In this document: positions 1 through 64,000 of the stretch, piece after piece
How positions within the stretch are numbered: the stretch's first letter is position 1
How the letters are laid out: each line of letters opens with the position of its first letter
Source: Chloroflexota bacterium
GTDB taxonomy: Bacteria > Chloroflexota > UBA6077 > SHYK01
Reading direction: 5' to 3'
NCBI GenBank assembly: GCA_009377635.1
Contig: WHTR01000004.1
Coordinates: 1,682 to 65,681 of the forward strand
Length of the DNA: 64,000 nt
Position numbers and translations under genes: made by a program
Notes under the pieces: model-generated
Seen by the model: the letters and a program-made list of their open reading frames with translations, nothing else
Told to the model about the DNA's origin: nothing
Databases searched by the model: none

Positions 1-1514
1 AGGTAGTACTCCTGGCCGAGGTGCGTGATCTGCTCCTCGCCCATGAGCCAGCGGAGCGTGTTCTTCAGCTTCGTCTGCTGGATGAACAGGTCGTGCTCTG
101 GGTATACGGACGGCGCGTGCTGGGGGCTTTTGAAATAGAAGGAGAGCCATTCCTGGATGCCGTGCATCCCTGCCCGTTGGGCCAGATCCAGCAACAGCGT
201 CAGATCGAGGACCAAGGGCGCCGCCAGGATCGAGTCCCGGCAGAGAAAATCGATCTTGATCTGCATCGGATAGCCAAGCCATCCGAAGATATCGACGTTG
301 TCCCAACCCTCCTTGCTGTCGCCCCGCGGCGGGTAGTAGTTGATCCGGACCTTGTGGTAGAGGTCGCCGTAGAGCGCCGGATACAGCTCCGGCTGTAGGA
401 TGTGCTCCAGCACGCCGAGCTTTGACTCCTCCTTGGTCCGGAAGCTCTCCGGGTCATCCAGAACCTCGCCGTCACGGTTGCCCAGGATGTTGGTCGAGTA
501 CCAGCCGCGAACGCCGAGCATACGCGCCTTCAGCATCGGAGAGATCACCGTTTTCATGAGGGTCTGGCCCGTCTTGAAGTCCTTCCCACAGATCGGCACG
601 ATGCGCTCATTCGCCAGCTCAACCATGGCACGAATGTCAACCGTCAGGTTAGGGGCGCCGTTCGCGAAGGGCATGCCCTCCATCAGCGCCGCATACGCAT
701 AGACCATCGATGGCGCAATGCTCTGGTCGTTGGTGTCGAGGCCGTCCTCGAACGCCTCGAGGTCCAAGTGGACCGGTCCTTCCTCGAGGAAGGCCTCCGT
801 GGACGCACACCAGACCATTACCAGGCGGTCGCATCGGTGCCCGGCCTTGAAGTCCCGGATGTCCTGCCGGATCGCCTCGGCGAGCTCGCGCTTCGTCTTC
901 CCACGCTTGACATTCGGTCCGTCCAGTCTCTTGACGTACTCGTTGCCGAACACGGACGGCATCGGTTCGATGCTCTTGAGGAAGTCCGCGATCGGCTCGA
1001 GGTGCTCGTGGCGATCGAGCACGCCGGCCTTCAGCGCGGCCTCGTAGGCGTTGTCCGGGAAGAGGTCCCAGGCGCCGAACACGAGCTGATCGAGGCCGGC
1101 CAGGGGAACGAAATCCCGGATCAGGGGCGTGCGGTTCTCCGTACGCTTCCCCAGGCGGATCGTGCCCATCTGCGTCACGGAGCCGATGGGTTGTCCGTTG
1201 CCACGCCGGACATGCTCGACGCCGGCAATGAAGGTGGACGCCACGGCACCGAGGCCGACGAGAAGCACGCCGATGCGGCCGTCAGCGGGTGCAATGGCGG
1301 GGGGCGGCGACTCAACGAAGTCCTTCGGTTCCAAGACCAATCCTTTCTCCCGGGCGAGCGACATGAGTCGCTGATGCCAGTGTGCCGGAATACGGCCGGT
1401 GCGGGCCCAGTGCTCGACCGTGCTCTGGCGGCGGCTCAGGTGGCGAGCAAGCATGCTCTGGCCACCGAAGCGGTGAATGATGCGGCGGGCCGGCGAAGGG
1501 TAGCCACCGTTCAT
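1..1514 (-). CDS. ino1: myo-inositol-1-phosphate synthase (archaeal/Thermotoga-type), 3' end off-window, with N-terminal Cro/YdaS-like HTH extension
   Basis: This edge-truncated ORF is missing from the supplied track because it has no stop in the window. My reverse-strand translation reads GRIGVLLVGLGAVASTFIAG...VMVWCASTEAF...GKDFKTGQT...NILGNRDG...GWLGYPMQIKIDFLCRDSILAAPLVLDL, typical of MIPS. An in-frame ATG at 1514 adds about 50 aa (RIIHRFGGQSMLARHLSRRQSTVEHWARTGRIPAHWHQRLMSLAREKGL). The alternative start is ATG 1364. Confidence 0.85.
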   Translation of the reverse strand, partial: MNGGYPSPARRIIHRFGGQSMLARHLSRRQSTVEHWARTGRIPAHWHQRLMSLAREKGLVLEPKDFVESPPPAIAPADGRIGVLLVGLGAVASTFIAGVEHVRRGNGQPIGSVTQMGTIRLGKRTENRTPLIRDFVPLAGLDQLVFGAWDLFPDNAYEAALKAGVLDRHEHLEPIADFLKSIEPMPSVFGNEYVKRLDGPNVKRGKTKRELAEAIRQDIRDFKAGHRCDRLVMVWCASTEAFLEEGPVHLDLEAFEDGLDTNDQSIAPSMVYAYAALMEGMPFANGAPNLTVDIRAMVELANERIVPICGKDFKTGQTLMKTVISPMLKARMLGVRGWYSTNILGNRDGEVLDDPESFRTKEESKLGVLEHILQPELYPALYGDLYHKVRINYYPPRGDSKEGWDNVDIFGWLGYPMQIKIDFLCRDSILAAPLVLDLTLLLDLAQRAGMHGIQEWLSFYFKSPQHAPSVYPEHDLFIQQTKLKNTLRWLMGEEQITHLGQEYY

Positions 1515-1583
1515 GCGGGTAAGTGTAACGAAAAAGCCGTTACTTGTCGACCGTGCTCGGGCCTCCTCGTAGCCGAGTCACGC

Positions 1584-1618
1584 GACCGGGCGGGTGCAGG
1601 CTCTGCACCCGCCCGGTC
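1584..1618. terminator. GC-rich hairpin with perfect 16-nt arms, no U-tract
   Basis: GACCGGGCGGGTGCAG-gct-CTGCACCCGCCCGGTC lies in the gap between the BNR gene stop and the ino1 start. It may be a factor-independent terminator or a REP-like hairpin. Confidence 0.3.
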
Positions 1619-1784
1619 GGCTCCCGAATCCGCGAGTACTGTGAGGCGATTGTATGCTGGCGGATGAGTTTTGGGTCAGCAAACCTGGTCAACTGAAGCA
1701 TCCTATATTGGCTCACTCCGGCGGAGAACGAGAGCGAAGCGGAGCGGGAGGAGCAAACCATCGACGCTCTTGCGCTAAGGTGTA

Positions 1785-2840
1785 CTAGTCCGGGGCCGCC
1801 CAGAGCGCCCGGACAGCGGGAAGATCGAGCTCCAGGCGGGTCCAGCTATCACCTCGGTTCCGGGTCATCAGCGCGCTGCCGGGCCCGTTCTCGAAGCCCG
1901 GCCGAAGATACATCTTGCCAAGACCGAAGAAAGCTCCGTCGTCGTCCAGCGGGTGCTTGACGAAGCCCCAGATCGCCTCTTCGATGAGATCGGGAAGGCC
2001 CTCGCCCACTCGCTCCCAGGAGCGAGCCCCGTCTCGACTGCGAAAGACCGCACCTTCTGCGTGGCCGGGTTCCTCCCAGGAGCCCGGCGACTTGTCCGCG
2101 GTGGCGCACAGCAGCGTCGGGCTCGGCTCGCTCGGTCTGGGCGGGAGGAACAAGAAATCATGGAAGTAGTCGCGCGTGCACCCGTTCTCCGCGCGCACCC
2201 ACCCGTCCGCCGGGTCCTGGCTCGTGTAGAAGCCGCGAGCCGATGAAACGTAGTATCGATCCGCATCGCCCGGTATCGACTCGATATGGTGGATATCCAG
2301 GTAGTCGATGCCGCCGCTCACATCCTCCCAGGTTTCGCCGCGATCGCGGCTGCGGATGATCCCCCCGTGCTCGAGACCCACGTAGATGATCCGCGGGTTC
2401 TCGGGATGGACGTAGATGGAGAGCGCGTGGCCCTCGTGCGGTGAAAGCGGGAACCACCACTCCTTGCGCACCGCGAGCGGCAACGTCTGGATCGCGTCTA
2501 GCTCGTCCCACGTGTCGCCGGCGTCCTCACTGCGGAAGAGCCGCACCGGCTCAGTGCCCGCGTAAACGACGCGGTCGTCGGTCGGGTCGAGCGTCACGGA
2601 TCGGACGTCGCGATCGAGCCCGCGCGGGCGCTCCGGGTTGGGAACGCGATCCGTGTGCGCAAAGAGCACAAAGAAGAAGTCACCCAGGTTGACGCCGGTG
2701 TGCGGGCCACCAAGGTCGTCGGTCGTCAAGCTGTTCCAGTGGCCAACGTGGGCGCCGAACACCTTCTCCCAGAACTCGACACCCTCGCGTACGTCGGGGA
2801 CACTGAAACCACAGTGGTCGAGAATCTCTACGTCTGCCAT
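1785..2840 (-). CDS. BNR/Asp-box repeat beta-propeller protein with VOC (glyoxalase-like) N-terminal module
   Basis: 351-aa ORF with four Asp-box motifs (SEDAGDTW, SRDRGETW, SRDGARSW, NRGDSW). The first ~60 aa (ILDHCGFSVPDVREGVEFWEKVFG) resemble one beta-alpha-beta-beta-beta VOC module. Confidence 0.75.
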   Translation of the reverse strand: MADVEILDHCGFSVPDVREGVEFWEKVFGAHVGHWNSLTTDDLGGPHTGVNLGDFFFVLFAHTDRVPNPERPRGLDRDVRSVTLDPTDDRVVYAGTEPVRLFRSEDAGDTWDELDAIQTLPLAVRKEWWFPLSPHEGHALSIYVHPENPRIIYVGLEHGGIIRSRDRGETWEDVSGGIDYLDIHHIESIPGDADRYYVSSARGFYTSQDPADGWVRAENGCTRDYFHDFLFLPPRPSEPSPTLLCATADKSPGSWEEPGHAEGAVFRSRDGARSWERVGEGLPDLIEEAIWGFVKHPLDDDGAFFGLGKMYLRPGFENGPGSALMTRNRGDSWTRLELDLPAVRALWAAPD

Positions 2841-2893
2841 CGTACACCCCCGAAGGGTTTTAGGATGCCCCCTCCTCCCTTGCCGGGGAGCGT

Positions 2894-3160
2894 TTGAGTG
2901 GGGGGTACGGCCTACTTCGTCGCCCCTGGCGCGACCGCCTGCCGCCCGTGGAGCTGGTTGGAAGGTTCCGGTACCTTGGCAGCTTCGTTCGCTACGAGTA
3001 CGACCCGCGCAAGGCGATCCAGCTCCTGGAGGGCCTTGGCCGCGCCCGCGGCTCCGACGGCTTCTTTCTCGACACCACCGTCCAGCGGCTGTCGGTCGAG
3101 GTTATCGGCGCCGGCGGCGAGGCGAACCTGAAATCCGTTCCTATCGTCGCCGATTTCCTC
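2894..3160 (+). pseudogene. internal fragment of a family-5 (peptide/nickel type) ABC substrate-binding protein
   Basis: YEYDPRKAIQLLEGLGRARGSDGFFLDTTVQRLSVEVIGAGGEANLKSVPIVADF parallels YPYDPQRAAQLIADLGFTRGSDGLFRDAANRELQVQAWTAGGSD in the intact SBP at 57241-58899. The fragment has no N- or C-terminal parts and abuts the ferredoxin gene on the opposite strand. Confidence 0.55.
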
Positions 3161-3164
3161 CTCG

Positions 3165-3356
3165 CTATTCGTCAGCCAGCGCGATGGCGTTCGTAGGGCA
3201 ATCATGCGCCGCGCGCTCGACCTCAGCACGGAGGCTCTCGTTCGGCCGGATCGTCAGCAAGACTGGCTTTGGGCCCATCATGCGAAAGACCGCCGGGCAA
3301 GCCTCCGCGCAGGCGCCATGCCCCTCACACACCTCGTAACGAACGGAAACGCGCAC
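3165..3356 (-). CDS. small single-cluster ferredoxin (3Fe-4S/4Fe-4S type)
   Basis: 63 aa with the Cys pattern CEGHGACAEACP...DCP (CxxHxxC(x)3CP plus a distal CP), as in oxygenase- and P450-associated ferredoxins. It sits next to a Rieske oxygenase gene. Confidence 0.8.
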   Translation of the reverse strand: MRVSVRYEVCEGHGACAEACPAVFRMMGPKPVLLTIRPNESLRAEVERAAHDCPTNAIALADE

Positions 3357-3376
3357 CGAGCTACCAGCCAGCGAAG

Positions 3377-3841
3377 CTACTTGAACTCGTAGGACACGCT
3401 GTCTGGTTCGTTGTAGTGGAAGTCGGAGCCGGATTGTTCCACGTTGCTCGCGAGGTCAACGAGCACGGCGTGAGCGCTGATGCCCTGGAACGCGTGCGCC
3501 ACGAGCGGCGGCACCTGCAGGAACGTGACGTCCCCGCCCTGCGCGGTAAGCTCGATCTCTTCGACCTGTCCTCTCGTCGGTGACCCATCGCGCATGTCGT
3601 AGAGGACGACGCGCGCGGAGCCCGAGATCGTGGCCATCGTGTCGGTGCCCTGCTTGTGGTAGTGGAACGGGCGGACGGCGGCGCGGTTGAGCGTCATCAA
3701 AAGCAGGTCGCCGTAGCCCACGAACCAGTCTTTGTCGGACGAGACGTACCCGGCTCCGCCCATCATTCCCCCCTCGTCGGCGAAGCCCCGCGCCACGCGC
3801 GTCCGCACGCCATCGATCTTTGCGGCTGCTGTCTGTGCCAA
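3377..3841 (-). CDS. cupin-fold protein (WxcM/FdtA sugar-ketoisomerase-like)
   Basis: 154 aa with TTG start and a GGAGG 7 nt upstream. The motif RPFHYHKQGTDTMATISGSARVVLYD resembles the FdtA/WxcM cupin core. Confidence 0.65.
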   Translation of the reverse strand: MAQTAAAKIDGVRTRVARGFADEGGMMGGAGYVSSDKDWFVGYGDLLLMTLNRAAVRPFHYHKQGTDTMATISGSARVVLYDMRDGSPTRGQVEEIELTAQGGDVTFLQVPPLVAHAFQGISAHAVLVDLASNVEQSGSDFHYNEPDSVSYEFK

Positions 3842-5213
3842 TTGTGCGCCTCCTCTGGAGTGTTGAGCTTAGGACTTTGGTCGCGCCGGCTCGAAAAATC
3901 GGGCAGCATTCTCTCCGAGGCTGCCGAGCCCAGCCCTTCCCGCTGACGAGCTCGGCCCAGTGGCGATAGAAGTTGCGCTGGCAGGTGTCGCTGAAGAAGG
4001 GGCCGACGCGACCGGGCAGGTCCGCGTTCCGCTCCTCCTCGTGGCCGAGGCCCATCTGGTAGTTGAGGGGTACCCGACGGCAGGCGACGCCCCTGCTGTT
4101 CTGAGTGGCCTGCATCCAGTTGTCGGCGTCATCCTGCTCCCACGTGCCCCCCGGCGAAAAGCGCCGGAGACAGTGGAGTCGGATCGCCTCGCGCACTTCT
4201 GGGGGAGCGGACCGCTCTACCAAACACCACGCCCACACCTCCATCTTGTCCGGCCCCTTCGGGTGCCACACCCGGAGCGTCCGCGTGCCAAACAGAAACG
4301 AGAGCGTCGGGAACACCGTGCCGTGAACAGGGGCCATCATGCGCGCCCGCACGCGGCCGAGTCGTCGCTCGGTCTCGGGCAGGATCGACTCATAGTAGTC
4401 GGCGATTGTTGGGATGCTGCCGACGCGACCATCGCCGTCGGGCCACCAGCCGCTTCCCAGTCCATGCCCGCCAGGCAGCGCGATTTGGTAGCCCCTTTGG
4501 GCTCCGGTGTAGCCTGGCCCACTACTCTGGCCGCCTCCTCCGAAGCCCACCTGGAACGCCGAGGCATGCGTCAGCCCCCCGTGATACATGTCGCCGACGA
4601 AATTCTCTGCCGCGAGCTTCCAGTTCGCGCTCACCACCCACTTCTGAACCGGGCCGATCACCTCGGTGCCGCCGTCCTGCCGATCGAGCATGATATCGAG
4701 GTACCAGGCCATGTCGCCAAGATAGTCGATGAGCGACGGCGCATCAGGGTCGAGGTTGCCGAGAATCAGCCCCTTATAAGTCTCGACGCGTGGCACCGCA
4801 ATGAGCCCCCACGCGTCCCTGTCGAGCTCCTCGAACCAGAACTCCTTATAGGACGGAACGCCCATCAGCTTGCCCTCGTTGGAGTAGGACCAGCCGTGGT
4901 ACGTGCAGGTGAAGTTCGTCGTGCGGCCGGCATCGAGGCGGCATACGCGGTTGCCGCGGTGGCGACAGGTATTGAGGAACGCGCGAGCCGCGCCATCCGC
5001 GCCGCGCACCACGATCCCCGAATCCTCGCCCATGTAGGTGGTGAAAAAGTCGCCGGGCTGCTCGAGCTGACTCTCGTGCGCCAGGTACAGCCACGCATGG
5101 GCGAAGACCCGCTCCTGCTCCAGCTCATAGAGCATCGGATCGGAGAACACACGTCGATCCATGAGTCCGTTCTCGACATCGACCAGGCTTTGGACGTCCG
5201 TCGCTACCATCAT
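3456..5213 (-). CDS. aromatic ring-hydroxylating (Rieske) oxygenase alpha subunit; 3' end probably frameshifted
   Basis: Rieske motif CRHRGNRVC...CTYHGWSY, followed by a catalytic domain up to ...QRNFYRHWAELVSGK. After about aa 428 the frame becomes Arg-rich nonsense and overlaps the cupin gene by ~385 nt. The +1 frame gives ...GLGSLGENAARFFEPARPKS and stops at 3869, which is the natural spacing before the cupin RBS. Confidence 0.8.
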   Translation of the reverse strand: MMVATDVQSLVDVENGLMDRRVFSDPMLYELEQERVFAHAWLYLAHESQLEQPGDFFTTYMGEDSGIVVRGADGAARAFLNTCRHRGNRVCRLDAGRTTNFTCTYHGWSYSNEGKLMGVPSYKEFWFEELDRDAWGLIAVPRVETYKGLILGNLDPDAPSLIDYLGDMAWYLDIMLDRQDGGTEVIGPVQKWVVSANWKLAAENFVGDMYHGGLTHASAFQVGFGGGGQSSGPGYTGAQRGYQIALPGGHGLGSGWWPDGDGRVGSIPTIADYYESILPETERRLGRVRARMMAPVHGTVFPTLSFLFGTRTLRVWHPKGPDKMEVWAWCLVERSAPPEVREAIRLHCLRRFSPGGTWEQDDADNWMQATQNSRGVACRRVPLNYQMGLGHEEERNADLPGRVGPFFSDTCQRNFYRHWAELVSGKGWARQPRRECCPIFRAGATKVLSSTLQRRRTIGTDSSRKDRWRADARGAGLRRRGGNDGRSRVRLVRQRLVRGLRRPAFDDAQPRRRPPVPLPQAGHRHDGHDLGLRARRPLRHARWVTDERTGRRDRAYRAGRGRHVPAGAAARGARVPGHQRSRRAR

Positions 5214-5268
5214 TCCTTCCCTCGCCGGTGCCCTCGCGGTCGCCTGGTTACTGTTCGAAGCCGGCTGG

Positions 5269-6138
5269 TCAAGCCGGGGCCTGCACGGGCAACTCGTGCC
5301 GCTGGTGGCCCCAGATGCTCGGTTGGTCGAGCTGGGTCACCGTCCAGGTTGAATCGTCCACTAGGCGGCCGCCGTAACCGTACTCGATCTGAAACCCCGA
5401 CGGCGACTGCATGTAGAACGAGTACATCCAGTCGTTGCTGTGCCGACCGAGCTCCATGCCGATGGGGATCTGTCGCTCTCGGACCAGGTCGTAGTTGAGC
5501 CCGACATCGTCAAAGCTCTTCGCCTCCAGCATGATGTGGTGGAGCCCTCGACCAGGACCCATGCTCCCGAACGCGATGCTGTGATGCCGGGCGTTGCAGT
5601 GCAGGAAAATCAAGCTGTCCATGAAGTAGTCGCTGATCCGAAAGCCGAGCACCTTCGTATAGAATTCCGCGGCGGCCTGTGCTTCGGGCGTCCGCACCAC
5701 GACGTGCCCCATGCCGAGCTGGCCAGTGACGAACCCGCTGATCGGGCGCGTTGGCAGGAAGGGGACGCTATTGAACCGCTGGCCGTAGAACAGCTCGAGT
5801 GGCGACCCGGCTGCGTCCACGAACCGCAGCAAGCCGCGAACCTGGCGGCGAGCGCATTCCTCGTCGGTGCCCCGCTCGACGGCGATCCCCTGCCGCGCAA
5901 GCTCGTCCGACGCTTGTTCAAGGGCTGGCTCGTTCGGGACCTCCCACCCGAGATACGCGAGTCCGTCTCGGTTCCCGGGATGAACAGCGATCCGATAGAC
6001 ACGGTCGTCCATGCGGAGGAGAACTGCGCCATCCTGGGCCTCCGTCGCGCGGAGACCGAGGACCTCCTCGGCGAACGAGGCCCACTGCTGCGTGTCCTTC
6101 GTCTCCACGCCGACGTAACCTAGGGCCAATATCTGCAT
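5269..6138 (-). CDS. type I extradiol dioxygenase (BphC/catechol 2,3-dioxygenase family, two VOC domains)
   Basis: 289 aa. LGYVGVETKD..., GMGHVVVRTPE, FLHCNARHHSIAF and HIMLE are typical of 2,3-dihydroxybiphenyl-type extradiol dioxygenases. Confidence 0.85.
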   Translation of the reverse strand: MQILALGYVGVETKDTQQWASFAEEVLGLRATEAQDGAVLLRMDDRVYRIAVHPGNRDGLAYLGWEVPNEPALEQASDELARQGIAVERGTDEECARRQVRGLLRFVDAAGSPLELFYGQRFNSVPFLPTRPISGFVTGQLGMGHVVVRTPEAQAAAEFYTKVLGFRISDYFMDSLIFLHCNARHHSIAFGSMGPGRGLHHIMLEAKSFDDVGLNYDLVRERQIPIGMELGRHSNDWMYSFYMQSPSGFQIEYGYGGRLVDDSTWTVTQLDQPSIWGHQRHELPVQAPA

Positions 6139-6162
6139 GCCGAACCTCTCTCTGCCGCTTCG

Positions 6163-6591
6163 CTACCCCTGCTCGCGAGGTAGGCTCGCCAGCAGATTTC
6201 GAATGGTTTCCGAAGGCGCCGTGTAATCGATACGCCGGTCGTCAACGTTCGGGGCTTTGGCGCCGAAGCGCAGGATAACCAGCGGCTCGCTCCCGACGCT
6301 TTCGAACCAATAGGGGGCGCCCCGAGGAACCAGCACTCCTTCGTGGCGTTGGAGCGTGGCAACCTCGTGGTCGCGTTCCGTGTAGAACCTCGCCTCGCCT
6401 TCCAGCACGAACCAGATTTCGTCCTGTCCCGTGTGCGCGTGCAGATTGTTCTCGCCGCCTCCCGCGATGACCTGAACGGAGCCGTTGATGAGATCGCTCT
6501 GCGCCAAGAACGCGTGCGTCTTTCCGCTCTCGATCCGTTTCGGCTGCACCGCGAAGACCTGAAAGCCAGCCGTGTTGTTTTCCACGGTCAT
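6163..6591 (-). CDS. cupin domain protein
   Basis: Cupin motifs (GENNLHAHTGQDEIWFVLEGEA...VLVPRGAPYWF). I prefer the ATG at 6591 because AAGGAGG sits just upstream. The track ORF starts 12 nt earlier at a TTG. Confidence 0.7.
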   Translation of the reverse strand: MTVENNTAGFQVFAVQPKRIESGKTHAFLAQSDLINGSVQVIAGGGENNLHAHTGQDEIWFVLEGEARFYTERDHEVATLQRHEGVLVPRGAPYWFESVGSEPLVILRFGAKAPNVDDRRIDYTAPSETIRNLLASLPREQG

Positions 6592-7322
6592 GCCTCCTTG
6601 CAACGTAACGCTCCAGTGGAGATTCTACCGCTCACGCGCAGATTTCACCGGTCACATTGTAGTGGGCGAAGTCCAGCGGGCGTATGCGCATCCGACTTTC
6701 GCCGGTCGCAGTCACGGCAACGTGGATGGTCGTCTCGTTCCCCTTCAGCGCCGTCGCCACCTGGCCGAGGTCCAGCAGGTCAACCTGGACCCAGCGGCTT
6801 CCCTGCACCCGTCGCGGGCCGGCGGTGTCGAGCACCGTGCCTCGTGATCACCCTGCTGGAAAAGCTTCCGATCGGTTGACCGTGATTCTACTCGCTCACC
6901 TGGCTGGCGTCGCGTGTGTCGTCTTTCCAAACCCCGGCGGACCCCCGATGAAGATCAACATTGCCGCGGCTTTCACTCCTCGACCATTCTCGGCGGGATG
7001 GCGAGGCCACGCCGCCCATCAGTTCGTGACACGACGGTAGCCCTCGACGGGGCCGGTGCGCCGGGAGACGGCCCGTCCAGCGTCACGCAACCCTCGCTCC
7101 GTCAGCAGCGTCTGCGGCGACCATCCGGACACGGCAGGCCTTCCTATAGACCTGCAGAAAAGCTCACACCGACGCAACGCGAGCGCCTCGCCGCAATCGT
7201 CAAACTCCGCGACCTTGAACTGTAAGCGTTCACGCGGAGTCGGTCTGAAGGGGGCGGCGGAGATGGTGTGGTATTGTGTACTCCCAGCACGTCCTTGCTA
7301 CCTAATATCTTACGTCGCGTGC

Positions 7323-8150
7323 CTATAACCGACACCATGCGCCGCCGCCTACGCAGAGGATCTCACCCGTCGTAAACGAGGCATCGTCGGACGCCAGGAA
7401 CGTCACCGCGGCTGCGATCTCCTCCGGCCGCCCCGGGCGTGCAAGCGGGATCGGCGACAGGTGGGGATCGTCCCATTGTGGGACTCGCGCCGTGGTCGAC
7501 TGGACGGCGTCGCCGGTTCGACTGATCAGGACGTCCCCTGCGTCCCGCTCGCTCGTGTGTGGCACGACGCAGTTGACGCGGACCCCGTAAGGCGCAGCCT
7601 CCAAGGCGAGGCTCGTCGTGATGGCCATCACGCCGCCTTTCGCGGCTGCATAGCCCATGCGGAGGGTTCCCCTCACCGCATGAGACCCGAAGTTCACGAT
7701 CGCCCCCGACCTCTGCGCGATCAGCGCAGGCATGACCGCCTTGCAGCACCACAGGCAGGTCAGCAGGTTGTTCTGGATGTTGGCCATCAAGTCCTCAGGC
7801 GTCTGCTCCCAGAGCACTTTGCCCCCACGGATCGCGCCGCCGACATTATTGACGAGGATGTCGATGCGACGGAACCGTTCGATGGCGGCCTCCATGAGGT
7901 CCTGCGCCGTTTCCGAGCTGCTCAGGTCGGCGATGAAAAACTCGGCATCGACCCCAAAATCCCGCAGTTCGTTGCACGTCCGCTCAGCACCTGGTCGATA
8001 GCGATCGGCGATCATGACCGACGCGCCCTCCTGTGCCATACGGCGGGCAGTTGCGCGCCCGTGGCCCTGGCCACCACCGGTCACGATGGCGATCTTGTTT
8101 TCGAGTCGCCGCGCGCCTCTGGCGCGCGCATCGAGCACCGTCTCTGTCAT
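7323..8150 (-). CDS. short-chain dehydrogenase/reductase (SDR), possibly cis-diol dehydrogenase-like
   Basis: TGGGQGHG cofactor motif, NNVG and YAAAKGG (YxxxK). It is divergent from the hydrolase gene inside the aromatic cluster. Confidence 0.85.
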   Translation of the reverse strand: MTETVLDARARGARRLENKIAIVTGGGQGHGRATARRMAQEGASVMIADRYRPGAERTCNELRDFGVDAEFFIADLSSSETAQDLMEAAIERFRRIDILVNNVGGAIRGGKVLWEQTPEDLMANIQNNLLTCLWCCKAVMPALIAQRSGAIVNFGSHAVRGTLRMGYAAAKGGVMAITTSLALEAAPYGVRVNCVVPHTSERDAGDVLISRTGDAVQSTTARVPQWDDPHLSPIPLARPGRPEEIAAAVTFLASDDASFTTGEILCVGGGAWCRL

Positions 8151-8276
8151 TCTTCCTTCTCCCTCGTTACCCCTGGCGGCGTGGTCGCAATTCGATTTGA
8201 CAAGTCCCCGAGGCGGGCACTACCATGCGCCAGGCGGCTCTATGCTGCCACAAATGTACGGGCAGGGAGCAGATCA

Positions 8277-9257
8277 ATGGCGCTCACCCAAGAGAGTCTC
8301 ATGGACGTGCCCGGAGTACGGAGCGGCTGGGTGCAGCTTCGCAGCGGGGCACAAGCGCACTATTCGGCCTCCGGCGATTCAGGGCCAGCGCTTGTTCTGC
8401 TGCACGGCGGAATCCCCGGCTCTTCTGGCATGGCCGGCTGGCGGTTCATGCTGCCCTTCCTGGGCGAGCGCGGCTTTCGGGTCTTTGCGCCCGACCGACC
8501 CGGTTTCGGCCTGGCCGACACGCGCCCCGAGCACTGGCCGAGACGCGGATGGATGAGCTGGGTCGAGTTCGTCGAGGAGTTCGCGAACGCCCTGTGCCTC
8601 GACGAGTTCTTTCTGGCCGGCAACTCCAACGGCGCACAGTCCGCTGCCTACTACACCGTGAATCACCCGGAACGCGTGCCGCGGCTCGCCCTCATCGCCA
8701 CCGGCGGGTTCAGCAGCAGCCTCGGAATCGACTCGGGCCTGCTCAAGCGCGGCATGCGGATCCCGCCATTCGAGGGGACCAAGGAATCGATGGGCGCGGC
8801 GATGGAGAGCATCATCTATCGCAAAGAGGCGGTCTCCGACCAGCTCCTTGAGATGCGAACGCGCTCTGCGCTGGCGCAGCAAGAATCGTTCGCGGCCGCC
8901 GGAGCATGGAACCGGCGGGCAGCGGAGGATCCGAACCTGAAGCAACTGCTCAATCTCAAGGGGCGGCTCGACGTCCTAACGACCCCCGCGATCTACCTCT
9001 TCGGCAAGCAGGATGTCCTCAATCCAGTGGAAAACGCCTACCTACAGGAGGACGCTCTCCCCAACATCCAGCTCTTCTACCCGGAGGAGTGCGGCCATCA
9101 GGGCCAGACTGATCAGCCGGAGATGTTCAACCAGGTCTTCTTCGAGTTCTTCCACGATGGTCGAGTGAGCCGGAAGACTGCTGATTGGGCAGGGGTCTCT
9201 CGGCGGCGGCCCGAGATCCCGTCGTTGGTGGAGCAGGCGGCCGCGGTGCCGGCCTAG
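8277..9257 (+). CDS. alpha/beta hydrolase (meta-cleavage-product hydrolase-like)
   Basis: ATG at 8277 is preceded by GGGAG. LLHGGIPGSSG, the nucleophile elbow GNSNGA and ECGHQGQ are present. The longer track ORF (7461-) is antisense to the SDR gene. Confidence 0.85.
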   Translation: MALTQESLMDVPGVRSGWVQLRSGAQAHYSASGDSGPALVLLHGGIPGSSGMAGWRFMLPFLGERGFRVFAPDRPGFGLADTRPEHWPRRGWMSWVEFVEEFANALCLDEFFLAGNSNGAQSAAYYTVNHPERVPRLALIATGGFSSSLGIDSGLLKRGMRIPPFEGTKESMGAAMESIIYRKEAVSDQLLEMRTRSALAQQESFAAAGAWNRRAAEDPNLKQLLNLKGRLDVLTTPAIYLFGKQDVLNPVENAYLQEDALPNIQLFYPEECGHQGQTDQPEMFNQVFFEFFHDGRVSRKTADWAGVSRRRPEIPSLVEQAAAVPA

Positions 9258-9353
9258 TACGAGCGGCCGCGCGTGGTCAGCAGAAAGCCTGCCCTGAGGG
9301 TGACCAAGGGGAACCATGGGCTCGGGCCGGGTGGTTCATAGCGGAGGGCACGC

Positions 9354-10718
9354 ATGGGCGCATATCTGCGGCTGTTTGAACGGCGAATCGAAAGAGAACT
9401 GGAGCGCGGCAAGTCCAAGGGGATGCGCGAGCGCCCGGGTTGGGAGGCCGCGCCGAACGGCGGCTATCAGGGGCTCGACCCAGCCAAGGATCGACGCGCG
9501 TTGATCCCGCCCCTCGGCCTCCGCGAGTACTGGTATCCGGCCCTGCCTGACACGAAAGTCGGCCGGAAACCCGTCTTCTGGCTGATGCTCGGCGACGAGC
9601 TCGTCTTCTTCCGCGATAAGCAGGGGCACGTCGTCGCGCTCAGCGACGTCTGTCCTCACCGCGGCGCCAGCCTGTCGGAGGGCGATTGCTTCTACCACGG
9701 GTTCGTCACCTGCCCCTATCACGGCGCCACATACGATGGGGATGGCGAGTGCGTGGCGTTCATCACGGAGGGGCCCGCCTCGAAGATGGTGGGGAACCTT
9801 CGGGCACGCGTGTATCCAACCCGGACATTGCGCGGCTGGGTGTTCGTGTGGATGGGGGAGGGCGACCCGGCGCCGATCGAGGAGGACGTGCCTCCGGAGT
9901 TCTTCGAGTCGGCGAGCCAGACCATGGTCTTCACAACATACAGCTACTGGCACGCCAACTGGATGGTCGCGGTCGAGAACCACAAAGACCCGCACAACAC
10001 ATTCTTTGTCCACCGGAACTCGTGGATCCAGCTCCGGTCGTCCGGTGGCTTTCGGCCGACTCCGCTCGGCCCGCGGCCCAAGGTGGTGAATGGCCGCAGC
10101 CTGGCAGGCGACGAGCGCGGCAACGCGAATTACTACGCTGACGAACGTGGTAAGGGCTCCTATCAGCTCTACTTCCCGGGCGTCGACGGTGTCTGGCCGC
10201 TGCACCGATGGCGCCGGCTCTGGGGGTGGATGTTCCAACTGGCGATCCGCCGCTGGCAGCGCTACCAGACGACGGAAGAGTGGGACATGTGCAATCACCT
10301 CCCCGCCATCGTTCGGTCACGAGTGGGTGGGCATGGAGTGTACACGCGCTGGGCGGTGCCGATAACAGCGAACCTCTCCCGGATCGTCTACATGCATGGC
10401 ATGCGCCCAAAGACGGCCCTTGGTCGCCTCTGGGAGCGGATCGCCTGGGTGACTTACTACAACTGGATGGTCGACTACAACTTCTCCGGCCAGGACAATG
10501 CTGCGGCCGCTCCGGTCCGTTACTGGACCACGGAGCACCTCTCTTCGACCGACTCATTTCTCGTGTTCTGGCGCAAGCTTGTGGCTGACGGATCGAGGGA
10601 TGCGCTTCGGCGCAAGGCAAGGTCCGACCGGCATGCGCCCGGCGATGAGACGCCAGCGGAGGAGGCGTCCTACGAGCACCAGCGTGAGATCGGAATGACC
10701 GTTGGCGCGAGGCAATAG
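9354..10718 (+). CDS. Rieske (2Fe-2S) non-heme iron oxygenase (alpha-only, KshA/PAO-like)
   Basis: CPHRGASL...CPYHGATY Rieske motif and the ENHKDPHNTFFVH mononuclear-iron motif. Confidence 0.85.
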   Translation: MGAYLRLFERRIERELERGKSKGMRERPGWEAAPNGGYQGLDPAKDRRALIPPLGLREYWYPALPDTKVGRKPVFWLMLGDELVFFRDKQGHVVALSDVCPHRGASLSEGDCFYHGFVTCPYHGATYDGDGECVAFITEGPASKMVGNLRARVYPTRTLRGWVFVWMGEGDPAPIEEDVPPEFFESASQTMVFTTYSYWHANWMVAVENHKDPHNTFFVHRNSWIQLRSSGGFRPTPLGPRPKVVNGRSLAGDERGNANYYADERGKGSYQLYFPGVDGVWPLHRWRRLWGWMFQLAIRRWQRYQTTEEWDMCNHLPAIVRSRVGGHGVYTRWAVPITANLSRIVYMHGMRPKTALGRLWERIAWVTYYNWMVDYNFSGQDNAAAAPVRYWTTEHLSSTDSFLVFWRKLVADGSRDALRRKARSDRHAPGDETPAEEASYEHQREIGMTVGARQ

Positions 10719-10747
10719 GCGGGGTTGCTCGCCGCGGGGCTAAGGCC

Positions 10748-11091
10748 GTGAGCGGTCCACTGGTTCAGTGCACAGTCGCCATCACCGTGCTACTCGCGCT
10801 CGCCGCGTGCGGGCCATCAACGTCGCCGCGCCCGAAAACCGCTGGACGGGGTCCAACCGGGGTGGCTGGTCCGATCCGGAGTACGATCGCCTCTACGATG
10901 CGTTCCAGACGACCCTTGAAAGGGACCGGCGGGCAGACCAGATCGCCAGTATGATGCGGCTCATGACCGACCAACTCCCGGTGCTGCCGGTTCAGTACGG
11001 CTTCACCGTCGTTGCCCACGTGGCGGGCCTGCGCGGCCCGGTCGCCGGCAACGTTGCGAACTGGAACGCGCATCTCTGGGAATGGACGTAG
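10748..11091 (+). pseudogene. remnant of a family-5 ABC substrate-binding lipoprotein (signal peptide plus C-terminal ~90 aa, middle deleted)
   Basis: Frame 2 encodes a lipoprotein signal (VAITVLLALAACGPS). Within ~60 nt the coding signal moves to frame 1: NRGGWSDPEYDRLYDAF...LPVLPVQYGFTVVAHVAGLRGP...WNAHLWEWT. That is the extreme C-terminus of SBP_bac_5 proteins; compare ...NAHLWELG at the end of 57241-58899. Confidence 0.65.
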
Positions 11092-12372
11092 TCAGGACGA
11101 CGGCCGCGGCCGCGCCTTCCCGAACGGCACCTCCATGATCTCGTGCCGCTCGTCGAACACGGTGTCCATCGACTTCACGCGTGGGGATGTTCCCCCGTGG
11201 ACACTCACCACGTCGGGTGTGCCCTCGACGACCCAACCGGGCAGCTCGATGAGCTGGTTCTTCTCGGGGTCGCGGATCACACCCATCGGCTCGGCGCCGC
11301 GCTGGACGATCTCGATCTGCTCCTTCAGCATCTGACGGAACATCGCGACCCCTCGGTCTGACGCCCCGAGGTGCTCTTTCGTCCGGTCGAAGATCGGTCC
11401 CTGCGTCTCCCAGGCCATCGTGTCCTGCGACGGGAACGTGTCCAAGCTGTATTCGCCGTTCGGGTCTCGATTGACGTCCATGCGCTCATCGATCGACGGC
11501 TGTTCGCCCTCAGGTCGCTCGGCGCCCCATCGCCGCCCTTCTCCCGATCGGGAGAACGTCGCGACGAAGATGCGCGTCTGCACGTCGTCGATGGGCACAC
11601 GCCAGTGAATTGAGTGCGTCGGACCGCTGGTCAGACGCAGCATGTTGGGAAACACCAGCGGGTTGCCGCCTCCTCGCTCCGCGCCGAACCGGCTGCCGTT
11701 GTCCGCATACCGCCAGCTCTTTACGAGGCCGTACTCGAACCGTTGGAAGCCGTACTGCTCGATGGGTCGGTAGTAGTACTCGCCGTCGGTTCGGCCCTTC
11801 ATCCGCATCGTATGGCCGTGGAGGAAATAGGTGTGCGTCACGTCGGCGGTGTTCTCTTCAGCCTGCAGCCAGTTGCAGGAGAGGATCTGCTGTCGCGATA
11901 GTGTGCGTTCCCCATCCTCCCATGCGACAACGTCCCAGCGGGGAAGTAGCGACGCCGGCTTGGGACCCATAAAGGCGAACAGGAGTCCGGCGAGCTGCTG
12001 CACCGGGTAGGCTGGATGGCGGATGGAGTGCTTCAGCATGGATTGGCTCGGCTCGAAGGGTTGCTCGAGGCACGTGCCCGTCGCGTCGTACAGCCAGCCG
12101 TGGTACGGGCAGCGCAGGCCGCCGTCTTCGAGGAACCCGTAGTAGAGCGAAGCCCCGCGATGAGAGCACTGCTCGGCCAACAGCCCGTAGCCGCCCTGCT
12201 CGTCCCGGAAGATCACGAGGTCCTCGCCGAGCACGCGGAGGCGCTTCTTCGGCCGATCCTCCGTCAGCTCGCTGGCGATACACACGGGGTGCCAGTAGCG
12301 GCGCAGCAGCTCGCCGCACGGCGTGCCCGGACCAACACGCGTCAACATCTCGTTGTCTTCTTTGGTCAGCAT
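11092..12372 (-). CDS. Rieske (2Fe-2S) oxygenase (phthalate/VanA/LigX-like family)
   Basis: CSHRGASL...CPYHGWLY, then AEENTADVTHTYFLHGH. 426 aa. Confidence 0.85.
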   Translation of the reverse strand: MLTKEDNEMLTRVGPGTPCGELLRRYWHPVCIASELTEDRPKKRLRVLGEDLVIFRDEQGGYGLLAEQCSHRGASLYYGFLEDGGLRCPYHGWLYDATGTCLEQPFEPSQSMLKHSIRHPAYPVQQLAGLLFAFMGPKPASLLPRWDVVAWEDGERTLSRQQILSCNWLQAEENTADVTHTYFLHGHTMRMKGRTDGEYYYRPIEQYGFQRFEYGLVKSWRYADNGSRFGAERGGGNPLVFPNMLRLTSGPTHSIHWRVPIDDVQTRIFVATFSRSGEGRRWGAERPEGEQPSIDERMDVNRDPNGEYSLDTFPSQDTMAWETQGPIFDRTKEHLGASDRGVAMFRQMLKEQIEIVQRGAEPMGVIRDPEKNQLIELPGWVVEGTPDVVSVHGGTSPRVKSMDTVFDERHEIMEVPFGKARPRPSS

Positions 12373-12433
12373 CAGACCCGCCCTCCATTCCCCATCACCC
12401 GCTCGGAAGTCCTGCTCGCGTAAAGGCCTCGGC

Positions 12434-13516
12434 TCAGCTAAACAGCGCTACCGCCTTGCTCGAGTTGAAGATGAAGCTCTCGGAGTACGCCAGGATGTCG
12501 GCCTTTCGACCCTCCATGGCGCCCGCGAGACACACCCAGTTCAGAATCTCGTGTTGCCCCGAGTCCCGTATCTGCTCGGGGTCGAGGTCGCGCCACTGCC
12601 GATGCTTGCCGCTGTTCAGCTCGCGGTAGCGCTTGCGATCCTCGTCGACATCGGGATAGAGGTAGTGGTGTTTCTGCGTCAGCGAGGCGTGGGACCAGCT
12701 CGAGGAACCGACGATGGCAGCCCGCCATGGACTGTCCAGGATGATGCCGGCGACCGCCGCGCCGACGTCGTAGCAGCGCCACGGCGGTGGAGAGGGAGGG
12801 GGCGGAACCGCGACGTTCTCCATCCGCCGGCCGACCACCGAGCCGGCTGGGTTCGCCTCGTTCGGCACGCGAAGGTCCATCCCGTAGCAGTTCACATGGA
12901 AGGGGATGACGGGGTAGCCAAAGCCCTTGCCGTCCCAGTCCAGGTAACGGATCGTGGAGACGAAGGCGTGGCCGAGTTGATCCATATGGTGCAGTCGCCA
13001 GGAGCAGGACATGTCGAACCCGCGCGTAATGAGCCCCCGCGTGATGTGATTGCCGGCCGTCTGGTGACCCGTGATGTGTATCGGGTCTTCGCCGCCCACG
13101 GGCCCAGTACCTCGCGAGCTGCTTGCGCCATCAGCGCTGCGAGCCCCGGGGCCCCGCGGCTTGCACTCCACCTCGTCCAGCGCGTACACACAGAACGGTG
13201 GGATCACGTCCTCGTGGAAGTTCTCGTACTGGTCGTCGCCGAAGACCAGCACGAAGTCGGGCTTGAATGCGTCGAGCGCCTCTCGAGCCGCCCGGAACCC
13301 CGCGACGAGATCGGCGCGATGCTTTCGGGCAGCGGCCACACCCTCGTCGTCGCCCCACTCTGCGCGCATCTCAACCGGCCAATTCTTCGGGTCCTTCCAA
13401 TCGGGCGGCGTCAGCTCGCTCGCCAGGTTCCTGCGGAAATAGATATCCGCCATACGCTCGTCCGGGAGCGCCAGATGGGGCCCATGGGTACACCCGATTC
13501 CGAGAATCTCGCCCAT
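12434..13516 (-). CDS. class III (LigB-type) extradiol ring-cleavage dioxygenase
   Basis: GIGCTHGPH, FVLVFGDDQYENF and HVNCYG are typical of the LigB/gallate/protocatechuate-4,5-dioxygenase superfamily. Confidence 0.75.
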   Translation of the reverse strand: MGEILGIGCTHGPHLALPDERMADIYFRRNLASELTPPDWKDPKNWPVEMRAEWGDDEGVAAARKHRADLVAGFRAAREALDAFKPDFVLVFGDDQYENFHEDVIPPFCVYALDEVECKPRGPGARSADGASSSRGTGPVGGEDPIHITGHQTAGNHITRGLITRGFDMSCSWRLHHMDQLGHAFVSTIRYLDWDGKGFGYPVIPFHVNCYGMDLRVPNEANPAGSVVGRRMENVAVPPPPSPPPWRCYDVGAAVAGIILDSPWRAAIVGSSSWSHASLTQKHHYLYPDVDEDRKRYRELNSGKHRQWRDLDPEQIRDSGQHEILNWVCLAGAMEGRKADILAYSESFIFNSSKAVALFS

Positions 13517-14058
13517 CGCATCTCACCCCTGCGTGCGCGCCCGGTGGCGTCGACGACCGTGAAACCGGCCGTTTCGCCCTTCGTTGACGGGCCGCGCGTC
13601 AGACCTATTCTACGCCCGCTGTGGTATCCTCGCGCGTCATGACGTGTGGAGGGTAGAACCATTGTAACCCCCGCCGAACCCGCGCTCCATAATAGAAGGA
13701 AATCCGGCGACTGACTGCGGTGTGGAACGTCTGACCAACAACGCAAGACGGTATCTGACCTGCACTTCCTGCCCGAGCAGCGGCCGCCCCTCTTCGGACG
13801 CCCTGCACGGTGCTGGAGCACGAGAATTGCCCTACAATCGGCAAGGATTAAGCGCACCTGGGCCTTCCGGGGTGCTGTAACGAGGGGGGGTGGGGGCGCG
13901 CTGGGTGGCGCAGACCAGGAGACTGAGCCGCGACAGTTGACGATCGCACCGCGAGGCCTGGAGACGTCCCGCGTGCATGCTCAGTACCGTGGCATTCTGT
14001 CGGGCCTTCCCGTGCTCGCCGGGCACGGAAGTGGTTTCCGTCGGGAAAGGAGGACATT

Positions 14059-15267
14059 ATGCCCCTGGCCATCGGGTCCATTCCGCGGCGGCTGTGCGAC
14101 ATCGCGCAGACTCTGCAATCAGGTGAGGACGCTGAGGAACGGATTGCGCAGTTCCTGCGCCAGCTCAAGGGGATCGTCCGCCATGACACGTGCGCCATTC
14201 TCTATGGATGGCCGGGTGAGAGGCTGACATTCGTGTCCATACCGTCGAACGTCGAGAAACCGACGGTAGAAATCACGCTTCGGCGTCTCCGGGACGATCT
14301 CCTGGATGCCTCGAGACGGCGGCCAGGCTCTGTCGAGCCGACCGGCGCGCTGCCCTGGCCATCGTACCTTGTCGCGCCGCTGATGGCGCAGGACGAAGCG
14401 ATCGGGATACTCGCCGTCGGCCGATCGACTGCGGATACCTTCGGCGAAGAGGATCTCAGTCTGCTCTCGGTCGTTGCAGCCCATCTCGCGTCGTACCTGT
14501 CCACACTTCACGGCCGTGCTCAGCTTCTCAAGACGGGTCGAGCCCGGGACGACGCTCTCGCAGAGCTGCGGAGAGTCCAGGACGAGCGCGAGAAGCTCCT
14601 CTCCGCGATCGTTCACGACCTGAAGAACCCGCTCACCGCCATCCAGATGTACACGGAATTCCTGGAGCTCGGTGATCGTCACGTGTCCGCGTCGGGTGAG
14701 CCTCAGCTCAGCAGCACGGTCGCCAAGATAAGGACGGCCGTTGCGAGAATGCGCGAACAGCTGGACCACGTTCTCGACTCAGCGCTTCATGACCTCCACC
14801 AACCCCTGCACCTCCGTCTCGAACCGACGGACCTCGTCGCCCTGGTCAGAGACCTGGTGGGCGCACATCCGCGCGTCGTAATCGAGACCGAAAAGCCCCG
14901 CCTGCTCGGCCGCTGCGACTGCGGGCAACTTCGCCGAGCTGTGGAGAACTTGATCACAAACGCGCTCACCTATAGCCCGGAGGACCGGCCGGTTCGCGTA
15001 GTCCTGAGCGTTGACACGAGTACGGACGGCGGGACGGCCGTGCTCGAGGTTCACGACCGGGGGGTGGGGATCCCTGCGGGCGACCTCCCCCGCATCTTTA
15101 CCCATTTCTACCGCGGTCAGAACGTGGAGGGACGATTTCCGGGGTCGGGGATCGGCCTCGCCAGCGTTCAGCAGATCATCCAGCAGCACGGTGGAACCGT
15201 TGAGGCCAGCAGTGTCGAGGGTGAGGGCTCCGTCTTCTCCATTCGACTCCCGCTTGGCGCCTCGTAG
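14059..15267 (+). CDS. cytoplasmic GAF-domain sensor histidine kinase
   Basis: GAAAGGAGG RBS. GAF-like N-terminus (LVAPLMAQDEAIGILAVGR), H-box SAIVHDLKNPLTAI, N box NLITNALTYSP and G boxes DRGVGIP / GSGIGLA. Confidence 0.9.
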   Translation: MPLAIGSIPRRLCDIAQTLQSGEDAEERIAQFLRQLKGIVRHDTCAILYGWPGERLTFVSIPSNVEKPTVEITLRRLRDDLLDASRRRPGSVEPTGALPWPSYLVAPLMAQDEAIGILAVGRSTADTFGEEDLSLLSVVAAHLASYLSTLHGRAQLLKTGRARDDALAELRRVQDEREKLLSAIVHDLKNPLTAIQMYTEFLELGDRHVSASGEPQLSSTVAKIRTAVARMREQLDHVLDSALHDLHQPLHLRLEPTDLVALVRDLVGAHPRVVIETEKPRLLGRCDCGQLRRAVENLITNALTYSPEDRPVRVVLSVDTSTDGGTAVLEVHDRGVGIPAGDLPRIFTHFYRGQNVEGRFPGSGIGLASVQQIIQQHGGTVEASSVEGEGSVFSIRLPLGAS

Positions 15268-15341
15268 CGACGCGGCCAGCTGGGGTCGCCTCCTGACATC
15301 TGGCCTCTTGTCAGGTGTGCAGTGACGGACGCTGCCAACAG

Positions 15342-15377
15342 GTCATTCTGAGCCGCCTGAGACGGCGGAAGGATCCT
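15342..15377. repeat. REP-like imperfect palindromic unit (GTCAYYCTGA family)
   Basis: GTCATTCTGAGCCGCCTGAGACGGCGGAAGGATCC. It shares the GTCAYYCTGA terminus and the CCGCCTGAG core with the copies at 15778, 37587 and 45465. Confidence 0.6.
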
Positions 15378-15390
15378 TCTGCCTCCCACG

Positions 15391-15422
15391 AAAAAAAAGG
15401 TCGTGGCCCTAAAGGGCCGACC
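15391..15422 (-). terminator. rho-independent terminator (minus-strand orientation)
   Basis: The minus strand reads GGTCGGCCC-TTTA-GGGCCACGACC followed by T8. The plus strand has only TT after the stem, so the terminator is oriented for a leftward transcript. Confidence 0.7.
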
Positions 15423-15672
15423 TTGAGACCGGCAGGCGCGAATTCGTTCCCCGTAGCGGCCTGCAGGACTCGACCCCTGACAGTGCGGCGAGTTCCGTTG
15501 CCGCCTCAATGCGTCGTTTACCCGGGCGCGACCCTTGCTTACCTCTCGGTCGTCTTCCATGCCGGATCCTTAGCTGTGTGGTGACATCGCCCCGCGACGT
15601 TCGGGCGCTGATCTGGCCCCGCGGCGTAGCTGGCGTCGACCGCGGAGGCGACCGCCGGAGGAACTGGTGCAG

Positions 15673-16271
15673 ATGCTCACGCCAGCAGACGTCACCCGGA
15701 TCCTGAACCCGGTGGAGCTCGAGCTTTTCCTCAAGGTGCTGATCGCCGGGGTGCTAGAACCCCGGCCGCAAAGCCCCGTCATCCTGAGGAGCGCAGCAAC
15801 GAAGGATCTCTCGTGACCGCCAACTTACGCTTAAGGGGAGATCCTTCGCTTCGCTCAGGATGACAGAAGGCGTTTTCGGCCGCACCGCTAGGTTACCTTG
15901 TCGGGATCGAGCGCGAGCTGGCCGGGCGAGAGGCGGGGGATCGCACCTTCAGCCTGGTCACGATGGGCACTGCACTCTTCACGGGCGTGTCCATGGTAGT
16001 GTTCGGCCAGGTAGACCCTGATCCGGCGACGCGCGTCATCGCGAACATCCTCACGGGTGTCGGGTTCCTCGGTGCCGGCATGATCGTCCGCGGAGCCGGC
16101 GGCGTCCGTGGCCTCACGACCGCGGCCGGGATCTGGGTCATGGCCGCTGTCGGTATGGCGGTCGGCCTGGGGCTTTATCTGGTCGCTGGCCTGACGTCGG
16201 TCGTGGTCTTCGTCGTGTTCCGCAGTAAGCAGATTCTCGACGTGCGGAGGATGCGCGAGCCCAGCTCGTAG
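15673..16271 (+). pseudogene. mgtC: MgtC/SapB-family membrane protein gene interrupted by a 129-bp insertion
   Basis: The 5' part (ATG 15673, MLTPADVTRILNPVELELFLKVLIAGVL) and the 3' part (GYLVGIERELAGREAGDRTFSLVTMGTALF... to 16271) are in different frames. Deleting 15758-15891 (134 nt) joins them in frame into a ~154-aa MgtC-like protein with the GIERE...RT motif. Confidence 0.75.
15758..15886. mobile_element. MITE-like palindromic insertion flanked by a 5-bp GCTAG target-site duplication
   Basis: GCTAG occurs at 15753-15757 and 15887-15891. Inverted arms: CGGCCGCAAAGCCCC-GTCATCCTGAGGAGCGCAGCAACGAAGGATCTC (left) against GAGATCCTTCGCTTCGCTCAGGATGAC-AGAAGGCGTTTTCGGCCG (right). No coding capacity. 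Confidence 0.7.
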
Positions 16272-16297
16272 CGAGCGCGCGGAAGGAGGAAGAGCCC

Positions 16298-16867
16298 GTG
16301 AGCAGGGCGCCAGTAATCGCAGTCGCGTCGATCGGTGCAGTGCAGATCGCGATCCTTCAGGACCTTCTGCCGGTCATCGAGGCGCACCTCCCCGGATGGA
16401 TCGTGCGGCCGGCCACGCGGGACCTGCCGCAGCCCGATGAGGCGTATGCCGCGAGCCGGTCGCAGTACGAAGCAGAACCGATCCTCGAACGGCTGTCGGC
16501 GCTGGGTGAGACTGCCGATCGCATCCTGGGTGTGGTGGATCTTGACCTCTACGCGCCGGGCTTGAACTTCGTCTTCGGTCAGGCTCAACCAGGCGGCCCA
16601 GCCGCAGTGGTCGCGCTCGCCCGACTCCGGCCCGAGTTCTGGGGAGAACCCCCGAATGCCGACCTCCTGCAGGAGCGGGCAGTCAAGGAGGCCGTTCATG
16701 AGTTGGCGCACACGTGGGGGCTCGGGCACTGCGCCGACCCAACCTGCGTCATGTTCTTCTCGAGCACCCTGGGTGAGACCGATCGCAAGAGCAACGAGCT
16801 CTGCACACGACATGCAGAAGAGCTGTCACGCAGCCTCCGGCCGGCCGAACGGCAGCCACATGGGTAG
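16298..16867 (+). CDS. archaemetzincin-like zinc metallopeptidase (peptidase M54)
   Basis: HELAHTWGLGHCADPTCVMFFS matches the archaemetzincin signature HExxHxxGxxHCxxxxCxM. Confidence 0.8.
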   Translation: MSRAPVIAVASIGAVQIAILQDLLPVIEAHLPGWIVRPATRDLPQPDEAYAASRSQYEAEPILERLSALGETADRILGVVDLDLYAPGLNFVFGQAQPGGPAAVVALARLRPEFWGEPPNADLLQERAVKEAVHELAHTWGLGHCADPTCVMFFSSTLGETDRKSNELCTRHAEELSRSLRPAERQPHG

Positions 16868-16897
16868 CGCGCGGGTCCCCCGAATCAGGGACGAGCG

Positions 16898-17869
16898 ATG
16901 CGAGCGAGCTCTGCGATGACGGACGGCAGGCAATGGGATATCACCGTCGTGGGTGGAGCCAACACTGACTACATGGTCCGTGGCCCGGAGCTCCCCGCGC
17001 CGGGGACGTCGGTGGTGGGAGACGTGTTCATCGAAGCGCCGGGCGGAAAGGGGGTGAACCAAGCAGCGGCAGCCGCCCGGCTCGGTAGCCACGTCGCGCT
17101 TGTCGCTCGCGTCGGTGGCGATGCGCGCGGGCAGGCCGTGATCGACGGCCTGGTGGCGGACGGCGTGGATACGCGCTTCATCTACCGGGATCCCGACTTG
17201 ATCACGGGCGTCGCCCTGATTCAGGTTGCCCACCGAGGCGAGAAGCAGATTCTCATTGCCCCTGGAGCGAATCACGCGCTCACGCTCCAGGACGTGCGCG
17301 TCGCAGCACCTGCGATTACCGGCGCCGCCCTCGTCGTCGCGCAGCTCGAGGTGCCGCTTGACGCGGTCCTCGAAGCAGGAAGGCTGACCCAGGAGGCTGG
17401 TGCCCAGATGGCACTCGATGTAAGTCCTCCGCGCACACTGCCGCGTGAGCTGCTGCGCCGCCTCGACCTTGTCCGTGGGAACACGCGTGAGGCCGAAACG
17501 CTGACTGGCGTCCGGGTGACGGACCGAGCATCAGCGCGCGCCGCCGCCGAGCGGATGATCAGCTGGGGTGCTCGAATCGCAGTCGTCCAGGCCGGAGACG
17601 CGGGTGACCTGGTCCTTCGAGGCGAAGACGAGGTATGGCTCCCCCGGATTCTGCTGGAGGGAGTGGATGCGACGGGGGCCGGCGATACGTTCATGGCAGC
17701 CATTGCCACGGCCCTCGTCGAGGGATGGCCCCTCGAACGGGCAGGGAGGTTCGCCAGCGTTGCGGCTGCGCTCGCGACCACGGTCTTTGGCGCTCGTGCC
17801 GGCCTGCCACGTCGGGCGGCCGTACTCGAGCTTCTCGATTCGTTCGATGCGAGAGCCGACGTCCGCTGA
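16898..17869 (+). CDS. PfkB-family carbohydrate kinase (ribokinase-like)
   Basis: VVGGANTDY, GGKGVNQA and the C-terminal DATGAGDTF motif. The start is ATG 16898 or 16916. Confidence 0.85.
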   Translation: MRASSAMTDGRQWDITVVGGANTDYMVRGPELPAPGTSVVGDVFIEAPGGKGVNQAAAAARLGSHVALVARVGGDARGQAVIDGLVADGVDTRFIYRDPDLITGVALIQVAHRGEKQILIAPGANHALTLQDVRVAAPAITGAALVVAQLEVPLDAVLEAGRLTQEAGAQMALDVSPPRTLPRELLRRLDLVRGNTREAETLTGVRVTDRASARAAAERMISWGARIAVVQAGDAGDLVLRGEDEVWLPRILLEGVDATGAGDTFMAAIATALVEGWPLERAGRFASVAAALATTVFGARAGLPRRAAVLELLDSFDARADVR

Positions 17870-18021
17870 ACTGGCGGTTAGAGCACCAGTCAATTCTCGA
17901 AGTAACGGCTTTGAACGATCGGGTAGCCGCTCGCGAGGCAGTCCGCGACGGATCGGAGCGAGTTGGGCTGGTGGTTGCGTGGAACAACGGCGTACTTCGC
18001 ATTCCGAGCACGAACAGAGAG

Positions 18022-18659
18022 ATGCTCATGCCAGACTGCCTGCAGGGTGATCAGGCGCCACCCACGAGCGAGCAGTGGGAGGCAATCGACCGGGTGGTTG
18101 TTGAGACGGCCGAGGGCATCCTGGTCGGTCGCCGCGTCATCTCCCTCGCTGGTGCTTTCGGGCCCGGCGGACAGGGGACCAAGAGCGACACTGTAGGTGG
18201 CGCCGGTTCGGGCGAGATCGACCTGCTGGGCGTGACCGACGGGGAGTCCGTCGAGATCGCATGACGACAGTTCCTCCCGCTCCCGTTGGTCTCCAAAGAC
18301 TTCTGGCTGCACTGACGGGATGTCGAATCACCCCGACCGTTTGGGGTCCCGTTCGACACGGCGAAGGCAGCGGCAGCCGCTGTCGTGTGCGCCCAAACCG
18401 AGGACCGCCTGATCTTCGATGGTCACCCTGCGCTCGGGCTTCCGGGCCTCGGAACCCTAGAGGGGCGCCAGATCCTGCCCCTGAGCGACTGGACGGCGGG
18501 GGGACAGCGGTTTGCGGACGTGAGGCCGGCGTTCGCGCACGCACCGAAGCGACGCTCATCGGGTCCTACGGGCTCGTAGTGAGTCCCGGTCTGTACGCGC
18601 AGCTCAACCGGGTGTTCGATCAAACCGGGGTGCTTGCGATGGCACCGGTCTGCCATTGA
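18022..18659 (+). pseudogene. family-1 encapsulin (linocin M18-like) shell protein, decayed
   Basis: EQWEAIDRVVVETAEGILVGRRVISLAGAFGPG..., ...RQFLPLPLVSKDFWLH..., ...AQTEDRLIFDG... and ...YGLVVSPGLYAQL are collinear with encapsulins. The gene is broken by in-frame TGAs at 18262 and 18313, a frameshift near the G6 run at 18498-18503, and loss of the C-terminal ~75 aa. Confidence 0.7.
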
Positions 18660-19404
18660 GGATGGGGTAATTCCGGGACGCGGCCTCGACGTTTGGGCCG
18701 GGCGGGGTGACGTCCTTCGGCCGCGTGAAGCGATACCCGAGCCCCCGCTCGTTCTCGATGAATCGCGGGCCGTCCGGGTCCGGCTCGATCTTCGCCCGCA
18801 GCCGGCTGATGAACACTTTCAGGTAGTCTGGCGAGGCTCCGTAGTCCGCGCCCCACACCCGGTCGAGGAGCGCCTGGTGGGGCATGAGCCGACCGGCGTT
18901 GCGCACCAAGTGGTAGAGCAGCTTGTACTCGACCGGGGTCAGCTTCACCCGCTGCCCGTGGAGGGTGACCTCGCTGTTCTGGAAGTTGATCGTCAGCGCC
19001 CCGGCGACGAAGTCGGGCACCGCCCGCACCGGTAGTGGCAGCTCGGCCCGGCGCAGCACCGCCTTCACGCGGGCAAGCAGCGCGAGGTGGCTGAAGGGCT
19101 TGACGACGTAGTCGTCCGCGCCCAGCTCGAGCCCGCGCACCTGCTCGATCTCCTCGGTGCGGGCGGTCAGGATAATGACAGGCACGTCGGAGACCTTGCG
19201 GATCTCCTGGAGGATCTCGAAGCCGTTCCTGCCGGGGAGCGTGATGTCGAGGACCACGACATCCGGATCGTGCTCATAGAACTGTTGGAGGCCCTGCTCC
19301 CCATCGACGGCGCTGATGACGGTCGCATCCTGCCACTGCAGCTGGAAGCCGATGGACATCGCATCGAGGACCTGGGAATCGTCGTCAATCACGAGGATCT
19401 TCAT
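18604..19404 (-). CDS. OmpR/PhoB-family response regulator (orphan), with ~35-aa C-terminal extension
   Basis: Receiver domain (MKILVIDDD...VVLDITLPG...VKPF) and winged-helix domain (LTPVEYKLL...GLGYRF). The tail after GYRFTRP runs into the encapsulin remnant on the other strand. Confidence 0.9.
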   Translation of the reverse strand: MKILVIDDDSQVLDAMSIGFQLQWQDATVISAVDGEQGLQQFYEHDPDVVVLDITLPGRNGFEILQEIRKVSDVPVIILTARTEEIEQVRGLELGADDYVVKPFSHLALLARVKAVLRRAELPLPVRAVPDFVAGALTINFQNSEVTLHGQRVKLTPVEYKLLYHLVRNAGRLMPHQALLDRVWGADYGASPDYLKVFISRLRAKIEPDPDGPRFIENERGLGYRFTRPKDVTPPGPNVEAASRNYPILNGRPVPSQAPRFDRTPG

Positions 19405-19580
19405 TCGCCCTGCCTCGGTTCGAGACTCTCAGAGTGGCTCGTGTGCTGCCTTTAGCAAATCCGCGGTGTCTAGCACACCTGCGCCACCAACCTACCCAGA
19501 ATGCCAGACGCCTGTTGCGGCGCAGGTAATGGCCAGTTAATCGTCGGTGAACGAACGCACAGTCTGACTTCTTACTTCGT

Positions 19581-19608
19581 GTTCACCGGGCGCAACGTCG
19601 TCGTTCAT
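19581..19608 (+). promoter_or_regulatory. GTTCAC-N16-GTTCAT direct repeat (22-bp phasing) upstream of the GT2 gene
   Basis: Lies in the divergent response regulator/GT2 intergenic region, 40-67 nt upstream of ATG 19648. The hexamers belong to the GTTNAC family described in the findings. Confidence 0.25.
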
Positions 19609-19647
19609 CGCGAACTGAGAGAAAGGAGCAGACCACGCGCGCCGAAC

Positions 19648-20514
19648 ATGCGATTGAGCGCGATTCGCGGCGCGTTCTGGGTTGTGCCTGTGGACACCGT
19701 CCTCGACATCCTCATTCCGACCTATCGACGCCCGGGCGCGCTGGCCGTCACGCTCGCCGGGCTGGCCGCGCAGACGATGCGCGACTTCCGCCTTGTCGTT
19801 TCTGATCAAACGGAGGATGAGTCGGTGCTCGAGCAACCCGAGGTCCGGTCGGTCGTGCGCGTCCTCCGTGTCCACGGGCATGAAGTCCGCCTGTTCAAGC
19901 ATCTACCACGCCGTGGGATGGCGGAGCAACGCCAGTTCCTCCTTGGTCAGGCCATGACACCGTACTGTCTGTTTCTTGATGACGACGTCCTGCTCGAGCC
20001 CGATATCGTAGAGCGCATGCTCGGCTGTATCCAGAGAGAGAGCTGCGGGTTTGTTGGCTGCGCGGTACTGGGATTGAGCTATCTGGCTGACTTCCGGCCT
20101 CACGAGCAGGAGATCGAGTTCTGGGAGGGGCGCGTGCAGCCCGAAGAAGTGCTCCCCGGTTCACCTGCCTGGCAGCGCCACCGACTGCACAGTGCCGCTA
20201 ACCTCTTTCACGTTCAGCATCGGCTGGGACTGACTCGGGCGAGAGAGCGCAGATATCGTGTTGCCTGGGTTGGGGGGTGTGTCCTCTACGACACATTCAA
20301 GCTCCGCTCGGTAGACGGTTTCTCATTCTGGGATGAGCTACCGAACGAGCATTGCGGCGAGGATGTGCTGGCCCAACTGCGGGTGATGGCGCGTTTCGGG
20401 GGATGCGGCATTATCCCGTCGGGCGCCTACCACCTCGAACTATCGACCACGGTCGTGGATCGCAAGGTGAATGCGCCGTTGGCGCTGCGGAGCACGAACG
20501 GACCGGTATCGTGA
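19648..20514 (+). CDS. family-2 glycosyltransferase
   Basis: ILIPTYRRPGAL...VVSDQ...LFLDDD (DxD). The start is uncertain (ATG 19648 chosen). The stop overlaps the next start (GTGA). Confidence 0.8.
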   Translation: MRLSAIRGAFWVVPVDTVLDILIPTYRRPGALAVTLAGLAAQTMRDFRLVVSDQTEDESVLEQPEVRSVVRVLRVHGHEVRLFKHLPRRGMAEQRQFLLGQAMTPYCLFLDDDVLLEPDIVERMLGCIQRESCGFVGCAVLGLSYLADFRPHEQEIEFWEGRVQPEEVLPGSPAWQRHRLHSAANLFHVQHRLGLTRARERRYRVAWVGGCVLYDTFKLRSVDGFSFWDELPNEHCGEDVLAQLRVMARFGGCGIIPSGAYHLELSTTVVDRKVNAPLALRSTNGPVS

Positions 20515-21623
20515 GCCCTCTGGGGCTGCCCGACGAGGTTTGCAAGATCGCGGTGCTGCGCGCCAATGGGCTTGGCGACCTGGTGTTCGCACTGCCGTCG
20601 CTCGTCGCGCTGCGCGCACGGTACCCCGGCGCCGAGATCGTGCTGCTCGGCCGCGAATGGATGCGTGACTTCCTGGCTGGTCGGCCCGGCCCGATCGATC
20701 GGGTGGAGCCAGTCCCAGCGGTGCCGGGCCTCGGCCTGCTCGACTCCGACTCCTACTCAATCGATGAGACCGCGCGGCTGGAGCACTTCTTCGCCGCGAT
20801 GCGGCGTGAACAGTACGACGTCGCCGTTCAGATTCACGGCGGCGGGAGCCATTCGAACCCGTTTCTCCAGCGGCTCGGCGCACGGTACACCGTTGGCCTG
20901 AAAGCGGCAGACGCCCCGCCACTCGACCGCTGGGTCCCCCACACGTACTTCCAGCACGAGGTCATGCGCTACCTCGAGGTCGTGGCACTCCTCGGCGCGA
21001 CGACCAGTGAGATCGAGCCGCGCATCGACGTAGTCCCAAGCGACGTGGACGAGTCGCTTCGAGTCGTGCCTCACGACGTCAAGGCCATGGCCGTGCTCCA
21101 TCCGGGCGCGACCGACCCGCGACGACGCTGGCCAGTCGAGCGGTTCGCCGCCGTCGGCGACGCGCTCGCCCGAGCGGGCGCACGCGTGGGAGTGAGCGGC
21201 ATTCGCACTGAGTGGCAGCTGGTTCAGGGGGGCGTCGAGGCGATGGAAGAGCCGGCCGTCGATCTCAGCGGCCGCCTCTCAGTCAACGGGCTCTGTGGGC
21301 TCCTGTCTCGCTCGTCGGTTGTCGTCTCGAACGACTCCGGCCCGCTTCATCTGGCAGCCGCCGTCGGCGCGCGGACGACCGGCATCTACTGGTGCGGCAA
21401 CTTCATCAACGGCGGTCCGCTGACCCGCACTCGGCATCGAACCGCGATCTCCTGGTGCCTGGAATGCCCGGCGTGCGGGGCGAACAACCTATCGGTTCGC
21501 TGTGCGCATGCATCGTCGTTCGTGGCAGACGTATCCATCGATGAGGTCCAGACGGCCGCCCTGGAGCTCATCGCAGTTAGCTGCCAGCACGGTGTTCAGA
21601 GAAGCAGGCAGGGGCGGCGTTAA
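20511..21623 (+). CDS. family-9 glycosyltransferase (heptosyltransferase-like)
   Basis: KIAVLRANGLGDLVFALPSL..., HPGATDPRRRWP and VSNDSGPLHLAAAVG are GT9 hallmarks. The GTG start at 20511 overlaps the GT2 TGA. Confidence 0.85.
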   Translation: MSPLGLPDEVCKIAVLRANGLGDLVFALPSLVALRARYPGAEIVLLGREWMRDFLAGRPGPIDRVEPVPAVPGLGLLDSDSYSIDETARLEHFFAAMRREQYDVAVQIHGGGSHSNPFLQRLGARYTVGLKAADAPPLDRWVPHTYFQHEVMRYLEVVALLGATTSEIEPRIDVVPSDVDESLRVVPHDVKAMAVLHPGATDPRRRWPVERFAAVGDALARAGARVGVSGIRTEWQLVQGGVEAMEEPAVDLSGRLSVNGLCGLLSRSSVVVSNDSGPLHLAAAVGARTTGIYWCGNFINGGPLTRTRHRTAISWCLECPACGANNLSVRCAHASSFVADVSIDEVQTAALELIAVSCQHGVQRSRQGRR

Positions 21624-21629
21624 CGAGTC

Positions 21630-21646
21630 GTTCACGCGAAGTCACC
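21630..21646 (+). promoter_or_regulatory. GTTCAC-N5-GTCACC direct repeat upstream of the DUF2795 gene
   Basis: Sense orientation, 79-95 nt upstream of ATG 21725. A further GTTCAC is at 21703-21708. Confidence 0.3.
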
Positions 21647-21724
21647 GCGCCAGTGACGCCGCGCTGGGATAGTAGCAAGCGACGGGTATCGAGATCGATC
21701 CTGTTCACAACTGGCATGTGAGGA

Positions 21725-21928
21725 ATGAGGATGGCGAATCCCCTGAATCCGGTCCAGGCGCAGAAGTTCCTTAAGGGGCTCGACTACCCCGTCCATAAGG
21801 GCAAGCTCGTGGAAGCAGCTCGAACGCAAGGCGCGGACGAGAACGTCCTGAACACTCTGCAGAGCATGCCCGAGCGCCGGTTCAACAGCCCGAATGACGT
21901 CACTGAAGAGATCGGCAAGCTCAGTTAG
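21725..21928 (+). CDS. DUF2795 domain protein
   Basis: VQAQKFLKGLDYPVHKGKLVEAARTQGADENVLNTLQSMPERRFNSPNDV matches the DUF2795 pattern. The start may be the ATG at 21731. Confidence 0.75.
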   Translation: MRMANPLNPVQAQKFLKGLDYPVHKGKLVEAARTQGADENVLNTLQSMPERRFNSPNDVTEEIGKLS

Positions 21929-21955
21929 CGTTCGCGGCCGGGCTGGACGGCCCCC

Positions 21956-22357
21956 GTGAACCAGGGGGCGTCTGGAGACGGCTACGTACTCGTGGCACGA
22001 GCCACGGACCTGGCGCGAGGTCAGCTCCGTGAGTTCGAGGTAGCGGAGCAGCGCGTCGTAGTCGGGCGTCTAGCTGACGACGGCGTCGTCGCCTTTCAAG
22101 CTCTCTGCCCGCATGAGAATGCTCCACTCGTCGAGGGACATCTCCACGGCAACGCTATTGACTGCGCGCGCCACCATTACCTGTTCGACGTCCACTCGGG
22201 GGATAACCTGTTTCCGATGCCCATCTATCCGGTGTGGAAACGTGCGCAGGTGCCTGCGATGCGACTTCGGCGGTTCCCTGTCATTGAACGGAACGGCTGG
22301 ATCGCCCTCGCGCCTCATCCCTGCCCGGAGCCGTCCGAGCGGGCATCGAAGAAGTGA
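21956..22357 (+). CDS. Rieske-type [2Fe-2S] ferredoxin domain protein
   Basis: CPHENAPL...CARHHYLFD (CxH...CxxH). 133 aa, GTG start. Confidence 0.75.
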   Translation: MNQGASGDGYVLVARATDLARGQLREFEVAEQRVVVGRLADDGVVAFQALCPHENAPLVEGHLHGNAIDCARHHYLFDVHSGDNLFPMPIYPVWKRAQVPAMRLRRFPVIERNGWIALAPHPCPEPSERASKK

Positions 22358-22457
22358 TGCGTTCCTGGCGAGCTGCGAGCTCGTCGTCGCCTCAACGCAC
22401 TCAGCGCTACAGAACCCGGCACCTGACCAGACAGCACGGCTCCTCGCTGGGTGAGTC

Positions 22458-23096
22458 TCAAGCTTCCGTCATCATATCCGCGGGCCAGGCGGGAGCGCAC
22501 GTCTCGCATTCGGGCTCCAGGATATTGAGGTAATCGAGCCACGACACAGCCTCATCGAAGTGTCCGTACCCGACTGCGAACGGCGTACGCCAATACATGA
22601 TGCCATTGCGGCCGACGACCAAGAGTGTGGGCTGCTCCGCGCCGAGCAGTGCGTGCACATCTCCGTCGGCGTCGGCGAGCATCGTTCCGCCCAGCGGCAT
22701 CGCGGCTCGAGCGCGCTCGGCCGGCTCGAGCGTGCCGCGTATGACCACGAGAAGCTCCGCGCCTTCTGACCGGATTGCGTTCTCGTGCGCGGCAGCCTCG
22801 GTCACCGCATCGCACGACGGGTCCGCGTCAGCGAGCCAGAGTACCAGGTGCCGGCGGCCGCGATAGTCCCACGACCGCACGAGCCCACCGCTTGTCGCTG
22901 GAGCCTCGAAACCGGGAAGAGCTCCCAGCCCTGCCAGGCCCGCCGACTCGGAACCCGAGCTTTCGGTTCGATCACGGGCCATTGTTCGTCGAACCTCCGC
23001 GTGGATGTTGGGCATCGGCGAGCCATGCGGCCGATTCCAAGCGATCTGCGCTACACGTGCGATGCCCAACCACCAATCGCGCGTGCACAATTCCAT
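22458..23096 (-). CDS. thioredoxin-fold (AhpC/TSA/redoxin-like) protein
   Basis: LPGFEAPATSGGLVRSWDYRGRRHLVLWLADADPSCDAV resembles the redoxin N-terminal pattern. The start is uncertain (several in-frame Met). Confidence 0.5.
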   Translation of the reverse strand: MELCTRDWWLGIARVAQIAWNRPHGSPMPNIHAEVRRTMARDRTESSGSESAGLAGLGALPGFEAPATSGGLVRSWDYRGRRHLVLWLADADPSCDAVTEAAAHENAIRSEGAELLVVIRGTLEPAERARAAMPLGGTMLADADGDVHALLGAEQPTLLVVGRNGIMYWRTPFAVGYGHFDEAVSWLDYLNILEPECETCAPAWPADMMTEA

Positions 23097-23128
23097 CGTG
23101 TCAACCTTGTCGACGTCTGATGAGCCGC

Positions 23129-24286
23129 TCAGTCCGCTTTGAGCTTGTCAGCGACCAGCCCCTTCTGCGAGCCCAGCCCGAGTTGCCCGCGCAGCTCCAG
23201 GAAGCCGACCACCTCCGACCGGGAGAGGAGGCCGACGAGCCTCTCTCCTTCAGTGACCGGGAGCTGGTTGAGTCCCCCGTCCGCCAGGAGATTGATGGCC
23301 CGCTGCATACCGGTACCCGGAGAGACGGTCTTGAGCGGCGCCCGGGTCATGATCTCGCCGACTGGTATGCTCGGCCACGACTGGGCGGGAACCTGCTTTG
23401 CGTCGGTGATGCTCACGATTCCGACGAGGCGGCTGTCCTCCATGACGGGCATCGCTCGGATACCTTGACGGATCACGTGGTCGTGCACGAACTCCTCCGT
23501 GCTCATCTCCGGGCTCGCTGTCGTCGGTCGCGGGTTCATCAGGTCTGCCGCGCGAACGCCCTGCAGGGATTCTCGGAGTTCGAGCTGCTGACGGCTTCCC
23601 TCCGCCCCGCTATTGAGGAACCAGCCGATGAAGATCAGCCACAGGCCGCCCAGGAGATTGCCACCGAAGAGCTGGAGCACCCCCAGAATGACGAGCAGGA
23701 GTCCGAGCCCCTGGCCGACGTAGGACGATATGTCCGTGGCGCGCTGGACGTTGTTCGTAGCAGCCCAGATGAATGAGCGCAGCACCCGTCCTCCGTCCAG
23801 CGGAAAGCCAGGGACCAAGTTGAAGCCGCCGAGCAGTACGTTGACGATCGCGAGGTAGACGAGGATCCCCCCCAGTGGCGTGGGCCCTGGCGAGACAACC
23901 TGAAGGACGACCCAGAAGACTCCAGCGAGAACGAAGCTGGTGACCGGTCCCACGATGCTGATAATGAATTCATCGTACGGCCGCTCCGCTTCCTCCTCGA
24001 TGCGAGACATCCCGCCGAAGATGAACAGCGTGATGCTGTGCACCCCGAGCCCGCGAGCCATTGCCACCAGTGAGTGACTGAACTCATGCACGAGGACCGA
24101 GCCAAACAAGGCGAGGGCTGCAATGGCGCCCGCAACCCAGTATGCGAGGGCGTCCCAGCCACCAAAGGCCTCTGGGAAGAATCCCTGGGCGAGCGACCAC
24201 GTGATGAGGACAAAGGCGAACGGCCAGGTGTAATGAACCAAGACCGGAACCCCGGCGATCTCGCCCAGCCTGAAGGTATTCGGCAT
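23129..24286 (-). CDS. site-2 protease family (M50) metalloprotease with tandem CBS domains
   Basis: HEFSHSLVA (HExxH), multiple TM segments, NLVPGFPLDGGR, and a C-terminal CBS pair. Confidence 0.85.
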   Translation of the reverse strand: MPNTFRLGEIAGVPVLVHYTWPFAFVLITWSLAQGFFPEAFGGWDALAYWVAGAIAALALFGSVLVHEFSHSLVAMARGLGVHSITLFIFGGMSRIEEEAERPYDEFIISIVGPVTSFVLAGVFWVVLQVVSPGPTPLGGILVYLAIVNVLLGGFNLVPGFPLDGGRVLRSFIWAATNNVQRATDISSYVGQGLGLLLVILGVLQLFGGNLLGGLWLIFIGWFLNSGAEGSRQQLELRESLQGVRAADLMNPRPTTASPEMSTEEFVHDHVIRQGIRAMPVMEDSRLVGIVSITDAKQVPAQSWPSIPVGEIMTRAPLKTVSPGTGMQRAINLLADGGLNQLPVTEGERLVGLLSRSEVVGFLELRGQLGLGSQKGLVADKLKAD

Positions 24287-24290
24287 GTAG

Positions 24291-24926
24291 TCAGGCCGCC
24301 GCTGGCCGAACAGCCGCGGAGCTCACCAGGCGACGTTCGACTGCGTCCCAATCAATGTTACCGAAGAACGCCTCGATGTACTTGCTCCGCTCTGCGGGAC
24401 TGTAGTCCAGCATGAACGCATGCTCCCAAACATCCATGACCAGGATGGGCTTGAAGCCGGCCGGGTGGCCGTCTTGGTGCAGGGTCACCCAGTGGTTGCT
24501 CAATCGTCCGGTGATCGGATCCTGGTACAGGATTGCCCAGCCGACACCGCGAATCTCCCCCACGAGCTGGAAGTCCTCCTTCCACGCATCCCAGCCGCCG
24601 AAACTATCACTCACTGCCATGCCGATTTCGCCACGATCCATTGGCGCGCCGCGGCCGTGCGGTGTCAGGTTGCCGAAGTAATACTCGTGGAGGATCATGC
24701 CGTTGTACTCGAAGCCGGCGTTCCGTCTCAGCTCGGCGAACTCCCGCGTTCCCCCTTTGCCCTGGTCGAAGAGTTCCGCGATTCGCTCGTTGAGCTTGTT
24801 CGTGTTGCTCACATAGCCATCATAGAGCTTGAGATGGGCTTCGATTTGCTGGTCGGAGATGCCTCGCAGTCCCTTTAGCTGCGAAAAGTCGGTCGGCGTG
24901 TAGCGGGTCAGCATGTTCTGAGGCAT
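24291..24926 (-). CDS. sodA: Fe/Mn superoxide dismutase family protein
   Basis: C-terminal DVWEHAF signature, ILHEYYF, and N-terminal IEAHLKLYDGYV. GAGGAGGG RBS. Confidence 0.8.
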   Translation of the reverse strand: MPQNMLTRYTPTDFSQLKGLRGISDQQIEAHLKLYDGYVSNTNKLNERIAELFDQGKGGTREFAELRRNAGFEYNGMILHEYYFGNLTPHGRGAPMDRGEIGMAVSDSFGGWDAWKEDFQLVGEIRGVGWAILYQDPITGRLSNHWVTLHQDGHPAGFKPILVMDVWEHAFMLDYSPAERSKYIEAFFGNIDWDAVERRLVSSAAVRPAAA

Positions 24927-24996
24927 GTCGGGCCCTCCTCAACAAGAATCTCACTATCCTTATCGCGCGGTCCGGTTGCGGACGGCGTCGTCCCTC

Positions 24997-25013
24997 GTCA
25001 ACAGCCCGTCAAC
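24997..25013 (-). promoter_or_regulatory. GTTGAC-N5-GTTGAC direct repeat upstream of the SOD gene
   Basis: The plus strand reads GTCAACagcccGTCAAC. It is sense-oriented for the minus-strand SOD gene, 71-87 nt upstream of its ATG. Confidence 0.35.
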
Positions 25014-25215
25014 AACGACCGACTCTCATGGCGGCTTCCCTTGTGGATCGGTACCTCGTGGGCCTCTGGCCCGCTTCGGGCAGCGAAAGACGTTTACCGT
25101 CCGCAGGGAACGGACGCGTCTGACGACGTGCCGAGACGGGCACTTGCCGAGCTGTGACCGCCTCTCCATGCGCGCAACGGCGCCTGCTGCCCCCGGCCCG
25201 AGCGCGGCGGTGTCG

Positions 25216-25602
25216 CTACGATTCCTCACGGCGGCGGCTCGCCTCGCGCTTGCCCTGGCACTCGATACACAAGGTCGCGTGGGGACGCGCCCGCAGCCGC
25301 TCAGGCGGAATAGGGCGGCCGCACACCTCGCATGTGCCGTACGTGCCCGCCGCGAGTCGTTGCCGGGCGGCTTCCGCTTGCGCCGCCTCTTCGTCGATGA
25401 CCTCGCGGGTCGTCTCTCCCAGCTCACGCTGGTACGTCGCGTCGGCAAGGTCACCAGTATGCTGGTCGACCGTCGTCAATTCGCCGGTGATGTCCCGCTG
25501 GTCCCCGGAAAAGGCTGCGTTGTCGACCGCCTCGCGCAGTCGCCGGAGATTCTCTGCCTTCTTCTCGAGCTCCTCTTCGGGATTTCGTTCATGTTCTGTC
25601 AT
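25216..25602 (-). CDS. DksA/TraR-family C4 zinc-finger protein
   Basis: C-terminal CEVCGRPIPPERLRARPHATLCIECQ (CxxC-N17-CxxC) after a coiled-coil-like acidic region. Confidence 0.85.
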   Translation of the reverse strand: MTEHERNPEEELEKKAENLRRLREAVDNAAFSGDQRDITGELTTVDQHTGDLADATYQRELGETTREVIDEEAAQAEAARQRLAAGTYGTCEVCGRPIPPERLRARPHATLCIECQGKREASRRREES

Positions 25603-25660
25603 TGACCCCTCCTCGTCTCGTTAACGTACCAAGAGGCTGTCACGGTGCGCGTTATTCGAT

Positions 25661-25677
25661 GTAAACGACCGGTGAAC
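25661..25677 (-). promoter_or_regulatory. GTTCAC-N5-GTTTAC direct repeat upstream of the dksA-like gene
   Basis: The plus strand reads GTAAACgaccgGTGAAC. It is sense-oriented for the minus-strand gene, 59-75 nt upstream of its ATG. Confidence 0.4.
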
Positions 25678-25901
25678 GACCGGATGGACGCGCTCTTCCT
25701 GGCTCTCCTTGGCATTGACCTCAGCGTAACTCCCAGATACGAGTCCAGTAACAAAGCACGTGCACAATAGGTACAGTGAAAGCGACTACGAGGGCACCTC
25801 GACCGGTCGGTCGTGGTGACGGAGCACGATCTCGACACGTGGTTGATCTTAGACGAGAGATGCACGACAGTCCACGTGTGGCGCACAAGGAGGAGAGGCC
25901 A

Positions 25902-26288
25902 ATGCCAACCAGCAAGAACCCGGGGCGCGATCTACCATCGACGATCGAGCGGTCGGATCAGCACGCGCAAGAGATCTTTACCGAGACGCTCGAGAGCGCC
26001 GAGCAGACGTACGGCGAGGGGAGCCGGGCATACCGCGTGGCCTATGCGGCGCTGAAGCATCAGTACGAGAAGCGCGGCGACCGCTGGGTCACGAAGGGAT
26101 GGAAAGGACCGTCCGACCCGCAGGCACGCCGGGGCGCTACGACACGGAGATCCTCCATGGAGGACCCTCCAGCCCCCACAGCCAGAGGTAAGGTCGCGGG
26201 GAGCGAACAAGAGGCTCGCGAGAAAGCCGAGACCGCAGGCCGCGAGTACGCGATCGAGCGACGCAAACGCCTCAGGCGCGCGAGCTGA
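25902..26288 (+). CDS. ChaB-family protein
   Basis: AAGGAGGAGAGG RBS. LPSTIERSDQHAQEIFTETLESAEQTY...YRVAYAALKHQYEKRGDRWV fits the ChaB pattern. Confidence 0.75.
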   Translation: MPTSKNPGRDLPSTIERSDQHAQEIFTETLESAEQTYGEGSRAYRVAYAALKHQYEKRGDRWVTKGWKGPSDPQARRGATTRRSSMEDPPAPTARGKVAGSEQEAREKAETAGREYAIERRKRLRRAS

Positions 26289-26385
26289 CTTCAGTCCACG
26301 TTAGCTCTCACCAGCGGTCGGAGCTGGCCCCGGTGCAGGCTTCCGAGGTGGCTCGACATGCCGGGGGCTGAATCCGCTCTTTCCA

Positions 26386-27446
26386 CTACCTTCGAGCCGC
26401 GTGTCGGAGTTGCTCCCGCGCGGCGTCGACGACCTCCTCTACCGTGATCCCATCCAGGCAGCGGTGATCGATCGGGCACGTCGTATAGCCACACAGACTG
26501 CACGGCACACGGCGGTACAGCACGCGGTGACGCTCGCGATCCAGTGGCCCCCAACGGCGCAGGTTCCCGGGTCCGAAGAGCACGACGCTTCGCACGCCGA
26601 GCGCCTCCGCCACATGCGCCGGACCGCTGTCGTTGCACAGAAGCAGGTCGAGCTCACTGATCGTCGCGGCGAGCCCGCCGACAGACATCGCGCGTGTGGA
26701 TATGAGAGCCTCTCCGACCATCGCGTCACGCAGAACCCGGGTCAAGGGTTCCTCGCCAGGTCCCCACAGCAGGACGATCTCGGCCCCGAGGCTTGTCTGC
26801 AGCATATCGGCCACCGCGGCGTAGCGTTCCGGTGGCCAGCGACGCGCGGGCGCTTTGGCCCCGGGGTGGATTCCTACGAGCGGACGGCCTGATCGACAAA
26901 TGCAACATCCCAGCGCTGACACAGCGTCTGCCACGTCCTCCGGGGTCAACGGAAGTTCGAGGTGCGTCCCCTGCGCCCCGACACCGAGTTCCTCCAGAAG
27001 CCCGAGGAGCTTCACGCCTTCGTGCTCGTCGTCGCCGGGGTAGGGCACTGGGTGCGTGAGCGGGCATGCTCGCACATCCCGGGTGAAGCCAACTGACTGA
27101 CGCGCGCCGAGCTGAGCGACGAATCCGTTCATGTATCGGCCGTCGCCGTGGAGCTGGATCGCCAGGTCCAAATCACGGCACGGGCTTCGACGAGAAACGC
27201 CTCGGTTCTCTCAGGTTCGACCGGCGCTTCCGGGATGCCGGGGAAGCCTGGGAACTCCAGGAACCGGTCAACGTAGCCGAGGCGTCGAGCGAGGTCGGCA
27301 GCCCACGGGAGCCCGATGAGCGTCATCTCAGCGCCCGGGAACCGGCGCCGAAGAGCACGCAGCGCGGGCACGGCGATCAGCATGTCGCCGAGGTACAGCG
27401 CACGCACGACGACGATCCGGTCGATCCGCTTCGAGGGGCCGTTCAA
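26386..27446 (-). pseudogene. family-9 glycosyltransferase (heptosyltransferase-like), single frameshift
   Basis: The N-terminal part (IVVVRALYLGDMLIAVPALRALRRRFPGAEM...) and the C-terminal part (DLAIQLHGDGRY...HPGAKAPARRWP...CNDSGPAHVAEALG) lie in different frames. They join near 27160-27175 (gtgatttgg, T3 run). Confidence 0.65.
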
Positions 27447-28540
27447 GCGACACTCTCAGCCAACAGGCCGAGCGTCGCGTCCACGACCTGCTCGGGGGAT
27501 ACGAGCCGGAGGCAGTGGTGGTGTTCCTCGGGGCAGATACTCTGGTAGCAGTTCTTGCATGGCACGTCATGAGAAAGCACGCGGCTGGACACACGCCACG
27601 GAGCATGCTGGGGGTTGGTCAGCGCGTAGAGGTCCACGACAGGCGTACCGACAGCGGCAGCGATGTGAACCGGGCCCGTGTTGTTGCTGATGAGCACCGG
27701 CGCCAGCGCGAGCAGCGCGGCCAGCTCGCCAACGTCGAGCTGGCCGGCGAGGGAGAACGAGGGCGCACCCATCCGCTCCTGGATGCCTGCTACCTGCTGC
27801 CGCTCGTTTCCCCGCCCGGTAAGGACCACCTGGAATCCCGCGATAGAGAGCCGCCGAGCTGCCTTGGCGAAGCTCTCGGAGGGGTAGCGACGCGACGGTG
27901 CGGATGCACCGGGATGGATCACCACCCAGGGCCTGTCCAGGTCGATCCCTGCCTCCCGCGCTCGCCTGTGTGCGCCCTCGTGTGCACGATTCGGCACGCG
28001 CAGCGATAGCCGATTGTCGAAGGTCACTGCTCCCACGGTCGCAACCAGATCGAGCTGGCGCTGCACCTCGTGGCGCAGCACGCTGTGCGGCTCCGGGTCG
28101 GGCACCCAGTCCGTGAGGAGCTGATACGGATTCTCGTGGCAATGGGCGAGTCGAAGCGGAACATCCGCCAGGTAGCAGAGAAATGCGGCGGGCAGCGGGT
28201 TCTGACTGAATACCGTGAAGATCACCGCCGCATCGAAGCGCCCGCTCCGAAGTCGAAGGGCCACCCTGTGCTCCTCGCCGCTGTCAGCGCGAGGCGCCGT
28301 CGCCTTCATCCACGGCGCGTCGTAGACGATCGTGTCGTCGACCTCCGGGACGAGCGACGCCACCTCGGCACCCGCGGGCGACGTGAGGAGCGAGATCCGC
28401 CTGCCGGGAACGGATTCCCGAAGGGCACGAATCGCCGGCGTCGACATCAGCACATCGCCAATAGAGTCCAGGCGGACGCACAGGAGTCTTGTGGCCGCCT
28501 CCCAGTCAGCGTGCGAACCCCCAGTACCCTGGCCTGTCAT
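27443..28540 (-). CDS. family-9 glycosyltransferase (heptosyltransferase-like)
   Basis: LLCVRLDSIGDVLMSTPAIRAL, HPGASAPSRRYP and ISNNTGPVHIAAAVG. ATGA overlaps at both ends. Confidence 0.85.
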   Translation of the reverse strand: MTGQGTGGSHADWEAATRLLCVRLDSIGDVLMSTPAIRALRESVPGRRISLLTSPAGAEVASLVPEVDDTIVYDAPWMKATAPRADSGEEHRVALRLRSGRFDAAVIFTVFSQNPLPAAFLCYLADVPLRLAHCHENPYQLLTDWVPDPEPHSVLRHEVQRQLDLVATVGAVTFDNRLSLRVPNRAHEGAHRRAREAGIDLDRPWVVIHPGASAPSRRYPSESFAKAARRLSIAGFQVVLTGRGNERQQVAGIQERMGAPSFSLAGQLDVGELAALLALAPVLISNNTGPVHIAAAVGTPVVDLYALTNPQHAPWRVSSRVLSHDVPCKNCYQSICPEEHHHCLRLVSPEQVVDATLGLLAESVA

Positions 28541-30024
28541 GCAACCGCCCCGGTTAACAGGCCTCTATCAGCACTGATTCGCTGTAGGGCGTCTGTCGTC
28601 GAATAGCCCTCGACGAACGGCAGGATGCGTACCGTGCCCCCGAGCTGCTCGACCAGCTCAGCCTCGGGCAGGTCCTCGACCGTGTAGTCACCGCCCTTTG
28701 CGAATACGTCCGGTCGCACGGCCCGAATCAGCTCGACGGGGGTGTCCTCGTCGAAGACCGCGACGTGATCGGGAGCGCTTAGCGCGGCGAGGACCTCAAG
28801 GCGGTCCTCGAGTCGGTTGATAGGGCGTCCGGGTCCCTTAAGGCGCCGCACGCCATCGTCGGAGTTGACGCCGACGATCAGCACGTCACCGAGCGCGCGC
28901 GCGGCATTCAGATAGCTCACATGACCGCGATGCAAGATGTCGAAGCAGCCATTCGTGAGAATGATCCGGCAGCCGTCCCGTCGGTAGTCGGCGACCAGCC
29001 GACGCAGGTGGGAGACGTCTGGCACGAGCTTGCCGCCGGGGACGACGTGCCGCCGTAGCTCGCCCACAGAGCACGTGGCCGTTCCCGACTTGGCGACGAC
29101 GACGGCAGCGGCAGCCGACGCAATCTCGACCGCGACGATCGGGTCCGCTCGCGCTGCGAGCGCCAGGGCGAGTGCACTTGCGAACGTATCCCCAGCCCCA
29201 GCGGCCGGCGTGCGCGGGACAGACCTGGCGATGGCGCGGTACGGGGGACGGTCCCTGGATAGCAGAATCGCGCCGTCGCAGTCGAGGGTGACCACGACTA
29301 TGCTCGCGCCCGCAGCGTCCAGGATTCGATCAGCGGTCCTCGCTATCGCATCGGCCCGACCGGGGCCCTCAGGCAATGCCTGATCGCGAAGCAGCTGCAT
29401 CGCCTGCGCGAAGTTCGGCTTCGCGACAGTTGCGCCCACCATTCGGTAGGCTCCGAGCTGCTTGGCGTCGACGACGAGCACGCGCGGGCACGCGGTTTGC
29501 AGCTCGGCCAGCGCCTCGATACCTTCGGCACCTATGACTCCGTACCCATAGTCGGACACGATCACGGCGTCATGCTGAGCGAACAGCCGACCCAGTGCGA
29601 GGAGCAACCAGTCGCGGGTCTCCCGGCTCAACGCCTCGGTGCTTCCCTCGTCGAGCCGGACGAGCATCTGCGAGCCGGCCATGACCCGGCGCTTGGCGAT
29701 CGTCCGCCGCGCCGAGTCCGTCCGTATCTGCCCATCACACACACCGCGCTCGCCAAGCAGATGCCGCAGCTCTCTCCCCTCCGGGTCGTCGCCAACGACG
29801 GACAGGAGCGTAACTCGGGCGCCGAGCGCGGCAACATTGGCAGCCGTGTTCGCAGCTCCGCCGGGGGCCGAGGTACACCCGTCCAACGATACGATGGGCA
29901 CGGCGGCCTCCGGACTCAGGCGTCTCGCACGACCAGTGAGATAGCTGTCCAGCATCGACTCACCGATCACCAGGACGTTGAGTTCACGGAAGGAGCGCAG
30001 GAGGCGGGCCAGCTCGGCGCTCAT
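28537..30024 (-). CDS. hldE: bifunctional D-glycero-beta-D-manno-heptose-7-phosphate kinase / heptose-1-phosphate adenylyltransferase
   Basis: N-terminal PfkB kinase domain (GGAANTA..., AAGAGDTF) plus C-terminal cytidylyltransferase domain (LTNGCFDILHRGHVSYL...VGVNSD). Confidence 0.9.
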   Translation of the reverse strand: MSAELARLLRSFRELNVLVIGESMLDSYLTGRARRLSPEAAVPIVSLDGCTSAPGGAANTAANVAALGARVTLLSVVGDDPEGRELRHLLGERGVCDGQIRTDSARRTIAKRRVMAGSQMLVRLDEGSTEALSRETRDWLLLALGRLFAQHDAVIVSDYGYGVIGAEGIEALAELQTACPRVLVVDAKQLGAYRMVGATVAKPNFAQAMQLLRDQALPEGPGRADAIARTADRILDAAGASIVVVTLDCDGAILLSRDRPPYRAIARSVPRTPAAGAGDTFASALALALAARADPIVAVEIASAAAAVVVAKSGTATCSVGELRRHVVPGGKLVPDVSHLRRLVADYRRDGCRIILTNGCFDILHRGHVSYLNAARALGDVLIVGVNSDDGVRRLKGPGRPINRLEDRLEVLAALSAPDHVAVFDEDTPVELIRAVRPDVFAKGGDYTVEDLPEAELVEQLGGTVRILPFVEGYSTTDALQRISADRGLLTGAVA

Positions 30025-30746
30025 CGTCCGCTTCCTGTGATCTGCTCCGCGGCCTCGGCGAGGTCCACTGCCACGAAATCCGGCCAGGAACGCGGAGCGA
30101 CTCGATAGCCCACCTCGCCGCGTGCGTCTAGGGGTAAGGCCGAAAGGGGGCTTGAGGGATGCTCCGCATTCATCCTGAGCCGTTTGGTTCGCGCGAAGGT
30201 GAACTCCGCGAAAGCCCCGCTCCCCGCAGGTACGACTTCTTCCGCCTGCGGCCTCAGCACGACACGTTGCGGCCGCGCCTCCAGGAGGATCGATCTCACG
30301 CCCGCTCTGCGCCCAGCCTCCACGTCACTCGAGATGTCGCCGATGGTCCACGACCGCGCGAGGTCGAGACGCAACTCATCGGCCGCGCGCAGGATGAGTC
30401 CTGGCTCTGGCTTGCGGCAACCACACGCGCGCGCATATGCGCGGACGACTCCGTCCGGATGGTGCGGGCAGTAGTAGAAGCCGACCAGCGGGACACCGGC
30501 GGACGCAAGGAGCTCTCGGAGGCGCTCCTCGACGGCGACAAGCGCGGACTCTGGAAACAGGCCTCGAGCGACCCCGGACTGGTTTGTGACGATGACGAGC
30601 CGAAAGCCAGCGGCATGCAGCAGCCTCAACCCCTCGATCGCTCCCTTCGTGAGAACGACACGGCCCGGATCGACGTTGTAGGGCACGTCGTCGATCAGCG
30701 TGCCGTCCTTGTCGAGAAAAACGGCCGGTGCACTCGAGTGACTCAT
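30021..30746 (-). CDS. gmhB: D-glycero-D-manno-heptose 1,7-bisphosphate phosphatase (HAD-IIIA) with C-terminal extension
   Basis: FLDKDGTLI, VTNQSGVARG, YYCPHHP...CGCRKP and IGDISSDVEAG. About 60 extra C-terminal residues. Confidence 0.85.
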   Translation of the reverse strand: MSHSSAPAVFLDKDGTLIDDVPYNVDPGRVVLTKGAIEGLRLLHAAGFRLVIVTNQSGVARGLFPESALVAVEERLRELLASAGVPLVGFYYCPHHPDGVVRAYARACGCRKPEPGLILRAADELRLDLARSWTIGDISSDVEAGRRAGVRSILLEARPQRVVLRPQAEEVVPAGSGAFAEFTFARTKRLRMNAEHPSSPLSALPLDARGEVGYRVAPRSWPDFVAVDLAEAAEQITGSGR

Positions 30747-32674
30747 CCAGGTGTCCTCCGTACTTCCTCATCTGCCACCTTCCGTACGAACGGATGGGAG
30801 ACCGCCGGAGGTCTCGCCGCCGGCATTTCCGCCGACGACTGCGAGACAAGTTGCTCCTCCACGAGCTCACACAGGAGATGGATGACGACGATATGGACTT
30901 CCTGGATGTGCTGCGTGTCCGTCGACGGAACGATGATGGATACGTCGGCAAGTCGGCGCAGCTCGCCGCCGTTGCTCCCCACGATAGCCACGCGCCGCAG
31001 ACCCCGGCGCCGAGCAACCTTGAAGGCCTCGACGACGTTGCGCGATCGCCCACTCGTGCTGATGCCGATCAGGACGTCGCCGGGCTCACCGAGCGCTTCG
31101 ACCTGCTCTGCAAAGACTCGATCGTAGCCGATGTCGTTGGCGAGGGCTGTCAAGATTGCCGTGTCGGTCGTGAGGGCGAGGGCCGGGAGTGGCGCGCGGT
31201 CGAGCGACCTGAAGCGCCCGACGAACTCCGCCGCGAGATGCTGGGCGTCAGCGGCGCTGCCGCCGTTGCCACACGCCAGGACCTTGGCCCTGTGCTGGAC
31301 GGCGGACCCGACAATGTCCGCGGCCTCAAGCACGCCCGTGCGCAGATGGCGCTGGGATTCCTCCAGTGTTCGGATGGCGCCCTCGAAGTTCCTATCGAGG
31401 ATGGCCAATCGCTCCGCTTCGTTGGGTCGTCTTGGATGGCTGGCCACCATCACCTGCTCGTAGACGGCCGCGAGGGCGTTAGCGACACGCTGCCATGTGA
31501 AGAGGTCGTTCGCTCGCCGCACGGCGCGTCGCCCAAACACGCCGCGCAGACTCGGATGCCGAAAGAGCTGGGAGAGCCGCTCCCCGAGCGCCTCCGGATC
31601 GTCGGGAGGCACGAGATACCCGGTCTCCGAATCGCGTACCGTGAACTTGACGCCCCCAACGTCTGAGCCGACGACCGGCGTACCGCAGGCCATCGCTTCC
31701 ACGGGCGTTATGCCAAACGGCTCATACCAGGGTGTTGTGACGAAGACATCCGCCGCACTGTAATAGTACTTCAGGACGTCTCGTCCACGACGGCCGACGA
31801 AGGTGACGCGGTCGGCCACGCCCTCGGCTTCCGCCACCTGCTTCAGACGCCCGATCTCCGGCGTGATCTCCGGATCCGGCTCGTCGGACTCGCCGCCGAC
31901 GACCAGAAGCCGCGCAGGGGCGGGATCGCACTGCTGAAAGCGGGCGAAGCCACGGATCGCATTGTCGACGCCCTTGCGCCGCACCATGCGGCCGAGCTGC
32001 AGGACAAGGCGCTCCTCAGTCCCAAAGCCCAACATGACGCGCGCAAGCGGCTTGCTGAGCGGCCAGAACTCGGCTGGGTCGAATCCGCAGGGGATGATGC
32101 TGAGGCGCGACGGGTCCGCGTTGTAGTACCGAATCAGGTCGTCCTCGTCCTGCGGACACTCGGCGATGATATGGTCCGCCTCCCGCACGACGCGGTCCTC
32201 GACGTCGAAGCGCACATCCGGGAACTGGTCTGCCACTCCTTGAAAGGCGCGCCGCACCCGTCCAAGCGCGTGGAACGTAACCACGAATGGAACGGCGAGC
32301 TCCCGCTTGATGTCCGACGCCACCAGGGCAGACATCCAGAAGTTCGCGTGGACGAGGTCGTAGCCCCGCTGACGTCGGGTGCAGAGCCGCAGCACGCACT
32401 CGGTGAATCGCCCCATGTAGGGAAACAGCTCCTCCTTCCGCACGTACTCCGGCGGACCCGCGGGAATGTGAAAGATTCGAACGCCACGTATCCAGCGCGC
32501 GACCTCGGGAAGGAGCCTGCTGTCGCGGCGTGTGAACACATCCACCTCGTAACCCATCGCGGCGAGGTGCCGCGCCACCTGCCCGACGTACACGTTCTGG
32601 CCGCCGCTGTCCGCGCCTCCCAGGATCGCGAGCGGCGACGCGTGCTCGCTGATGAGCGCAATTCTCCGTGTCAT
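30743..32674 (-). CDS. fusion protein: GT4 (group-1) glycosyltransferase + sedoheptulose-7-phosphate isomerase (GmhA, SIS domain)
   Basis: The N-terminal ~425 aa are GT-B/GT4 (GGADSGGQNVYV..., EPFGITPVEAMACGTPVV). The C-terminal ~190 aa are GmhA-like (VLACGNGGSAADAQHLAAEF...TDTAILTALANDIGY...LIGISTSGRSRNV...HIQEVH). Confidence 0.85.
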   Translation of the reverse strand: MTRRIALISEHASPLAILGGADSGGQNVYVGQVARHLAAMGYEVDVFTRRDSRLLPEVARWIRGVRIFHIPAGPPEYVRKEELFPYMGRFTECVLRLCTRRQRGYDLVHANFWMSALVASDIKRELAVPFVVTFHALGRVRRAFQGVADQFPDVRFDVEDRVVREADHIIAECPQDEDDLIRYYNADPSRLSIIPCGFDPAEFWPLSKPLARVMLGFGTEERLVLQLGRMVRRKGVDNAIRGFARFQQCDPAPARLLVVGGESDEPDPEITPEIGRLKQVAEAEGVADRVTFVGRRGRDVLKYYYSAADVFVTTPWYEPFGITPVEAMACGTPVVGSDVGGVKFTVRDSETGYLVPPDDPEALGERLSQLFRHPSLRGVFGRRAVRRANDLFTWQRVANALAAVYEQVMVASHPRRPNEAERLAILDRNFEGAIRTLEESQRHLRTGVLEAADIVGSAVQHRAKVLACGNGGSAADAQHLAAEFVGRFRSLDRAPLPALALTTDTAILTALANDIGYDRVFAEQVEALGEPGDVLIGISTSGRSRNVVEAFKVARRRGLRRVAIVGSNGGELRRLADVSIIVPSTDTQHIQEVHIVVIHLLCELVEEQLVSQSSAEMPAARPPAVSHPFVRKVADEEVRRTPG

Positions 32675-32695
32675 CCCATTCCTCCAGTCAAGGCC

Positions 32696-33661
32696 TCAGA
32701 CGGCTAGGAATCGGGCGGTGGACGCGCGCCCGGCCACGAATCGGAAGACTGCGTCCCAGTCCCGCACAAACCGCGCGATGTCGAAGCGCTCCGTGGCTGC
32801 CCGTTGCGCACCCTGGCCCAGCCGTCGCGCCTCGTACGGATCGCGGATCAACGAACGCATGTGCTCGACGAGCCAGTTCAGGTCTGTGCCCACGTACCCG
32901 GACACCCCGTTCTCGATGACCGTTGCCACCTCAGTGGTGCCCAGCGCGACGACCGGCATGCCCAGCATCATCGCCTCGCACAGTGCGAGACCCAAACTCG
33001 TGTAGCGAATTGGGTGGAAGAAGAATCGATAGCGGGCCTCGAACGCGGGCAGCTCGGGGTACGGCACCTCGCGGACCCCGTCGATCTCCTCGGTCGCCAT
33101 CCCGACCAGGTCCAGAGGAACCTGCCGGCGCGCGCGGTCGAAGATGTCCGCCCCCAGGCGCCGCCCGCGACGAGCAAGGTGGTTGACAACGACGATCCCC
33201 CGGTCGAGCTCGCCGGTGTAATGCACGCCCTCCGGCCGCGGCACGCCATGCTCGATGACCCGAGTTGGTGTGCATCCGCTGTCCCACATCAGCTCGTTGA
33301 AGGGCGTTACGTGGACCAGCAGCGTGTTGGGATCGTCGATTAGGTGACGCGTATCGGTCGGATGCTCCTGCGGGGGGTCGTGCTCCAGGTAGATGGAGGG
33401 GAGACGCATCTGATCGTCAGAGAGAATCTCGTACCGGTCCCGCAGGTAATTTCGGGGAATTTGCAACAGGACGCAGTCGAGCCGCAGGTTTCGAACATCC
33501 TCGGCCGGCACCTCGTGCACGTTGGGGGGCCAGAGGAACGGCCCGACGCGGCCGCCGTACGGATGAGCCCGTCCCGTCTTGAAGGGCAGGTAGAAGTCGT
33601 GACTCGTGTTCGCGAGTGCCAGCAGATAGCTGCCGTGGACATGCCAGGTAAGGATATGCAC
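32696..33661 (-). CDS. group-1 (GT4-like) glycosyltransferase
   Basis: C-terminal GT-B motif FFFHPIRYTSLGLALCEAMMLGMPVVALGTTEVATVIENGVSGYV. Confidence 0.75.
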   Translation of the reverse strand: MHILTWHVHGSYLLALANTSHDFYLPFKTGRAHPYGGRVGPFLWPPNVHEVPAEDVRNLRLDCVLLQIPRNYLRDRYEILSDDQMRLPSIYLEHDPPQEHPTDTRHLIDDPNTLLVHVTPFNELMWDSGCTPTRVIEHGVPRPEGVHYTGELDRGIVVVNHLARRGRRLGADIFDRARRQVPLDLVGMATEEIDGVREVPYPELPAFEARYRFFFHPIRYTSLGLALCEAMMLGMPVVALGTTEVATVIENGVSGYVGTDLNWLVEHMRSLIRDPYEARRLGQGAQRAATERFDIARFVRDWDAVFRFVAGRASTARFLAV

Positions 33662-33720
33662 TCATTCACCCCCGCGGGTTGGGTGCGCTGCGAGTGGCGC
33701 CTTGATTCGTGGACAACACA

Positions 33721-34740
33721 TTAGAACGTGCCCGCGTATACCGAGCACGAACGGCAGACGTCCGGCGGGTGATTGGAGGCAAGCCGTTCCCGAAAGGATT
33801 GGTACGCGTCCCCTTCCCAGACCGAGCGGAGACCCTGCTTGTCGACGTTCCCAAAGTTAATCCGGTCGGGCGTGGCAACCATGCAGCAGGGCATCGCATA
33901 CCCGTCATAGCTCACGTACGCCCCCGTCCACGGCCAGCTGCATCGGTCGGGGCCCGGCGTGCCAGGCGGATGGAGTCGAGGGCGCGTCCTCGGCAGCCGC
34001 AGATCGATCCCGGCCTCCGAGGCTATCGCGCGCGCCTCCTCAAAGTAGTGCGCCACTCGGTCGGGAGTCTCGTCGAGGAGCGTCTGCGCTTGCACGAACG
34101 CGCGCATCGGTGCGTAGTGCGCGGGCAGACTCGACTCGCCGAAGTCGTGGCAGAGGTGTTGGACGAACATGGCCTCGAAGGACCATTGCCGCGCGAATCG
34201 AACCAGGCCGGGAAGCTCGTGGAGGTTTTGCCGCATGACCACCGCGACGAGACGCAGGTGCGGCAGTTTGCTGGCCAACCCTTGCCTGGCCTCGAGAAGT
34301 GTCTCTAGGTTGCGCACGAGGCGGTCAAACCGTCCGCGGACGCGAATACGCTCGTACGTTTCTGACGTAGCGCTATCGATCGAGACATGAAGCCATTGCA
34401 GGCCGCTTCGGACGCAATGCTCGGCTCTTCGCCCGTTCAGCAATGTTAGATTCGAGTTCGTGCTGACGGCGATTCCGCGCGCCGTCGCGTAGGCGACCAT
34501 GTCAAAGAAGCGAGGGTGCATCATCGGCTCGCCGAGCCCCTGAAGGTGCAGCTCGTTGACGCCGTTCATCTCGTTGACGAGTCGCGCATACATGTCAAAA
34601 GGCATGAACGCGGGCGGACCGAACGGCGGGCCGTCGCGCCGGAACTGGATCGGACACATCTGGCAACGCAGGTTGCACTGGCCGACCGGCTCGATCTGGA
34701 GGAATCCGGGAAGAGGCGGCCGGGACGTGGTCCCCGTCAT
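33721..34740 (-). CDS. radical SAM enzyme with C-terminal SPASM domain
   Basis: CNLRCQMC (CxxxCxxC) near the N-terminus. The C-terminal SPASM-like Cys cluster is CSWPW...GYAMPCCMV...GN...CRSCSVY. The ATG at 34740 overlaps the upstream TGA (ATGA). The longer track ORF start is antisense noise. Confidence 0.85.
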   Translation of the reverse strand: MTGTTSRPPLPGFLQIEPVGQCNLRCQMCPIQFRRDGPPFGPPAFMPFDMYARLVNEMNGVNELHLQGLGEPMMHPRFFDMVAYATARGIAVSTNSNLTLLNGRRAEHCVRSGLQWLHVSIDSATSETYERIRVRGRFDRLVRNLETLLEARQGLASKLPHLRLVAVVMRQNLHELPGLVRFARQWSFEAMFVQHLCHDFGESSLPAHYAPMRAFVQAQTLLDETPDRVAHYFEEARAIASEAGIDLRLPRTRPRLHPPGTPGPDRCSWPWTGAYVSYDGYAMPCCMVATPDRINFGNVDKQGLRSVWEGDAYQSFRERLASNHPPDVCRSCSVYAGTF

Positions 34741-35774
34741 AGGAAGAACACCCGGTACTTGATGGCGCCCCACACCCGCCAGAAGACCGCTAGCAACGGA
34801 ATGAGGGCGGACGTCGCGACAACCTCGGTGACGTGCGTCGGCGCAGCCGACGATCCGGAGAGTCGCTCCGCGCACAAACGGCCGGTCAGGATAGCCCATG
34901 CGAGCACGCCTCCGAGCATGAGGCCGCGGCGCCGGCCCGCTGCCCCTGCGAGCGCAACGAGCATGGCAGCAACGATGCGGTAGTAGCGCCACGGGGGCCG
35001 CTGAATCCGCTCGCGGTACAGTCTCGGGTGCTTCTTGTAGAGAAGGGCGTTGTAGAGATTCTTCCGTTGCTGCCTGAGACTCACCCCCCACGTGCTCAGG
35101 CGGACGGGGTGGATGACGACAGCGTCGTCCGACCGCTCGAGGCGGGCCCCGGATTTGAGAATCCTGAAGAACACGTCGCTGTCCTCGCGCCAGGCCAGTT
35201 GGAACCGCTCGTCGAATCCGCCGACGGCACTCAGCGCATCCCGCCGGTAGAAGCAATTCGCCGTGACGAACTCGCCCCGCTCCAACCTTGCCACATCGCG
35301 CTCGTAGTCCGTCGGTCTCTCGGGGATCGGCACGAGCACACGGCCTCCTACGCCCACGACCCCGTCGCGGAACGCATCCACACCGGCTCGCAGCCAGCCA
35401 CGGTGCGGGATACAGTCGTCATCGGTGAACGCGATGATGGGGCAGCTCGCGACGCGCCACCCCCGATTGCGCGCCGCGGCCGGCCCATGGCTGCCCTGCA
35501 CCGCAACATAGCGGAACCGGGGCCCCCCTCGATGCTGAGCGGGATCCGTACGATCGGGTTCCGGAACGACCATGTCCGCGAACTCGGGCTTCAATTCACA
35601 TGCTCGCGCCATCGCCTCCACCTGCTGGTGGGTCTCCAAGCTCCTCGCGTCGTCGACAACAATGATCTCGTACTCGCTCGCGTCCAGATCTTGGTCCATG
35701 AGCGCCTCGAGGCAGCGCCCGAGATGCTCTGGTCGACGGCACGTGGGGACGACGACGGACACACGCGGTGTCAT
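34737..35774 (-). CDS. family-2 glycosyltransferase with C-terminal membrane segments
   Basis: VSVVVPTCRRPEHL...IIVVDDA...AFTDDDC, followed by hydrophobic C-terminal helices. Confidence 0.85.
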   Translation of the reverse strand: MTPRVSVVVPTCRRPEHLGRCLEALMDQDLDASEYEIIVVDDARSLETHQQVEAMARACELKPEFADMVVPEPDRTDPAQHRGGPRFRYVAVQGSHGPAAARNRGWRVASCPIIAFTDDDCIPHRGWLRAGVDAFRDGVVGVGGRVLVPIPERPTDYERDVARLERGEFVTANCFYRRDALSAVGGFDERFQLAWREDSDVFFRILKSGARLERSDDAVVIHPVRLSTWGVSLRQQRKNLYNALLYKKHPRLYRERIQRPPWRYYRIVAAMLVALAGAAGRRRGLMLGGVLAWAILTGRLCAERLSGSSAAPTHVTEVVATSALIPLLAVFWRVWGAIKYRVFFL

Positions 35775-37591
35775 GCGTCCACCGCTGGCTTCGCGACGAG
35801 AAACGGCCCGATCGCGAGCGCATCCAGCGGCGATGACCAGAACGACCGGAGCGCGTCTTCCGGCGAGCAGACGATAGGCTCGCTGCGCGTGTTGAAGGAC
35901 GTGTTGATCAGCACCGGAACGCCAGTTCGAGCCCGGAACGCCTTCACCAGGTCGTAGAAGAGTGGATGCTGGGACCGGTTGATGGTCTGAATGCGCGCTG
36001 TCCCATCGACGTGACGGACGGCCGGAATGCGGCCCGCCACGTCGGGTCGCACGGGGTAGACGAACAACATGAACGGTGACGTTTCAGCACGCTCGAACCA
36101 GCGTGAGGCCTCTTGCTCCAGCACGACTGGCGCGACCGGCCGAAAGTCCTCGCGGTCCTTGATGTCGTTGAGGCGGTCCTGCATAGACGCATCAATCGGC
36201 GACGCGAGGATGGATCGCGCGCCGAGCGCACGCGGCCCGAATTCCATGCGCCCCTGGAACCATCCAACAACGTTGCCTACGGCCAGCAGCGCGGCAACCT
36301 CCTGGGCGACGTCGTCCATCCGTCGATAGCTGGACTTGGACCAACGCAGGACCCGCTCGATGTCCTGATCCGAGTAGGCTGGACCGAGAAATGCATGATC
36401 CATGCGGAAGTGGCGGCTTTCGCTGCCACGCTCCCGGGCATCGACCCATAGGGCTGCACCCAGTGATGTCCCTGCATCACCGGCTGCGGGCTGGACCCAG
36501 AGGCGGGAGAATGGGCCGCGGTCGCGCAGGCAGGAGTTCATGACGCAGTTGAGCGCCACCCCTCCAGCCAGACACAGACTGTCGCTCCGCGTCGCCCCAT
36601 GCAGCCATCGGGCGAGCTCGAGCACGGTCTCTTCCAGCGCAACCTGGAGCGAGGCGGCTACGTCGTGATGACGGGCTTCAATTGGGGCATGTCGCTGACG
36701 CGGGGGTCCGAACCGGGCCTCCAGCTCTGGCGGCTGGACCGTGTAGCGGCCCTCACCCTGGACGCAAATAATCTCCTGGAACTCCCTCAGGAATCGTTGT
36801 TTCCCGAACGACGTAAGCGCCATAACCTTGTACTCATCGGACGAGCGTTGGAAGCCGAGGTACTCGGTCACCTGTTCGTAGAGAATGCCCAGCGAGTGGG
36901 GAACGTCCACCTGACCTAGTCGATCGAGTCGGTTCCCGTCCCCAATGCTGTAGCTGGTCGTCGCCCGCTCTCCCCGTCCGTCGACGGTGAGCACCGCTGC
37001 CTGCTCAAACGGGGAGGCGTGATAGGCGCTCACCGCGTGCGTCAGGTGGTGGTCCACGAAGTGCCAGCGATACGGACCGTCCGCGTGGACTTCCGGGAAC
37101 CGTTCCTTGAGATGGTGCGGCGCCCCACCCGCCAACTGCCGTGGGGCGTTCAGAACGTAGCACAGGAAGAGGGGCTCCCACGGCGACTCCCATGCCGATT
37201 TGGTCGGATGCGCGCTCGGTGCGACCGGCAGCGAGATCGCCGCTCCCACCTGATGCGATCCCAGTAGCTGATAGGGGTCGAAGGAGTAGGCAACATGATC
37301 CACGTCGGCGAGTCGGATTCCAGCGGCCCGGAGGCAATAGTCGATGGCCTGGAACGGCAGCTCGTACGTGGAAAATGGACCGGGACGCTTCCCGTGCTTC
37401 ACATGGTTGAAGCGTTCTTCCTCGGCCGCCGCGAGAACCTCGCCATCCCAGACGAGACTGGCCGACGGATCGTGAAAGACGGCATTGATGCCAAGTGTGT
37501 ACACGGTTTGCTGCCTTTCTTGGGACGATCCGCCAAACGGCGATCTCGCTCGCCTCTCGTGCTCCATCAACGAGGGATCGGTAGTTGTCAT
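35771..37591 (-). CDS. carbamoyltransferase (NodU/CmcH/TobZ family)
   Basis: YTLGINAVFHDPSASLVWDGEVLAAAEEERFNHVKH at the N-terminus and INTSFNTRSEPIV at the C-terminus. The ATG of the maximal ORF lies inside the repeat terminus GGATGAC. A GTG at 37504 (MYTLGI...) with an upstream GAAAGG is a likelier start. Confidence 0.85.
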   Translation of the reverse strand: MTTTDPSLMEHERRARSPFGGSSQERQQTVYTLGINAVFHDPSASLVWDGEVLAAAEEERFNHVKHGKRPGPFSTYELPFQAIDYCLRAAGIRLADVDHVAYSFDPYQLLGSHQVGAAISLPVAPSAHPTKSAWESPWEPLFLCYVLNAPRQLAGGAPHHLKERFPEVHADGPYRWHFVDHHLTHAVSAYHASPFEQAAVLTVDGRGERATTSYSIGDGNRLDRLGQVDVPHSLGILYEQVTEYLGFQRSSDEYKVMALTSFGKQRFLREFQEIICVQGEGRYTVQPPELEARFGPPRQRHAPIEARHHDVAASLQVALEETVLELARWLHGATRSDSLCLAGGVALNCVMNSCLRDRGPFSRLWVQPAAGDAGTSLGAALWVDARERGSESRHFRMDHAFLGPAYSDQDIERVLRWSKSSYRRMDDVAQEVAALLAVGNVVGWFQGRMEFGPRALGARSILASPIDASMQDRLNDIKDREDFRPVAPVVLEQEASRWFERAETSPFMLFVYPVRPDVAGRIPAVRHVDGTARIQTINRSQHPLFYDLVKAFRARTGVPVLINTSFNTRSEPIVCSPEDALRSFWSSPLDALAIGPFLVAKPAVDA

Positions 37592-37651
37592 CCTGAATCC
37601 GTATCCCTTGCCTGAGGGGATTCTTCTCCGCCTCAGGCGGATCAGAATGAC
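37587..37651. repeat. REP/MITE-like element with 10-bp terminal inverted repeats (GTCATCCTGA ... TCAGAATGAC)
   Basis: GTCATCCTGAatccgtatcccttgcctgaGGGGATTCTTCTCCGCCTCAGGCGGATCAGAATGAC. Same family as 15342, 15778/15838 and 45465. Confidence 0.6.
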
Positions 37652-37785
37652 GTTGATTGGGTACGATCACTTCTTCTCCGAGTATCGAAGCGGCGAGGAT
37701 CAATGCGAGTTGCGGCCGGTTAACTTCCCGTAAACGATTTCCAACGAGTTAGTGACAACCGTGCATGATTAAGAGCCCTTACGAC

Positions 37786-37814
37786 GCCGGAGAAGGATCC
37801 GCCGGTAGGATGAC
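37786..37814. repeat. degenerate REP-like unit ending in AGGATGAC
   Basis: GCCGGAGAAGGATCCGCCGGTAGGATGAC shares the GAGA...AGGATGAC ends of the right arm at 15838-15864. Confidence 0.4.
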
Positions 37815-38102
37815 ACCAACGCCCTCTAAAGCGACAGCGTTCAACACCCGGACCATTGCCTTCACCCATTGGCTTCGGATGTGCCGTCATAGACATAATA
37901 GGTAAAACCACAATGCACCTGGACGGGCTCCATCGATGAGCAAACGGCCAAGTGTGAGGTGTCTTGGGGGATCGGGACAGTGTCAACCCGACATGAGCAT
38001 TCGGGCATGATCTACGACTAGACTCAGCAAGACAGCGCGTGGTATGCACATCACATCGCTTGTATGGACGGTCTGCCAACTGTCATGAAAGGAGCGCACT
38101 TC

Positions 38103-38828
38103 ATGTTAGAGCTAGATGGGCGAGTGGCGGTCGTGACCGGTGGCGGCCAAGGGCTTGGCGAGGCGATCTGCAACGCGCTCGGCGACGCGAAAGCCATTGT
38201 TGTCGCCACGGACATTCGCCGGGAGCTGGCGCAGGGCGTCGCCGCCCGAGTCGAGGCGCATGGCGGTCGGGCGCTCGGCATGTACCTGGACGTAAGGGAC
38301 GAGGACGGAGCCGCGGCAACCTTACGACACGTTGTCGACGCCTACGGTCGTATCGACGTTCTGGTGAACAATGCCGGCGTCGATCGAACGGTCTCGATCG
38401 AGGAGCTGCTAATTCAGGAGTGGGACCGGATCATCGCGACGAACCTCCGGGGGCCGTTTGTGCTGTCGAAGCTGTGCCTGCCGCTCATGGGGCAACAGGG
38501 GAGCGGCCACATCGTGAACATCGTGTCCACCGCCGCAAAGCGGGCGTGGCCGAACGCTGCCGCCTACCACGCCAGCAAGTGGGGATTGCTCGGCTTCAGT
38601 CATGCCCTCCACGTCGAGGCCCGGACCCACAACGTAAAGGTCACTGCAGTCGTGAGCGGAGGGATGCGTACGCCGTTCCTGCTCGAGCGCTTCCCCGATA
38701 TCGATCCTAGTACGCTGCAGGACCCGCGGACGGTAGCGGAGACGGTCCGCTGGGTTCTGACGATCCCCGACGAGAGCGTGGTCCCCGAGGTGATGGTCAT
38801 CCCACTCGGAGAGACCTCGTGGCCGTGA
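38103..38828 (+). CDS. short-chain dehydrogenase/reductase (SDR)
   Basis: GAAAGGAG RBS. TGGGQGLG, NNAG and YHASKWG (YxxxK). Confidence 0.85.
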   Translation: MLELDGRVAVVTGGGQGLGEAICNALGDAKAIVVATDIRRELAQGVAARVEAHGGRALGMYLDVRDEDGAAATLRHVVDAYGRIDVLVNNAGVDRTVSIEELLIQEWDRIIATNLRGPFVLSKLCLPLMGQQGSGHIVNIVSTAAKRAWPNAAAYHASKWGLLGFSHALHVEARTHNVKVTAVVSGGMRTPFLLERFPDIDPSTLQDPRTVAETVRWVLTIPDESVVPEVMVIPLGETSWP

Positions 38829-38870
38829 CGCGAGCGGCGGCAGGTCCGAGCCTCGTACCCCGATTGCGGG

Positions 38871-39017
38871 TCAGACGACGCGACGACCGGTGACGAGCCG
38901 AACGATGAGTACCAACAGCGCGAGCACGAGGAGCAGGTGAATTAGCTGCCCACCCACGGACCCGATCAGGCCGAACAGCCAGAGGACGAGAAGGATCGCC
39001 AGAAGCGCCCAGAGCAT
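38871..39017 (-). CDS. lmo0937-family small membrane protein (48 aa)
   Basis: Too short for the supplied track (<60 aa). MLWALLAILLVLWLFGLIGSVGGQLIHLLLVLALLVLIVRLVTGRRVV, with a GGGAGGTGG RBS 4 nt upstream. The pattern matches the lmo0937-type two-helix peptides. Confidence 0.7.
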   Translation of the reverse strand: MLWALLAILLVLWLFGLIGSVGGQLIHLLLVLALLVLIVRLVTGRRVV

Positions 39018-39067
39018 GTGCCACCTCCCAGCGCGGCTCGCGGGCCGCACGCTCGTCTCCTCAACGT

Positions 39068-39096
39068 GAAGGAGGGGGCTCCATTGCCCCCTCCTC
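39068..39096 (-). terminator. GC-rich hairpin downstream of the HesB-like gene (no U-tract)
   Basis: GAAGGAGGGGGC-tccatt-GCCCCCTCCTC, 44 nt after the stop of 39140-39418. Confidence 0.3.
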
Positions 39097-39139
39097 GCAG
39101 CGGTGGTGAGGTTTTCCTCGGCGTGCTCCCGATCATCAA

Positions 39140-39418
39140 CTACCCCAGGAGCTTGAACCGAGATTGTGGCTGCCCATCGACCTCTTCCGTGTCACAATCG
39201 ATCACGCCGTCCAGGTTTCCGGAGATGCGGCTGTCGACGATGAGGACCGCTTTCCCGCCCGTCTCGATGACCTCATCGCCTTCGCTCGGCGTGTCGATTG
39301 TCATCCCGATCGTACCGGTCGCAGTCGGCACGAGCTTCACTCCCTGCCCGGCCGGCGCGTTATTGGCCTTCAGCATCTCGTCGAAGCCAGCCGCCGCTCG
39401 CTCAGTGACAGTGATCAT
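39140..39418 (-). CDS. HesB/IscA-fold protein lacking the conserved Cys ligands
   Basis: GGGAGG RBS before ATG 39418. MITVTERAAAGFDEMLK...GVKLV...VLIVDSRISGNLDGVIDCD follows the IscA/HesB layout, but the GGCSG and C-terminal CGCG motifs are absent. Confidence 0.5.
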   Translation of the reverse strand: MITVTERAAAGFDEMLKANNAPAGQGVKLVPTATGTIGMTIDTPSEGDEVIETGGKAVLIVDSRISGNLDGVIDCDTEEVDGQPQSRFKLLG

Positions 39419-39582
39419 CCGAACCTCCCGTGATGTGCTCATCCATCGTGGTCTCTCAGTTGTCGGGCGAGACTCCGCTTCACGCGTGTACGCGTGTCTC
39501 GGTATGGCCTGGCGTCGCCACCCGCGATCTCCCATCTTGGACTAACTATCGGGTAGCTAAGTTAAGCACCACATGGCGGAGT

Positions 39583-39599
39583 GTGAACCGTGAGTAAAC
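39583..39599 (-). promoter_or_regulatory. GTTTAC-N5-GTTCAC direct repeat in the hesB-like/hpf divergent region
   Basis: The plus strand reads GTGAACcgtgaGTAAAC. It is 93-109 nt upstream of the hpf ATG and 165-181 nt upstream of the hesB-like ATG, sense-oriented for the latter. Confidence 0.35.
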
Positions 39600-39691
39600 A
39601 CCCCTTTAATCCCCACGGTTGTACCCAGCATTTACGGCGCGCCATGCGGGGGTCAACGTCAACACCAGATAGTGAATTGAAGGGAGGTTCG

Positions 39692-40123
39692 ATGCTGATC
39701 ATCACCAAGGCCAGGAAGTTCAAACTGACGCAAAGTCTCAGGGCACTGGCTCAGCGCAAGGTGGCCAAGCTGGAACGGTACATGCCCGAGCTGGACCGTG
39801 CGGAGGTCGAGCTCAATATCGAACAGACGAGGAGCGTTGTCGATCGCGCAGTCGTGAACGTGAGGCTCTTCCACGGGAGGACCGTCTTCCGCGCTCAGGA
39901 GCGAGCCACTCAGATGCAGGTGGCTGTCGACTCGGTAGTGGACAAGCTTGAGAGCCAGCTGCAGAACTATCGAGCGCGCCAGCGAGCGCAGGTGCGCGGG
40001 CGAACAGCGGACGAACGCGTGGTCGCCGTGGAGGCAGGGCCCACGACTCCTCCTTACCCGCTGCTGTTGCGGCGCGAGACCAGCGAGGCGACGTCCAAGG
40101 CTGCGCAGTCGGTCCGCGAGTGA
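39692..40123 (+). CDS. hpf: ribosome hibernation promoting factor (HPF/RaiA family)
   Basis: GGGAGG RBS. MLIITKARKFKLTQSLRALAQRKVAKLERYMPELDRAEVELN...AVDSVVDKLESQL fits the S30AE/HPF N-terminal domain. Confidence 0.8.
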   Translation: MLIITKARKFKLTQSLRALAQRKVAKLERYMPELDRAEVELNIEQTRSVVDRAVVNVRLFHGRTVFRAQERATQMQVAVDSVVDKLESQLQNYRARQRAQVRGRTADERVVAVEAGPTTPPYPLLLRRETSEATSKAAQSVRE

Positions 40124-40152
40124 TTCCGCTGCAGACCAAATGGGGGGAGGAC

Positions 40153-40353
40153 ATGAGCAAGAACGTGAAGCGCGCGAGAACGCGGATCCAGGGGCACCTC
40201 GCGTTGCCAGTCAATCCAAGCGTTTCTGGCACAGCCAAGCAAGCGGCGCGCGTCGAGAAAGGGGGACGCACTGGCGGTGGGCGACGATCCGAGGGCAGCG
40301 GCCACCCACCCGCCGGTGGGCGGGGTGGCAAAGCGAGCCGCGGTCACCGATAG
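40153..40353 (+). CDS. small basic Gly/Arg-rich protein, unknown function
   Basis: Strong GGGGGGAGG RBS 4 nt before ATG 40153. 66 aa, with KGGRTGGGRR...GGRGGK loosely like KGG-type stress repeats. It sits directly after hpf. Confidence 0.45.
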   Translation: MSKNVKRARTRIQGHLALPVNPSVSGTAKQAARVEKGGRTGGGRRSEGSGHPPAGGRGGKASRGHR

Positions 40354-40615
40354 CCGGCGGACGTGCCGGACCCGAGCGCCATCCTGACTGCGCCAACGTT
40401 GTTCCCTCGAGTCCGCATCGGTTGCAGACTAGGCTCTCTCGCAAACCTTGTGATTCGACGCCACATAAGCACTACATGAGGGGTTGTCCCTCTCATAGCA
40501 CCTCAAGATATGCCAAGGATCAGCCCTGCTCCACACAAACTGCGAGAGAGCCCAGACTATACCGGCTGAGAGTACCTGGCTACTCAGCCCCGGCGCCCGT
40601 TCCGGAGGGGGCGCC

Positions 40616-41167
40616 TCAACGGCGTTCCCAGTAGACGCGGGAGAACTTCTCGCCAACCAGGCGGTCCACACGCAGCGTCCCTCCGAACGCCCTCTCGAAC
40701 GCCCTGCCGATCCGCTCGGCGAGGTAGCGCGTGGTCGTGAAGATGGTGATCTCCGCGCCCTGGTCGTGGACCGCGGCGAGTCGAGCGATCGGGTTCTCCC
40801 GCATCGCCTTCTGCTCCTCGTGGCGGATCATGGCGAGCGACTGCCGTTTGGTGCCGACCAGCAGCACGCTCCGGAGACGCACGTCTCCCTCGTAGAGCTG
40901 GCGGTCGAGGCGCTCGCACCCAGGACACGTGGTGACGCCCACGCGTGTATCGCGTTTGAGTTCCTGGTAGCGCCGCTCGTCGTAGAACCAGCGCTTGATC
41001 GTGGAGATCGCGTGGCACCGCGCGCAGATGAGTGTGCCGGGCCGGTCCTTGGCCATCTGCCGCTTGGCGGGGGGCGGTCGCCACTCGGCGCTCGCCCCGA
41101 GGGAGCGGCGATCGTACGCCCTCCGTGTCGGCTTCACCCGTCCAGGAATAGGGATCGTCTCGGGCAT
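40616..41167 (-). CDS. zinc-ribbon protein (NMD3-like / BCAM0308-type family)
   Basis: CARCHAI...CPGCER Cys pairs, followed by a conserved-looking alpha/beta region ending RVYWERR. Family assignment is from memory only. Confidence 0.5.
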   Translation of the reverse strand: MPETIPIPGRVKPTRRAYDRRSLGASAEWRPPPAKRQMAKDRPGTLICARCHAISTIKRWFYDERRYQELKRDTRVGVTTCPGCERLDRQLYEGDVRLRSVLLVGTKRQSLAMIRHEEQKAMRENPIARLAAVHDQGAEITIFTTTRYLAERIGRAFERAFGGTLRVDRLVGEKFSRVYWERR

Positions 41168-41172
41168 GACTC

Positions 41173-41517
41173 CTACCTTCCGGGCCTGAATCGCTCCGCC
41201 AACATCTCCGACGGAGCGACGTGGAGCTGATTCTCCACGCTGCGCACCCTGCTCACAGACCAGATGTCGTTCTCCGCCGCCTCGCGCTCGAGCGAACTGA
41301 GCACCGCGCCGGAGATCCGGACCGCACCCCTGTCGCCGACGTGCACGGCGACCTTCGAGCCGTCCACCGGCGGATCCTTCTCCAGCACAACCTTGATGGC
41401 CTCGGCGAGCGTCTCGTTGCTGTCAGGCTCCGGGTGCACGATCTCCAGCTGGCGATTGTCGAATCGCGGCGCGGCCAGCGCTCGCCTCGTCAGCTCGTCG
41501 TCATCGCGCTTCATCAT
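41173..41517 (-). CDS. BON domain protein
   Basis: LAEAIKVVLEKDPPVDGSKVAVHVGDRGAVRISGAVLSSLEREAAENDIWSVSRVRSVENQLHV is a single BON domain. Confidence 0.75.
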   Translation of the reverse strand: MMKRDDDELTRRALAAPRFDNRQLEIVHPEPDSNETLAEAIKVVLEKDPPVDGSKVAVHVGDRGAVRISGAVLSSLEREAAENDIWSVSRVRSVENQLHVAPSEMLAERFRPGR

Positions 41518-42515
41518 GGCCCCTGACGTTCGTACGGGATACGCCGGAGCTCTCCGCCCTCGCGGTCGCTCGCCCGCAGTGGCGATCGCCCGAGGATCCG
41601 CAGGCTATCCATCACGGTGCGGACTCCCGACACGCGGGCTGCGATGGCCAGCGCGGCGTCGTGATCTTCGATGCTGTCGACTCCGCCACCAAGAACGACC
41701 ACGCCGTCAGATGCAGATGGCACCACCTGGGACGGACTCACGCGCCCGTCGTCATGAAAGGCTTGGACGATACGCCCGACGAGAGCTTCATCTGGGTCGC
41801 GACTGGCGGAGCTCGCCTGCAGTGCGAGCCCGTTGCGAATACGCTGGAGACCCGGCACGTCCTGGGCGGCCCGTGTCGCCCGCTGGAGAGCTCGAGGGTC
41901 GGCCACCAGGCCGTGGAGATAGGCCCTGCCATCCCGGACGTAGCTTTCATTCTGATAGATCGTGACTCCGGCGTCCTCGATCGCGGCGTTGACCTCGCTG
42001 AGGAGCGCGGCATCGTCGACGATCGGGAATGGGCTATCGGTCGGGTCGATCTGGCCGACCCTGATGGCGCTGATCACGTCACGTACACCTTCGGCCCTCT
42101 CAGCGCCGCGCACCGCTGCGCGCTCCTCCGCCAGGCGGTTCACCCGCCCGACGAGCGTGACCACGCCGGTCTGGATCACAACACCCACGTCATGAAGCGA
42201 GACGCGCGGCTCGGCGGCAAGCCTCTCCCGCACGCGCTCAGCCAGCTCGTCGTCGGTCACGTATTGTCCTACGGCGACAGCCATGCGATTGTCGACGCGC
42301 CGGACGCCCGTGGCCCACTTGGTCAGGTGCTCGGCTCGGTGACGCTCGTACGGGGTGTGGACAGTTCCCAACAGTGTGATGCCGCCGCCCTCCAGGATGA
42401 CCCGGAGATCGTCGCTCTTGATCTGGCTATCACGAGCCAGCGTCGCTAGCACGCGCCCTCTCAGCTCGGCGTCCTCGATCTGACGCGAGTAACCATGGCT
42501 GAAGGCTTTGCTCAT
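41514..42515 (-). CDS. multi-BON-domain protein (about four repeats)
   Basis: GGGAG RBS before ATG 42515. Repeated units of the form D.ELa.rV...L......v....V.V...GvVtL.G.V......r.aA......GV..V.n.l. ATGA overlap with the next BON gene. Confidence 0.8.
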   Translation of the reverse strand: MSKAFSHGYSRQIEDAELRGRVLATLARDSQIKSDDLRVILEGGGITLLGTVHTPYERHRAEHLTKWATGVRRVDNRMAVAVGQYVTDDELAERVRERLAAEPRVSLHDVGVVIQTGVVTLVGRVNRLAEERAAVRGAERAEGVRDVISAIRVGQIDPTDSPFPIVDDAALLSEVNAAIEDAGVTIYQNESYVRDGRAYLHGLVADPRALQRATRAAQDVPGLQRIRNGLALQASSASRDPDEALVGRIVQAFHDDGRVSPSQVVPSASDGVVVLGGGVDSIEDHDAALAIAARVSGVRTVMDSLRILGRSPLRASDREGGELRRIPYERQGP

Positions 42516-43078
42516 GATCCGACTCCCGTGTAGGTTCACCCGATCGGAGGGCTGGGCATGAGATCCCGAAGTCCTGCGCACCCGACTGGCGGCGATGGGC
42601 AAGCTCTCGGCCCGTAGTACAACTCGGCTGAGGCCGTCGGCGGCCTTACACGTGCCGCCTTTCGACCACTTCGCCCTGGCGTGGGCTTCGCGCTTTGATG
42701 TTTCCAGCGCGTATCCCTACCCAACGTGACTACCCTGCGATGCCCCGGGCGGGCCAGTTGGTACACCGGAGGTTGCTCCACCCCGGTCCGCTCGCACGTG
42801 AAGTGGCTCCCCGACGCTTATCGCAGCCAGGCACGTCCTTCATCGGCTCCACGCGTCAAGGCATCCAGCGTGTGCCTTTTGTAGATTGCAGACATCAATC
42901 CCGGCAGCATGGAGATGTGCGGGTCTTCGGTTGTTCAGCTGCCGGCCCCTGCGGATCACGGGGGCCCGGGCCACCGGTCGGCCCTGATTAACCCTAACAC
43001 CATCCGAAAAAGCGCGTCCAGCTCCGGCCGTTGCAATCCGGCAGGATGTCGGTAAACGCGCGGCGAATAACACCATCT

Positions 43079-44191
43079 CTACAGATAGTCCACGACCGCG
43101 TAGACGAAGCGGTACAGTTGGGCCACTTCCAGTGCCGTCTGCCAGGTCATCTCGTCCGCGACGTGCGCGTGCTGAATCATCTCCGTTAAGAGGAATCTTC
43201 CAACCTGGCCTTCCAGCAGTGCACGCTCCAGCTCGACCGACTCCGTGTATGGGACATAGGGGTCGGTTCGGTCGTGCAGGACGAAGACCTCCGCGCGCAG
43301 CGTTCCGAGATGAGCGGCGGGGCTGAGCCGCTGGAGCGCCTGGCGCTCAGCGGGCGGGATGGCGCCCAGGCGCGACTGCGCCTCCTCACGCGTCGGCGCC
43401 TCCAGGACCGCGGCCGACGCCGCTAGGCCCATCGCCCGGAGTACCGCGTCGGCCTGGCGCACAGCATCCTGACTCGGCTGCCAGGCGATAGCCTCTCCGT
43501 CGAGATGGGTGCTGTGCGTGGCGAGGCTCTGGAGATACGCGACAGTATCGTAGTAGCCACCGAGGGACACGACGGCGCGGACGCGGTCGGCGACGCCTGG
43601 ATTGCTCGCCGCGACCAGGGCGATCGACGCGCCCATCGAGATCCCGACGATGGAGATCCGTTCGCGGTCAACCGCGGGCAAGCCCTCGAGGTAACCGATG
43701 CTCGCGACGAACGTCCCCGGGTCCTCAGGAATCGATGCCCCAGCGTCCAGTGCGGTGCTTCTCGGCCAGAGCACGACGTACCCGAGTCGCGCCAGACTGT
43801 CGGCGAAGCGCAAGAGCATCGGACGGTCTCTCTCGGGCAGCCACACCCCAAGGGCAATAATCACCGCCGGCCGTGAGTCCGCCGACGCTTCGTCGCGGGC
43901 GTCGGACGCTCCGAACAGATCGCCGACGACCGGTCCGTGCTCCGCAAGAAAGCGAACGTGCTGCTGCGACGGCTCCGCGGAAAGCGCGTGCAACGGCTTG
44001 ACCGGCACCTGGGGCAGCTCCTGGGAGAGCAGGAGCCAGACTTTTGCATGCACAACGAGAGGATTGAGAAGAACGATCAGCACCACCGGGAGCAGCAGGA
44101 ACATCGGCGACGGTGCCGGCCGCTTCCACCGCACGTTCCACGACCTCCGTCCGAAGGCAAGGCCATTTTTCAATCGGCAGTGCGCGCCCAC
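43079..44191 (-). CDS. membrane-anchored alpha/beta hydrolase (dienelactone hydrolase/peptidase S9-like)
   Basis: N-terminal TM helix (MFLLLPVVLIVLL), nucleophile elbow GISMGAS, and HDRTDPYVP...H near the C-terminus. The start is uncertain (44191 or about 44104). Confidence 0.7.
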   Translation of the reverse strand: MGAHCRLKNGLAFGRRSWNVRWKRPAPSPMFLLLPVVLIVLLNPLVVHAKVWLLLSQELPQVPVKPLHALSAEPSQQHVRFLAEHGPVVGDLFGASDARDEASADSRPAVIIALGVWLPERDRPMLLRFADSLARLGYVVLWPRSTALDAGASIPEDPGTFVASIGYLEGLPAVDRERISIVGISMGASIALVAASNPGVADRVRAVVSLGGYYDTVAYLQSLATHSTHLDGEAIAWQPSQDAVRQADAVLRAMGLAASAAVLEAPTREEAQSRLGAIPPAERQALQRLSPAAHLGTLRAEVFVLHDRTDPYVPYTESVELERALLEGQVGRFLLTEMIQHAHVADEMTWQTALEVAQLYRFVYAVVDYL

Positions 44192-44216
44192 GCTGGCTCG
44201 AGTCCAAGTGGGCGGG

Positions 44217-44905
44217 TCAGGCGGCGAGCCGCTCGATGCGGTCCATCAAGCCTGGCGCGCCGCCGACCTGACGATTTGTCGCAGCGAGGCGCTCGGCCGC
44301 GAGCCGATAGCGAGACTTGTTCAGGACGTACCCGACCGCTTCGGCAATCCGCTCGGGTCGGCCGTCTTCGCCCGCGATGCGGAGCCCGGCGCCTGCTCGC
44401 TCCAGCATCCGCACGTTGCTCTCTTGGTCGAACTGCATCGGGACGCCCACGGCCGGAATGCCGCACGCCACCGCCTTGAGCATTGTCTCGTGGCCCCCAT
44501 GCCAGATCAGCGCGTCCGCGGCGCGCATGGCTTGCAGATCATCGGGCAGGAAGCGGACAACCCGCACCGGCGGGCGGTTCAGCTCGCCGATCGTCGCTTC
44601 CCCCAGCCGCGTTCCGACCGAGCAGATGGCCGCTACACCCGCCTCCTCCAACCCACGCACCAGGGCACGCACGTACTGCTCCCGGGCGAGGGCACCGCCG
44701 ACCGTCGCGAAGACGAATGGACGCGCGTCGGGGACGCCCAGCGCTCTGCGCAGCTCCCCGCGCTCGGGTAGTGCGCTGGGGTCGTCCATGAGGAGCGCAC
44801 CCACCGGCGCGACGTCGCCGCGACGCAGGAGAACATTCGGTGGGATCAGCCAGGGCCACCGGATCAGCTCCGGGATGCTGGGGATGCAGCTGAGGTCGCC
44901 GAGCG
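44217..44905 (-). pseudogene. C-terminal half of a GT1 (MGT/UDP-glycosyltransferase-type) glycosyltransferase
   Basis: RPFVFATVGGAL...RFLPDDLQAMRAADALIWHGGHETMLKAVACGIPAVGVPMQFDQESNVRMLERAGAG is the GT1 donor-binding domain. No matching N-terminal domain lies upstream in frame. Confidence 0.6.
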
Positions 44906-44906
44906 G

Positions 44907-45204
44907 CGGACAGATCGCCCTCCTGCCCCTGCAGGAGATTGTGGAGGTGCTTTGTCACTGCGAAGAACGATTCGTCGGTGTCCATGACGTACCAGTCTGC
45001 CGCGATGCCCAGCGCGCGGAGGGCCGGGACCAGCGAGCGGAGCACGACGGCGACTCCCCCGCCGGTCGCTGTAGAACTCAGCAGCAGGAGACGGACGCCG
45101 TTCATCGGAGAGCTCAGCTCTCGCAGCTGCTCGACAACGTCTTCACCGACGAGCGGGACGTACCGGCCTATGGTGACAGGTGGAAGTGAAATACGCTCTG
45201 GCAT
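44907..45204 (-). pseudogene. N-terminal ~100 aa of a trehalose-synthase-like (TreT/GT4) glycosyltransferase
   Basis: MPERISLPPVTIGRYVPLVGEDVVEQLRELSSPMNGVRLLLLSSTATGGGVAVVLRSLVPALRALGIAADWYVMDTDESFFAVTKHLHNLLQG matches the TreT-type N-terminus, then changes frame into the GT1 fragment. Confidence 0.55.
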
Positions 45205-45464
45205 AGCGTGCGGAAGGCCCCGCGCCGTCCGATGCGGCGAATGCTCGGTTCGAAGAACATCGATCGTCGCGGTCGGTACGCGCGGACCCACGTGCGCAAC
45301 CTGGGCCCGCGCGCCTCACACAGACCGCTCCAAGCTTCACATGCTCAGGGATCAAACACGAACCCTGATCGCCTCATCGTATCGGCGTTCGCCCGGTTCC
45401 CTCCTTCCGTCTCGATTCTCGCCTCACGTTTGAGAGGGGCATTCGCCAAGCGTGATTGGTGCTT

Positions 45465-45500
45465 GTCATCCGGAGTCCCCCTGGGGCGGATCAGATTGAC
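45465..45500. repeat. REP-like imperfect palindromic unit (GTCAYYC family)
   Basis: GTCATCCGGAGTCCCCCTGGGGCGGATCAGATTGAC. Its right half (GGCGGATCAGAtTGAC) is near-identical to 37636-37651 (GGCGGATCAGAaTGAC). Confidence 0.55.
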
Positions 45501-45512
45501 ATTGACGGATCG

Positions 45513-45779
45513 CTAGCGGAACGAGCCCTCCCTGCAGTGGCGGTCGATCTCGTCTCGGAGCATCCGGACGTGCTCCAGGTCGTCGTCCTTCATCTTTCTA
45601 TAGATCTGGCCGCAGCTCTGGTCGTCCCGGCAATCCGCGAGGTACTTGTCGTATCGCCAAACGGCGTCCAGCTTCACGCTCAATGTCTGAATGAGATTGT
45701 GGATCGGATCGCTCACCGCCGCCGTGGCGGGCGCCTCTGCATACAGGGTTTCGCGCTGGGTCTGCGTGGCTCGTGCCAT
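45513..45779 (-). CDS. small helical protein, unknown function (possibly ferritin-like four-helix bundle)
   Basis: AAGGAG RBS before ATG 45779. 88 aa: ...DPIHNLIQTLSVKLDAVWRYDKYLADC...DDDLEHVRMLRDEIDRHCREGSF. The functional call is weak. Confidence 0.45.
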   Translation of the reverse strand: MARATQTQRETLYAEAPATAAVSDPIHNLIQTLSVKLDAVWRYDKYLADCRDDQSCGQIYRKMKDDDLEHVRMLRDEIDRHCREGSFR

Positions 45780-45952
45780 CAGAGTGCTCCTTTGCACGTC
45801 CTTGAATCCGTCCGCGCCTGCAAGAGAAAGCCCTTGACCACAATCTTCCGGCACGAGAGTTGGCTACCCCGTAGCGGGGGATGAACAGAAGGTCAATCTC
45901 GGCTGCCGAGATCACTCACAGTCACCTCTTCCGTCGTTGATCCGCCCGATAC

Positions 45953-45969
45953 ATTCACACGGCGTTGAC
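45953..45969 (+). promoter_or_regulatory. ATTCAC-N5-GTTGAC direct repeat upstream of the alcohol dehydrogenase/BON pair
   Basis: Sense orientation, 137-153 nt upstream of ATG 46106. Confidence 0.3.
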
Positions 45970-46105
45970 CGATCGCAACGCCGCATGCAAGACGGGCTGG
46001 TCATCATTAGAAGTCTGAGAGGTACAGCTGGCGATACGCAGTCAGCCTGTGCGACACCGCCGCTGTTGTGACGATCCCAAATCGACGGATGCGAGGAGCA
46101 CAAAG

Positions 46106-47326
46106 ATGAAGGCGTTGGTCTTTCATGGAGTTGGAGATATCCGCCTTGACGAGGTGCCCGAACCACGCATCGAGCAGCCAGCGGATGCCATCGTCCGGGT
46201 CACTGCCAATGCGATCTGCGGGACGGACCTGCACCTGGTCCGCGGGACGGTACCGGGGGTGAGGCCGGGTACCATCCTAGGCCACGAAGCAGTCGGCTAC
46301 GTCGAAGAGGTGGGCCCGATGGTTCGCAACTTCGCTCCGGGCGATCGCGTGGTCATCGCGTCGACTATCTCCTGCGGGTACTGCTCGTATTGTCGCGACG
46401 GATACTTCGCGCAATGCGATAACGCCAACCCGAACGGACGACAGGCCGGGACAGCCTTCTTCGGCGGGCCACAGTCGAGCGGAGCGTTCCATGGGCTGCA
46501 GGCGGAGAAGGCGCGCATCCCCTTTGCGAACGTCGGTCTCGTCAAGCTGCCCGAGGAGGACGAGGTCGACGATGACCAGGCGATCTTGCTTTCCGACATC
46601 TTTCCCACGGGCTACTTCGGTGCGGAGCTCGCGGAGATCGAGGCGGGTAATACTGTCGCCGTATTCGGGTGTGGACCGGTCGGTCAGTTCGCCATCGCGA
46701 GCGCCAAGCTGCTCGGTGCCGGCCGTGTCCTAGCTGTGGACTGCATCCCCTCGCGCCTCGACATGGCGCGCGGGCAGGGAGCAGAAGTCATCGATTTCAA
46801 CGCTGATGACCCGGTAGACACGATCCGGGGCCTGACCGGCGGCATCGGGGTCGATCGAGCAATCGACGCGGTCGGGATCGATGCGAACCAGCCTCGCCAG
46901 GGGCCGGCCGCTCGCCGCGTGGAGCAGTATGCAGCGCAATTTCAGCAGGAGCTCCGCGAGATCGTGCCCGAGCCACGCCCCGTGGGCGACAACTGGCACC
47001 CCGGAGAGGCACCGTCGCTCGTCGCCGAATGGACGGTCGAATCGCTGTCGAAAGCGGGAACACTCTCGGTCATCGGCGTTTACCCGCCCTCGGACCGGTT
47101 CTTCCCATTCGGCACCGCGATGAACAAGAACCTCACCATCAAGATGGGGAATTGCAATCACCGGCGCTACATCCCGATGCTGCTCGAACTGGTCCGGACT
47201 GGCGCCGTCAATCCGGCCGAGATCCTCACCCACGTCAGGCCGATGAACGACATCGTCGCGGCCTACCAGGCGTTCGACCAGCGGCAGCTGGGGTGGATCA
47301 AGGTTGAGCTGGTGCCAGCCGCGTAG
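46106..47326 (+). CDS. zinc-dependent alcohol/formaldehyde dehydrogenase (MDR family)
   Basis: GAGGAG RBS. ICGTDLH, GHEAVGYVEEVG, structural-zinc Cys cluster CGYCSYCRDGYFAQC, and GCGPVG Rossmann motif. Confidence 0.9.
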   Translation: MKALVFHGVGDIRLDEVPEPRIEQPADAIVRVTANAICGTDLHLVRGTVPGVRPGTILGHEAVGYVEEVGPMVRNFAPGDRVVIASTISCGYCSYCRDGYFAQCDNANPNGRQAGTAFFGGPQSSGAFHGLQAEKARIPFANVGLVKLPEEDEVDDDQAILLSDIFPTGYFGAELAEIEAGNTVAVFGCGPVGQFAIASAKLLGAGRVLAVDCIPSRLDMARGQGAEVIDFNADDPVDTIRGLTGGIGVDRAIDAVGIDANQPRQGPAARRVEQYAAQFQQELREIVPEPRPVGDNWHPGEAPSLVAEWTVESLSKAGTLSVIGVYPPSDRFFPFGTAMNKNLTIKMGNCNHRRYIPMLLELVRTGAVNPAEILTHVRPMNDIVAAYQAFDQRQLGWIKVELVPAA

Positions 47327-47337
47327 GGGGATCGACA

Positions 47338-47637
47338 ATGGCAGATCCAAACCGTCGCTATCGCGAGCCGCCCGAGGCAGGGGTTGGCGGCGAGGGGCCG
47401 ATCACAGACCAGACCGGGCTCGGCCCGACCACCGACGTTGAGATTGCAGAGGCGGTGCGCGCCGCGCTAGTCCTCGACCCGGACGTCGACCACAATCACT
47501 TCACGATCGACGTGGCGGACGGCGTCGTGCGACTCGCCGGCCAAGCTGGCTCGCGCGACGAGCGCCGACGCGCGGTCGACGTCGCAAACCATGTGTCGAA
47601 CGTTCGACGTGTCGTGGACCTGCCGGCGAAGGAGTAA
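47338..47637 (+). CDS. BON domain protein
   Basis: DVEIAEAVRAALVLDPDVDHNHFTIDVADGVVRLAGQAGSRDERRRAVDVANHVSNVRRVVD. Confidence 0.75.
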   Translation: MADPNRRYREPPEAGVGGEGPITDQTGLGPTTDVEIAEAVRAALVLDPDVDHNHFTIDVADGVVRLAGQAGSRDERRRAVDVANHVSNVRRVVDLPAKE

Positions 47638-47776
47638 GGCGACCGCGTCCGTGGGGTGTCCGCCAGAGCAACCCGAGCAGGTGAGCGGCCCGAATCGAGC
47701 ACCGACGGCGTGATCGATCGCTGGGGTTGCCGGGCGCTCTCCCGCCGCCAGCGATCCCCGACGAGCCGGGTCAGCT

Positions 47777-48288
47777 TTAGCGTGCTGGGTACTCCACGTC
47801 GACCTCGGCGTCGTACTCACCCCGCGGCGCTTGGACCTCCACGACCAGGAGTGTGCGCTCCCGCCCCCGCAGGTCGATCTCCCGATCCTCCTGGACGGTG
47901 GCGCCGGTGGCACGGTCCCGCAGCCGAACCAGCAGAGCGACCTGGCCGTGGCCGAGCCAGCTGTTCTGGATCGTCGCCTCGACGCGGTAAGCGCCCGTAT
48001 TCTCGCTCGGAGCGATGAGCTGCACATCAGCCACAGACGGACGCGGACCGGTGCCGACAGCGGCCAACGCAAGCTGGATGGCTGCCACCGGGCCGTTCAC
48101 GGCTAGCGGCCCGGGACCCAGGGCGGGAACACGAAGAGCTGCGCCTGCCAGACCAGAAGCCCGATACCAAGCGACGCTGTAGCAAACAGGCCAACGTAGA
48201 AGACCGCGAGGCGGCGGACCCGCTGCGCGAACTCCCGCGGACTGTGGGTCCCGGGCTCGCGAACAACGGTCGCCGGTATTCCCTCCAT
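47777..48288 (-). CDS. hypothetical membrane-anchored protein with Ig/CARDB-like C-terminal domain; apparent frameshift
   Basis: ATG 48288 opens a short ORF with a TM helix (LAVFYVGLFATASLGIGLLVW) that stops at 48103. A second frame continues as PLAVNGPVAAIQ...VADVQLIAPSENTGAYRVEATIQN...EVQAPRGEYDAEVDVEY, which looks like a beta-sandwich. The frames switch in the C/G homopolymer stretch at 48103-48130. Confidence 0.4.
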
Positions 48289-48390
48289 GCCGGGGAATAT
48301 ATCCCCGCGGCCGGAAGCGCGCCATTCGCAGGAGATCGTCGCGGGCGATATTGTGCCTGTTGACGCGAGACGATTGACTAGCCGACACGC

Positions 48391-50883
48391 TCAGTGAGCG
48401 TCAACCAATGCCCGCTCGGCTGCCTCGGTCGCGTCACGGTACGTTGTCCCTTTGGGAAGCGTGAGCGGTTCGCCAACGATCAGACGGACAGTTCCAGGCT
48501 TGTTCGGCAAGTAGGGGAACGACTGATCGCGAGGGAAGAGCCGGTGATAATGCTCGAGCTTGAATGGAACGATCGGCACACGCATCTCAACGGCCATGAG
48601 CCCAGTGCCGTTCAGAAACGGACGTAGGGCGCCGTCGAGTTCGGGTTCCCCCTCCGGGCTGATGATGACGGCGTACCCGTCGTCGAGCCATCGCCCGAGC
48701 TCCTCGAGTCCGGCGAGGGCTGTTCCGCCGCTCTTCGCGAACGAAAACGCCTGAGCGGCGAGTGCTGCTAGCAGACCCTGCCACCGGTCCCGGCCTTTCC
48801 AGATACGTGGGTCGACGGCGACAGCGACGCGGGACCGGACGTGGGCCGGCAGGGCCCGCAGCAGGACGAGGGGCGCGTACGGCCCTTGATAATTGAAGAT
48901 CACCAGGGACGGCACCGGGAGCGACGCCGCCCGGTCGGGGTGCACGACGTCCAGGCGCATCCATCGGTCCTGCAGCCGAAACGCGATCCAGAGCAGCGCG
49001 GACCCGATCATCCTGGCCCACCACGTGCGAGGCCAGCGCGGCGGAGCCTTGATCTCCCTGCTCGTCGATCCGGCGGCGACGAGGGCGCGGAGCTCTGCGA
49101 TGGTCGTTTGAGGACCCACCGCCAGCTCGTCGACGACACGCCCCATCTCCTCTTCGATCGCGGCGAGGAGCTCTATCCGGCCGATTGAGTCGAGCCCGAG
49201 ATCACCTTCGAGCTCGGCGCCGTCCCGAACATCGTCGGACGGCCGCTCGGCCGCGCGCGCAATCACAGCGATCAGCGGGTCGCCGGGGGGACCGGGCCGT
49301 CCCGGCCTTTCGCCGACCACTGCCGCGCGGTCTCTCTCGACTGCTTCGCGCACGGATACGCGGTCGACTTTGAGTGTCGCCGTCCGGGGAAAATCGGCTT
49401 CCTGCCAGATCGTGTATCCGCGAATCTGCTGGTGTGCTGCCAGCCGCCGATTCGACTCCCGGATGATCTCGTCTGCCCGCTCGGGTGCCGTCGTGAGCAG
49501 TGCGGCATAAACTGCCTCCCCGTCATTCCGCTCGACCCCGACGACGCAGCTCTCTCTCACCAGCGGATGAAGGTTGAGGGTTTGTTCGACGTCTTCTGGG
49601 TAGACGTTACGCCCGTCCGGCAGCACGATCTTGAATGCGGCCCGCCCGGAGATGCGCAGGAAGCCGTCAGCGTCGAGCGAGCCAATATCGCCGGTCTGCA
49701 GCCACCCGTCGACAAACGAACGGCTCGTGAGCTCCTCGTTGCCGAAGTAGCCCGGGCTCACCGTCGGGCCGCGAATGAGGATCTCTCCATCCCCGGAGAT
49801 CCTCACGTCGACACCCGGAATGGGTTGTCCGACGGTCCCCAGCCGCTGGGCGCGCCAGCTGTTGATCGTGCTCGCAGCGCTCGTCTCGGTAAGGCCGTAT
49901 CCCTCGAGGATGTGCACGCCCATGCGCTGCCACGCGGCCGCGACCTTGAGATCCAGCGGCGCCCCACCCGACCCGAAGAACTCGAGGTGGCCGCCCAGCG
50001 CGCGATGCACGCGTCCGAAAAGCACGCGGCGGAGCGGGAACGGAATCCGCTCAGCGACCGCGTGTGCCGAAGTCCAGAGTGCCTCGTTCTCCTCACGCGC
50101 ACGCCGCTCGATCCCGGTCAGCAGCATGCGGAGTAGCTGGGGGACCAGGATGAGGCAGGTCGTGCCCTCCTCTCGCAGTGCTCGCGAGATAGTCACGGCG
50201 TTGACGCTCGGCACATGGGTCATCCGTACCCCGAAGGTGTACGCGAGCAGGAGATCGATGATCTGCTCCAGGGCATGGCTGAGCGGCAGGACAGAGAGGG
50301 CACGGTATGAGCGCTTCAGTGGGAATGCCTGTCGCATCGCCGCGATCTCTGCCAGGAAGTTGCCGTGCGTCAACATGACACCTTTGGGCACCCCGGTTGT
50401 GCCCGACGTGAAAGCAATTTCGCAAAGGCTCTGCGAGGGTATGTCGGGGACTGAGGCCAGCGGCCGCATGTCGGCGACGAGATCGAGCAGATCCTCGAGG
50501 TCGAATGTCTCGGCCACGGGCGGGCCAAAGCGGCCCGCGAGGTGTCGCGACTTGAACGCCATGCGTGGCTCGGCCGCCGCCACGAAGCGGTCGAGGATCT
50601 CCTGACCGGTCCGGACGTCAATCGGCACGACGACGACGCCGGCCGTCCACGCGCCAAAGTAGAGCATGGCGTACTCCGGCATGTTCGGCGACCAGACCAC
50701 GAGACGCTCGCCTGCCGTGATGCCGCGGGCGTTCAACCAGGCCGCGACCCGCCGAGCTCCGTCGCCTGCCGCCCGGAAGGTGTAGCGTTCGAGCCGAAGC
50801 CCGCGCCGGACCTGAAACGCTACGTCGTCCGCGAACTGCTCTGACGCGGCGCCGACAAGCTCACCTAGATTGCGATACGTCAA
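48391..50883 (-). CDS. tri-domain protein: acyl-AMP/CoA ligase + carrier-protein domain + LPLAT (PlsC-like) acyltransferase domain
   Basis: AMP-binding motifs (FTSGTTGVPKGVMLTHGNF, GYGLTE, TGDIG), the phosphopantetheine site LGLDSIGRIEL, and a C-terminal acyltransferase-like region with IISPEGEP. The HX4D box reads NYQGPYA. Confidence 0.8.
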   Translation of the reverse strand: MTYRNLGELVGAASEQFADDVAFQVRRGLRLERYTFRAAGDGARRVAAWLNARGITAGERLVVWSPNMPEYAMLYFGAWTAGVVVVPIDVRTGQEILDRFVAAAEPRMAFKSRHLAGRFGPPVAETFDLEDLLDLVADMRPLASVPDIPSQSLCEIAFTSGTTGVPKGVMLTHGNFLAEIAAMRQAFPLKRSYRALSVLPLSHALEQIIDLLLAYTFGVRMTHVPSVNAVTISRALREEGTTCLILVPQLLRMLLTGIERRAREENEALWTSAHAVAERIPFPLRRVLFGRVHRALGGHLEFFGSGGAPLDLKVAAAWQRMGVHILEGYGLTETSAASTINSWRAQRLGTVGQPIPGVDVRISGDGEILIRGPTVSPGYFGNEELTSRSFVDGWLQTGDIGSLDADGFLRISGRAAFKIVLPDGRNVYPEDVEQTLNLHPLVRESCVVGVERNDGEAVYAALLTTAPERADEIIRESNRRLAAHQQIRGYTIWQEADFPRTATLKVDRVSVREAVERDRAAVVGERPGRPGPPGDPLIAVIARAAERPSDDVRDGAELEGDLGLDSIGRIELLAAIEEEMGRVVDELAVGPQTTIAELRALVAAGSTSREIKAPPRWPRTWWARMIGSALLWIAFRLQDRWMRLDVVHPDRAASLPVPSLVIFNYQGPYAPLVLLRALPAHVRSRVAVAVDPRIWKGRDRWQGLLAALAAQAFSFAKSGGTALAGLEELGRWLDDGYAVIISPEGEPELDGALRPFLNGTGLMAVEMRVPIVPFKLEHYHRLFPRDQSFPYLPNKPGTVRLIVGEPLTLPKGTTYRDATEAAERALVDAH

Positions 50884-50967
50884 TTCCCGGTTCTCGTCGT
50901 GTGAGTCCTCCAGTCAGATCCGCAGCTGCGACGCGGTACGTCACCTTCGCGCTCTCTAGGACGGCGC

Positions 50968-51417
50968 CTACGCGGCGGCTTTGATCTGGATCTTGCGCGG
51001 TCGCACCTCCTCGGCCTTTGGCATATGCAGGGTCAGGACTCCGTTCTCGAAACGCGCTTCGGCGCGCTCGCTCTGCACGACCGTCGGGAGCATAATCTGC
51101 CGCCCAAACTTCCCGTAGCGTCGCTCCCGTCGGTAGAAGTTCTCCTCGCTCACGTCTCGTTCCATCTTCGTCTCGCCCTTGATGGAAAGCGAGTTGCCTT
51201 GGATCGACACGTCGATGTCCTCTGGCTTGACGCCCGGCACGGGGGCCGTCACCACGACCTCGTCGTCGGTCTCATACACGTCGACCGAGAGCGGTCGCTC
51301 AATCTCGCCGGCTAACGGGGCCATCGGGCGTACCCAGGCGTCTTCGAGAAGCCGGTTCATCATCTGGCGCGCAGTCATGAAGCTTTCAAACGGGTCCCAA
51401 CGAACGATGTCCGCCAT
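50968..51417 (-). CDS. Hsp20/alpha-crystallin small heat-shock protein
   Basis: GGGAGGG RBS before ATG 51417. WDPFESF..., alpha-crystallin core VDVYETDDEVVVTAPVPGVKPEDIDVSIQGNSLSIKGE...AEARFENGVLTLHMPK. Confidence 0.9.
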   Translation of the reverse strand: MADIVRWDPFESFMTARQMMNRLLEDAWVRPMAPLAGEIERPLSVDVYETDDEVVVTAPVPGVKPEDIDVSIQGNSLSIKGETKMERDVSEENFYRRERRYGKFGRQIMLPTVVQSERAEARFENGVLTLHMPKAEEVRPRKIQIKAAA

Positions 51418-51525
51418 GGTCGTCCCTCCCGACTGGCTTCTTCGCCGAGTTGCCGGCGGTGTGTTGGTCGAGTTCCGTACATCCCAGAATATGCGGCCGC
51501 GAGGTAGACAGGCCTGTGGAAAACC

Positions 51526-51568
51526 GTGAACGGTGAGTGAACGCGTAGAACACCGGTCAGTCGTGAAC
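51526..51568 (-). promoter_or_regulatory. cluster of GTTCAC repeats upstream of hsp20 (core GTTCAC-N5-GTTCAC)
   Basis: The plus strand has GTGAAC at 51526, 51537 and 51563, and GTAGAAC at 51545. They are sense-oriented for hsp20, 109-151 nt upstream of its ATG. Confidence 0.4.
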
Positions 51569-51635
51569 ATCGCCACTCGACGTGCGTCCGGTCCTGCCGG
51601 TCTCCAGCCTAGCCCGTTCGAGCTTCGAGCACCGC

Positions 51636-52595
51636 CTACCGGTGGAACCGGGGCAGGATCTCGCGCTCGCAGAATCGGAAGAAGCCCTCCTGGTCGGGGC
51701 CGATCTGGTGGATCCCGACGTGATCGAACCCGGCCTTGGCGAACTCGTCGATCGCCGCGGCATAGGGCTCCGGGTCGGGCCCGCAGACGACGGCCTCTGT
51801 GACGTCCGCCTCACGCACCAACGCGGCGGCCTCCTCCACCAGGGAGGGCAGACGCAGCTCTGAGAAGAGCCCCCCGGTGAGCCCCGCAAGCGGCCAGTAC
51901 TCGAACGCACGTCGCCGTGCCTCGGCTTCGTCCTGCGCCCAGCAGACATGAATCTGACCGTAGCATGGCTTGCCAGCTCCTCCGGCCGCCTCGAACCACC
52001 GGACCATCTCCGCGCTCGGCGCGTTGCTCATGGCGCCGTCGCCGAGCCGACCCGCCGTCTCTGCGCTGCGCCGTCCACTAGCGGCCACAACGACCGGCGG
52101 CAGCCGCTCGGGCAGATCGTAGATACGAGCCTCCTGGACCGTGAAGTGCTCGCCGTAGTGGCTGCGTTTGCCACCCTGCCAGAGCATGCGGATCACATCG
52201 ATTGCTTCCTCGAGCATCTCACGGCGCACCGAGGGCTCCGGCCATTGCTCGCCGAGGATGTGCTCGTTGAGGCTCTCGCCGGCGCCGAGGCCGAGGAAGA
52301 AGCGGTCCGGCAGGAGAGCCGCGGCTGTGGCACCCGCCTGGGCGATGATCGCCGGGTGGATGCGCATCGTCGGGCATGTCACTGCCGTGCCCAAGCGCAG
52401 CCGGCTCGTCGCCTGCGCGATACCGCCGAGCACGGCCCAGACAAACGGCGCGTGCCCCTGGCGGTCGATCCACGGATGAAAGTGGTCGGAGATTAGGGCA
52501 AACGGAAATCCGACCTCCTCCGCCCGCCGCGCGTTCCGGACGAGGTCGGCTGGCGCGTGCTCCTCACTTGAGAGCCAGTAGCCGAGCTCGACCAT
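51636..52595 (-). CDS. luciferase-like (LLM-class) F420-dependent oxidoreductase, G6PD-related subgroup
   Basis: GAGGAGG RBS. MVELGYWLSSEEH...ISDHFHPW...GLGAGESLNEH fits the TIM-barrel LLM family. Confidence 0.75.
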   Translation of the reverse strand: MVELGYWLSSEEHAPADLVRNARRAEEVGFPFALISDHFHPWIDRQGHAPFVWAVLGGIAQATSRLRLGTAVTCPTMRIHPAIIAQAGATAAALLPDRFFLGLGAGESLNEHILGEQWPEPSVRREMLEEAIDVIRMLWQGGKRSHYGEHFTVQEARIYDLPERLPPVVVAASGRRSAETAGRLGDGAMSNAPSAEMVRWFEAAGGAGKPCYGQIHVCWAQDEAEARRRAFEYWPLAGLTGGLFSELRLPSLVEEAAALVREADVTEAVVCGPDPEPYAAAIDEFAKAGFDHVGIHQIGPDQEGFFRFCEREILPRFHR

Positions 52596-52721
52596 CAAAC
52601 GCCTCCTCTCGCCACTCGGCCGCATGTACCCGTCCTTCCCTCGTCCGCCTCAAGGGGAAGAGGCCGGCGCCGCTCTGCGGCGCCGGGTGAGGATGCACCT
52701 CATTAGCCCGCAAACCACCTG

Positions 52722-53429
52722 TCATGACCTCTTCCCCTCCGTTGCCTTCTCCGTCGAACGCTGGAGGACGTCGTCGCGGCGGAACAGGCCGACGAGCTCA
52801 CCATCGCTCGTCGTCACGAGGATATTCGACACGCCACGCTCCGCCAGGTACTCGGCTGTCTCCTTCGCGGGCTCATTTGGTCGGTAGGCGATCGGGCCCG
52901 GCTCCATAACGAGTTGAGCGCTGAGCTCCGGGTCGGCCTCCAGTCCGTCCTTGCGCAGCCGTCCGAGCACGACGTTGCGTTCGTTGACGACGACGCAGGT
53001 GTCCGCGCCGAGTCTTCGGACACGCTCCTGCACGTCGCCGATCGGGTCGTCGGGCATACACGTCGGGACGTCACGGCGCGCTATATCACCGATGCGGGGC
53101 ACCGACGCGAGCGTGCCTTCAGTCGGCAGCCCGGAGGCAGACCAATCCGCCTTGCCCGCCACATATCGATAGACCTGTGTGAATCCGAGACTCTCGAGCC
53201 GCCACGCGGCCCGTGCGCTCAGGTCTCACTGGTAGTCCTGGCAATATACGACCACGGGAACGTCACGTCGAAACTCAGCTCCAGATTCGCCGTCCATCCG
53301 CGTGAGCGGCATGTTGATGGCTCCCGGCAGGTGCTCGTCATCGTACTCCTGCCGCGGCAGCACCTCAATGAGCTGTGCCCCGGATCGGGCGAGCTCGCGC
53401 AGATCGTTGCGATCGATTGCAGTAGGCAT
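52722..53429 (-). CDS. rhodanese domain + CBS-pair protein with an in-frame TGA (codon 68) in the rhodanese active-site loop
   Basis: GGGAGG RBS before ATG 53429. The two track ORFs (53226-53750 and 52722-53162) are in the same frame and separated only by the TGA at 53226-53228: ...HLPGAINMPL...VPVVVYCQDYQ[TGA]DLSARAAWRLESLGFTQVYRYVAGKADWSASGLPTEG, followed by a CBS pair. Confidence 0.6.
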
Positions 53430-53586
53430 GCGTCCCGCCTCCCTCACTCCCCGGACTCCACCACCGGCACGGCGCCAGGCAATGATCTCCTGCTCACTCC
53501 CGAGGATGTTCCTACGCACGTTGTAGGCTCTTATCATAGACGGCGAGGCAACGTGCTCCGTTGTGCTAAGCCGTGCGAGCCCGGCA

Positions 53587-54033
53587 CTAGATTGCTTCCG
53601 GGAGCTGTCCTTCCGCCATGCGCTTGAATCGCCGTAGGTCCACGTCCAGCATCTGATCCACGTTCTGCGCGAGGTGCGCGACTGCCTCGCCCACGAAGCC
53701 CCCGGGCGCATCGAACCACTGCAGAATGACATGGACCAGCGTCTGACCACCCACCTCCGAGAACGTTACGTTGCCCGAGGTTCCGATCTGACTTCGACCG
53801 TCGATGGAACGCCAGCCGATGGAGCGGCTCGGCTCGTCCTCGCACGTCTCAGCGTCGAACTCGACCTGTGTTCCCATCGGTCCTCGGATCTTCCAGTGCG
53901 ACTCGCGACCATTCAGCTTTCGAACGTCGAGTACGTGCTCCATGAAGTTCGGGAAGTGCTCGAAATCGGACCACAACTCGTACGCCTGATTCGGAGAAAC
54001 AGCCACGCGCACTGATCGTTCAACGCGCTGCAT
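53587..54033 (-). CDS. SRPBCC (polyketide cyclase/dehydrase-like) family protein
   Basis: VERSVRVAVSPNQAYELWSDFEHFPNFMEHV...W.I.GP.G and following sequence is the typical SRPBCC pattern. Confidence 0.75.
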   Translation of the reverse strand: MQRVERSVRVAVSPNQAYELWSDFEHFPNFMEHVLDVRKLNGRESHWKIRGPMGTQVEFDAETCEDEPSRSIGWRSIDGRSQIGTSGNVTFSEVGGQTLVHVILQWFDAPGGFVGEAVAHLAQNVDQMLDVDLRRFKRMAEGQLPEAI

Positions 54034-54288
54034 CGCCCCGCTCCATGTTCTCGAATTGCCCGCTTACAACTATGCGGCGCAGCGGTTGAGGGGCTCGTGG
54101 CTGGGCGTGAACGGAGCGTTACGGCTGCCTCCCGCGCACGGTGCCCAATCGCGAATCGTGAACCGACCGATGCCGCGGCTCAGCTCTCCTCGGCTCACGA
54201 CGATGGTTGACGCTGCTGAGACGCTTCTCAACCGGGGCGGACACCTGGCGCTGAGAGACTTTCGTAGCCTGCGGTGGAGGAGCTGACG

Positions 54289-54783
54289 ATGCGGATGGTC
54301 TGGCGGAGAATCTCACGTCGACGCGCAGTTGCCGTGCCATCACTTCTAGCAGCTGGCGTTATCGGCGCGGGACTCGCATATCTCCTGGATCCCGATCATG
54401 GACGCAGGCGGCGGGCCATCGTACGCGACCGGCTGACCGCCGCGGCGCGCCGTGGCGCTCGCCAGTCGGGGCGGTGGGGTCGATATACGGCATCGACCGT
54501 TTCCGGGTGGAGCCTGAAAGCGGCCCGGCTCGGTCGCGTCGAGACCGAGCCGGTAAACGACCTGACCCTGTCGCACCGCGTGGAGAGCGAGCTGTTTCGG
54601 GATTCAAGGGTTCCCAAGGGACAGATCAACGTCAACGCCGAGCAAGGCGTCATCGTGTTGCGCGGAGCGCTTGATCGGCCAGAGCAGATTCGGGGAGTCG
54701 AGGAGCGCGTGCGCCGCGTTCTCGGCGTCGTTGACGTCGACAACCAGCTTCATCTGATCAACACGCCAGCCCCGAACGGCTGA
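54289..54783 (+). CDS. membrane-anchored BON domain protein
   Basis: GGAGGAG RBS 6 nt before ATG 54289. TM helix (AVAVPSLLAAGVIGAGLAYLL), then C-terminal BON (LSHRVESELFRDSRVPKGQINVNAEQGVIVLRGALDRPEQIRGVEERVRRVLGVVDVDNQLHL). Confidence 0.8.
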   Translation: MRMVWRRISRRRAVAVPSLLAAGVIGAGLAYLLDPDHGRRRRAIVRDRLTAAARRGARQSGRWGRYTASTVSGWSLKAARLGRVETEPVNDLTLSHRVESELFRDSRVPKGQINVNAEQGVIVLRGALDRPEQIRGVEERVRRVLGVVDVDNQLHLINTPAPNG

Positions 54784-54878
54784 GACACGCTTCTGGTTCC
54801 GATGCAGCGTTCACGCAGACGCCCGACGCTCGGGCCAGGTGACGTTTGGGACAGTCCGACTCAATCATGTGTGGCGTA

Positions 54879-56945
54879 TCAGGCGGCGGGCACGGCCTGC
54901 TCAGCCGAGGCCGCAGCGGCGGACGTCGCCAACGGGAGCTTGACGATGACCGTCGTGCCGTCGCCCTGCTGGCTGTCGATGTGGAACGTGCCCCCGTGCT
55001 GCTGGACGATCTGTCGCGACCCGGAGATCCCCAGTCCGTAGCCGCCGGTCTGTCCAACGACGTTGCCTCCCCGGGAGTATCGGTCGAAGATCGTGGGAAG
55101 ATCGCTCGCCGGAATTCCGACTCCCTCGTCTCGCACGGTCAGCACCGCCCACTGCGTGCTGCTGTCTTCTTGACAGAATACATTGACGGTGACGCAGCCA
55201 CCGTTCGGGCTGTATTTGACCGCATTGGCGAGCACGTTGCGCACCACCCGGTCAAGACGGAGCTGATCCCACTGGCCAATGATGCACACCGATTCAGCCG
55301 CCACGCGTATCTCGTGTCGATCGGTGGTGCATTGTGTGTCCGCGGCGACCTGTCGGGCCAGCGTCACGAGGTCAGTCGGCTGCGGCCGCAGGTCCAGCGT
55401 CCTTCCCACCTCAAGGGCAGCGACATCCAGGAGCTCGTCAAGCTGCGTCGCCATGGCGTGGGCCCGCTCGTGGATGCGGCGCATGTGGACGGCGAGCTGG
55501 TCGGACGATGGATTCGCCTCGCGCTGCAGTTTCAGCTCGAGGACCTGCGTCAAGGCACTCATGCCCGCCAGCGGGTTCTTCAGATCGTGTGTGACGCTCG
55601 CCAGGACCTCATTGCGCAGGCGCAGGGCCGTCTGTGCCTTGCTCAAGAGCCGGGCGTTGTCGATGGCCAGCGCGCAGCGACGGGCCACCTCTTCGGCCAG
55701 TGCCAGATCTCTCGCCGCGTAGCAGCGGCCCGGGTTCCCCCTTGCGAAGGCCATGGCGCCGAACGTCTCCCCGCGCGCCGACAGCGGCACGATCATGGCG
55801 GAGACGCTGCCGAGCCGTTGTAGGAGCCGTGCGTAGTCCGGAAGCACTGGGAATTGTCCAACCTGTTCCGGGTCATCCGTTGAGAAGAGCTGCGACTGCC
55901 CCGTGCGGATCACGTGCACGATGCCACAGGAGGCTTGGGACTCGACGGAAAAGGTTCCCACGCGGCCCTCCACGGCGACCTCATTGCTCGGCTCGACATC
56001 GGCCGCAGCAACGGGCGCTACGGTCCCATCGTCGTGGCACAGCGCAAGCACGCATCGATCGCCTAACGCGGGGATCGCGACGTGGGCCACCTGCTGCAGG
56101 GTGACCTCCTGGTCCAGCGAGGAGTTCAACGTTGCGCCCACGGCCGCCAGGAGCTGCTGGCTGTGTTCCATCCACTTGCGTTCGGTCATGTCGCGGGCAA
56201 CCGCGGAGGCGCCGATGAGCCGCCCATCCGCAGCGCGCAGTGGCGAGACCGTCAGCCACACGTCGATTCGCCGCCCGTCTTTGGCCACCCGTACCGTCTC
56301 GTAGGGTTCCACCCGATGACCGCGTCGAATACGTGCCATGATGGAAGGAAGCTCGTCCGGGCATTCGGGTGGGATCAAGAGGGAGATCGGCCGTCCCACG
56401 GCTTCGTTGGCCGTGTAGCCGTAGAGCCGCTCGGCGCCCCGATTCCAACTCGTGATCACGCCGTCCAGGGTCTTGCCGATAATCGCGTCCTGCGAGGATT
56501 CGACGATGGCCGCGAGATACGCGCGAGCCGCCTCCGCGGATTGGCGTTCGGTGATGTCCACCAAGATGTTCACGGCACCGATGAGATTGCCCTGCGTGTC
56601 GCGGAGGGGGTTAGCGTGGGCGAGGACGGTCGCACGCGTGCCGTCCCTGCGCTCGATGACGATCTCCTGACCGTTGAACTCTCGGTTCTCCCGGAGCGCC
56701 CGCGCCATCCAGCAGCGGTCGTGGCGAATCGGGGTCCCGTCCGTCGCAAAGAGGCGGAAGGAACCACAGAAACGATCCGCAGGATGATTCACCTTCGGCG
56801 ACCGCCCCCACAACTCCACCGCGTGCTGATTGAAATACGTGATCAAGCCGTCGGAATCGCAGGTGTAGGCACCTGCCGGCAGCTTTTCCAGCAGGAGACG
56901 AAGATCCGCTTCGCTGCGGTGGCCGACCAGACCTTCTCCTTGCAT
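54879..56945 (-). CDS. PAS-PAS-GAF sensor histidine kinase (cytoplasmic)
   Basis: AAGGAGAG RBS before ATG 56945. Two PAS/PAC units, a GAF domain, H-box LASVTHDLKNPLAGM, and HATPase N/G boxes (VLANAVKYSP, DEGVGIP, GGYGLGIS). Confidence 0.9.
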   Translation of the reverse strand: MQGEGLVGHRSEADLRLLLEKLPAGAYTCDSDGLITYFNQHAVELWGRSPKVNHPADRFCGSFRLFATDGTPIRHDRCWMARALRENREFNGQEIVIERRDGTRATVLAHANPLRDTQGNLIGAVNILVDITERQSAEAARAYLAAIVESSQDAIIGKTLDGVITSWNRGAERLYGYTANEAVGRPISLLIPPECPDELPSIMARIRRGHRVEPYETVRVAKDGRRIDVWLTVSPLRAADGRLIGASAVARDMTERKWMEHSQQLLAAVGATLNSSLDQEVTLQQVAHVAIPALGDRCVLALCHDDGTVAPVAAADVEPSNEVAVEGRVGTFSVESQASCGIVHVIRTGQSQLFSTDDPEQVGQFPVLPDYARLLQRLGSVSAMIVPLSARGETFGAMAFARGNPGRCYAARDLALAEEVARRCALAIDNARLLSKAQTALRLRNEVLASVTHDLKNPLAGMSALTQVLELKLQREANPSSDQLAVHMRRIHERAHAMATQLDELLDVAALEVGRTLDLRPQPTDLVTLARQVAADTQCTTDRHEIRVAAESVCIIGQWDQLRLDRVVRNVLANAVKYSPNGGCVTVNVFCQEDSSTQWAVLTVRDEGVGIPASDLPTIFDRYSRGGNVVGQTGGYGLGISGSRQIVQQHGGTFHIDSQQGDGTTVIVKLPLATSAAAASAEQAVPAA

Positions 56946-57240
56946 CGTTGCACTCTCCTTCTCATGGAGGAGCCGAAGACTAGGTGGTGCCAGACTCCTC
57001 AACGTGAAGCCCCGAGATGGTCTGCATATAAGTGTAGGGAGGTACCGTCTCCATTTCAACTAGAAGCTGCACGCACGTGCTCACGTGGCGGCAACGACCG
57101 AATCGTTGACACTCGCTGCCATATGTCTGTTACATCGGCCACTAAGACCGAGAAAGCTCCAGTTCGGACAAGGCAGAGGAGCGTTGGGTGCGTCCGCCGA
57201 CCGGTAAGCCCGCGGAATGCGCTGCCTCGTTCGCCACTCC

Positions 57241-58899
57241 CTACCCGAGCTCCCACAGGTGGGCGTTCGGGATAGGCGACCTCACTGAGCGGGGCTCGAC
57301 GTTCTTCAGGCGCTGATGCTTCATCTGCGGAACGACGTTGTAGAAGAGGTGGATGACCACGACATTCTCCGTGAGATGCCGGACTACATCCCCGAGGACG
57401 GCGTCTCGCTCTGACCCGGGCAACATCTGGAAGTAGCGATCGATGAAAGTGTCCAGCTCGGGATTCATGTACCGAGCCCGGTTCGAGCCACGGAAGTTGT
57501 TCTCGGGAAGGGGCGTCCGCGAGCTGAGGAATCGCGTGTCGAGCTCGGTTCGCAGCGCCGCCATCTGGAAGCCAGGTCGAGAGGCCATGACCGAGTCGTC
57601 CGCGGTCGACGGGATGATATTCGGCGCAGCCGCGACCCCTACCCTTCGCCAGTAGTCCACGATCGCCAGCGTGGTGCGCTCGTAGGTGTCGGAGCCGCCC
57701 GCAGTCCACGCTTGAACCTGGAGCTCCCGGTTCGCGGCGTCTCGGAATAGACCGTCCGAACCCCTCGTGAAGCCTAGGTCAGCGATGAGCTGCGCGGCCC
57801 GCTGCGGATCGTACGGGTACTCGACGATGCGGTCCTTGATGGACCCGAAGCCGGGGCCGGTGGGCGCGGGCAGGGAAGACGCTACTGCTCCTACGCCTGC
57901 CTGGACCGATTGAAGGATCTCGTCGCGGTCGATCGCGTGGGCGAGCGCGCGCCTGAGGCGCACGTCGAGGAGGATCGACGGGTCCGGCTCGTAGAACTGG
58001 GGATAGGCCACAGCCTGGGTCTGGAAGTTGGGTGAGTAGATGACCTCGCCGTCGGCCCAGCTGTCCTTCACACGGAGAGCCTGATCGATCGACAATCCGC
58101 TCCCGACCGTGAGATCGACCTCGTCGGCAAGGAGGTTCGCCATGAGCGTGTTCACCTCCGGGATGTACCGGAGCTCGATCTCATCGATCTTCGGACGCCC
58201 GAGGACGTAGCCGTCGAATGCCTTGAGGAGCATGTGCGTGCCGGGGACGAATTCGGTGACGATGAAGGGGCCATTGCCGACGAACTCAGTCGTCCAATAG
58301 CGGAGATCTATGAAACTAACGGGGTCGTCGCTGAACGGCTCCTTGAGCAGGTGCCGGGGGAGCGGGGGTGCGAAGATGTTGCTGAAGAGCCAGTTCGCCT
58401 GCGGATAGAGGCTATTCCAGGTGATCACGATCGTGCGATCGTCGATCGGATCCACGCTCTCGATTAGCTCGAAAGCGGCGGAGCCGAAATTGCTGTGCGG
58501 ATACATCTTCCCAACACTCACGCCGAACACCGCGTCCACGGCCGCGAACGGCGTTCCATCGTGCCAGCGCGCTCCCTCGCGGATTGCGACGGTCGTCTCC
58601 ATTCGGCCGTCGGGGAAGATCTTCCAGAGGCCGTTCTCCCGTGTTGGGAGCGCCTCGGCGAGGTGGGCTGCCGGCTCGCCCGACGCGTCGAAGCGGACGA
58701 GGGCGGACAGGACCAGCTCGTCGGTGTCCTCCGAACCGGTGCCGCGGACGTCCGCTCCCGGACCCGGGAGCCCGACGGTGATCCGCTTGGACTCGGTGGG
58801 CCCTTCCGATCCGGCCGTGCCGACGGAACCTCCATCCTGGGGTCCGCACGGGGCAACGAACATCACGAAGACGAGTGAGCCGATGAGTGTTCGCTTCAT
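57241..58899 (-). CDS. family-5 ABC transporter substrate-binding lipoprotein (peptide/nickel type), orphan
   Basis: Signal peptide and lipobox (LVFVMFVAPCG). Full-length SBP_bac_5-like body. No permease or ATPase genes are adjacent. Confidence 0.85.
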   Translation of the reverse strand: MKRTLIGSLVFVMFVAPCGPQDGGSVGTAGSEGPTESKRITVGLPGPGADVRGTGSEDTDELVLSALVRFDASGEPAAHLAEALPTRENGLWKIFPDGRMETTVAIREGARWHDGTPFAAVDAVFGVSVGKMYPHSNFGSAAFELIESVDPIDDRTIVITWNSLYPQANWLFSNIFAPPLPRHLLKEPFSDDPVSFIDLRYWTTEFVGNGPFIVTEFVPGTHMLLKAFDGYVLGRPKIDEIELRYIPEVNTLMANLLADEVDLTVGSGLSIDQALRVKDSWADGEVIYSPNFQTQAVAYPQFYEPDPSILLDVRLRRALAHAIDRDEILQSVQAGVGAVASSLPAPTGPGFGSIKDRIVEYPYDPQRAAQLIADLGFTRGSDGLFRDAANRELQVQAWTAGGSDTYERTTLAIVDYWRRVGVAAAPNIIPSTADDSVMASRPGFQMAALRTELDTRFLSSRTPLPENNFRGSNRARYMNPELDTFIDRYFQMLPGSERDAVLGDVVRHLTENVVVIHLFYNVVPQMKHQRLKNVEPRSVRSPIPNAHLWELG

Positions 58900-59385
58900 G
58901 GGCACGTCCTTTTTGTGTTGGAATCGCTTTGCCGGTGGATCCGGCATGTTGGGCGTGCGTCTCACGCCCCGACGAACTGGCCCTGATGAACAATCGCCGT
59001 TCGAACCTGAAGGGCCTGTGCCAGTCAATCTCCATGGCGCCCAAGCAGATTGCACACGCCAAGGGAATCCAATACGCTTCGTCACATCGAGAGATCGGCA
59101 AGCCTTTAGCCCGGCCCCTCATGGGGGTGCAGATCCCTTGTCATCATTGACAGGTCAACGTGGCTGCCGCGCCGAGCACGGGATCGGCAGTCAGAACTTG
59201 ACAGTTGGGGCGTCGCCCGGCGTGCGGGGCTGATCGTGTTTGGGGAAGATACGACCTGGGCCTAGCAGTCGACCTCGGTCGCCCGCCCGACCCACCACCT
59301 GTGTCATCGCGGGCACACGTCTCGGTCGTGTCCCGCACGCAAGACCTACAGCCAAGGCGTACACTGCGCTCCACGGAGGTGGCGG

Positions 59386-60459
59386 ATGCAAATCAACGGT
59401 CTCCGCGTTCGGCGGATCGTCATGCCGCGTGTGGACCTTGCGTGGCGCACCGCCTCGTACGCGGCAAGCGTCGTGGAGGGCTGCGTCGCCGAGGTCGATG
59501 CCGAGGGGGTCACCGGGATCGGCGGCACGTCCGTGCGTCCCAGTGGCTTCACAGCGCAGGAGCTCGAGGCACAGCTCAATGGGCCCGTGCGCCGGCTGCT
59601 CATAGGGGCAGACGTCGGTGAACGGACGATGATCCGAGAGACGCTCCGCTCGGCAGGGATCCATCGTTCCGCCGTGTTCATGGCCGACCTCGCCCTGCTG
59701 GACCTGCTTGGCAAAGCCGCAGGCGTGCCCTCCTGCGCCCTTTGGGGTGGCGCCGTCCGCCCTGGCGGTCCGGTCGTGCGGTTCGTCGGCCTGAAGCCGC
59801 CGGGCGAGCTGGTCGCGGCCGCATCCGACATGCTGGAGCAAGGATTCAGCCATCTGAAGATTAAGCTGGGCACGACCGTCGACGAGGACGTTGAGCGGAT
59901 TCGCGTGTTGCGGAGCACCTTCGGCGACCGGTTGTGGATCTCGGTGGACGGGAATGGTGCATATGCGGTCGACGACGCCATCGCCCTGAGCAGAGGTTTG
60001 GAGCCCTACGAGGTGGCCCTGATCGAACAGCCGATCAACTACCACGACCTGGACGGGCTGGTCCGTCTCACGGCCACGAGCCCGATCCCCATCATGACGG
60101 ATCAGTACGTGAACAGCCTGGACCGGGCGCTCGAGGTCTGCCGGCACCGTGCCGCTCACATCGTCTCAGTGAAGATCGGGCAGCTCGGCTCCGTCGACGA
60201 GTGCCGTCGGGCAGCCGAGCTGTGCCTCGCGTTCGGGATGCGCGTTCACGTCGGCGGCGGGGCGCAACCGGCCGTCGTGGACGCTGCCCAGGCACAGGTC
60301 GCGGTGTCAGTTCCCGGCATCGAGGAGGAGGCGGAGGTCGGCGAATTCCTAGCCCTCACCGGCGATCCGACCGGCGGACCAACGATTCGCGACGGCCGCT
60401 TCGAGGTCGGCTCAGCCCCCGGGCTCGGAGTGACGCTGACGCCATCTGAGGGTCTCTAG
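59386..60459 (+). CDS. enolase-superfamily enzyme (mandelate racemase/muconate-lactonizing/dipeptide-epimerase-like)
   Basis: KIKLG..., metal-ligand pattern VDGNGAY...IEQP...MTDQ, and SVKIGQLG. 357 aa. Confidence 0.8.
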   Translation: MQINGLRVRRIVMPRVDLAWRTASYAASVVEGCVAEVDAEGVTGIGGTSVRPSGFTAQELEAQLNGPVRRLLIGADVGERTMIRETLRSAGIHRSAVFMADLALLDLLGKAAGVPSCALWGGAVRPGGPVVRFVGLKPPGELVAAASDMLEQGFSHLKIKLGTTVDEDVERIRVLRSTFGDRLWISVDGNGAYAVDDAIALSRGLEPYEVALIEQPINYHDLDGLVRLTATSPIPIMTDQYVNSLDRALEVCRHRAAHIVSVKIGQLGSVDECRRAAELCLAFGMRVHVGGGAQPAVVDAAQAQVAVSVPGIEEEAEVGEFLALTGDPTGGPTIRDGRFEVGSAPGLGVTLTPSEGL

Positions 60460-60619
60460 GAACGCAGACTACAAAGCGGTGTTATCCTCAACCGCCTGGA
60501 GCGGGAACGTGCGCTTCAACACGCCGGTTCTGTTGGTCGGAGCCAACCGAACGTTCAATGCGTCGCGCTGGAATGGCGCTGACCGCTGATCGAGCCGGTC
60601 GGGCGCCCCTGCCGAGACA

Positions 60620-61090
60620 CTACAATGCCCAAAGAAGGAGAACGCTCACCGCCGTCAGGCCGCCCGCCGTTGCAATCGACTCCAGGTGGACTTTGCGGGC
60701 CTGGCGTCGAACCTGCGCAAGTACGGCCTGATCGTCGATCCGTTCCTCACCCCGGTCGAGATTGCGCGCGCCGCGCGCCGCAAGGCTCACTCAGGTCTTT
60801 TCAAGCGCCTGAAAGACGCCTGTGGCTCCACCCCAATAGGGGAGGAACAGGACGAGCCCCCACAGATGGCCAGCGCTGAAGGCGGCGAAGGCGGCCAGCA
60901 GCCCGATGCCGACGGCCGCCATGACTATCCCGCTGAAGAGACGCCGGCGCCGTTGCGCCGGCCCGATATTCGGAATGCAGACATCCATCAGGCCGGGTTC
61001 GTCCACCCCCTGCTCTCCACTGGAGCCAGCGGACGAGCGGTGTCGCAGATCGCTGGTAGACTGTTCACTCATTCGATTATGCCAAATCAT
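60620..61090 (-). CDS. YgaP/DUF2892-like small membrane protein with an in-frame TGA
   Basis: ...DVCIPNIGPAQRRRRLFSGIVMAAVGIGLL...LFLPYWGGATGVFQALEKT[TGA 60791-60793]VSLAARGARNLDRGEERIDD...LTAVSVLLLWAL, with a TAG stop at 60620. The ORF stays open in frame for 56 codons after the TGA. The start is uncertain (61090, 61072 or 60988). Confidence 0.55.
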
Positions 61091-61159
61091 TTTGGAATTC
61101 TAACTGATTCTAATGGCGGTCCGTGTACACCTGCAATGTGGCGCGATCAAGGTTCCCAC

Positions 61160-61624
61160 CTAGAGCTTGTGACGTATGGTCTTGGTGAGCTTGCCACTGG
61201 CGTCATATGTCCGCCATTCGCCGACCTGTTTGTTGTTGACGTACTCACCCTCGTCATACAGTGCCCCGTTGGGATGGTAGCTCTTCCAGATGCCGACTCT
61301 CCTTTCGTCATCAAGTGAACCGGTCTGCGTCAGCTCTCCGTTCTCGCGATACCATTTCCAGTCACCCGTCATCTGGCCGTCAGAGTATCTTCCAATCGCT
61401 TTCAGCAATCCGTTACGCAGAAAGTATCTCCACTCACCGACCTTCTCGCCGTTGCTGTACTCGCCGATGCATGACAACGTGCCGTCTTTGAAGTATTCCC
61501 GGTACATGCCATTCTTCAACTTCCCGTCAGCGTCGAACTTGCTGGTATCCACTTTCACCGGCGGATGTTCCCCTTGAGCCACTGTCTCACCGAAAGCGTC
61601 GAATCGCTCAGTGTGCATTGACAT
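61160..61624 (-). CDS. MORN-repeat-variant protein (YwqK-family antitoxin/immunity-like)
   Basis: Repeated G.y.eYy.nG.l...G.y.nG...G.W..Y..nG units (GMYREYFKDGTLSCIGEYSNGEKVGEWRYFLRNG...). GC is visibly lower than in the neighbours. Confidence 0.7.
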   Translation of the reverse strand: MSMHTERFDAFGETVAQGEHPPVKVDTSKFDADGKLKNGMYREYFKDGTLSCIGEYSNGEKVGEWRYFLRNGLLKAIGRYSDGQMTGDWKWYRENGELTQTGSLDDERRVGIWKSYHPNGALYDEGEYVNNKQVGEWRTYDASGKLTKTIRHKL

Positions 61625-62222
61625 AAGCTGCCATCACCGCGAGTCGCTCGTCCTTCGGATCCCCCACAACGCGAGCAAACCCGGCCGTGCGCAACCAGTC
61701 CAAATGTGCCTGAAGTCCGCCATTCCGGACGTAGTCAGCGTCTAGGAACACGCCATCGGGCCTGAGCACCCGCCGCACACCAGCGTAGACGCTCGCCATC
61801 AGCTCCGGCTCGCGAAGATTGTGGATGCAGATCGCCGACACGGCGAGGTCGAAGGGCCCGCCGGTGGTCTCCGTCCACGCTGGCGACGCGAGGTCGCTCT
61901 GGACATACCGGATACGGTCGGCATATGCCGCCAGCCGTCGCTGCGATTGCTCGAACATCGGAGCCGAGTAGTCCTGCAGGGTAACCCGGGCATTGGGAAA
62001 CGTTTGCAACACGACCTCGGAAACCACACCGTATCCGGCTCCGATGTCCAGCACCTCGATCGGTGCATCGGATGCGAACGGGGCGAGTTTGAGCATCTCG
62101 CGCAGCATCGGACGCCGTTCGTTGTCCCTCGTGACGTCGGAGGTGATCCATTCATCGACATACGTGGCGGAGTGCCAGTCATGATGTCCTCGCTGTCGCT
62201 CACGTTCGGGTGCCCAGCTCAT
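61608..62222 (-). CDS. class I SAM-dependent methyltransferase
   Basis: Motif I VLDIGAGYGVVS, and post-I and motif II/III spacing (TLQDYS...LAVSAICIHNL...VLRPDGVFL). Confidence 0.8.
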   Translation of the reverse strand: MSWAPERERQRGHHDWHSATYVDEWITSDVTRDNERRPMLREMLKLAPFASDAPIEVLDIGAGYGVVSEVVLQTFPNARVTLQDYSAPMFEQSQRRLAAYADRIRYVQSDLASPAWTETTGGPFDLAVSAICIHNLREPELMASVYAGVRRVLRPDGVFLDADYVRNGGLQAHLDWLRTAGFARVVGDPKDERLAVMAAYVNAH

Positions 62223-62506
62223 GTGCTTGTCCTCAATTGAAAATTTCTTGCGCGCGCAGCGCCGAACCAGTGTGTGTGACGTGCGACCGAGAGTCCCTTG
62301 GCCATGGTACTGCTTGAGGAAGCATGGGGGGAAGATCTCGCCCGAACCATCGGTTATGACTCGCTCGACCTCGGCTGCATGGTAGGCACAGGTGGCCAGA
62401 TCCTCCGGCCAACGAGATGATCGACGTACGGCTTCCCTCGTCCTTAAGCAGATGCTAATATATCGCGTTAGGAGTTTGTAACCCCATTCAGCTCACCGCC
62501 TGCGAG

Positions 62507-62734
62507 GTGGCCGTGTACTTCTGCCACTGCAAGAGTCTGAAGGTTGACGAGGTCCTGTCGATGATCCAGTCTTCAGCAGGAGGACCCGAGACCGTGATTG
62601 CGTCTCTGGGTTTGGACGACCCGGCCTGCTGCGGGAGATGTGCCGGGTGCATCAGCGAACTGCTAAAGTCCATGCGGACCGAACGGCCAGGCCAGCCGGG
62701 ACCCAACGCCAGCCTGCGAATGCGCCCCGGCTGA
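62507..62734 (+). CDS. bfd: bacterioferritin-associated ferredoxin (BFD-like [2Fe-2S])
   Basis: VYFCHCKSLKVDEV...ACCGRCAGCI is the Bfd Cys pattern CxC...CxxC. It lies directly upstream of bfr. Confidence 0.75.
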   Translation: MAVYFCHCKSLKVDEVLSMIQSSAGGPETVIASLGLDDPACCGRCAGCISELLKSMRTERPGQPGPNASLRMRPG

Positions 62735-62835
62735 ACGAACCGGAGCACACAGGCTGGGGCCTTGACCCGGAATAATCCGGCTACCCGGACCATGCGCTAA
62801 CCTGTCCCGAACCGCAAACACAGAGTGGAGTGACC

Positions 62836-63306
62836 ATGCGGGCCAAAGAGGGCGTGCTCGATCTCCTGAACCAGGTGCTGACCAACGAGCTCACCGCGAT
62901 CAACCAGTACTTCGTCCACGCCGAGATGATCAAGAACTGGGGCTACCACCGGCTCTTCGAGCGATTGCGTGCGTTCAGTATCGAAGAGATGCGCGACGCT
63001 GAGCAGTTGATCGGCCACATCCTGTACCTGGAGGGGCTTCCCAACCTCCAGCGGCTCGGGACGGTGCGAGTCGGGGAGAACGCTGAGGAAGATCTGCGGC
63101 TGGACGTGCAGCAGGAAGCCGAGGCCGTCGAGACTCTGCGCCAGTCGATCACCCATTGTCAACAGGTCGGGGACTACACGACTCGGGGCATCCTGGAGCA
63201 GATGGTGCGGGAGCAGGAACAGCACATCGACTGGCTCGAGACCCAGTTGGACACCATTCGCCAGGTCGGCGGCGAGAACTATCTCGCTCAGCAGATCGAG
63301 GGATAG
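62836..63306 (+). CDS. bfr: bacterioferritin
   Basis: VLDLLNQVLTNELTAINQYFVHAEMIKNWGY...EEMRDAEQLIGHILYLEG...EQEQHIDWLETQL is collinear with Bfr, including the ferroxidase Glu/His residues and the heme-ligand Met region. Confidence 0.9.
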   Translation: MRAKEGVLDLLNQVLTNELTAINQYFVHAEMIKNWGYHRLFERLRAFSIEEMRDAEQLIGHILYLEGLPNLQRLGTVRVGENAEEDLRLDVQQEAEAVETLRQSITHCQQVGDYTTRGILEQMVREQEQHIDWLETQLDTIRQVGGENYLAQQIEG

Positions 63307-63325
63307 AGGTTCGAGCCTTTTCTCG

Positions 63326-64000
63326 CTACGGGCGAGAGGGTGACTCGGACGCGGTCACTGGCGCGGAGGTTTCGGGTTGGACGCGGCTGGTTGGCATGGG
63401 CACGATCAGCGGGCGGTCCGCGGTTGGGTGGCGGGTGACGGCGAACGCGATCGAGAGGACCGCCTCCAGCCGATCCGCAGTGAGCACCTCGGCCGGCGGA
63501 CCCACCGACATGAGGCGTCCATCCGCCATCAAGCCGACTCGGTCGGCATAGACGGCCGCCAGGTTCAGGTCATGCAAGACGGCCAGTACCGCTCCGCCGC
63601 AGTCGGATAGCGTCCGGGCCAACGCCATGGTGGCGTGCTGGTGCCGGGGATCCAGATGCGCAGTGGGCTCATCCAGGAGCAGCACCGGTGTCTCTTGCGC
63701 TAGCACGCGCGCGAGGGTCACGCGGGCCTGCTCGCCGCCTGAGAGCGTGGGATATCTTCGCTCCACCAGATCCAGCGTCTCCGTGCGCTCCATTGCCCGC
63801 CGCGCCGCCTCGAGATCCTGGGGGCGTTCGTCGCGACCGTCCACGTGCGGATGACGGCCCATCAAGACGACATCCAGCACGGGGAATGCGAAGCCCAGGA
63901 AGGTGCTCTGCGGCATGACCGCGCGCTGTTTCGCGAGGGCACCGACGCCGTAAGCCCACAGCGGCAGTCCGTGCGGGCGCACCTCGCCTTCGCTTGGCAG
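63326..64000 (-). CDS. ABC transporter ATP-binding protein (iron-siderophore/heme/B12 FecE-HmuV type), 5' end off-window
   Basis: LSGGEQARVTLARVLAQETPVLLLDEPTAHLD (signature motif plus Walker B), then H-loop LAVLHDLN. The ORF continues past 64000. Confidence 0.85.
   Translation of the reverse strand: MPSEGEVRPHGLPLWAYGVGALAKQRAVMPQSTFLGFAFPVLDVVLMGRHPHVDGRDERPQDLEAARRAMERTETLDLVERRYPTLSGGEQARVTLARVLAQETPVLLLDEPTAHLDPRHQHATMALARTLSDCGGAVLAVLHDLNLAAVYADRVGLMADGRLMSVGPPAEVLTADRLEAVLSIAFAVTRHPTADRPLIVPMPTSRVQPETSAPVTASESPSRP

Follow-up and report, generated by a model that had tools for sequence, protein, structure and literature searches.

Organization of the cluster

Nine co-directional genes occupy positions 26386-37591 on the minus strand of the window, by which we mean the whole 64-kb stretch of Chloroflexota DNA analyzed here. 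The open reading frames and their Pfam and NCBIfam matches agree with the layout and domains given by an earlier reading of the DNA from its letters (the sequence-only reading): carbamoyltransferase, membrane GT2, radical-SAM enzyme, short GT4, GT4::GmhA fusion, GmhB, HldE, GT9 and GT9. That reading also reported six ATGA overlaps between neighboring genes. Five are indeed ATGA, but the one at 27443-27446 is TTGA, in which a TTG start overlaps a TGA stop; where neighboring genes do not overlap, the gaps measure 59 and 21 nt. From these overlapping start and stop codons we infer translational coupling. The nine genes stand as described, but the full system is larger, adding a short-chain dehydrogenase/reductase (SDR) gene and a GT2x-GT9c pair. 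The genes flanking the cluster are stress and dormancy genes.

The last two operon genes encode GT9 proteins. GT9a (27443-28540, minus strand; Pfam Glyco_transf_9, 117 bits) is WaaF-like, scores above the WaaF equivalog cut-off (TIGR02195, 144.8 against 134.6 bits) and is found at 58-67% identity in 33 loci. GT9b (26386-27446, minus strand), whose TTG start lies on the GT9a stop, is split between two frames, 27129-27446 and 26386-27171. Two-frame tblastn and alignment with the intact ortholog of locus L063 (48-51% identity) place the break between ...AV and DLDLAIQLHG, where one G is missing at about 27172 (GTGAT found, GTGGAT expected). The frameshift that had been suspected is thus a 1-nt deletion in this assembly, arising either by mutation or through an error in MAG assembly.

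A third GT9 together with a GT2, previously noticed at 19648-21623, is also present. The soluble GT2x (19648-20514, plus strand; Pfam GT2), whose ATG at 19648 follows GAAAGGAG, is coupled to GT9c (20511-21623, plus strand; Pfam Glyco_transf_9, 86.8 bits) through a GTGA overlap at 20511-20514. GT2x is 47% identical to the GT2y of locus L001, and GT2y elsewhere comes after the radical-SAM gene or its methyltransferase; orthologs of GT9c (49-56% identity) come after GT2y or GT9b (L004, L040, L043, L056, L059). The GT2x-GT9c pair is a displaced tail of the operon's own system.

Predicted heptose supply and carbamoylation

The short GT4-like protein (32696-33661, minus strand; 321 aa, GTG start) matches Pfam Glycos_transf_1 and Glyco_trans_1_4 over residues 198-286 only, and the C-terminal Rossmann half of a GT-B fold alone is recognizable. 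Its gene is always directly upstream of that of the long GT4, with 50-68% identity across 24 loci. The long GT4 forms residues 1-415 of the GT4::GmhA fusion (30743-32674, minus strand) and is a retaining, SPS/MshA-like enzyme (NCBIfam MshA model, 292 bits). Its best PDB matches are the sucrose-phosphate synthase Tll1590 (6kih, 267 bits) and MshA (3c48, 206 bits), both of which use phosphorylated small molecules as acceptors (PMC7264703); no WaaG structure occurs among its PDB matches at E <= 1e-15. The GmhA domain (residues ~425-615) matches GmhA structures in the PDB at E 1e-50 and scores 201.8 bits against the NCBIfam gmhA cut-off of 209.45. Wherever GmhA occurs in the cluster, it is fused in frame to this GT4 (9/9 loci). 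[quoted passage not shown]

The next two genes encode a GmhB-type HAD-IIIA heptose-1,7-bisphosphate 7-phosphatase with a C-terminal extension of ~75 aa (30021-30746, minus strand) and a bifunctional HldE (28537-30024, minus strand), in which PfkB and cytidylyltransferase-like domains correspond to heptose-7-phosphate kinase and heptose-1-phosphate adenylyltransferase. GmhB exceeds the HAD-IIIA cut-off (118.8 bits) and falls below those of NF006506 (140.8 bits) and TIGR00213 (133.8 bits). HldE matches the NCBIfam model NF008454 over its full length (379.8 bits, under the equivalog cut-off), and its rfaE domain II scores 195.8 bits, above the cut-off of 181.5.

Missed by the sequence-only reading was a classical SDR (38064-38828, plus strand; Pfam adh_short, 182 bits), encoded divergently from the operon. 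In other genomes its ortholog lies inside the heptose module, between GmhA and GmhB, and the protein is 60-66% identical to cluster-linked SDRs of twelve loci (L009, L016, L019-L021, L040, L048, L058, L060, L062, L067 and L077). Its matches in the PDB and NCBIfam are generic. The SDR may alter the heptose and could further modify the activated heptose product. That no hldD gene is linked to the operon was correctly noted, but the deduction that the donor is D,D-heptose is unsafe in view of this co-conserved SDR.

The claim of an O-carbamoylation gene holds. The first operon gene (35771-37591, minus strand) encodes an O-carbamoyltransferase of the NodU/CmcH/TobZ/NovN type with both Pfam Carbam_trans_N and Carbam_trans_C domains. 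Its score on the NCBIfam NodU model is far under the cut-off (188 bits), and its PDB matches are NovN, GdmN and TobZ (E 1e-83 to 1e-92). At 60-72% identity, it is found in 59 of 83 loci. In Pseudomonas, WapO/PA5005 puts a 7-O-carbamoyl group on heptose II of the LPS inner core (PMC8005017); by analogy with this 7-O-carbamoyl heptose, the enzyme described here would O-carbamoylate the glycan.

Membrane GT2 and radical-SAM enzyme

The GT2 (34737-35774, minus strand; Pfam GT2 families) shares ATGA overlaps with both of its neighbors. In its AlphaFold (AF2) model (pLDDT 89.5), a GT-A domain is followed by three long C-terminal helices, and the top Foldseek matches are PcManGT (6yv7), TarP and Chlorella virus hyaluronan synthase. 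The membrane label proposed before is backed by these helices and by the match to PcManGT, a transmembrane mannosyltransferase; simple hydropathy gives one clearly hydrophobic segment only. PcManGT, from Pyrobaculum, is the best match and equals our GT2 in length (345 aa) and in its GT-A plus C-terminal helix architecture, but the match is weak (TM ~0.54, 20% identity), and our GT2 has QQR(K) instead of QxxRW. The motifs DDA, DDD, ED and QQR(K) are invariant. Together, the model and motifs support a predicted minimal cellulose-synthase-like membrane enzyme. In 46 of 63 loci the radical-SAM gene comes straight after the GT2 gene, and on a distant contig of 79% GC (P0260/L085) the two form one polypeptide, preceded by a carbamoyltransferase.

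The radical-SAM enzyme (33721-34740, minus strand), whose gene anchors the conserved cluster, carries its CX3CX2C motif at C22, C26 and C29. It had been labeled a SPASM protein, and Pfam does place a SPASM match at residues 267-332, where the protein ends 7 residues past a lone CX2C. The only C-terminal cysteines invariant across the wider family, however, are C267, C285, C329 and C332, which align with the C-terminal cysteines of BtrN; with four invariant cysteines rather than the seven of a full SPASM, the domain is a truncated, BtrN-like twitch. All NCBIfam models are below cut-off for this protein. Foldseek returns BlsE at the top, followed by SkfB, DesII, SuiB, PqqE, MoaA and viperin, with CteB also among the matches. 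BlsE, DesII, MoaA and viperin act on sugars or nucleotides; at TM ~0.6 the matches as a whole do not separate sugar-acting from peptide-acting enzymes. BtrN oxidizes a secondary alcohol of a carbohydrate-like substrate (PMC9012708) and is likewise small and single-domain, lacking a peptide-binding domain. The sequence similarity to BtrN, BlsE and DesII is marginal (profile E ~1e-7 to 1e-8, 14-21% identity); those enzymes belong to aminoglycoside or nucleoside antibiotic clusters, whereas this one is in a glycosyltransferase cluster and has a membrane GT2 as its coupled or fused partner. Its reaction would be the abstraction of a hydrogen from a carbon of a sugar, leading to oxidation or epimerization.

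The radical-SAM/GT2 pair also recalls mycofactocin, in which MftC adjoins MftF, and a SAM methyltransferase then follows in many of our orthologous clusters. We therefore considered a RiPP or mycofactocin-like route, in which the radical-SAM enzyme modifies a ribosomal peptide that an MftF-like GT2 and the other glycosyltransferases then glycosylate. MftF is the best NCBIfam match of the GT2, the radical-SAM enzyme weakly matches MftC, PqqE and sactipeptide maturases, and SkfB, SuiB, CteB and PqqE are among its structural matches. Still, this route is highly improbable. The scores are far under the cut-offs (137.8 against 280 bits for MftF, 65.9 against 265), and the GT2 is also below the cut-off of the EpsD model. 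The radical-SAM core begins at residue 22, leaving no space for an N-terminal peptide-recognition domain, which is absent, and the single set of auxiliary-cluster cysteines contains no second auxiliary-cluster motif. The 59- and 21-nt gaps cannot hold a peptide gene, no small ORF near the radical-SAM gene is conserved in 80 loci, and neither a precursor-peptide gene nor MftA, MftB, MftD or MftE is linked to the cluster.

Conservation of the cluster

The neighborhood survey suggested by the sequence-only reading was run on GTDB species, anchored on the radical-SAM ortholog, with 80 loci retrieved. The same gene set recurs: 311 GTDB species, spread over at least six bacterial phyla, have a radical-SAM ortholog at 63-72% identity. 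Chloroflexota, Cyanobacteriota, Planctomycetota and Gemmatimonadota are among these phyla. Ktedonobacteria and Thermomicrobiales carry the cluster, and Ktedonosporobacter rubrisoli and Thermosporothrix hazakensis are cultured carriers. The recurring order is [GT9]-GT4s-GT4L(::GmhA)-SDR-GmhB-HldE-GT9a-CmT-GT2-rSAM-(MT)-GT2y-GT9. The carbamoyltransferase, GT2 and GT9 genes nearly always adjoin the radical-SAM ortholog, and the heptose genes often do: a GT9 is close by in 31 of the 36 loci with at least 9 kb on both sides, and 24 of 47 loci have genes of the heptose pathway. The methyltransferase common in orthologous clusters does not occur in the 64-kb window. Since dozens of unrelated genomes share this set of genes and their order, the arrangement is not due to chance.

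Relation to lipopolysaccharide

The suggestion that this is not an LPS inner-core locus is supported. Lpx, Kdo and waaA-type genes are absent from the ~50 ORFs scanned across the window, confirming the reported lack of Kdo and lipid A genes nearby; kds, hldD, waaL and msbA are likewise not in the 64 kb, and none of all these genes is conserved beside the cluster in 80 loci. The host belongs to the Chloroflexota, a phylum reported to be devoid of LPS (PMC8871954). An ordinary LPS or LOS inner core, in which Kdo-lipid A is heptosylated and then carbamoylated as in Pseudomonas, is thus quite improbable, although GT9a passes the WaaF equivalog cut-off and many carriers are diderm (Planctomycetota, Gemmatimonadota, Cyanobacteriota). 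The combination of GT9s, a GT4 and a NodU-family carbamoyltransferase does follow the Pseudomonas core pattern (waaF-waaC-waaG ... wapO/PA5005; PMC8005017), and a carbamoylated heptose with GT9 and GT4 enzymes is not new by itself. The arrangement as a whole, however, has no account in the literature searched or in NCBIfam, in keeping with the earlier impression that it is undescribed. In contrast to the Pseudomonas core, our cluster lacks a Kdo/lipid A context, WaaP-type heptose kinases and HldD, has its own GmhA, HldE and GmhB, and adds the membrane GT2, the twitch radical-SAM enzyme and the SDR. Its GT4 is nearer to SPS and MshA than to WaaG, and the cluster is shared by LPS-less and LPS-bearing phyla.

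Proposed product

Based on these findings, we lean, with modest confidence, towards a self-sufficient non-LPS pathway that makes a heptose-rich, O-carbamoylated glycoconjugate. GmhA, HldE and GmhB belong to the families that make ADP-heptose for LPS in Gram-negative bacteria and in the actinomycete clusters for septacidin and hygromycin B, and HldE has the same bifunctional kinase/adenylyltransferase architecture. Septacidin biosynthesis provides a precedent for ADP-heptose outside LPS (PMC9978623). Our cluster differs from all of these in the fusion of GmhA to an SPS/MshA-like GT4 and in the classical SDR within the module, and from the septacidin and hygromycin B clusters also in having three GT9 transferases instead of a single natural-product glycosyltransferase and no aminotransferase or other extra natural-product tailoring gene conserved in 80 loci. 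Against this reading, GmhA, GmhB and full-length HldE are under their NCBIfam equivalog cut-offs, GT9b is frameshifted here, the methyltransferase is missing, and the cluster has no linked acceptor-defining enzyme, flippase or exporter.

The SPS/MshA-like GT4 and the antibiotic-type relatives of the carbamoyltransferase suit a soluble product equally well. Such a small molecule or free oligosaccharide (a heptose natural product, compatible solute or intracellular oligosaccharide) is possible, if rather unlikely. As a priming step, GT4::GmhA would glycosylate a sugar phosphate, perhaps heptose-7-P or sedoheptulose-7-P. The HAD phosphatase would then remove the phosphate, GT9s would extend the product, and the carbamoyltransferase, the SDR and the radical-SAM enzyme would tailor it. 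This agrees with the acceptors of Tll1590 and MshA, the invariable joining of the GT4 to a sugar-phosphate isomerase, the NovN, GdmN and TobZ matches, the antibiotic sugars tailored by BtrN, BlsE and DesII, the lack of linked export or polymerization genes, and the stress and dormancy genes at the flanks. The core GT2, however, is predicted to be membrane-embedded, and the GT9 enzymes characterized so far (WaaC, WaaF) act on membrane-anchored acceptors. So wide and conserved a spread over soil phyla would also be unusual for an antibiotic cluster, and resistance, regulator and transporter genes are not conserved with it.

A protein-linked glycan of an S-layer or envelope glycoprotein, in which the short GT4 would assist the long one without catalytic activity of its own, is improbable. 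The GT4 pair, one member of which has a degenerate N-terminal half, is reminiscent of two-component GT-B systems, and proteins can be heptosylated, as by autotransporter heptosyltransferases. An S-layer glycan was also among the cell-surface products suggested in the sequence-only reading, beside a capsule or glycolipid. Yet the cluster has no conserved oligosaccharyltransferase, lipid-carrier priming enzyme or candidate target protein, and in 80 loci a flippase, ABC exporter, polymerase, ligase and polyprenyl-phosphate priming transferase are likewise not conserved with it. From that interpretation, the heptose, the carbamoyl group and the non-LPS nature are retained, the D,D-heptose and surface location are weakened, and the SPASM assignment gives way to a twitch domain.

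For the favored heptose-rich glycoconjugate, we infer an order of reactions from gene families: after heptose activation, up to three GT9, two GT4-type and two GT2 enzymes would build, on the cytoplasmic side, a short oligosaccharide rich in heptose. Since one GT2 is predicted to be membrane-embedded, assembly would most likely take place on or beside a membrane-bound acceptor. Because a cluster of ~68% identity is present in both LPS-less and LPS-bearing phyla, this acceptor would be one that is common to both.

Organization of the operon

Nine reading frames, all on the minus strand and pointing in the same direction, were mapped between 26386 and 37591, and every domain call of the sequence-only reading was reproduced by Pfam and NCBIfam. 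From the upper end downward, the operon encodes a carbamoyltransferase (35771-37591), a GT2 glycosyltransferase (34737-35774), a radical-SAM enzyme with a match to the SPASM model (33721-34740), a short GT4-like protein (32696-33661), a 643-aa in-frame fusion of a long GT4 to a SIS domain of the GmhA type (30743-32674), a GmhB-type HAD phosphatase (30021-30746) and a bifunctional HldE (28537-30024); two GT9 heptosyltransferases, GT9a (27443-28540) and GT9b (26386-27446), close it. The coupling had been described as six ATGA overlaps. Read directly, five of these junctions are as described, but the sixth, at 27443-27446, is TTGA, a TTG start overlapping the stop codon. The other gaps are 59 nt between the radical-SAM and short GT4 genes and 21 nt between the short GT4 gene and the GT4::GmhA fusion. 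A promoter and terminator scan of 25600-38300 gave nothing exceeding shuffled sequences, and Rfam revealed no riboswitch or leader near the operon.

GT9b is indeed split over two frames, as the earlier reading had noticed. Alignment to the intact ortholog of L063, another Chloroflexota MAG whose gene order is exactly that of the window, places the break between ...AV and DLDLAIQLHG, where one G is missing at about 27172 (GTGGAT to GTGAT). In a MAG, such a frameshift could reflect either a true pseudogene or an error in the consensus. Two genes elsewhere in the window are possibly shortened as well: an encapsulin (Linocin_M18) match at 18037-18195 covers only profile positions 3-55 of 253, and a GT1/MGT-type glycosyltransferase at 44217-44954 consists of the C-terminal half only. 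Together with the GT9b frameshift, they hint at gene decay or assembly errors in the MAG.

The additional GT2 and GT9 genes reported at about 19.6-21.6 kb are also present. GT2x (19648-20514) starts at ATG 19648, preceded by a GAAAGGAG motif, and a GTGA overlap at 20511-20514 couples it to GT9c (20511-21623). GT2x is 47% identical to GT2y, a GT2 found in other genomes after the radical-SAM gene or its methyltransferase, and on this resemblance we assign the GT2x-GT9c pair to the same predicted system as the operon. GT2y itself had no match in a PDB sequence search.

Heptose supply and its associated oxidoreductase

All three ADP-heptose families are represented, and their membership predicts a supply route with a bifunctional HldE. 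The GmhA domain matched GmhA crystal structures at E 1e-50 and scored 201.8 bits against an NCBIfam cut-off of 209.45; HldE gave a full-length alignment of 379.8 bits with domain II exceeding its cut-off; GmhB, at 140.8 bits, stayed below its cut-off of 178, although the HAD-IIIA model passed its own. As in the window, every cluster-encoded GmhA is joined in frame to the long GT4 (9 of 9 loci).

The absence of the 6-epimerase HldD had been taken to mean that the donor is D,D-heptose. No HldD-type protein (extended SDR, PF01370) is found in the window, but the conclusion drawn from it is not safe, because the heptose module contains a conserved SDR. This gene, overlooked in the earlier reading, lies at 38064-38828, divergent from the operon, and its product is 60-66% identical to an SDR whose gene, in orthologous clusters elsewhere, separates GmhA from GmhB. 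It is of the classical adh_short type and is the sole oxidoreductase linked to the cluster.

Conservation across phyla

A survey of gene neighborhoods, proposed alongside the original reading, showed that the same cluster recurs across phyla. Profile searches found relatives of the radical-SAM enzyme in 311 GTDB species representatives from at least six phyla, and the best 80 loci were compared. Carriers within the Chloroflexota include Ktedonobacteria (Thermosporothrix hazakensis ATCC BAA-1881, NZ_QKUF01000008.1; Ktedonosporobacter rubrisoli SCAWS-G2, NZ_CP035758.1, about 4.774-4.795 Mb), Chloroflexia, Thermomicrobiales and Anaerolineae; Cyanobacteriota are represented by Floridaenema, Waterburya, Coleofasciculus and Crinalium, and Planctomycetota by, among others, Tundrisphaera sp. 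TA3, whose genome is complete (NZ_CP195100.1). Gemmatimonadota also carry the locus, as do a few MAGs labelled Proteobacteria, Actinomycetota, Bacillota, Thermodesulfobacteriota and Methylomirabilales.

As traced by tblastn with the window proteins, the recurring order is [GT9]-short GT4-long GT4(::GmhA)-SDR-GmhB-HldE-GT9a-(GT2x)-carbamoyltransferase-GT2-(DUF1622)-radical SAM-(methyltransferase)-GT2y-GT9b/c. GT2 lies directly upstream of the radical-SAM gene in 46 of the 63 loci with at least 3.5 kb of upstream sequence; a GT9 gene is present in 31 of the 36 loci whose flanks reach 9 kb or more on each side, and a heptose-pathway gene in 24 of the 47 that have 9 kb or more upstream. The window lacks the methyltransferase that is frequent in other clusters. 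It also lacks DUF1622, a membrane protein inserted between GT2 and the radical-SAM enzyme in cyanobacterial loci and one Actinomycetota-labelled locus (L001, 9493-9996; equivalents in L009, L011, L028 and L048). When 5,684 ORFs of at least 90 aa from 82 loci were clustered all against all, no further conserved partner emerged (exporter, flippase, priming glycosyltransferase, epimerase or aminotransferase), only generic families in at most 9 loci. Mean identity is nearly the same within and between phyla, at 0.70 versus 0.68 for the radical-SAM enzyme and 0.73 versus 0.70 for the carbamoyltransferase, a pattern pointing to horizontal spread, to very strong constraint or to a combination of the two.

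A radical-SAM enzyme tied to a membrane GT2

Sequences identical to the radical-SAM protein and the GT2 are on record as MPZ13120.1 and MPZ13121.1, encoded on a 69-kb contig of a Chloroflexota MAG. The radical-SAM enzyme had been called a SPASM protein, and the Pfam SPASM model does match it at 58.5 bits; nonetheless, the seven-cysteine motif that binds two auxiliary clusters (CX9-15GX4C...CX2CX5CX3C...C) is absent, and this label does not hold. Only four C-terminal cysteines, C267, C285, C329 and C332, are invariant in relatives down to about 29% identity, and profile-to-PDB alignment places them on the four C-terminal cysteines of BtrN. The CX3CX2C motif (C22, C26, C29) and this cysteine pattern fit the BtrN/MoaA twitch type, in which a truncated SPASM domain holds a single auxiliary [4Fe-4S] cluster (domain definition in PMC9012708). 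The protein ends seven residues past a lone CX2C, and the C-terminal tail of its AlphaFold model (pLDDT 78) is of low pLDDT. Since the radical-SAM core begins at the N-terminus, there is no space for a peptide-recognition (RRE) domain, and no conserved small ORF that could be a precursor peptide lies within 4.5 kb of the gene in the 80 loci. The cysteine count, the missing space for an RRE, the lack of a conserved precursor gene and operon gaps of only 59 and 21 nt all speak against a SPASM-type RiPP maturase. A mycofactocin system is likewise not supported: the MftC model TIGR03962 scored 65.9 bits against 265 and the MftF model TIGR03965, for the GT2, 137.8 against 280, and the partner genes MftA/B/D/E were not found. 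No NCBIfam model came near its cut-off for the radical-SAM enzyme. Among more distant relatives, several (P0296, P0321, P0334, P0371 and others) are giants of 800-1900 aa with two to five tandem radical-SAM/SPASM modules, one of them with a B12-binding domain.

The GT2 is predicted to be a membrane enzyme. Its AlphaFold model (pLDDT 89.5) consists of a GT-A domain followed by three long C-terminal helices; among PDB structures it comes closest to the transmembrane mannosyltransferase PcManGT, with TarP, RmlT and Chlorella virus hyaluronan synthase next, and the motifs DDA, DDD, ED and QQR(K) are invariant. An exhaustive search of representatives recovered a protein, P0260, in which GT2 and the radical-SAM enzyme form a single 658-aa polypeptide (L085, 1023-2999; Logan SRR22840553). 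Identity to the window proteins is 43% in the N-terminal half (to GT2) and 44% in the C-terminal half (to the radical-SAM enzyme), and a carbamoyltransferase gene (52% identity) precedes it on this 79%-GC metagenomic contig. With identities of 43-52%, L085 carries a divergent form of the window's carbamoyltransferase-GT2-radical-SAM trio. The evidence calls for caution because it comes from a single 3.4-kb contig; the two halves share one frame, however, and their divergence excludes a trivial mis-assembly within the same lineage. Functionally, such a fusion links the radical-SAM enzyme with the GT2 and not with a peptide.

Overall, the radical-SAM family has the features of a distinct twitch enzyme for small substrates, and the most economical guess for its reaction is oxidation or epimerization of a sugar carbon. 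The fold search did not separate sugar-acting from peptide-acting relatives: BlsE, SkfB, DesII, SuiB, PqqE, MoaA and viperin appear about equally similar to the model, at a TM of around 0.6. Neither do we make any claim about a hydrogen-donor cysteine such as an epimerase would use. The candidate, C197 (HLCHDF), is invariant among close orthologs but varies in the wider family and in the GT2::radical-SAM fusion.

Surroundings of the cluster

Stress and dormancy genes flank the operon (22458-26288, 39590-42602 and 62776-63306), encoding AhpC/TSA, an M50 protease with CBS domains, Fe/Mn SOD, ChaB, a ribosome hibernation factor, two BON-domain proteins and ferritin/Dps. Because these flanks are not conserved in other genomes, we draw no functional link to them. 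Two-component regulators are also among the neighbors. An aromatic-degradation cluster at 3456-13522 contains three Rieske ring-hydroxylating oxygenases, a BphC-type extradiol dioxygenase, a LigB-type dioxygenase and an alpha/beta hydrolase. An 840-aa protein with AMP-binding, phosphopantetheine-carrier and acyltransferase domains (48391-50913, minus strand) resembles an Aas-like acyl-ACP synthetase/lysophospholipid acyltransferase. An isolated 136-nt match to bacterial 23S rRNA (42677-42812, minus strand; RF02541, 75-80 bits, model positions 2666-2801), flanked by a BON-domain gene and an alpha/beta-hydrolase gene, spans the helices around the sarcin-ricin loop, with the loop changed from AGUACGAGAGGACC to CGUGCGAGCGGACC. 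A pseudo-fragment of rRNA, a mimic and a chimera of the assembly are all possible origins.

Probable independence from LPS

In Gram-negative bacteria, ADP-heptose and GT9 heptosyltransferases are regarded as hallmarks of the LPS core. The window has three GT9 genes, of the WaaC/WaaF type expected of an LPS core locus, and GT9a exceeds the cut-off of the WaaF model TIGR02195 (144.8 versus 134.6 bits); in a host without LPS, a WaaF label would be over-annotation. Pfam scans of roughly 50 further ORFs across the 64-kb window detected no lpxA-D, kdsA/B or waaA, and no hldD, flippase, ligase or polymerase gene either; none of the lpx, kds and waaA genes is conserved beside the cluster in the 80 loci. 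A review describes the Chloroflexi as having the outer-membrane gene pattern of monoderm Terrabacteria, devoid of LPS (PMC8871954). The original non-LPS reading is upheld by the absence of Kdo and lipid A genes from the window and by this report on the phylum. What stands is the reading as a heptose- and carbamoyl-containing glycan outside LPS; a location at the surface and a D,D configuration are conjecture.

Of the systems described so far, the Pseudomonas core cluster comes closest; it likewise combines GT9, GT4 and a carbamoyltransferase. Unlike an LPS core locus, the window cluster has no Kdo or lipid A genes and no HldD, and belongs to a phylum without LPS. Full-text searching found no paper on this gene combination, and NCBIfam has no equivalog for any cluster protein except the permissive WaaF model and no family for the signature proteins.

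Proposed pathway and its implications

All parts come from known enzyme families, and the cluster is one of glycan biosynthesis. With three GT9s, two GT4-type proteins and two GT2s, it would build a short, heptose-rich hetero-oligosaccharide. The carbamoyltransferase, a predicted O-carbamoyltransferase with Carbam_trans_N and Carbam_trans_C (193 and 238 bits), matched TobZ, NovN and GdmN in the PDB at E 1e-83 to 1e-92. Such a NodU/TobZ-type enzyme could carbamoylate heptose, for which the Pseudomonas inner core offers a direct precedent: WapO/PA5005 carbamoylates Hep II at O-7, and the carbamate there gives a 13C signal near 159 ppm (PMC8005017).

The nature of the acceptor can be argued in two ways. 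Among solved structures, the long GT4 is closest to the sucrose-phosphate synthase Tll1590 and to MshA, two enzymes that transfer a glycosyl group to sugar or cyclitol phosphates; this likeness of the GT4::GmhA protein, and the lack of any export gene linked to the cluster, keep in play a soluble product primed on a sugar phosphate. A myo-inositol-1-phosphate synthase gene (1-1577, minus strand, 322 bits), which runs off the left end of the window, is of possible interest because MshA is an inositol-phosphate glycosyltransferase, but it is 29 kb distant. GT9 enzymes, on the other hand, habitually act on membrane-anchored acceptors, and this habit and the membrane GT2 favor a membrane-bound acceptor. 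The product on such an acceptor would be a lipo-oligosaccharide-like glycolipid on a non-lipid-A anchor.

Taken to its full extent, the cluster might represent a "heptoglycan" system, independent of LPS and mobile between phyla, that provides LPS-less Chloroflexota, among others, with a carbamoylated heptose glycolipid or oligosaccharide resembling LOS. In it, a BtrN-like twitch radical-SAM enzyme, complexed with a minimal cellulose-synthase-like GT2, would perform undescribed radical chemistry on the heptose-containing glycan, and the SPS-like GT4::GmhA would prime on heptose or sedoheptulose phosphate. We regard this complete scheme as speculative and, taken as a whole, rather unlikely. Under the heptoglycan scheme, the radical chemistry could be, for example, an epimerization replacing HldD or an oxidation finished by the SDR.

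The cluster stands out by its breadth across phyla, a probable LPS independence, the GT4::GmhA and GT2::radical-SAM fusions, and a new twitch radical-SAM family whose substrate is probably a carbohydrate. A complete, conserved cluster that consumes ADP-heptose is present in LPS-less Chloroflexota, and the same cluster occurs in Cyanobacteriota, Planctomycetota, Gemmatimonadota and others, with identities of about 68%. In such organisms, GT9 genes risk being labelled "lipopolysaccharide heptosyltransferase II" where no LPS is made. ADP-heptose is also described as a potent innate-immune agonist. The distribution of the cluster points to an unrecognized class of heptose glycoconjugates common in soil bacteria, and the very highly conserved twitch radical-SAM family, together with the recurrent GT4::GmhA fusion, could reveal new sugar chemistry.

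Follow-up and report, generated by a model that had tools for sequence, protein, structure and literature searches.

The direct repeat GTTNAC-N5-GTTNAC, which recurs upstream of stress genes in a 64-kb stretch of Chloroflexota DNA (hereafter, the window), is the upstream half of a conserved, putative activator site composed of four repeats and located at stress and dormancy promoters. This four-unit, class-II-type site and the family of the OmpR/PhoB-type response regulator encoded in the same window probably form the core of a Chloroflexota stress/dormancy regulon. An initial annotation had proposed the repeat pair as the operator of an undescribed regulon of this sort, an interpretation that computation alone now supports in each of its elements. 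The regulon appears to be real and to have a mechanism of a known kind, and it is apparently undescribed, in that the full-text literature yielded no such regulon for Chloroflexota.

Geometry of the repeat array and its promoter

The exact pair GTTNAC-N5-GTTNAC is present six times in the window, compared with an expectation of 0.00 based on 100 dinucleotide shuffles, none of which (0/100) generated even one. The excess noted in the initial annotation, which reported four exact pairs and an expectation well below one, is therefore real, but the count rises to six with the addition of pairs at 21619-21635 (plus strand) and 37719-37735 (minus strand). When up to one mismatch was allowed, eight distinct intergenic sites were recovered in the window, each oriented towards the downstream gene. 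The statement that exact pairs are exclusively intergenic held when coding DNA was scanned as well, the sole coding match (38514) being one recovered at up to one mismatch. Likewise, all sites scoring above 12 bits against the module matrix (14/14) were intergenic and co-oriented with the downstream gene, in a window of which only ~18% is intergenic. Genes were mapped with a codon-usage model, used in place of a GC3-only map that had missed many of them. We considered whether AT-rich hexamers are simply conspicuous in GC-rich intergenic DNA, by chance or as a compositional artefact, since the AT content of intergenic DNA exceeds that of coding DNA, which raises the local expectation of GTTNAC. 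However, this explanation is effectively refuted by the empty shuffles, by the constant register, orientation, and distance to the -10 box that the sites maintain, and by conservation of the motif in dozens of genomes before the same gene families.

The complete module consists, in order, of four units in ~11-bp phase (cGTTTACC, cGTTTACC, GCAACc, and GyaACC), 10 nt, and a TAnnnT -10 box, with no -35 element. Its array consensus, cGTTTACC-N4-GTTTACC-N4-GCAACc-N5/6-GyaACC, has all units on the same strand with conserved A's at +4, +15, +25, and +37 counted from the first G; unit 4 reaches to +38/39, and +49..+54 is occupied by the TAnnnT box. Across 33 aligned sites, the -10 A at +50 and the T at +54 were each present in 25, a TAnnnT-like hexamer began 31-34 nt past unit 2 in 32, and the -35 window had no information content. 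Unit 3 lies 21 nt, and unit 4 9-10 nt, from the -10 box, neither of which corresponds to the spacing of a sigma -35 element, and the -10 box itself is of the housekeeping TAnnnT type. The array profile was reproduced by 79 sites outside the matrix training set.

These arrays share with OmpR/PhoB-type operators their direct repeats, a 6-7-bp core, and a 10-11-bp periodicity, and, as in class-II PhoB-like promoters, the array takes the place of the -35 element ~10 bp from a sigma-70-type -10 box. The OmpR/PhoB-type direct-repeat architecture recognized at the outset is thereby borne out, the ~11-bp phase and the 10-nt gap to the -10 box constituting PhoB/PhoP geometry. The hexamer pair is indeed operator-like, but the functional unit appears to be the four-repeat array together with its -10 box.

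Three other candidate elements were rejected. A SigB/SigF-type promoter (GTTT-N14-16-GGGTAT), prompted by GGGATA/GGGTA-like strings, was discarded because the conserved element is the TAnnnT at +49..+54 and because the repeats are either too far from or too close to the -10 box for a -35 role. GTGAAC, read on the opposite strand as an ECF-type -35/-10 element, was dismissed because that strand carries no gene and the spacing is not conserved. Finally, an RNA thermometer or other structured RNA in the leader of hsp20 was set aside, there being no Rfam family match and folding no better than that of shuffles (z = +1.6).

Modules in the window and in related loci

The strongest module in the window belongs to hsp20 (51488..51542, minus strand; 41.7 bits). 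As read directly from the sequence, GTTCAC-TCACC-GTTCAC at 51526-51542 is on the minus strand, that is, the sense strand of hsp20, and the array (51504-51542) runs from the pair towards hsp20, not away from it. Specifically, unit 1 (GTTCAC, 51537-51542) and unit 2 (GTTCAC, 51526-51531) are followed by unit 3 (tCCACa) and unit 4 (GTCTAC), the last two extending to 51504, and then by a CATATT -10 box (51488-51493) from which a 5′UTR of ~64 nt is predicted for the Hsp20 start at 51417. The same module was found at an Hsp20 homologue in an independent locus (L101). Two additional GTTCAC-like hexamers reported upstream are present on the minus strand (GTTCTA, 51546-51551; GTTCAC, 51563-51568), but their distances of 9 and 26 nt from unit 1 put them outside the 11-bp phase.

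Further modules precede genes for regulatory, stress-related, and envelope functions. A module on the minus strand at 19498..19552 (23.5 bits) lies before the response-regulator gene, which would give autoregulation, and a weaker, divergent one (19570..19624, plus strand; 17.4 bits) before the GT2/GT9 glycosyltransferase genes includes the GTTCAC...GTTCAT noted previously. The genes for a DUF2795 protein (21731-21928) and a Rieske protein share a module at 21619..21673 (plus strand; 32.8 bits) with a GATAGT -10 box. Neither 21630-21646 nor 19581-19608, each listed initially as a site of its own, stands alone, since they comprise units 2-3 and units 2/4, respectively, of larger arrays. On the minus strand, modules precede the Fe/Mn superoxide dismutase gene (24291-24926; module 24959..25013, 32.6 bits), which has an M50/CBS protease gene downstream, the DksA/TraR zinc-finger protein gene (25216-25602; module 25623..25677, 31.4 bits), and a carbamoyltransferase gene (35771-37591; module 37681..37735, 31.0 bits) followed by a long operon. 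A 100-aa protein (39143-39442; module 39545..39599, minus strand, 36.7 bits) is divergent from the S30AE/HPF ribosome hibernation factor (39677-40123; module 39619..39673, plus strand, 17.8 bits). Similarly, a 94-aa protein with a weak EncFtn-like match (45516-45797; module 45843..45897, minus strand, 24.3 bits) is divergent from the genes encoding a Zn-dependent alcohol dehydrogenase (46049-47326) and a BON protein (47338-47637), which have a module at 45953..46007 (plus strand; 26.0 bits). An SRPBCC/polyketide-cyclase-like protein gene (53590-54033; module 54069..54123, minus strand, 23.7 bits) is succeeded by rhodanese and CBS genes. We regard two plus-strand candidates as doubtful: a weak divergent module at 54206..54260 (16.1 bits), for which the nearest downstream ORF, a 67-aa BON protein (54580-54783), would require a 313-nt leader, and the weakest candidate, at 15516..15570 (13.4 bits), just past a GAF histidine kinase gene. 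Pfam searches confirmed most of the gene labels originally assigned from sequence (Hsp20, zf-DksA/TraR, Fe/Mn SOD, DUF2795, S30AE/HPF, Zn-ADH, BON, GT2, and REC+Trans_reg_C), the exception being the 100-aa protein, labelled 'hesB-like', which had no Pfam match.

Outside the window, the exact pair occurred 29 times in 1.07 Mb of related loci versus ~0.6 expected. A matrix search combined with a test for enrichment at stress genes, as the initial annotation had suggested, was run on 1.13 Mb of Chloroflexota loci and returned 132 distinct sites versus 0 in random sequence, with the motif conserved over dozens of Chloroflexota genomes. The consensus unit in relatives is GTTTACC, with units 3-4 of the GCAAC type, and the units in the window are often literally GTTCAC. 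The 150 proteins located downstream of sites included 22 universal stress proteins (USPs), eight kinases, six to seven ferredoxins, six receiver proteins, and four each of phosphoribosyltransferases, DksA/TraR proteins, and DoxX proteins. By family, a site was present at 17/28 USPs (61%), 5/5 DksA/TraR proteins, and 6/8 ferredoxins, compared with 3/17 members of control families and a baseline of 79/1298 ORFs (~6%) that includes spurious and operon-internal ORFs. In the related loci the site was rare at two homologue families, BON (0/5) and Hsp20 (1/4). These counts derive from HMM/phmmer searches against predicted ORFs, single-query tblastn being insensitive (one USP found). Thus, the proposal that the motif is common to stress genes is upheld by its enrichment before USP, DksA/TraR, and ferredoxin genes and by its conservation in relatives. 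Separately, we observed that the inositol-phosphate synthase of the window retained ~80% identity as far away as Dehalococcoidia, Dormibacterota, and Hyphomicrobiales, such that hits to it are not clade-specific.

The sites are dense, with 14 in the 64 kb of the window, ~6% of all ORFs having one, and ~2 per 10 kb in the closest relatives, the last figure holding steady up to a distance of 10 kb from the regulator. The flat density in these relatives would accommodate both a regulon and a more general promoter class. Under the latter, the arrays would represent a general promoter architecture of the clade that serves many of its promoters, for example a UP-like, bent-DNA, or basal-factor element or the site of an alternative sigma factor, rather than the operator of a specific regulon. 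We consider this very unlikely given the 61% of USPs against the 6% baseline and the control families, 25 kb of catabolic and other window genes that are site-free, the lower density of 0.1-0.6 per 10 kb among lineages further removed, and the combination of a housekeeping-type -10 box with units 3 and 4 that are off sigma -35 spacing. A related idea, speculative and on balance improbable, is that in the closest clade the regulator is a near-global promoter-recognition factor, that is, a phosphorylation-gated stand-in for the -35 element at a large share of promoters. If so, each genome would have perhaps hundreds of sites at a density of ~2 per 10 kb, and one two-component phosphorelay would govern whether much of the transcriptome is set for growth or for dormancy. 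Throughout the phylum, this OmpR-type protein would then be to Chloroflexota what RpoS, SigB, or DosR is to other bacteria.

The candidate regulator and its linkage to the sites

The OmpR/PhoB-family response regulator (18604..19404, minus strand; 266 aa) is composed of an N-terminal receiver (Response_reg) and a C-terminal winged-helix (Trans_reg_C) domain (7.5e-26 and 9.7e-23, both above Pfam cut-offs) and belongs to a family that is Chloroflexota-wide. Its phospho-acceptor pocket (D8, D9, D53, T80, and K102) is invariant in 32 orthologs, and its recognition helix, YLKVFISRLRAK, follows a pattern, YLKV[FY][IV]SRLR, that is invariant from 100% to 50% identity, holds wherever the motif is conserved, and is altered in paralogs. 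The best NCBIfam matches were to MtrA, YycF/WalR, and RpaB, for all of which the equivalog cut-off was missed (205 bits with a cut-off of 300, 190.5 with 340, and 188.6 with 330, respectively), as were those for PhoB (174.8 bits, cut-off 296.2) and KdpE (150.9 bits, cut-off 325), while the best solved-structure match was RegX3. Many members of the family are annotated as 'KdpE' by JGI pipelines. Within the window, a GAF histidine kinase (14059..15267, plus strand) and a PAS-GAF histidine kinase (54879..57059, minus strand) are candidate sensor partners.

In relatives, the regulator is the last gene of an operon that also encodes a PAS/GAF kinase, a single receiver, and a receiver-kinase (HK-REC-HK-RR; checked gene by gene in locus L002). 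A co-oriented site was located at the front of this operon, 3.4-4.5 kb upstream of the regulator, in ~11 loci, and a site immediately following the regulator stop codon in nine close and 13 Anaerolineae loci, the sole consistent site in Anaerolineae being 22-25 nt past that codon. Because most related loci were picked around the regulator gene, this linkage evidence is partly circular; the only sample independent of regulator-centred choice comprised 55 metagenome loci (288 kb) picked by the motif alone, high in GC and some of them perhaps actinobacterial, and six of the 55 contained regulator orthologs versus ~0.07 expected, an ~80-fold excess. The description of the regulator as an orphan does not extend to its relatives, but its nomination as the candidate is strengthened by its own site, the operon site, the invariant helix, and the metagenome loci.

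Alternatively, the arrays could be a true activator site whose reader is another regulator of the OmpR or SARP-like type, for instance a paralog, rather than the family represented in the window. Several paralogs at 42-69% identity exist in Chloroflexota genomes, assignment by proximity does not amount to proof, and OmpR-family members of differing function can have very similar boxes, as illustrated by the competition of Streptomyces PhoP and GlnR for the same sites (PMC3561978). We consider this scenario unlikely, since the association between site and regulator holds across classes, Anaerolineae included, the regulator is predicted from its sites to be autoregulated via its own operon, orthologs are enriched in the motif-selected loci, and the recognition helix does not vary. 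The window regulator family is most likely the cognate of the arrays.

From these patterns we infer a mode of binding and activation, its dependence on phosphorylation, and the existence of a physiological signal. The GTTNAC pair would be the high-affinity upstream half of a class-II site in which the array spans about -61 to -23. Two head-to-tail dimers of the phosphorylated regulator would occupy units 1-2 before loading cooperatively onto units 3-4, which are weaker, and, once bound, would recruit RNA polymerase to the sigma-A-type -10 box via sigma region 4 in the manner of PhoB/PhoP. As the last gene of its phosphorelay operon in relatives, the regulator is predicted to be autoregulated. 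The output of the regulon would include tandem universal stress proteins, Hsp20, SOD, and the ribosome hibernation factor, together with ferredoxin and with proteins of the DksA/TraR-like, BON, and DUF2795 families. Phosphoribosyltransferases and envelope glycosyltransferases would belong to it as well, as would the sensor kinases.

Chloroflexota abound in soils, deserts, the subsurface, and wastewater. To our knowledge, their transcriptional regulation is almost unknown, and the phylum has so far no described general regulator of stress or dormancy. For this understudied group, the model offers a searchable operator, a candidate master regulator together with the phosphorelay that would act as its sensor, and a set of predicted targets resembling a persistence programme, and it permits annotation of stress regulons in MAGs.

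Comparison with known regulatory systems

The arrays resemble the E. coli PhoB pho box in that tandem 11-bp repeats substitute for the -35 element. According to Makino et al., the pho box reportedly ends ~10 bp upstream of the -10 box, in agreement with the 10-nt gap of the arrays herein. PhoB is known to bind head-to-tail in tandem, with the activator contacting sigma region 4 (PMC4415409). The E. coli system differs in its repeat (CTGTCAT), its regulon, and its phylum, and contact with sigma region 4 is presumed for the regulator studied here.

The arrays also match the PHO box of actinobacterial PhoP/RegX3, in which the repeat layout is alike and the spacing to a TAnnnT -10 box identical. 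The direct-repeat unit of Streptomyces PhoP has the consensus G(G/T)TCAYYYR(G/C)G with a GTTCACC core, and PHO boxes consist of direct-repeat units of 11 nt, most often two or four of them, that lie at or near the -35 region; binding is nucleated at conserved core units and extends to weaker ones (PMC2275107, PMC4415409). Because the core repeat is almost identical to GTTCACC, a PhoB-like regulator could in principle read the sites. The arrays might then be the operator of a Pho regulon, bound under phosphate starvation by a PhoB/PhoP/RegX3-type regulator that is possibly encoded elsewhere, with the stress genes as its members. In line with this, the arrays match actinobacterial PHO boxes in their core motif and in their geometry of four units anchored at the -10 box, 33 actinobacterial pstS promoters were picked up by the search pattern used for the arrays, and RegX3 provided the best structural match. 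In addition, two 5′-nucleotidases and the patatin-like lipases of Anaerolineae, all of them targets, could serve to scavenge phosphate. However, none of the 150 downstream proteins was of the PstS, PhoU, alkaline phosphatase, PhoD, PhoX, or GlpQ type, and no site preceded pstS, phoU, or characteristic phosphatase/phosphodiesterase genes of a Pho regulon, an absence that rests on Chloroflexota loci that themselves contain no pst genes or pstS promoter. In ~78 loci, the stretches up to 10 kb from the regulator lacked pst genes, and tblastn with actinobacterial PstS, PstC, PstA, and PstB recovered none in any Chloroflexota-type locus. Furthermore, the regulator scored below the PhoB equivalog cut-off, was not found as a PhoB/PhoP ortholog next to phoR, phoU, or pst, has a KdpE-like (YLKVF...) rather than a PhoB-like (VDVH...) recognition helix, and is partnered by conserved PAS/GAF kinases in a phosphorelay operon, not by PhoR/PhoU. 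Collectively, this renders a Pho operator quite improbable. The system proposed here thus diverges from that of actinobacterial PhoP/RegX3 in its stress/dormancy targets, in the GTTTACC arrays with GCAAC-type units 3-4 of relatives, in the recognition helix of the regulator, and in its host phylum, Chloroflexota.

With respect to its recognition helix, the regulator is closest to E. coli KdpE (YLRIYMGHLRQK versus YLKVFISRLRAK here, with R200 conserved). KdpE binds TTTATA-N5-TTTACA (PMC3264566), in which 6-bp half-sites are separated by 5 bp, as in the repeat pair, and TTTACA shares TTTAC with the motif. Unlike KdpE, the regulator retains a wing arginine, and its sites have four units, compared with two in the KdpE site; neither kdp genes nor KdpD were found among the regulator neighbours or the 150 targets. 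With the MtrA-WalR-RpaB group it has in common that these are highly conserved, phylum-wide OmpR-type regulators, but the targets differ. The HLR1 element of cyanobacterial RpaB is a (G/T)TTACA direct repeat that controls a stress (high-light) regulon.

In gene content, the regulon appears analogous to that of Mycobacterium tuberculosis DosR/DevR, although the regulator family is different. Both comprise multiple universal stress proteins, an alpha-crystallin/Hsp20, ferredoxin, a protein of the S30AE/HPF type, proteins with a phosphoribosyltransferase domain, and GAF sensor kinases, and both have PfkB and CBS proteins nearby and two-component genes that are autoregulated or, here, predicted to be so. 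The targets here are rich in USPs, alpha-crystallin, ferredoxin, HPF-like proteins, and sensor kinases, which is a functional resemblance and does not imply membership. In both systems boxes are arranged in tandem, strong with weak, and in DosR a conserved primary box nucleates cooperative binding to weak adjacent boxes (PMC3177182). In contrast to the NarL/LuxR-type DosR, which has a GerE/LuxR domain and a palindromic Dev box of 18-20 bp, the regulator here has a Trans_reg_C domain and OmpR-type direct repeats, the two proteins being non-homologous. The arrangement would represent convergence with mycobacteria, a DosR-like gene set being controlled here through PHO-box-like DNA by a regulator family that is not related to DosR, and it cautions that GTTCACC-type direct repeats in high-GC genomes are not automatically phosphate boxes.

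Direct repeats and the promoter module

An exhaustive scan of both strands of the window recovered six exact matches to GTTNAC-N5-GTTNAC, against an expectation of 0.00 from 100 dinucleotide-preserving shuffles. This confirmed the initial annotation, which had counted four such pairs and proposed them as the operator of stress genes; the pairs added here are located at 21619-21635(+) and 37719-37735(-). When one mismatch was allowed, eight distinct intergenic sites were found, each oriented to its downstream gene, and coding DNA, which the annotation had acknowledged not scanning exhaustively, held a single match (38514). The hsp20 pair, GTTCAC-TCACC-GTTCAC, is on the minus strand, the sense strand of hsp20, at 51526-51542. 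For the window proteins, which belong to the MPZ131xx series on a 69-kb contig of the Chloroflexota MAG, Pfam matches agreed with the gene labels first assigned (Hsp20, zf-DksA/TraR, Fe/Mn SOD, DUF2795, S30AE/HPF, Zn-ADH, BON, GT2, and REC plus Trans_reg_C), except that the 'hesB-like' gene had none. The 100-aa product of the latter (39143-39442, minus strand) is encoded behind a 36.7-bit site, among the strongest.

When the six window sites were aligned with 27 exact ones from relatives, the hexamer pair, real as it is, was seen to make up just half of a rigid module, on its upstream side. The module comprises four units (consensus cGTTTACC / cGTTTACC / GCAACc / GyaACC) with conserved A's at +4, +15, +25, and +37, counted from the first G, followed after 10 nt by a TAnnnT box at +49..+54, in which A50 and T54 correspond to -11 and -7 of the housekeeping -10 element. 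If the box lies at -12..-7, the array would span about -61 to -23. The -35 window carried zero information in the 33-site alignment. The array is best described as a putative four-unit activator site in place of the -35 element. At hsp20 the -10 box is CATATT (51488-51493) and the array reaches 51504 on the gene side; the additional GTTCAC-like hexamers reported nearby are present (51546-51551, 51563-51568) but out of 11-bp phase. The hsp20 site region matched no known RNA family and folded no better than shuffles (z = +1.6).

Conservation, distribution, and downstream genes

The OmpR/PhoB-family regulator encoded at 18604-19404 (minus strand) has very conserved relatives (73-84% identity), and an alignment of 32 of these led us to 80 loci (1.07 Mb) from reference Chloroflexota genomes. 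Here we found 29 exact pairs versus about 0.6 expected, all of them in loci with regulator identity of at least 57%. A 59-nt matrix trained on 33 sites, with a threshold of 12 bits, identified 132 distinct sites in the window and loci, and none in Markov-1 random sequence. The 79 non-training sites (loci L001-L052 and the window) displayed the same whole profile, with about 8 bits each in units 1 and 2, 5-6 in units 3 and 4, and 5.6 in the -10 box, while Anaerolineae loci carried a tTTTACC variant with the -10 box TATAAT.

All 14 window sites are intergenic, in a window of which only 18% is intergenic DNA, and they include four back-to-back divergent pairs (19498-19624, 39545-39673, 45843-46007, and 54069-54260). 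Unit-1 positions in these pairs are 18-83 nt apart, so that two regulator tetramers would be side by side. The 25 kb of the window outside 15.5-54.3 kb had no site, which argues for clustered sites rather than a universal promoter type; this portion contains aromatic-catabolism genes, an inositol-phosphate synthase, a solute-binding protein, and an enolase-superfamily gene. The aromatic-ring cluster (3-13516) encodes three Rieske oxygenases, BphC-like and LigB-like extradiol dioxygenases, and a hydrolase, and is adjoined by a myo-inositol-1-phosphate synthase about 80% identical across several phyla. In the closest relatives site density was flat, at about 2 per 10 kb up to 10 kb from the regulator; lineages further removed had about 0.5 and about 0.1 per 10 kb.

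Pfam classification of 150 proteins whose genes immediately follow Chloroflexota-type sites gave Usp most often (22), then patatin (10, Anaerolineae), histidine kinases with PAS/GAF (8), 4Fe-4S ferredoxin (6-7), receiver domains (6), and phosphoribosyltransferase, DksA/TraR, and DoxX (4 each), with a long tail of multicopper oxidases, BON, MFS, radical SAM, 5'-nucleotidase, DegV, VIT1, and Hsp20. Checking each family member in the sampled DNA for an upstream site, we found one at 17/28 USP, 5/5 DksA/TraR, 6/8 ferredoxin, and 2/2 PRTase genes, compared to 79 of 1298 ORFs of at least 100 aa and 3/17 control-family genes; two of those three are site-linked genes of the window itself. The window is a stress island, encoding also several BON-domain genes, CBS, rhodanese, SRPBCC, AhpC, PfkB, ChaB, an M50/CBS protease, and two GAF kinases. 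Retention in relatives and enrichment at USP, DksA/TraR, and ferredoxin genes support the proposed role at stress genes, and the array apparently defines a conserved stress/dormancy regulon, of which, like the motif, full-text literature searches returned no description in Chloroflexota. This understudied phylum thereby gains a first testable stress-regulon model.

Separately, an isolated 136-nt match to positions 2666-2801 of the bacterial 23S rRNA model (helices 95-97, 75-80 bits) was present at 42677-42812 (minus strand), within the 476-nt intergenic leader 5' of a gene with four BON domains (41514-42602). Its sarcin-ricin loop is degenerate (CGUGCGAGCGGACC versus AGUACGAGAGGACC) and no rRNA operon is nearby; the fragment may represent a relic, or may mimic rRNA.

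The regulator and its link to the sites

The array is most likely read by the window's regulator, judging from gene arrangement, co-occurrence, and its recognition helix. This REC plus Trans_reg_C protein has phospho-acceptor residues invariant among the 32 aligned relatives, and a site whose first unit begins 148 nt before its start codon predicts autoregulation. Among 50 related loci, 31 had a kinase gene immediately 5' of the one for the regulator. In locus L002 (5856-10789) a four-gene phosphorelay operon, similar in about 11 loci and with neighboring genes overlapping by 4 nt, encodes a GAF/PAS kinase (HDLQEPLR-type H-box), an Rcp1-like 143-aa receiver, a 410-aa receiver-kinase hybrid, and the OmpR-type regulator. 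A site precedes the first gene of the L002 operon, and about 11 loci had a co-oriented site at matching distance (3.4-4.5 kb).

Sites also occurred within 300 nt past the regulator stop codon, in nine close loci and 13 distant ones (<57% identity, mostly Anaerolineae), beginning 22-25 nt past the stop in 10 of the 13. In Anaerolineae loci L058, L060-L070, L074, and L075, a tTTTACC-type four-unit site with TATAAT was about 13-25 nt past the stop (132 nt in L061), and in most of these loci a patatin-like phospholipase gene followed, its leader being about 210 nt; where the downstream gene was identified, it was patatin. Kept in 11-13 genomes, the regulator-site-patatin arrangement suggests lipid remodelling as an output in Anaerolineae.

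Scanning metagenomes by motif alone (GTTNAC-N5-GTTNAC-N8-AC-N10-AC-N11-A-N3-T) yielded 55 high-GC non-pstS loci (288 kb), some of which may be actinobacterial; six of them encoded a regulator ortholog (53-79% identity), whereas about 0.07 occurrences would be expected of a gene present once per 4-Mb genome. The recognition helix, YLKV[FY][IV]SRLR, showed no variation over the identity range from 100% to 50% and was altered in paralogs at or below 45%. It aligned with the E. coli KdpE helix YLRIYMGHLRQK, with R200 conserved, and KdpE binds TTTATA-N5-TTTACA (PMC3264566), making specificity of the regulator for the motif plausible. The MAG of the window carries, on a 91-kb contig, a second copy of the regulator, P0002 (MPZ12935.1; 244 aa, 98% identical), which lacks the 22-aa C-terminal tail of the window copy. 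This suggests either a recent duplication or the binning of two strains into one MAG.

Relationship to the Pho and Dos systems

As initially suggested from the direct repeats, the module geometry is of the OmpR/PhoB type, following the PhoB/PhoP paradigm: PhoB molecules bind in head-to-tail fashion, recruiting sigma-70 region 4 (PMC4415409), and Streptomyces PhoP recognizes 11-nt direct-repeat units, G(G/T)TCAYYYR(G/C)G, with the core GTTCACC (PMC2275107, PMC4415409). The metagenome scan also retrieved 33 promoters of actinobacterial-type pstS genes (within L081-L197, including L120, e.g., L138, L192), in one fixed layout of GTTCACC-N4-GTTCACC ... GTCACC, then 9-10 nt, then CTAnnTTCG. Relative to the -10 box, their four units keep the register of the Chloroflexota module, and this identical spacing makes the actinobacterial PHO box the closest known relative of the Chloroflexota operator. 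While this match in unit core and geometry would fit the arrays being Pho operators themselves, that reading is disfavored: pst/pho genes were absent from the 150 targets and from 1.4 Mb of Chloroflexota-type loci, the regulator's partners are PAS/GAF kinases, and it scored 175 bits versus the PhoB equivalog cut-off of 296. It was likewise below the curated cut-offs of the other named equivalogs, MtrA (205 versus 300), YycF (190 versus 340), RpaB (189 versus 330), and KdpE (151 versus 325).

The mechanism of the proposed stress/dormancy regulon is classical, and its predicted gene content is like that of the mycobacterial DosR/DevR dormancy regulon. The overlap consists of USPs, alpha-crystallin, ferredoxin, an HPF-like protein, PRTase-domain proteins, and GAF kinases. 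In addition, DosR promoters carry boxes in tandem, of which the primary one is conserved (PMC3177182). However, DosR is a NarL-type protein with palindromic binding sites, whereas the Chloroflexota sites are direct repeats, so that the resemblance between the two is functional and not by descent.

Follow-up and report, generated by a model that had tools for sequence, protein, structure and literature searches.

The gene studied here lies on the minus strand of a 64,000-nt stretch of DNA, the whole of which is referred to below as the window. The following features are located at or next to the gene:

53438..53445, minus strand: Shine-Dalgarno-like GAGGGAGG, 8 nt 5′ of the ATG, read from the sequence
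52722..53429, minus strand: full CDS of the putative rhodanese plus CBS-pair selenoprotein; its 235 codons include UGA-68 and are followed by the terminal TGA at 52724..52722
53136..53405, minus strand: Rhodanese homology domain, residues 9–98 (PF00581, 51.9 bits versus a cut-off of 22.2)
53241..53243, minus strand: TGC codon of Cys63, which occupies the canonical position of the rhodanese active-site Cys where the central beta-strand ends, assigned by alignment to 3tp9 and 3nhv
53226..53228, minus strand: UGA codon 68, read here as probable selenocysteine (Sec), at the second position of the C-x4-C/U loop and two residues before the N-terminus of the next helix
53195..53213, minus strand: bacterial SECIS-type hairpin 5′-CGGGCCGC GUG GCGGCUCG-3′, 8 bp (one G·U) with a GUG triloop
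52737..53099, minus strand: CBS domain pair, approximately residues 111–231 (PF00571, 53.8 bits versus a cut-off of 24, in two stretches; Foldseek matches to CBS pairs)
51636..52625, minus strand: TIGR03557-family F420-dependent LLM-class oxidoreductase, downstream after a 96-nt gap (NCBIfam, 422.8 bits versus a cut-off of 210.4)

From the ATG at 53429..53427 the minus-strand frame runs through the TGA at 53228..53226, which is its sole interruption. An earlier reading made from the sequence alone had described two open reading frames in one frame split by this TGA only, and this is correct: the first, 53750..53226, ends at the TGA, and the second, 53162..52722, is in the same frame. The frame check and the Pfam matches bear out the 235-aa read-through product with a rhodanese domain and a CBS pair, and the local sequence quoted for it, VVVYCQDYQ[TGA]DLSARAAWRLESLGF, is exact. 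The coding signal said to continue past the TGA does so, with GC at codon positions 1/2/3 of 0.75/0.39/0.70 before the TGA and 0.71/0.49/0.78 after; by the same measure, no coding-type base composition is apparent 5′ of the ATG. Homologues of 220–240 aa cover 92–100 % of the 235-aa protein, and an independent Logan assembly of run SRR10173838 (L175) is identical in sequence, TGA included. At this locus the NCBI record contains only the downstream 146-aa ORF, MPZ13141.1, annotated as a ‘CBS domain-containing protein’. Its GTG start at 53162 is inside the rhodanese fold and is without a Shine-Dalgarno site. The residue two codons after the TGA is a Leu (CTG) and provides no start; the first in-frame start is a GTG at residue 90. 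Three further in-frame TGAs were flagged as candidates within the window; none is convincing as a codon flanked by coding signal, as two look non-coding and the third marks a gene junction in the same frame.

The residues aligned with Cys63 in 3tp9 (‘vyCRTG--GRS’) and 3nhv (‘tyCwgpaC’) are both Cys, and the position is occupied by Cys in 73 of 94 homologues, with S, G or A in the remainder. Compared with the standard six-residue rhodanese loop, the active-site loop has two extra residues. In the AF2 model of a Cys homologue, P0003 (pLDDT 94), a strand at residues 59–62 is followed by the loop at 63–69 and a helix at 70–80; this helix and a further strand at 86–89 are part of the rhodanese fold. 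The best Foldseek match of the model is PDB 3nhv (E = 7e-9, rmsd 1.3 Å over 108 columns, 28 % identity). This entry, together with 3o3w, is BH2092 of Bacillus halodurans, a structural-genomics rhodanese of unassigned function and the closest solved structure. Its loop matches without gaps, TYC-WGPA-C-NG-A-T against VYC-QDYQ-U-DL-S-A here. However, BH2092 has Cys where the protein here would have Sec, lacks a CBS pair and has no assigned function, and is therefore uninformative on the chemistry. Within the CBS region, Cys124 and Cys145 are near-invariant in the homologue alignment.

That the TGA column corresponds to Cys in homologues had been put forward in the sequence-only reading and is confirmed: of 94 full-length homologues, 70 have Cys there. 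The five closest database relatives (64–71 % identity) are all annotated as proteins beginning two codons after the TGA column. In L001, L003 and L004, the closest relatives for which the DNA is readable, TGA is found at the column with synonymous changes around it. In a scan of GTDB genomes, for which part of the hairpin sequence was fixed by design, 44 of 49 loci have TGA at the column, preceded in frame by the rhodanese N-terminal half. These loci represent at least five phyla; the carriers belong to the Chloroflexota, Actinomycetota, Rokubacteria, Gemmatimonadales and Acidobacteria, plus one deltaproteobacterium. A metagenome scan that was codon-unbiased at the column, with the amino-acid motif still required, returned 120 loci with TGN at the column, distributed as 67 TGA, 40 TGC, 13 TGT and 0 TGG. 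Over the genome and metagenome scans, TGA is present at the same column in more than 100 diverged, independent loci of soil bacteria. Differences between the gene and that of L003 are mostly at third positions, with 18/15/37 by codon position before the TGA and 23/17/60 after. Judging from such patterns, both halves of the gene are evidently translated and under selection.

The distance from the UGA is 12 nt to the start of the hairpin stem and 20 nt to the loop (the latter counted over 53225..53206), and the hairpin codes for R73-A-A-W-R-L-E79. A modest stem-loop downstream of the TGA had already been drawn in the sequence-only reading. A conserved hairpin does exist there, but the register drawn for it, CGCAC/GUGGCG, is wrong, its supposed loop GGGCCGC being the 5′ arm of CGGGCCGC-GUG-GCGGCUCG; folding of the alignment and codon statistics both favour a register shifted in the 3′ direction. 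Published criteria for bacterial SECIS (bSECIS) elements are a loop of 3–9 nt, a stem of 4–16 bp, a UGA-to-loop distance of 16–37 nt, a minimum free energy (MFE) of ≤ −7.5 kcal/mol, and a G at one or both of the first two loop positions, as a rule with G or U after it (PMC13188914); the underlying consensus model is that of Zhang & Gladyshev (2005), in the form summarised in PMC13188914. A check of this type had been proposed for the segment after the TGA, and the loop and stem, the loop G, the distance and the MFE all fall within the published ranges, the 3-nt loop lying at the lower limit of the model.

Single-sequence folding is uninformative in DNA of 65 % GC, and comparative analysis of synonymous sites was therefore used. 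The post-UGA segment of the window, folded singly and compared with shuffled sequences, gives a non-significant z of −1.42, and variation within the stem consists of wobble changes only, with no double compensatory substitutions. Thus, the RNA evidence rests on the freezing of synonymous sites. Among Sec forms the codons are frozen at A74 (GCC, 58/58), A75 (GCG, 58/58), R77 (CGG, 58/58) and L78 (CTC, 57/58), and the R73 codon invariably ends in a purine; the Cys forms vary freely at these same codons. A perfect 7-bp stem is formed in 56 of 56 Sec forms versus 5 of 46 Cys forms (Fisher p = 2.4e-23); for the 8-bp hairpin with its GUG loop the counts are 101 of 102 for Sec forms and 5 of 46 for Cys forms. 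The GUG loop is present in all 102 Sec forms. The first G of this loop is the wobble base of Ala75 and is invariant in Sec forms, while only 12 of 46 Cys forms use the GCG codon. Among the five Cys forms with a retained stem, L145 and L055 share a small clade with the TGA forms L116 and L014; in L126 and L167, Cys forms at a greater distance, the stem is gone. The RNAalifold consensus has 8 bp at −14.8 kcal/mol, and the mean MFE of the 27-nt segment is −14.7 ± 1.2 kcal/mol in Sec forms versus −8.5 ± 2.8 kcal/mol in Cys forms.

No SECIS or other relevant Rfam family was found, either at the gathering threshold over the whole window or in an E-value scan of the locus, and the window holds no second copy of the hairpin motif. 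Bacterial SECIS elements are likewise stem-loops within coding sequence, directly following the UGA, and have a G and then a U in a small apical loop. Unlike the bacterial elements compared, the hairpin here has a triloop and no bulged U, and its sequence is essentially invariant across several phyla because the same stretch encodes an invariant peptide. The minimal element of Escherichia coli fdhF is a 17-nt upper stem-loop at a distance of 11 nt from its UGA; the core here, at 7+3+7, has the same length of 17 nt and lies 13 nt from the UGA.

The gene at 53429..52722 on the minus strand thus very probably encodes one selenoprotein of 235 residues, with UGA-68 decoded as selenocysteine. The selenocysteine option put forward in the sequence-only reading is upheld by the pairing of the column with Cys, the conservation of the TGA, and the SECIS-type hairpin whose synonymous sites are conserved in TGA forms only. 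Decoding would follow the standard bacterial mechanism: with the ribosome at the UGA, the hairpin CGGGCCGC-GUG-GCGGCUCG would stand 12 nt ahead and be expected to bind SelB·GTP·Sec-tRNA(Sec) via its G-U-containing apical loop, so that Sec would be inserted in place of termination. The ribosome would then melt the hairpin and translate the invariant helix start R-A-A-W-R-L-E. If this stretch is read as both RNA signal and peptide, it is therefore under a double constraint, from the protein and from the RNA.

A gene that should carry TGC or TGT would need one base change only to acquire the TGA, whether by nonsense mutation, as a pseudogene lesion or through an error of sequencing or assembly; close TGT and TGC forms are known (L145 and L055 versus L116 and L014), and the NCBI annotation, being limited to MPZ13141.1, would agree with such a lesion. 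However, a one-off mutation or error is for practical purposes excluded by the Cys pairing, the conserved TGA and a hairpin conserved at synonymous sites; the recurrence of TGA in the same column of more than 100 diverged loci, the apparent selection on both halves, the identical base in the independent assembly and the placement of the annotated GTG start within the rhodanese fold, lacking a Shine-Dalgarno site, all argue in the same direction. This explanation, which the sequence-only reading had rated equally possible, is ruled against by the pattern across loci and by the hairpin, and is considered extremely improbable. Another explanation is a genome code in which TGA is a sense codon for Trp or Gly, as the W in JGI predictions would suggest; indeed, 15 of the 94 database homologues have W at the column. 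P0002, the sole W form with readable DNA, has TGA there (contig L174), and its W is therefore likely to come from a code-4-type translation and to reflect no real Trp codon. The same is likely of all 15 W homologues, which would then be mistranslated TGA. Moreover, TGA is an ordinary stop in the window, where it ends 32 of 67 coding-like ORFs, the putative selenoprotein gene included, and no other in-frame TGA flanked by coding signal was found there. The chance of such a code being in use here is minute.

If the TGA were a true stop, translation of the locus would yield a rhodanese fragment of 67 residues and, from a start of its own, a CBS protein, and the hairpin would function in translational coupling or mRNA stability. 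Gene callers do predict this split, a 66–67 aa ‘Rhodanese’ ORF followed by a ‘CBS’ ORF, and an ATG (Met70) is located two codons past the TGA in 35 of 58 Sec forms. However, the window has the CTG (Leu) at this site and no in-frame start before the GTG of residue 90, the break would cut through the active-site loop of what is one compact domain (AF2 model of P0003), the Cys homologues are continuous, and the column pairs specifically with Cys, all of which makes termination very unlikely. Recoding with another residue is a related alternative, either through SelB or a SelB-like factor (e.g. Cys delivered by a tRNA(Sec)-like tRNA) or as low-level near-cognate read-through with Trp or Cys, the hairpin merely slowing termination. 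The inserted amino acid cannot be deduced from sequence, Cys works at the column in many homologues, and bioinformatic work has led to the proposal, for some bacteria, of tRNAs that insert Cys in a SelB-dependent manner. Conversely, an ordinary tRNA-SeC with anticodon tca is encoded beside one family member with selB near, the hairpin fits the bSECIS model, and TGG, which would be expected were Trp acceptable, is found in none of the 120 unbiased loci. Maintenance of a UGA and a frozen hairpin across phyla just for Cys would also bring no evident gain over TGC. Insertion of a residue other than Sec is thus regarded as unlikely, and Sec as the probable identity of residue 68.

The family member with the adjacent tRNA-SeC (ARAGORN) is L034 of the Gaiellaceae, in which the tRNA gene is located 1.2 kb from the gene copy and a SelB C-terminus (SelB-wing_3 plus Beta-barrel_SelB) 5 kb from it. 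Of all 175 loci, L034 alone has a tRNA-Sec, and no SelB-like match was obtained in the window or in any other locus. In the 64-kb window no selA, selB, selC or selD was found, and there are no tRNA genes of any kind. Selenoprotein-rich Chloroflexota are on record (PMC13326102). Annotated neighbours within the window are a PAS-GAF kinase, BON, SRPBCC, LLM and HSP20 proteins and an AMP-binding/acyltransferase protein. The LLM oxidoreductase gene also directly follows the rhodanese-CBS gene in L040 (Acidobacteria) and in L049 (Chloroflexia, chromosome OY970217.1), and five more loci have it nearby. Recurrent neighbours of Sec-form genes are ArsR, MerA, CcdA, a ResA-like protein and the F420-dependent LLM oxidoreductase. 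Neighbourhoods are nevertheless heterogeneous, the largest recurrent sets comprising 6–9 Sec-form loci each, and no conserved operon partner that would fix the function is apparent among them.

The biochemical role is inferred only. In the single rhodanese domain, Cys63 occupies the canonical catalytic site and the predicted Sec68 follows five residues on, just before the helix, with the CBS pair thereafter. Sec68 may act as the reactive nucleophile and Cys63 as its partner in a selenenylsulfide or persulfide relay, which would make the protein a redox-active transferase or reductase acting on sulfur or chalcogens, and the CBS pair may sense an adenosyl ligand. The second position of the C-x4-C rhodanese loop, beside the canonical Cys, would accordingly be a chemically critical residue of a subfamily that includes the uncharacterized PDB protein BH2092.

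Rhodanese-like domain-containing selenoproteins have been catalogued as forms 1–5 (Zhang et al., 2026; PMC13188914). The statement in the sequence-only reading that rhodanese selenoprotein families exist is therefore correct, but the catalogued forms place Sec elsewhere (UxxG, CxU, UxxxxU; PMC13188914). In common with the protein here, forms 1–5 have a PF00581 domain, Sec in or near the active-site loop, Cys homologues and a bacterial SECIS within the CDS. The UxxG motif of forms 2 and 4 is unmatched by the U-D-L-S here. The UxxS motif of form 1 (WP_010941598.1) is compatible with U-D-L-S, this comparison being by motif description only. From its accession series, the form 1 protein is presumably of Geobacter origin. 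The TGA-form scan of GTDB species genomes, which used a strict codon pattern estimated to catch ~80 % of family members, returned no record titled Geobacter. Form 3 (NF041203, LYCAU type) has C-x-U where the protein here has C-x4-U, and its model scores 28.3 bits versus a cut-off of 115.

Form 5, TsoB (NF045694), has a U-x4-U motif fused to DsbD, and C63-x4-U68 is of the same spacing; the two U positions of TsoB may therefore be equivalent to C63 and U68, an alignment that is inferred. TsoB, a rhodanese/DsbD fusion-like selenoprotein for which Haft & Tolstoy (2025) are cited, is of ~570 aa, with two Sec, a DsbD-like part and no CBS pair, whereas the protein here, at 235 aa, would have a single Sec and, in place of DsbD, a CBS pair. 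NF045694 is also the best-scoring selenoprotein model, at 31.4 bits over residues 27–109 versus a cut-off of 805, and no NCBIfam selenoprotein model is matched above its cut-off by the rhodanese-CBS protein. The term ‘CBS’ is absent from PMC13188914, and no searchable paper pairs CBS with rhodanese and selenocysteine. The rhodanese-CBS protein is a new addition to the known class of rhodanese selenoproteins, with form 1 compared by motif only.

In JGI gene calls such genes appear either as two separate ORFs or with the TGA rendered as Trp. The family is thus hidden in public databases as truncated ‘CBS domain’ proteins or as Trp-containing proteins, and recognizing it would put right many entries, 9 of the 120 best database matches having been checked. 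The family could also serve as a marker selenoprotein for soil Chloroflexota and Actinomycetota, in which Sec use is poorly charted.

A midpoint-rooted NJ tree of 113 full-length proteins, in which TGA forms are over-represented owing to the genome scan, gives U as the root state with 3 changes. Sec appears to be ancestral in the rhodanese-CBS subfamily and the Cys replacements to be later, as far as such a tree can indicate. A wider reading is offered tentatively, as somewhat less probable than its negation: the rhodanese plus CBS-pair proteins with C-x4-U may form an uncatalogued, ancestrally Sec-containing family that would be among the commonest selenoproteins of largely aerobic soil lineages, hidden in databases and having a SECIS whose sequence is fixed across phyla by its second role in encoding an invariant helix, with neighbours that point to a Sec-dependent chalcogen or metalloid redox function undescribed for rhodaneses. 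The soil lineages concerned are the Chloroflexota, Actinomycetota, Methylomirabilota, Gemmatimonadota and Acidobacteriota. The family additionally provides a natural experiment in recoding: the RAAWRLE codons are frozen after UGA and free after UGY, and recent Sec-to-Cys converts retain a relic hairpin.

The in-frame TGA at codon 68 of the minus-strand rhodanese–CBS gene is very probably decoded as selenocysteine (Sec), with a genuine SECIS element, and the recoding mechanism is the standard bacterial one. The sequence-only reading had proposed selenocysteine here and was right, given the conservation of TGA at this column and a hairpin specific to Sec forms. The two minus-strand ORFs that it described as one frame split by this TGA were confirmed in their coordinates, and the peptide that it quoted around codon 68, VVVYCQDYQ[TGA]DLSARAAWRLESLGF, matches the window.

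53750..53226, minus strand: upstream ORF, stopping at the TGA at 53228..53226
53429..53427, minus strand: start codon ATG, with GAGGGAGG 8 nt upstream
53213..53195, minus strand: hairpin, stem from 12 nt and loop from 20 nt after the UGA
53162..52722, minus strand: downstream ORF, same frame as the upstream ORF
53060..53058, minus strand: Cys124 in the CBS pair, conserved in 92/94 homologues
52997..52995, minus strand: Cys145 in the CBS pair, conserved in 90/94 homologues

Read from the ATG through the TGA, the gene has 235 codons before its terminal TGA (52724..52722), and Pfam places a rhodanese domain at residues 9–98, plus a CBS pair, in the product; in the NCBI record it is annotated as a truncated CBS protein. 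GC at codon positions 1/2/3 is 0.75/0.39/0.70 before the TGA and 0.71/0.49/0.78 after it, a coding pattern on both sides, as the earlier reading had held for the downstream part; the pattern is absent upstream of the ATG.

A search of 5.8 billion proteins returned more than 2000 homologues. Full-length ones (47–60 % identity) mostly carry Cys at the column, within YC-x4-C-D-L-S-A-R-A-A-W-R-L-E. All of the five nearest relatives (64–71 % identity) are ‘CBS-only’ proteins beginning M-S-A-R-A-A-W, two codons past the column. DNA of closest relatives (L001, L003 and L004) has TGA at exactly the column, flanked by synonymous differences (CAG/CAA, TAC/TAT, GCA/GCC), and on two further contigs a 66–67-aa ‘Rhodanese’ ORF ends 4 nt before a same-frame ‘CBS’ ORF. 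A search of GTDB species genomes with a TGA-form DNA pattern matched 49 loci, in MAGs labelled Chloroflexota (Thermomicrobiales, Chloroflexia, Dehalococcoidia, Anaerolineae), Actinomycetota (Gaiellales, Acidimicrobiia, Egibacteraceae), Rokubacteria, Gemmatimonadales, Acidobacteria and one deltaproteobacterium. A diverged but recognisable rhodanese N-terminal half runs in frame into the TGA at 44 of them.

Alternatives to a Sec-decoded UGA are excluded or unlikely. The sequence-only reading had kept open a nonsense mutation or base-call error. In metagenome contigs scanned, to remove codon bias, with the fully degenerate pattern x-D-[LMV..]-S-A-R-A-A-W-R-L-[DE] and TGN at the column, the column codon was TGA in 67, TGC in 40, TGT in 13 and TGG in none of the first 120 loci, among the matches listed. 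On either side of the TGA, the window gene and its relatives differ chiefly in third codon positions, which indicates purifying selection on both halves. This selection, together with the recurrence of TGA at the same column across many loci, excludes both nonsense mutation and sequencing error; a separate assembly from the same sequencing run (L175) also has identical bases at the site. A reassigned genetic code is excluded since TGA terminates 32/67 coding-like ORFs in the window, the Sec gene included.

The SECIS assignment rests on codon use in 58 unique TGA forms versus 46 Cys forms from the metagenome sample, among the matches listed.

Codons downstream of the column in Sec forms (n=58) and Cys forms (n=46)
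Arg73, third base: Sec forms always purine; Cys forms vary freely
Ala74: Sec forms GCC 58/58; Cys forms GCG 19, GCC 12, GCA 10, GCT 5
Ala75: Sec forms GCG 58/58; Cys forms GCA 19, GCC 13, GCG 12, GCT 2
Arg77: Sec forms CGG 58/58; Cys forms vary freely
Leu78: Sec forms CTC 57/58; Cys forms vary freely

Four-fold sites elsewhere in the same Sec genes are variable (e.g. Ala72, Gly82), and the frozen bases coincide exactly with a hairpin, C-G-R-G-C-C-G-C / G-U-G / G-C-G-G-C-U-C-G. Its perfect 7-bp core is present in 56/56 Sec forms versus 5/46 Cys forms (Fisher p = 2.4e-23), and the GUG loop in 102/102 Sec forms. RNAalifold on 26 diverse Sec forms returned the 8-bp helix only (-14.8 kcal/mol), with stem variation limited to A-U/G.U and G-C/G.U wobble and no double compensatory change. 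The published bacterial SECIS consensus calls for a loop of 3–9 nt on a stem of 4–16 bp, a G among the two opening loop bases (as a rule with G or U next), a UGA-to-loop distance of 16–37 nt and an MFE no higher than -7.5 kcal/mol (PMC13188914); the window hairpin at 53213..53195 agrees with all four. The stem-loop drawn earlier, in a different register from the hairpin frozen in Sec forms, is unsupported. No matching Rfam family was found, and the window segment, folded as a single sequence, gives no significant structure in DNA this rich in GC.

Two Cys forms, L145 (TGT) and L055 (TGC), fall in the same small clade as the Sec forms L116 and L014 and keep the hairpin intact; L126 and L167, Cys forms a little further away, are without it. 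The pattern suggests that Cys recently replaced Sec and that the hairpin then decayed and, at the sequence level, is a natural control for the SECIS. The first Cys is also lost in L126 and L167; the clade comparison set includes L014, L116 and L170. A midpoint-rooted NJ tree was built from 113 unique full-length proteins, a motif-restricted sample with TGA forms enriched by the genome scan. In it the window protein adjoins Chloroflexia and Thermomicrobiales forms (L015, L003, L027), and two derived groups hold the 33 Cys forms; parsimony on this rooting and TGA-enriched sample puts Sec at the root, with three changes. Some MAGs hold two Sec-form paralogues, each with TGA and hairpin (L033/L035 on contig JBFXAN010000003.1, L012/L030, L034/L048).

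Support for Sec machinery in the organism itself is indirect. Neither tRNA genes nor SelB-like sequence were found in the 64-kb window; Chloroflexota are on record as rich in selenoproteins (PMC13326102). A Gaiellaceae MAG locus, L034, is the sole one with tRNA-SeC among all fetched loci.

L034:25-906, plus strand: C-terminal half of selB (SelB-wing_3, Beta-barrel_SelB), 5 kb from the Sec-form gene
L034:4520-4611, plus strand: tRNA-SeC, anticodon tca, 1.2 kb from the Sec-form rhodanese–CBS gene

Between them lie hydantoinase-like ORFs (by eye), a response regulator and a MarR-like HTH gene.

In HMMER alignments with rhodaneses of known structure, Cys63 falls at the canonical catalytic position. 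The active-site loop is two residues longer than standard (3tp9, ‘vyCRTG--GRS’), and aligns ungapped with that of BH2092 (PDB 3nhv; TYC-WGPA-C-NGAT). The Cys homologue P0003, modelled with AlphaFold (pLDDT 94.2), has a strand at 59–62, a loop at 63–69 and a helix at 70–80; the top PDB match of the model is 3nhv (rmsd 1.3 Å), and its C-terminal half matches CBS pairs. From these elements and the 3nhv match, the model places Sec68 in the active-site loop, two residues ahead of the helix N-terminus.

Across 94 full-length database homologues, residue 68 is Cys in 70, as had been expected of this column, ‘W’ in 15 and D, S or R in the rest; residue 63 is Cys in 73, with Ser, Gly or Ala in the others. 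These counts suggest that position 68 is likely the critical residue and 63 a frequent partner. The ‘W’ is likely an artefact of gene calling with TGA as Trp, because the DNA of one such protein (P0002, L174:441-1124) has TGA and an intact hairpin at the column, and translation with code 11 does not give the stored protein; the 15 look like hidden Sec forms, with P0002 as the one case seen in DNA. For CBS domains, near-invariant cysteines such as Cys124 and Cys145 (motifs DVPTC and C-V-V-V-N) are unusual, a hint that there may be an additional redox or metal site. We infer the biochemical role from the rhodanese and CBS families: the enzyme may be a redox-active sulfur or chalcogen transferase, in which Sec68 and Cys63 would form a selenenylsulfide or persulfide relay and the CBS pair would provide regulation.

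Rhodanese selenoproteins, named in the sequence-only reading as predicted families, are a known class, with five forms, numbered 1–5 in this order, in a 2026 prokaryotic catalogue: UxxS (WP_010941598.1), UxxG (MBM9537886.1), CxU (NF041203), UxxG (MCY3690685.1) and UxxxxU (TsoB, NF045694) (PMC13188914). With NCBIfam release 20 the window protein is a non-member of NF041203 (28.3 against a cut-off of 115) and of TsoB/NF045694 (31.4 against 805). The UxxS form fits the window U-D-L-S; compared by motif only, the two are unlikely to be identical. WP_010941598.1 is presumably from Geobacter, judging by its accession series, and the TGA-form scan of GTDB species genomes contained no records titled Geobacter. 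No paper joining rhodanese, CBS domain and selenocysteine was found among the searchable literature. The protein is possibly an uncatalogued sixth rhodanese form. It is of note because it is abundant in soil lineages, is systematically misannotated and has a SECIS with a clean dual-coding signature.

The Sec gene lies within a run of stress-type genes (48391-57059).

54879-57059: PAS-GAF histidine kinase, upstream
54274-54783, plus strand: BON-domain protein, upstream and divergent
53587-54033: SRPBCC protein, upstream
51636-52625: F420-dependent LLM oxidoreductase, TIGR03557 family (422.8 bits), downstream
50968-51576: HSP20, downstream
48391-50883: AMP-binding/carrier/acyltransferase protein, downstream

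The LLM gene also directly follows the Sec gene in L040 (Acidobacteria) and L049 (Chloroflexia), and five more loci have it close by. Near Sec-form genes, ArsR/SmtB regulators occur at 9 loci, MerA at 6 (TIGR02053, 596.9 bits) and CcdA-like plus ResA-like thiol-disulfide proteins at 9; the contigs of the homologues P0069 and P0079 encode CopZ, MerR, a P-type ATPase and thioredoxin. Mer-like islands, with full-length MerA, ArsR/SmtB and CcdA-like plus ResA-like proteins beside the gene, are seen in a subset of Sec-form loci (L017, L101, L156, L008, L027, L144 and others). The neighbourhoods are too heterogeneous to assign a function and lean towards thiol, metal or metalloid redox.

Elsewhere in the window, a 23S rRNA-like match lies between the protein ORFs 41514-42602 and 43079-44191.

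42677-42812, minus strand: 136 nt, bacterial 23S positions 2666–2801 (75–80 bits, E about 1e-22)

It resembles a degenerate piece of rRNA or an assembly oddity, and not a working rRNA; at the sarcin-ricin loop, universally conserved as AGUACGAGAGGACC, this match has CGUGCGAGCGGACC.
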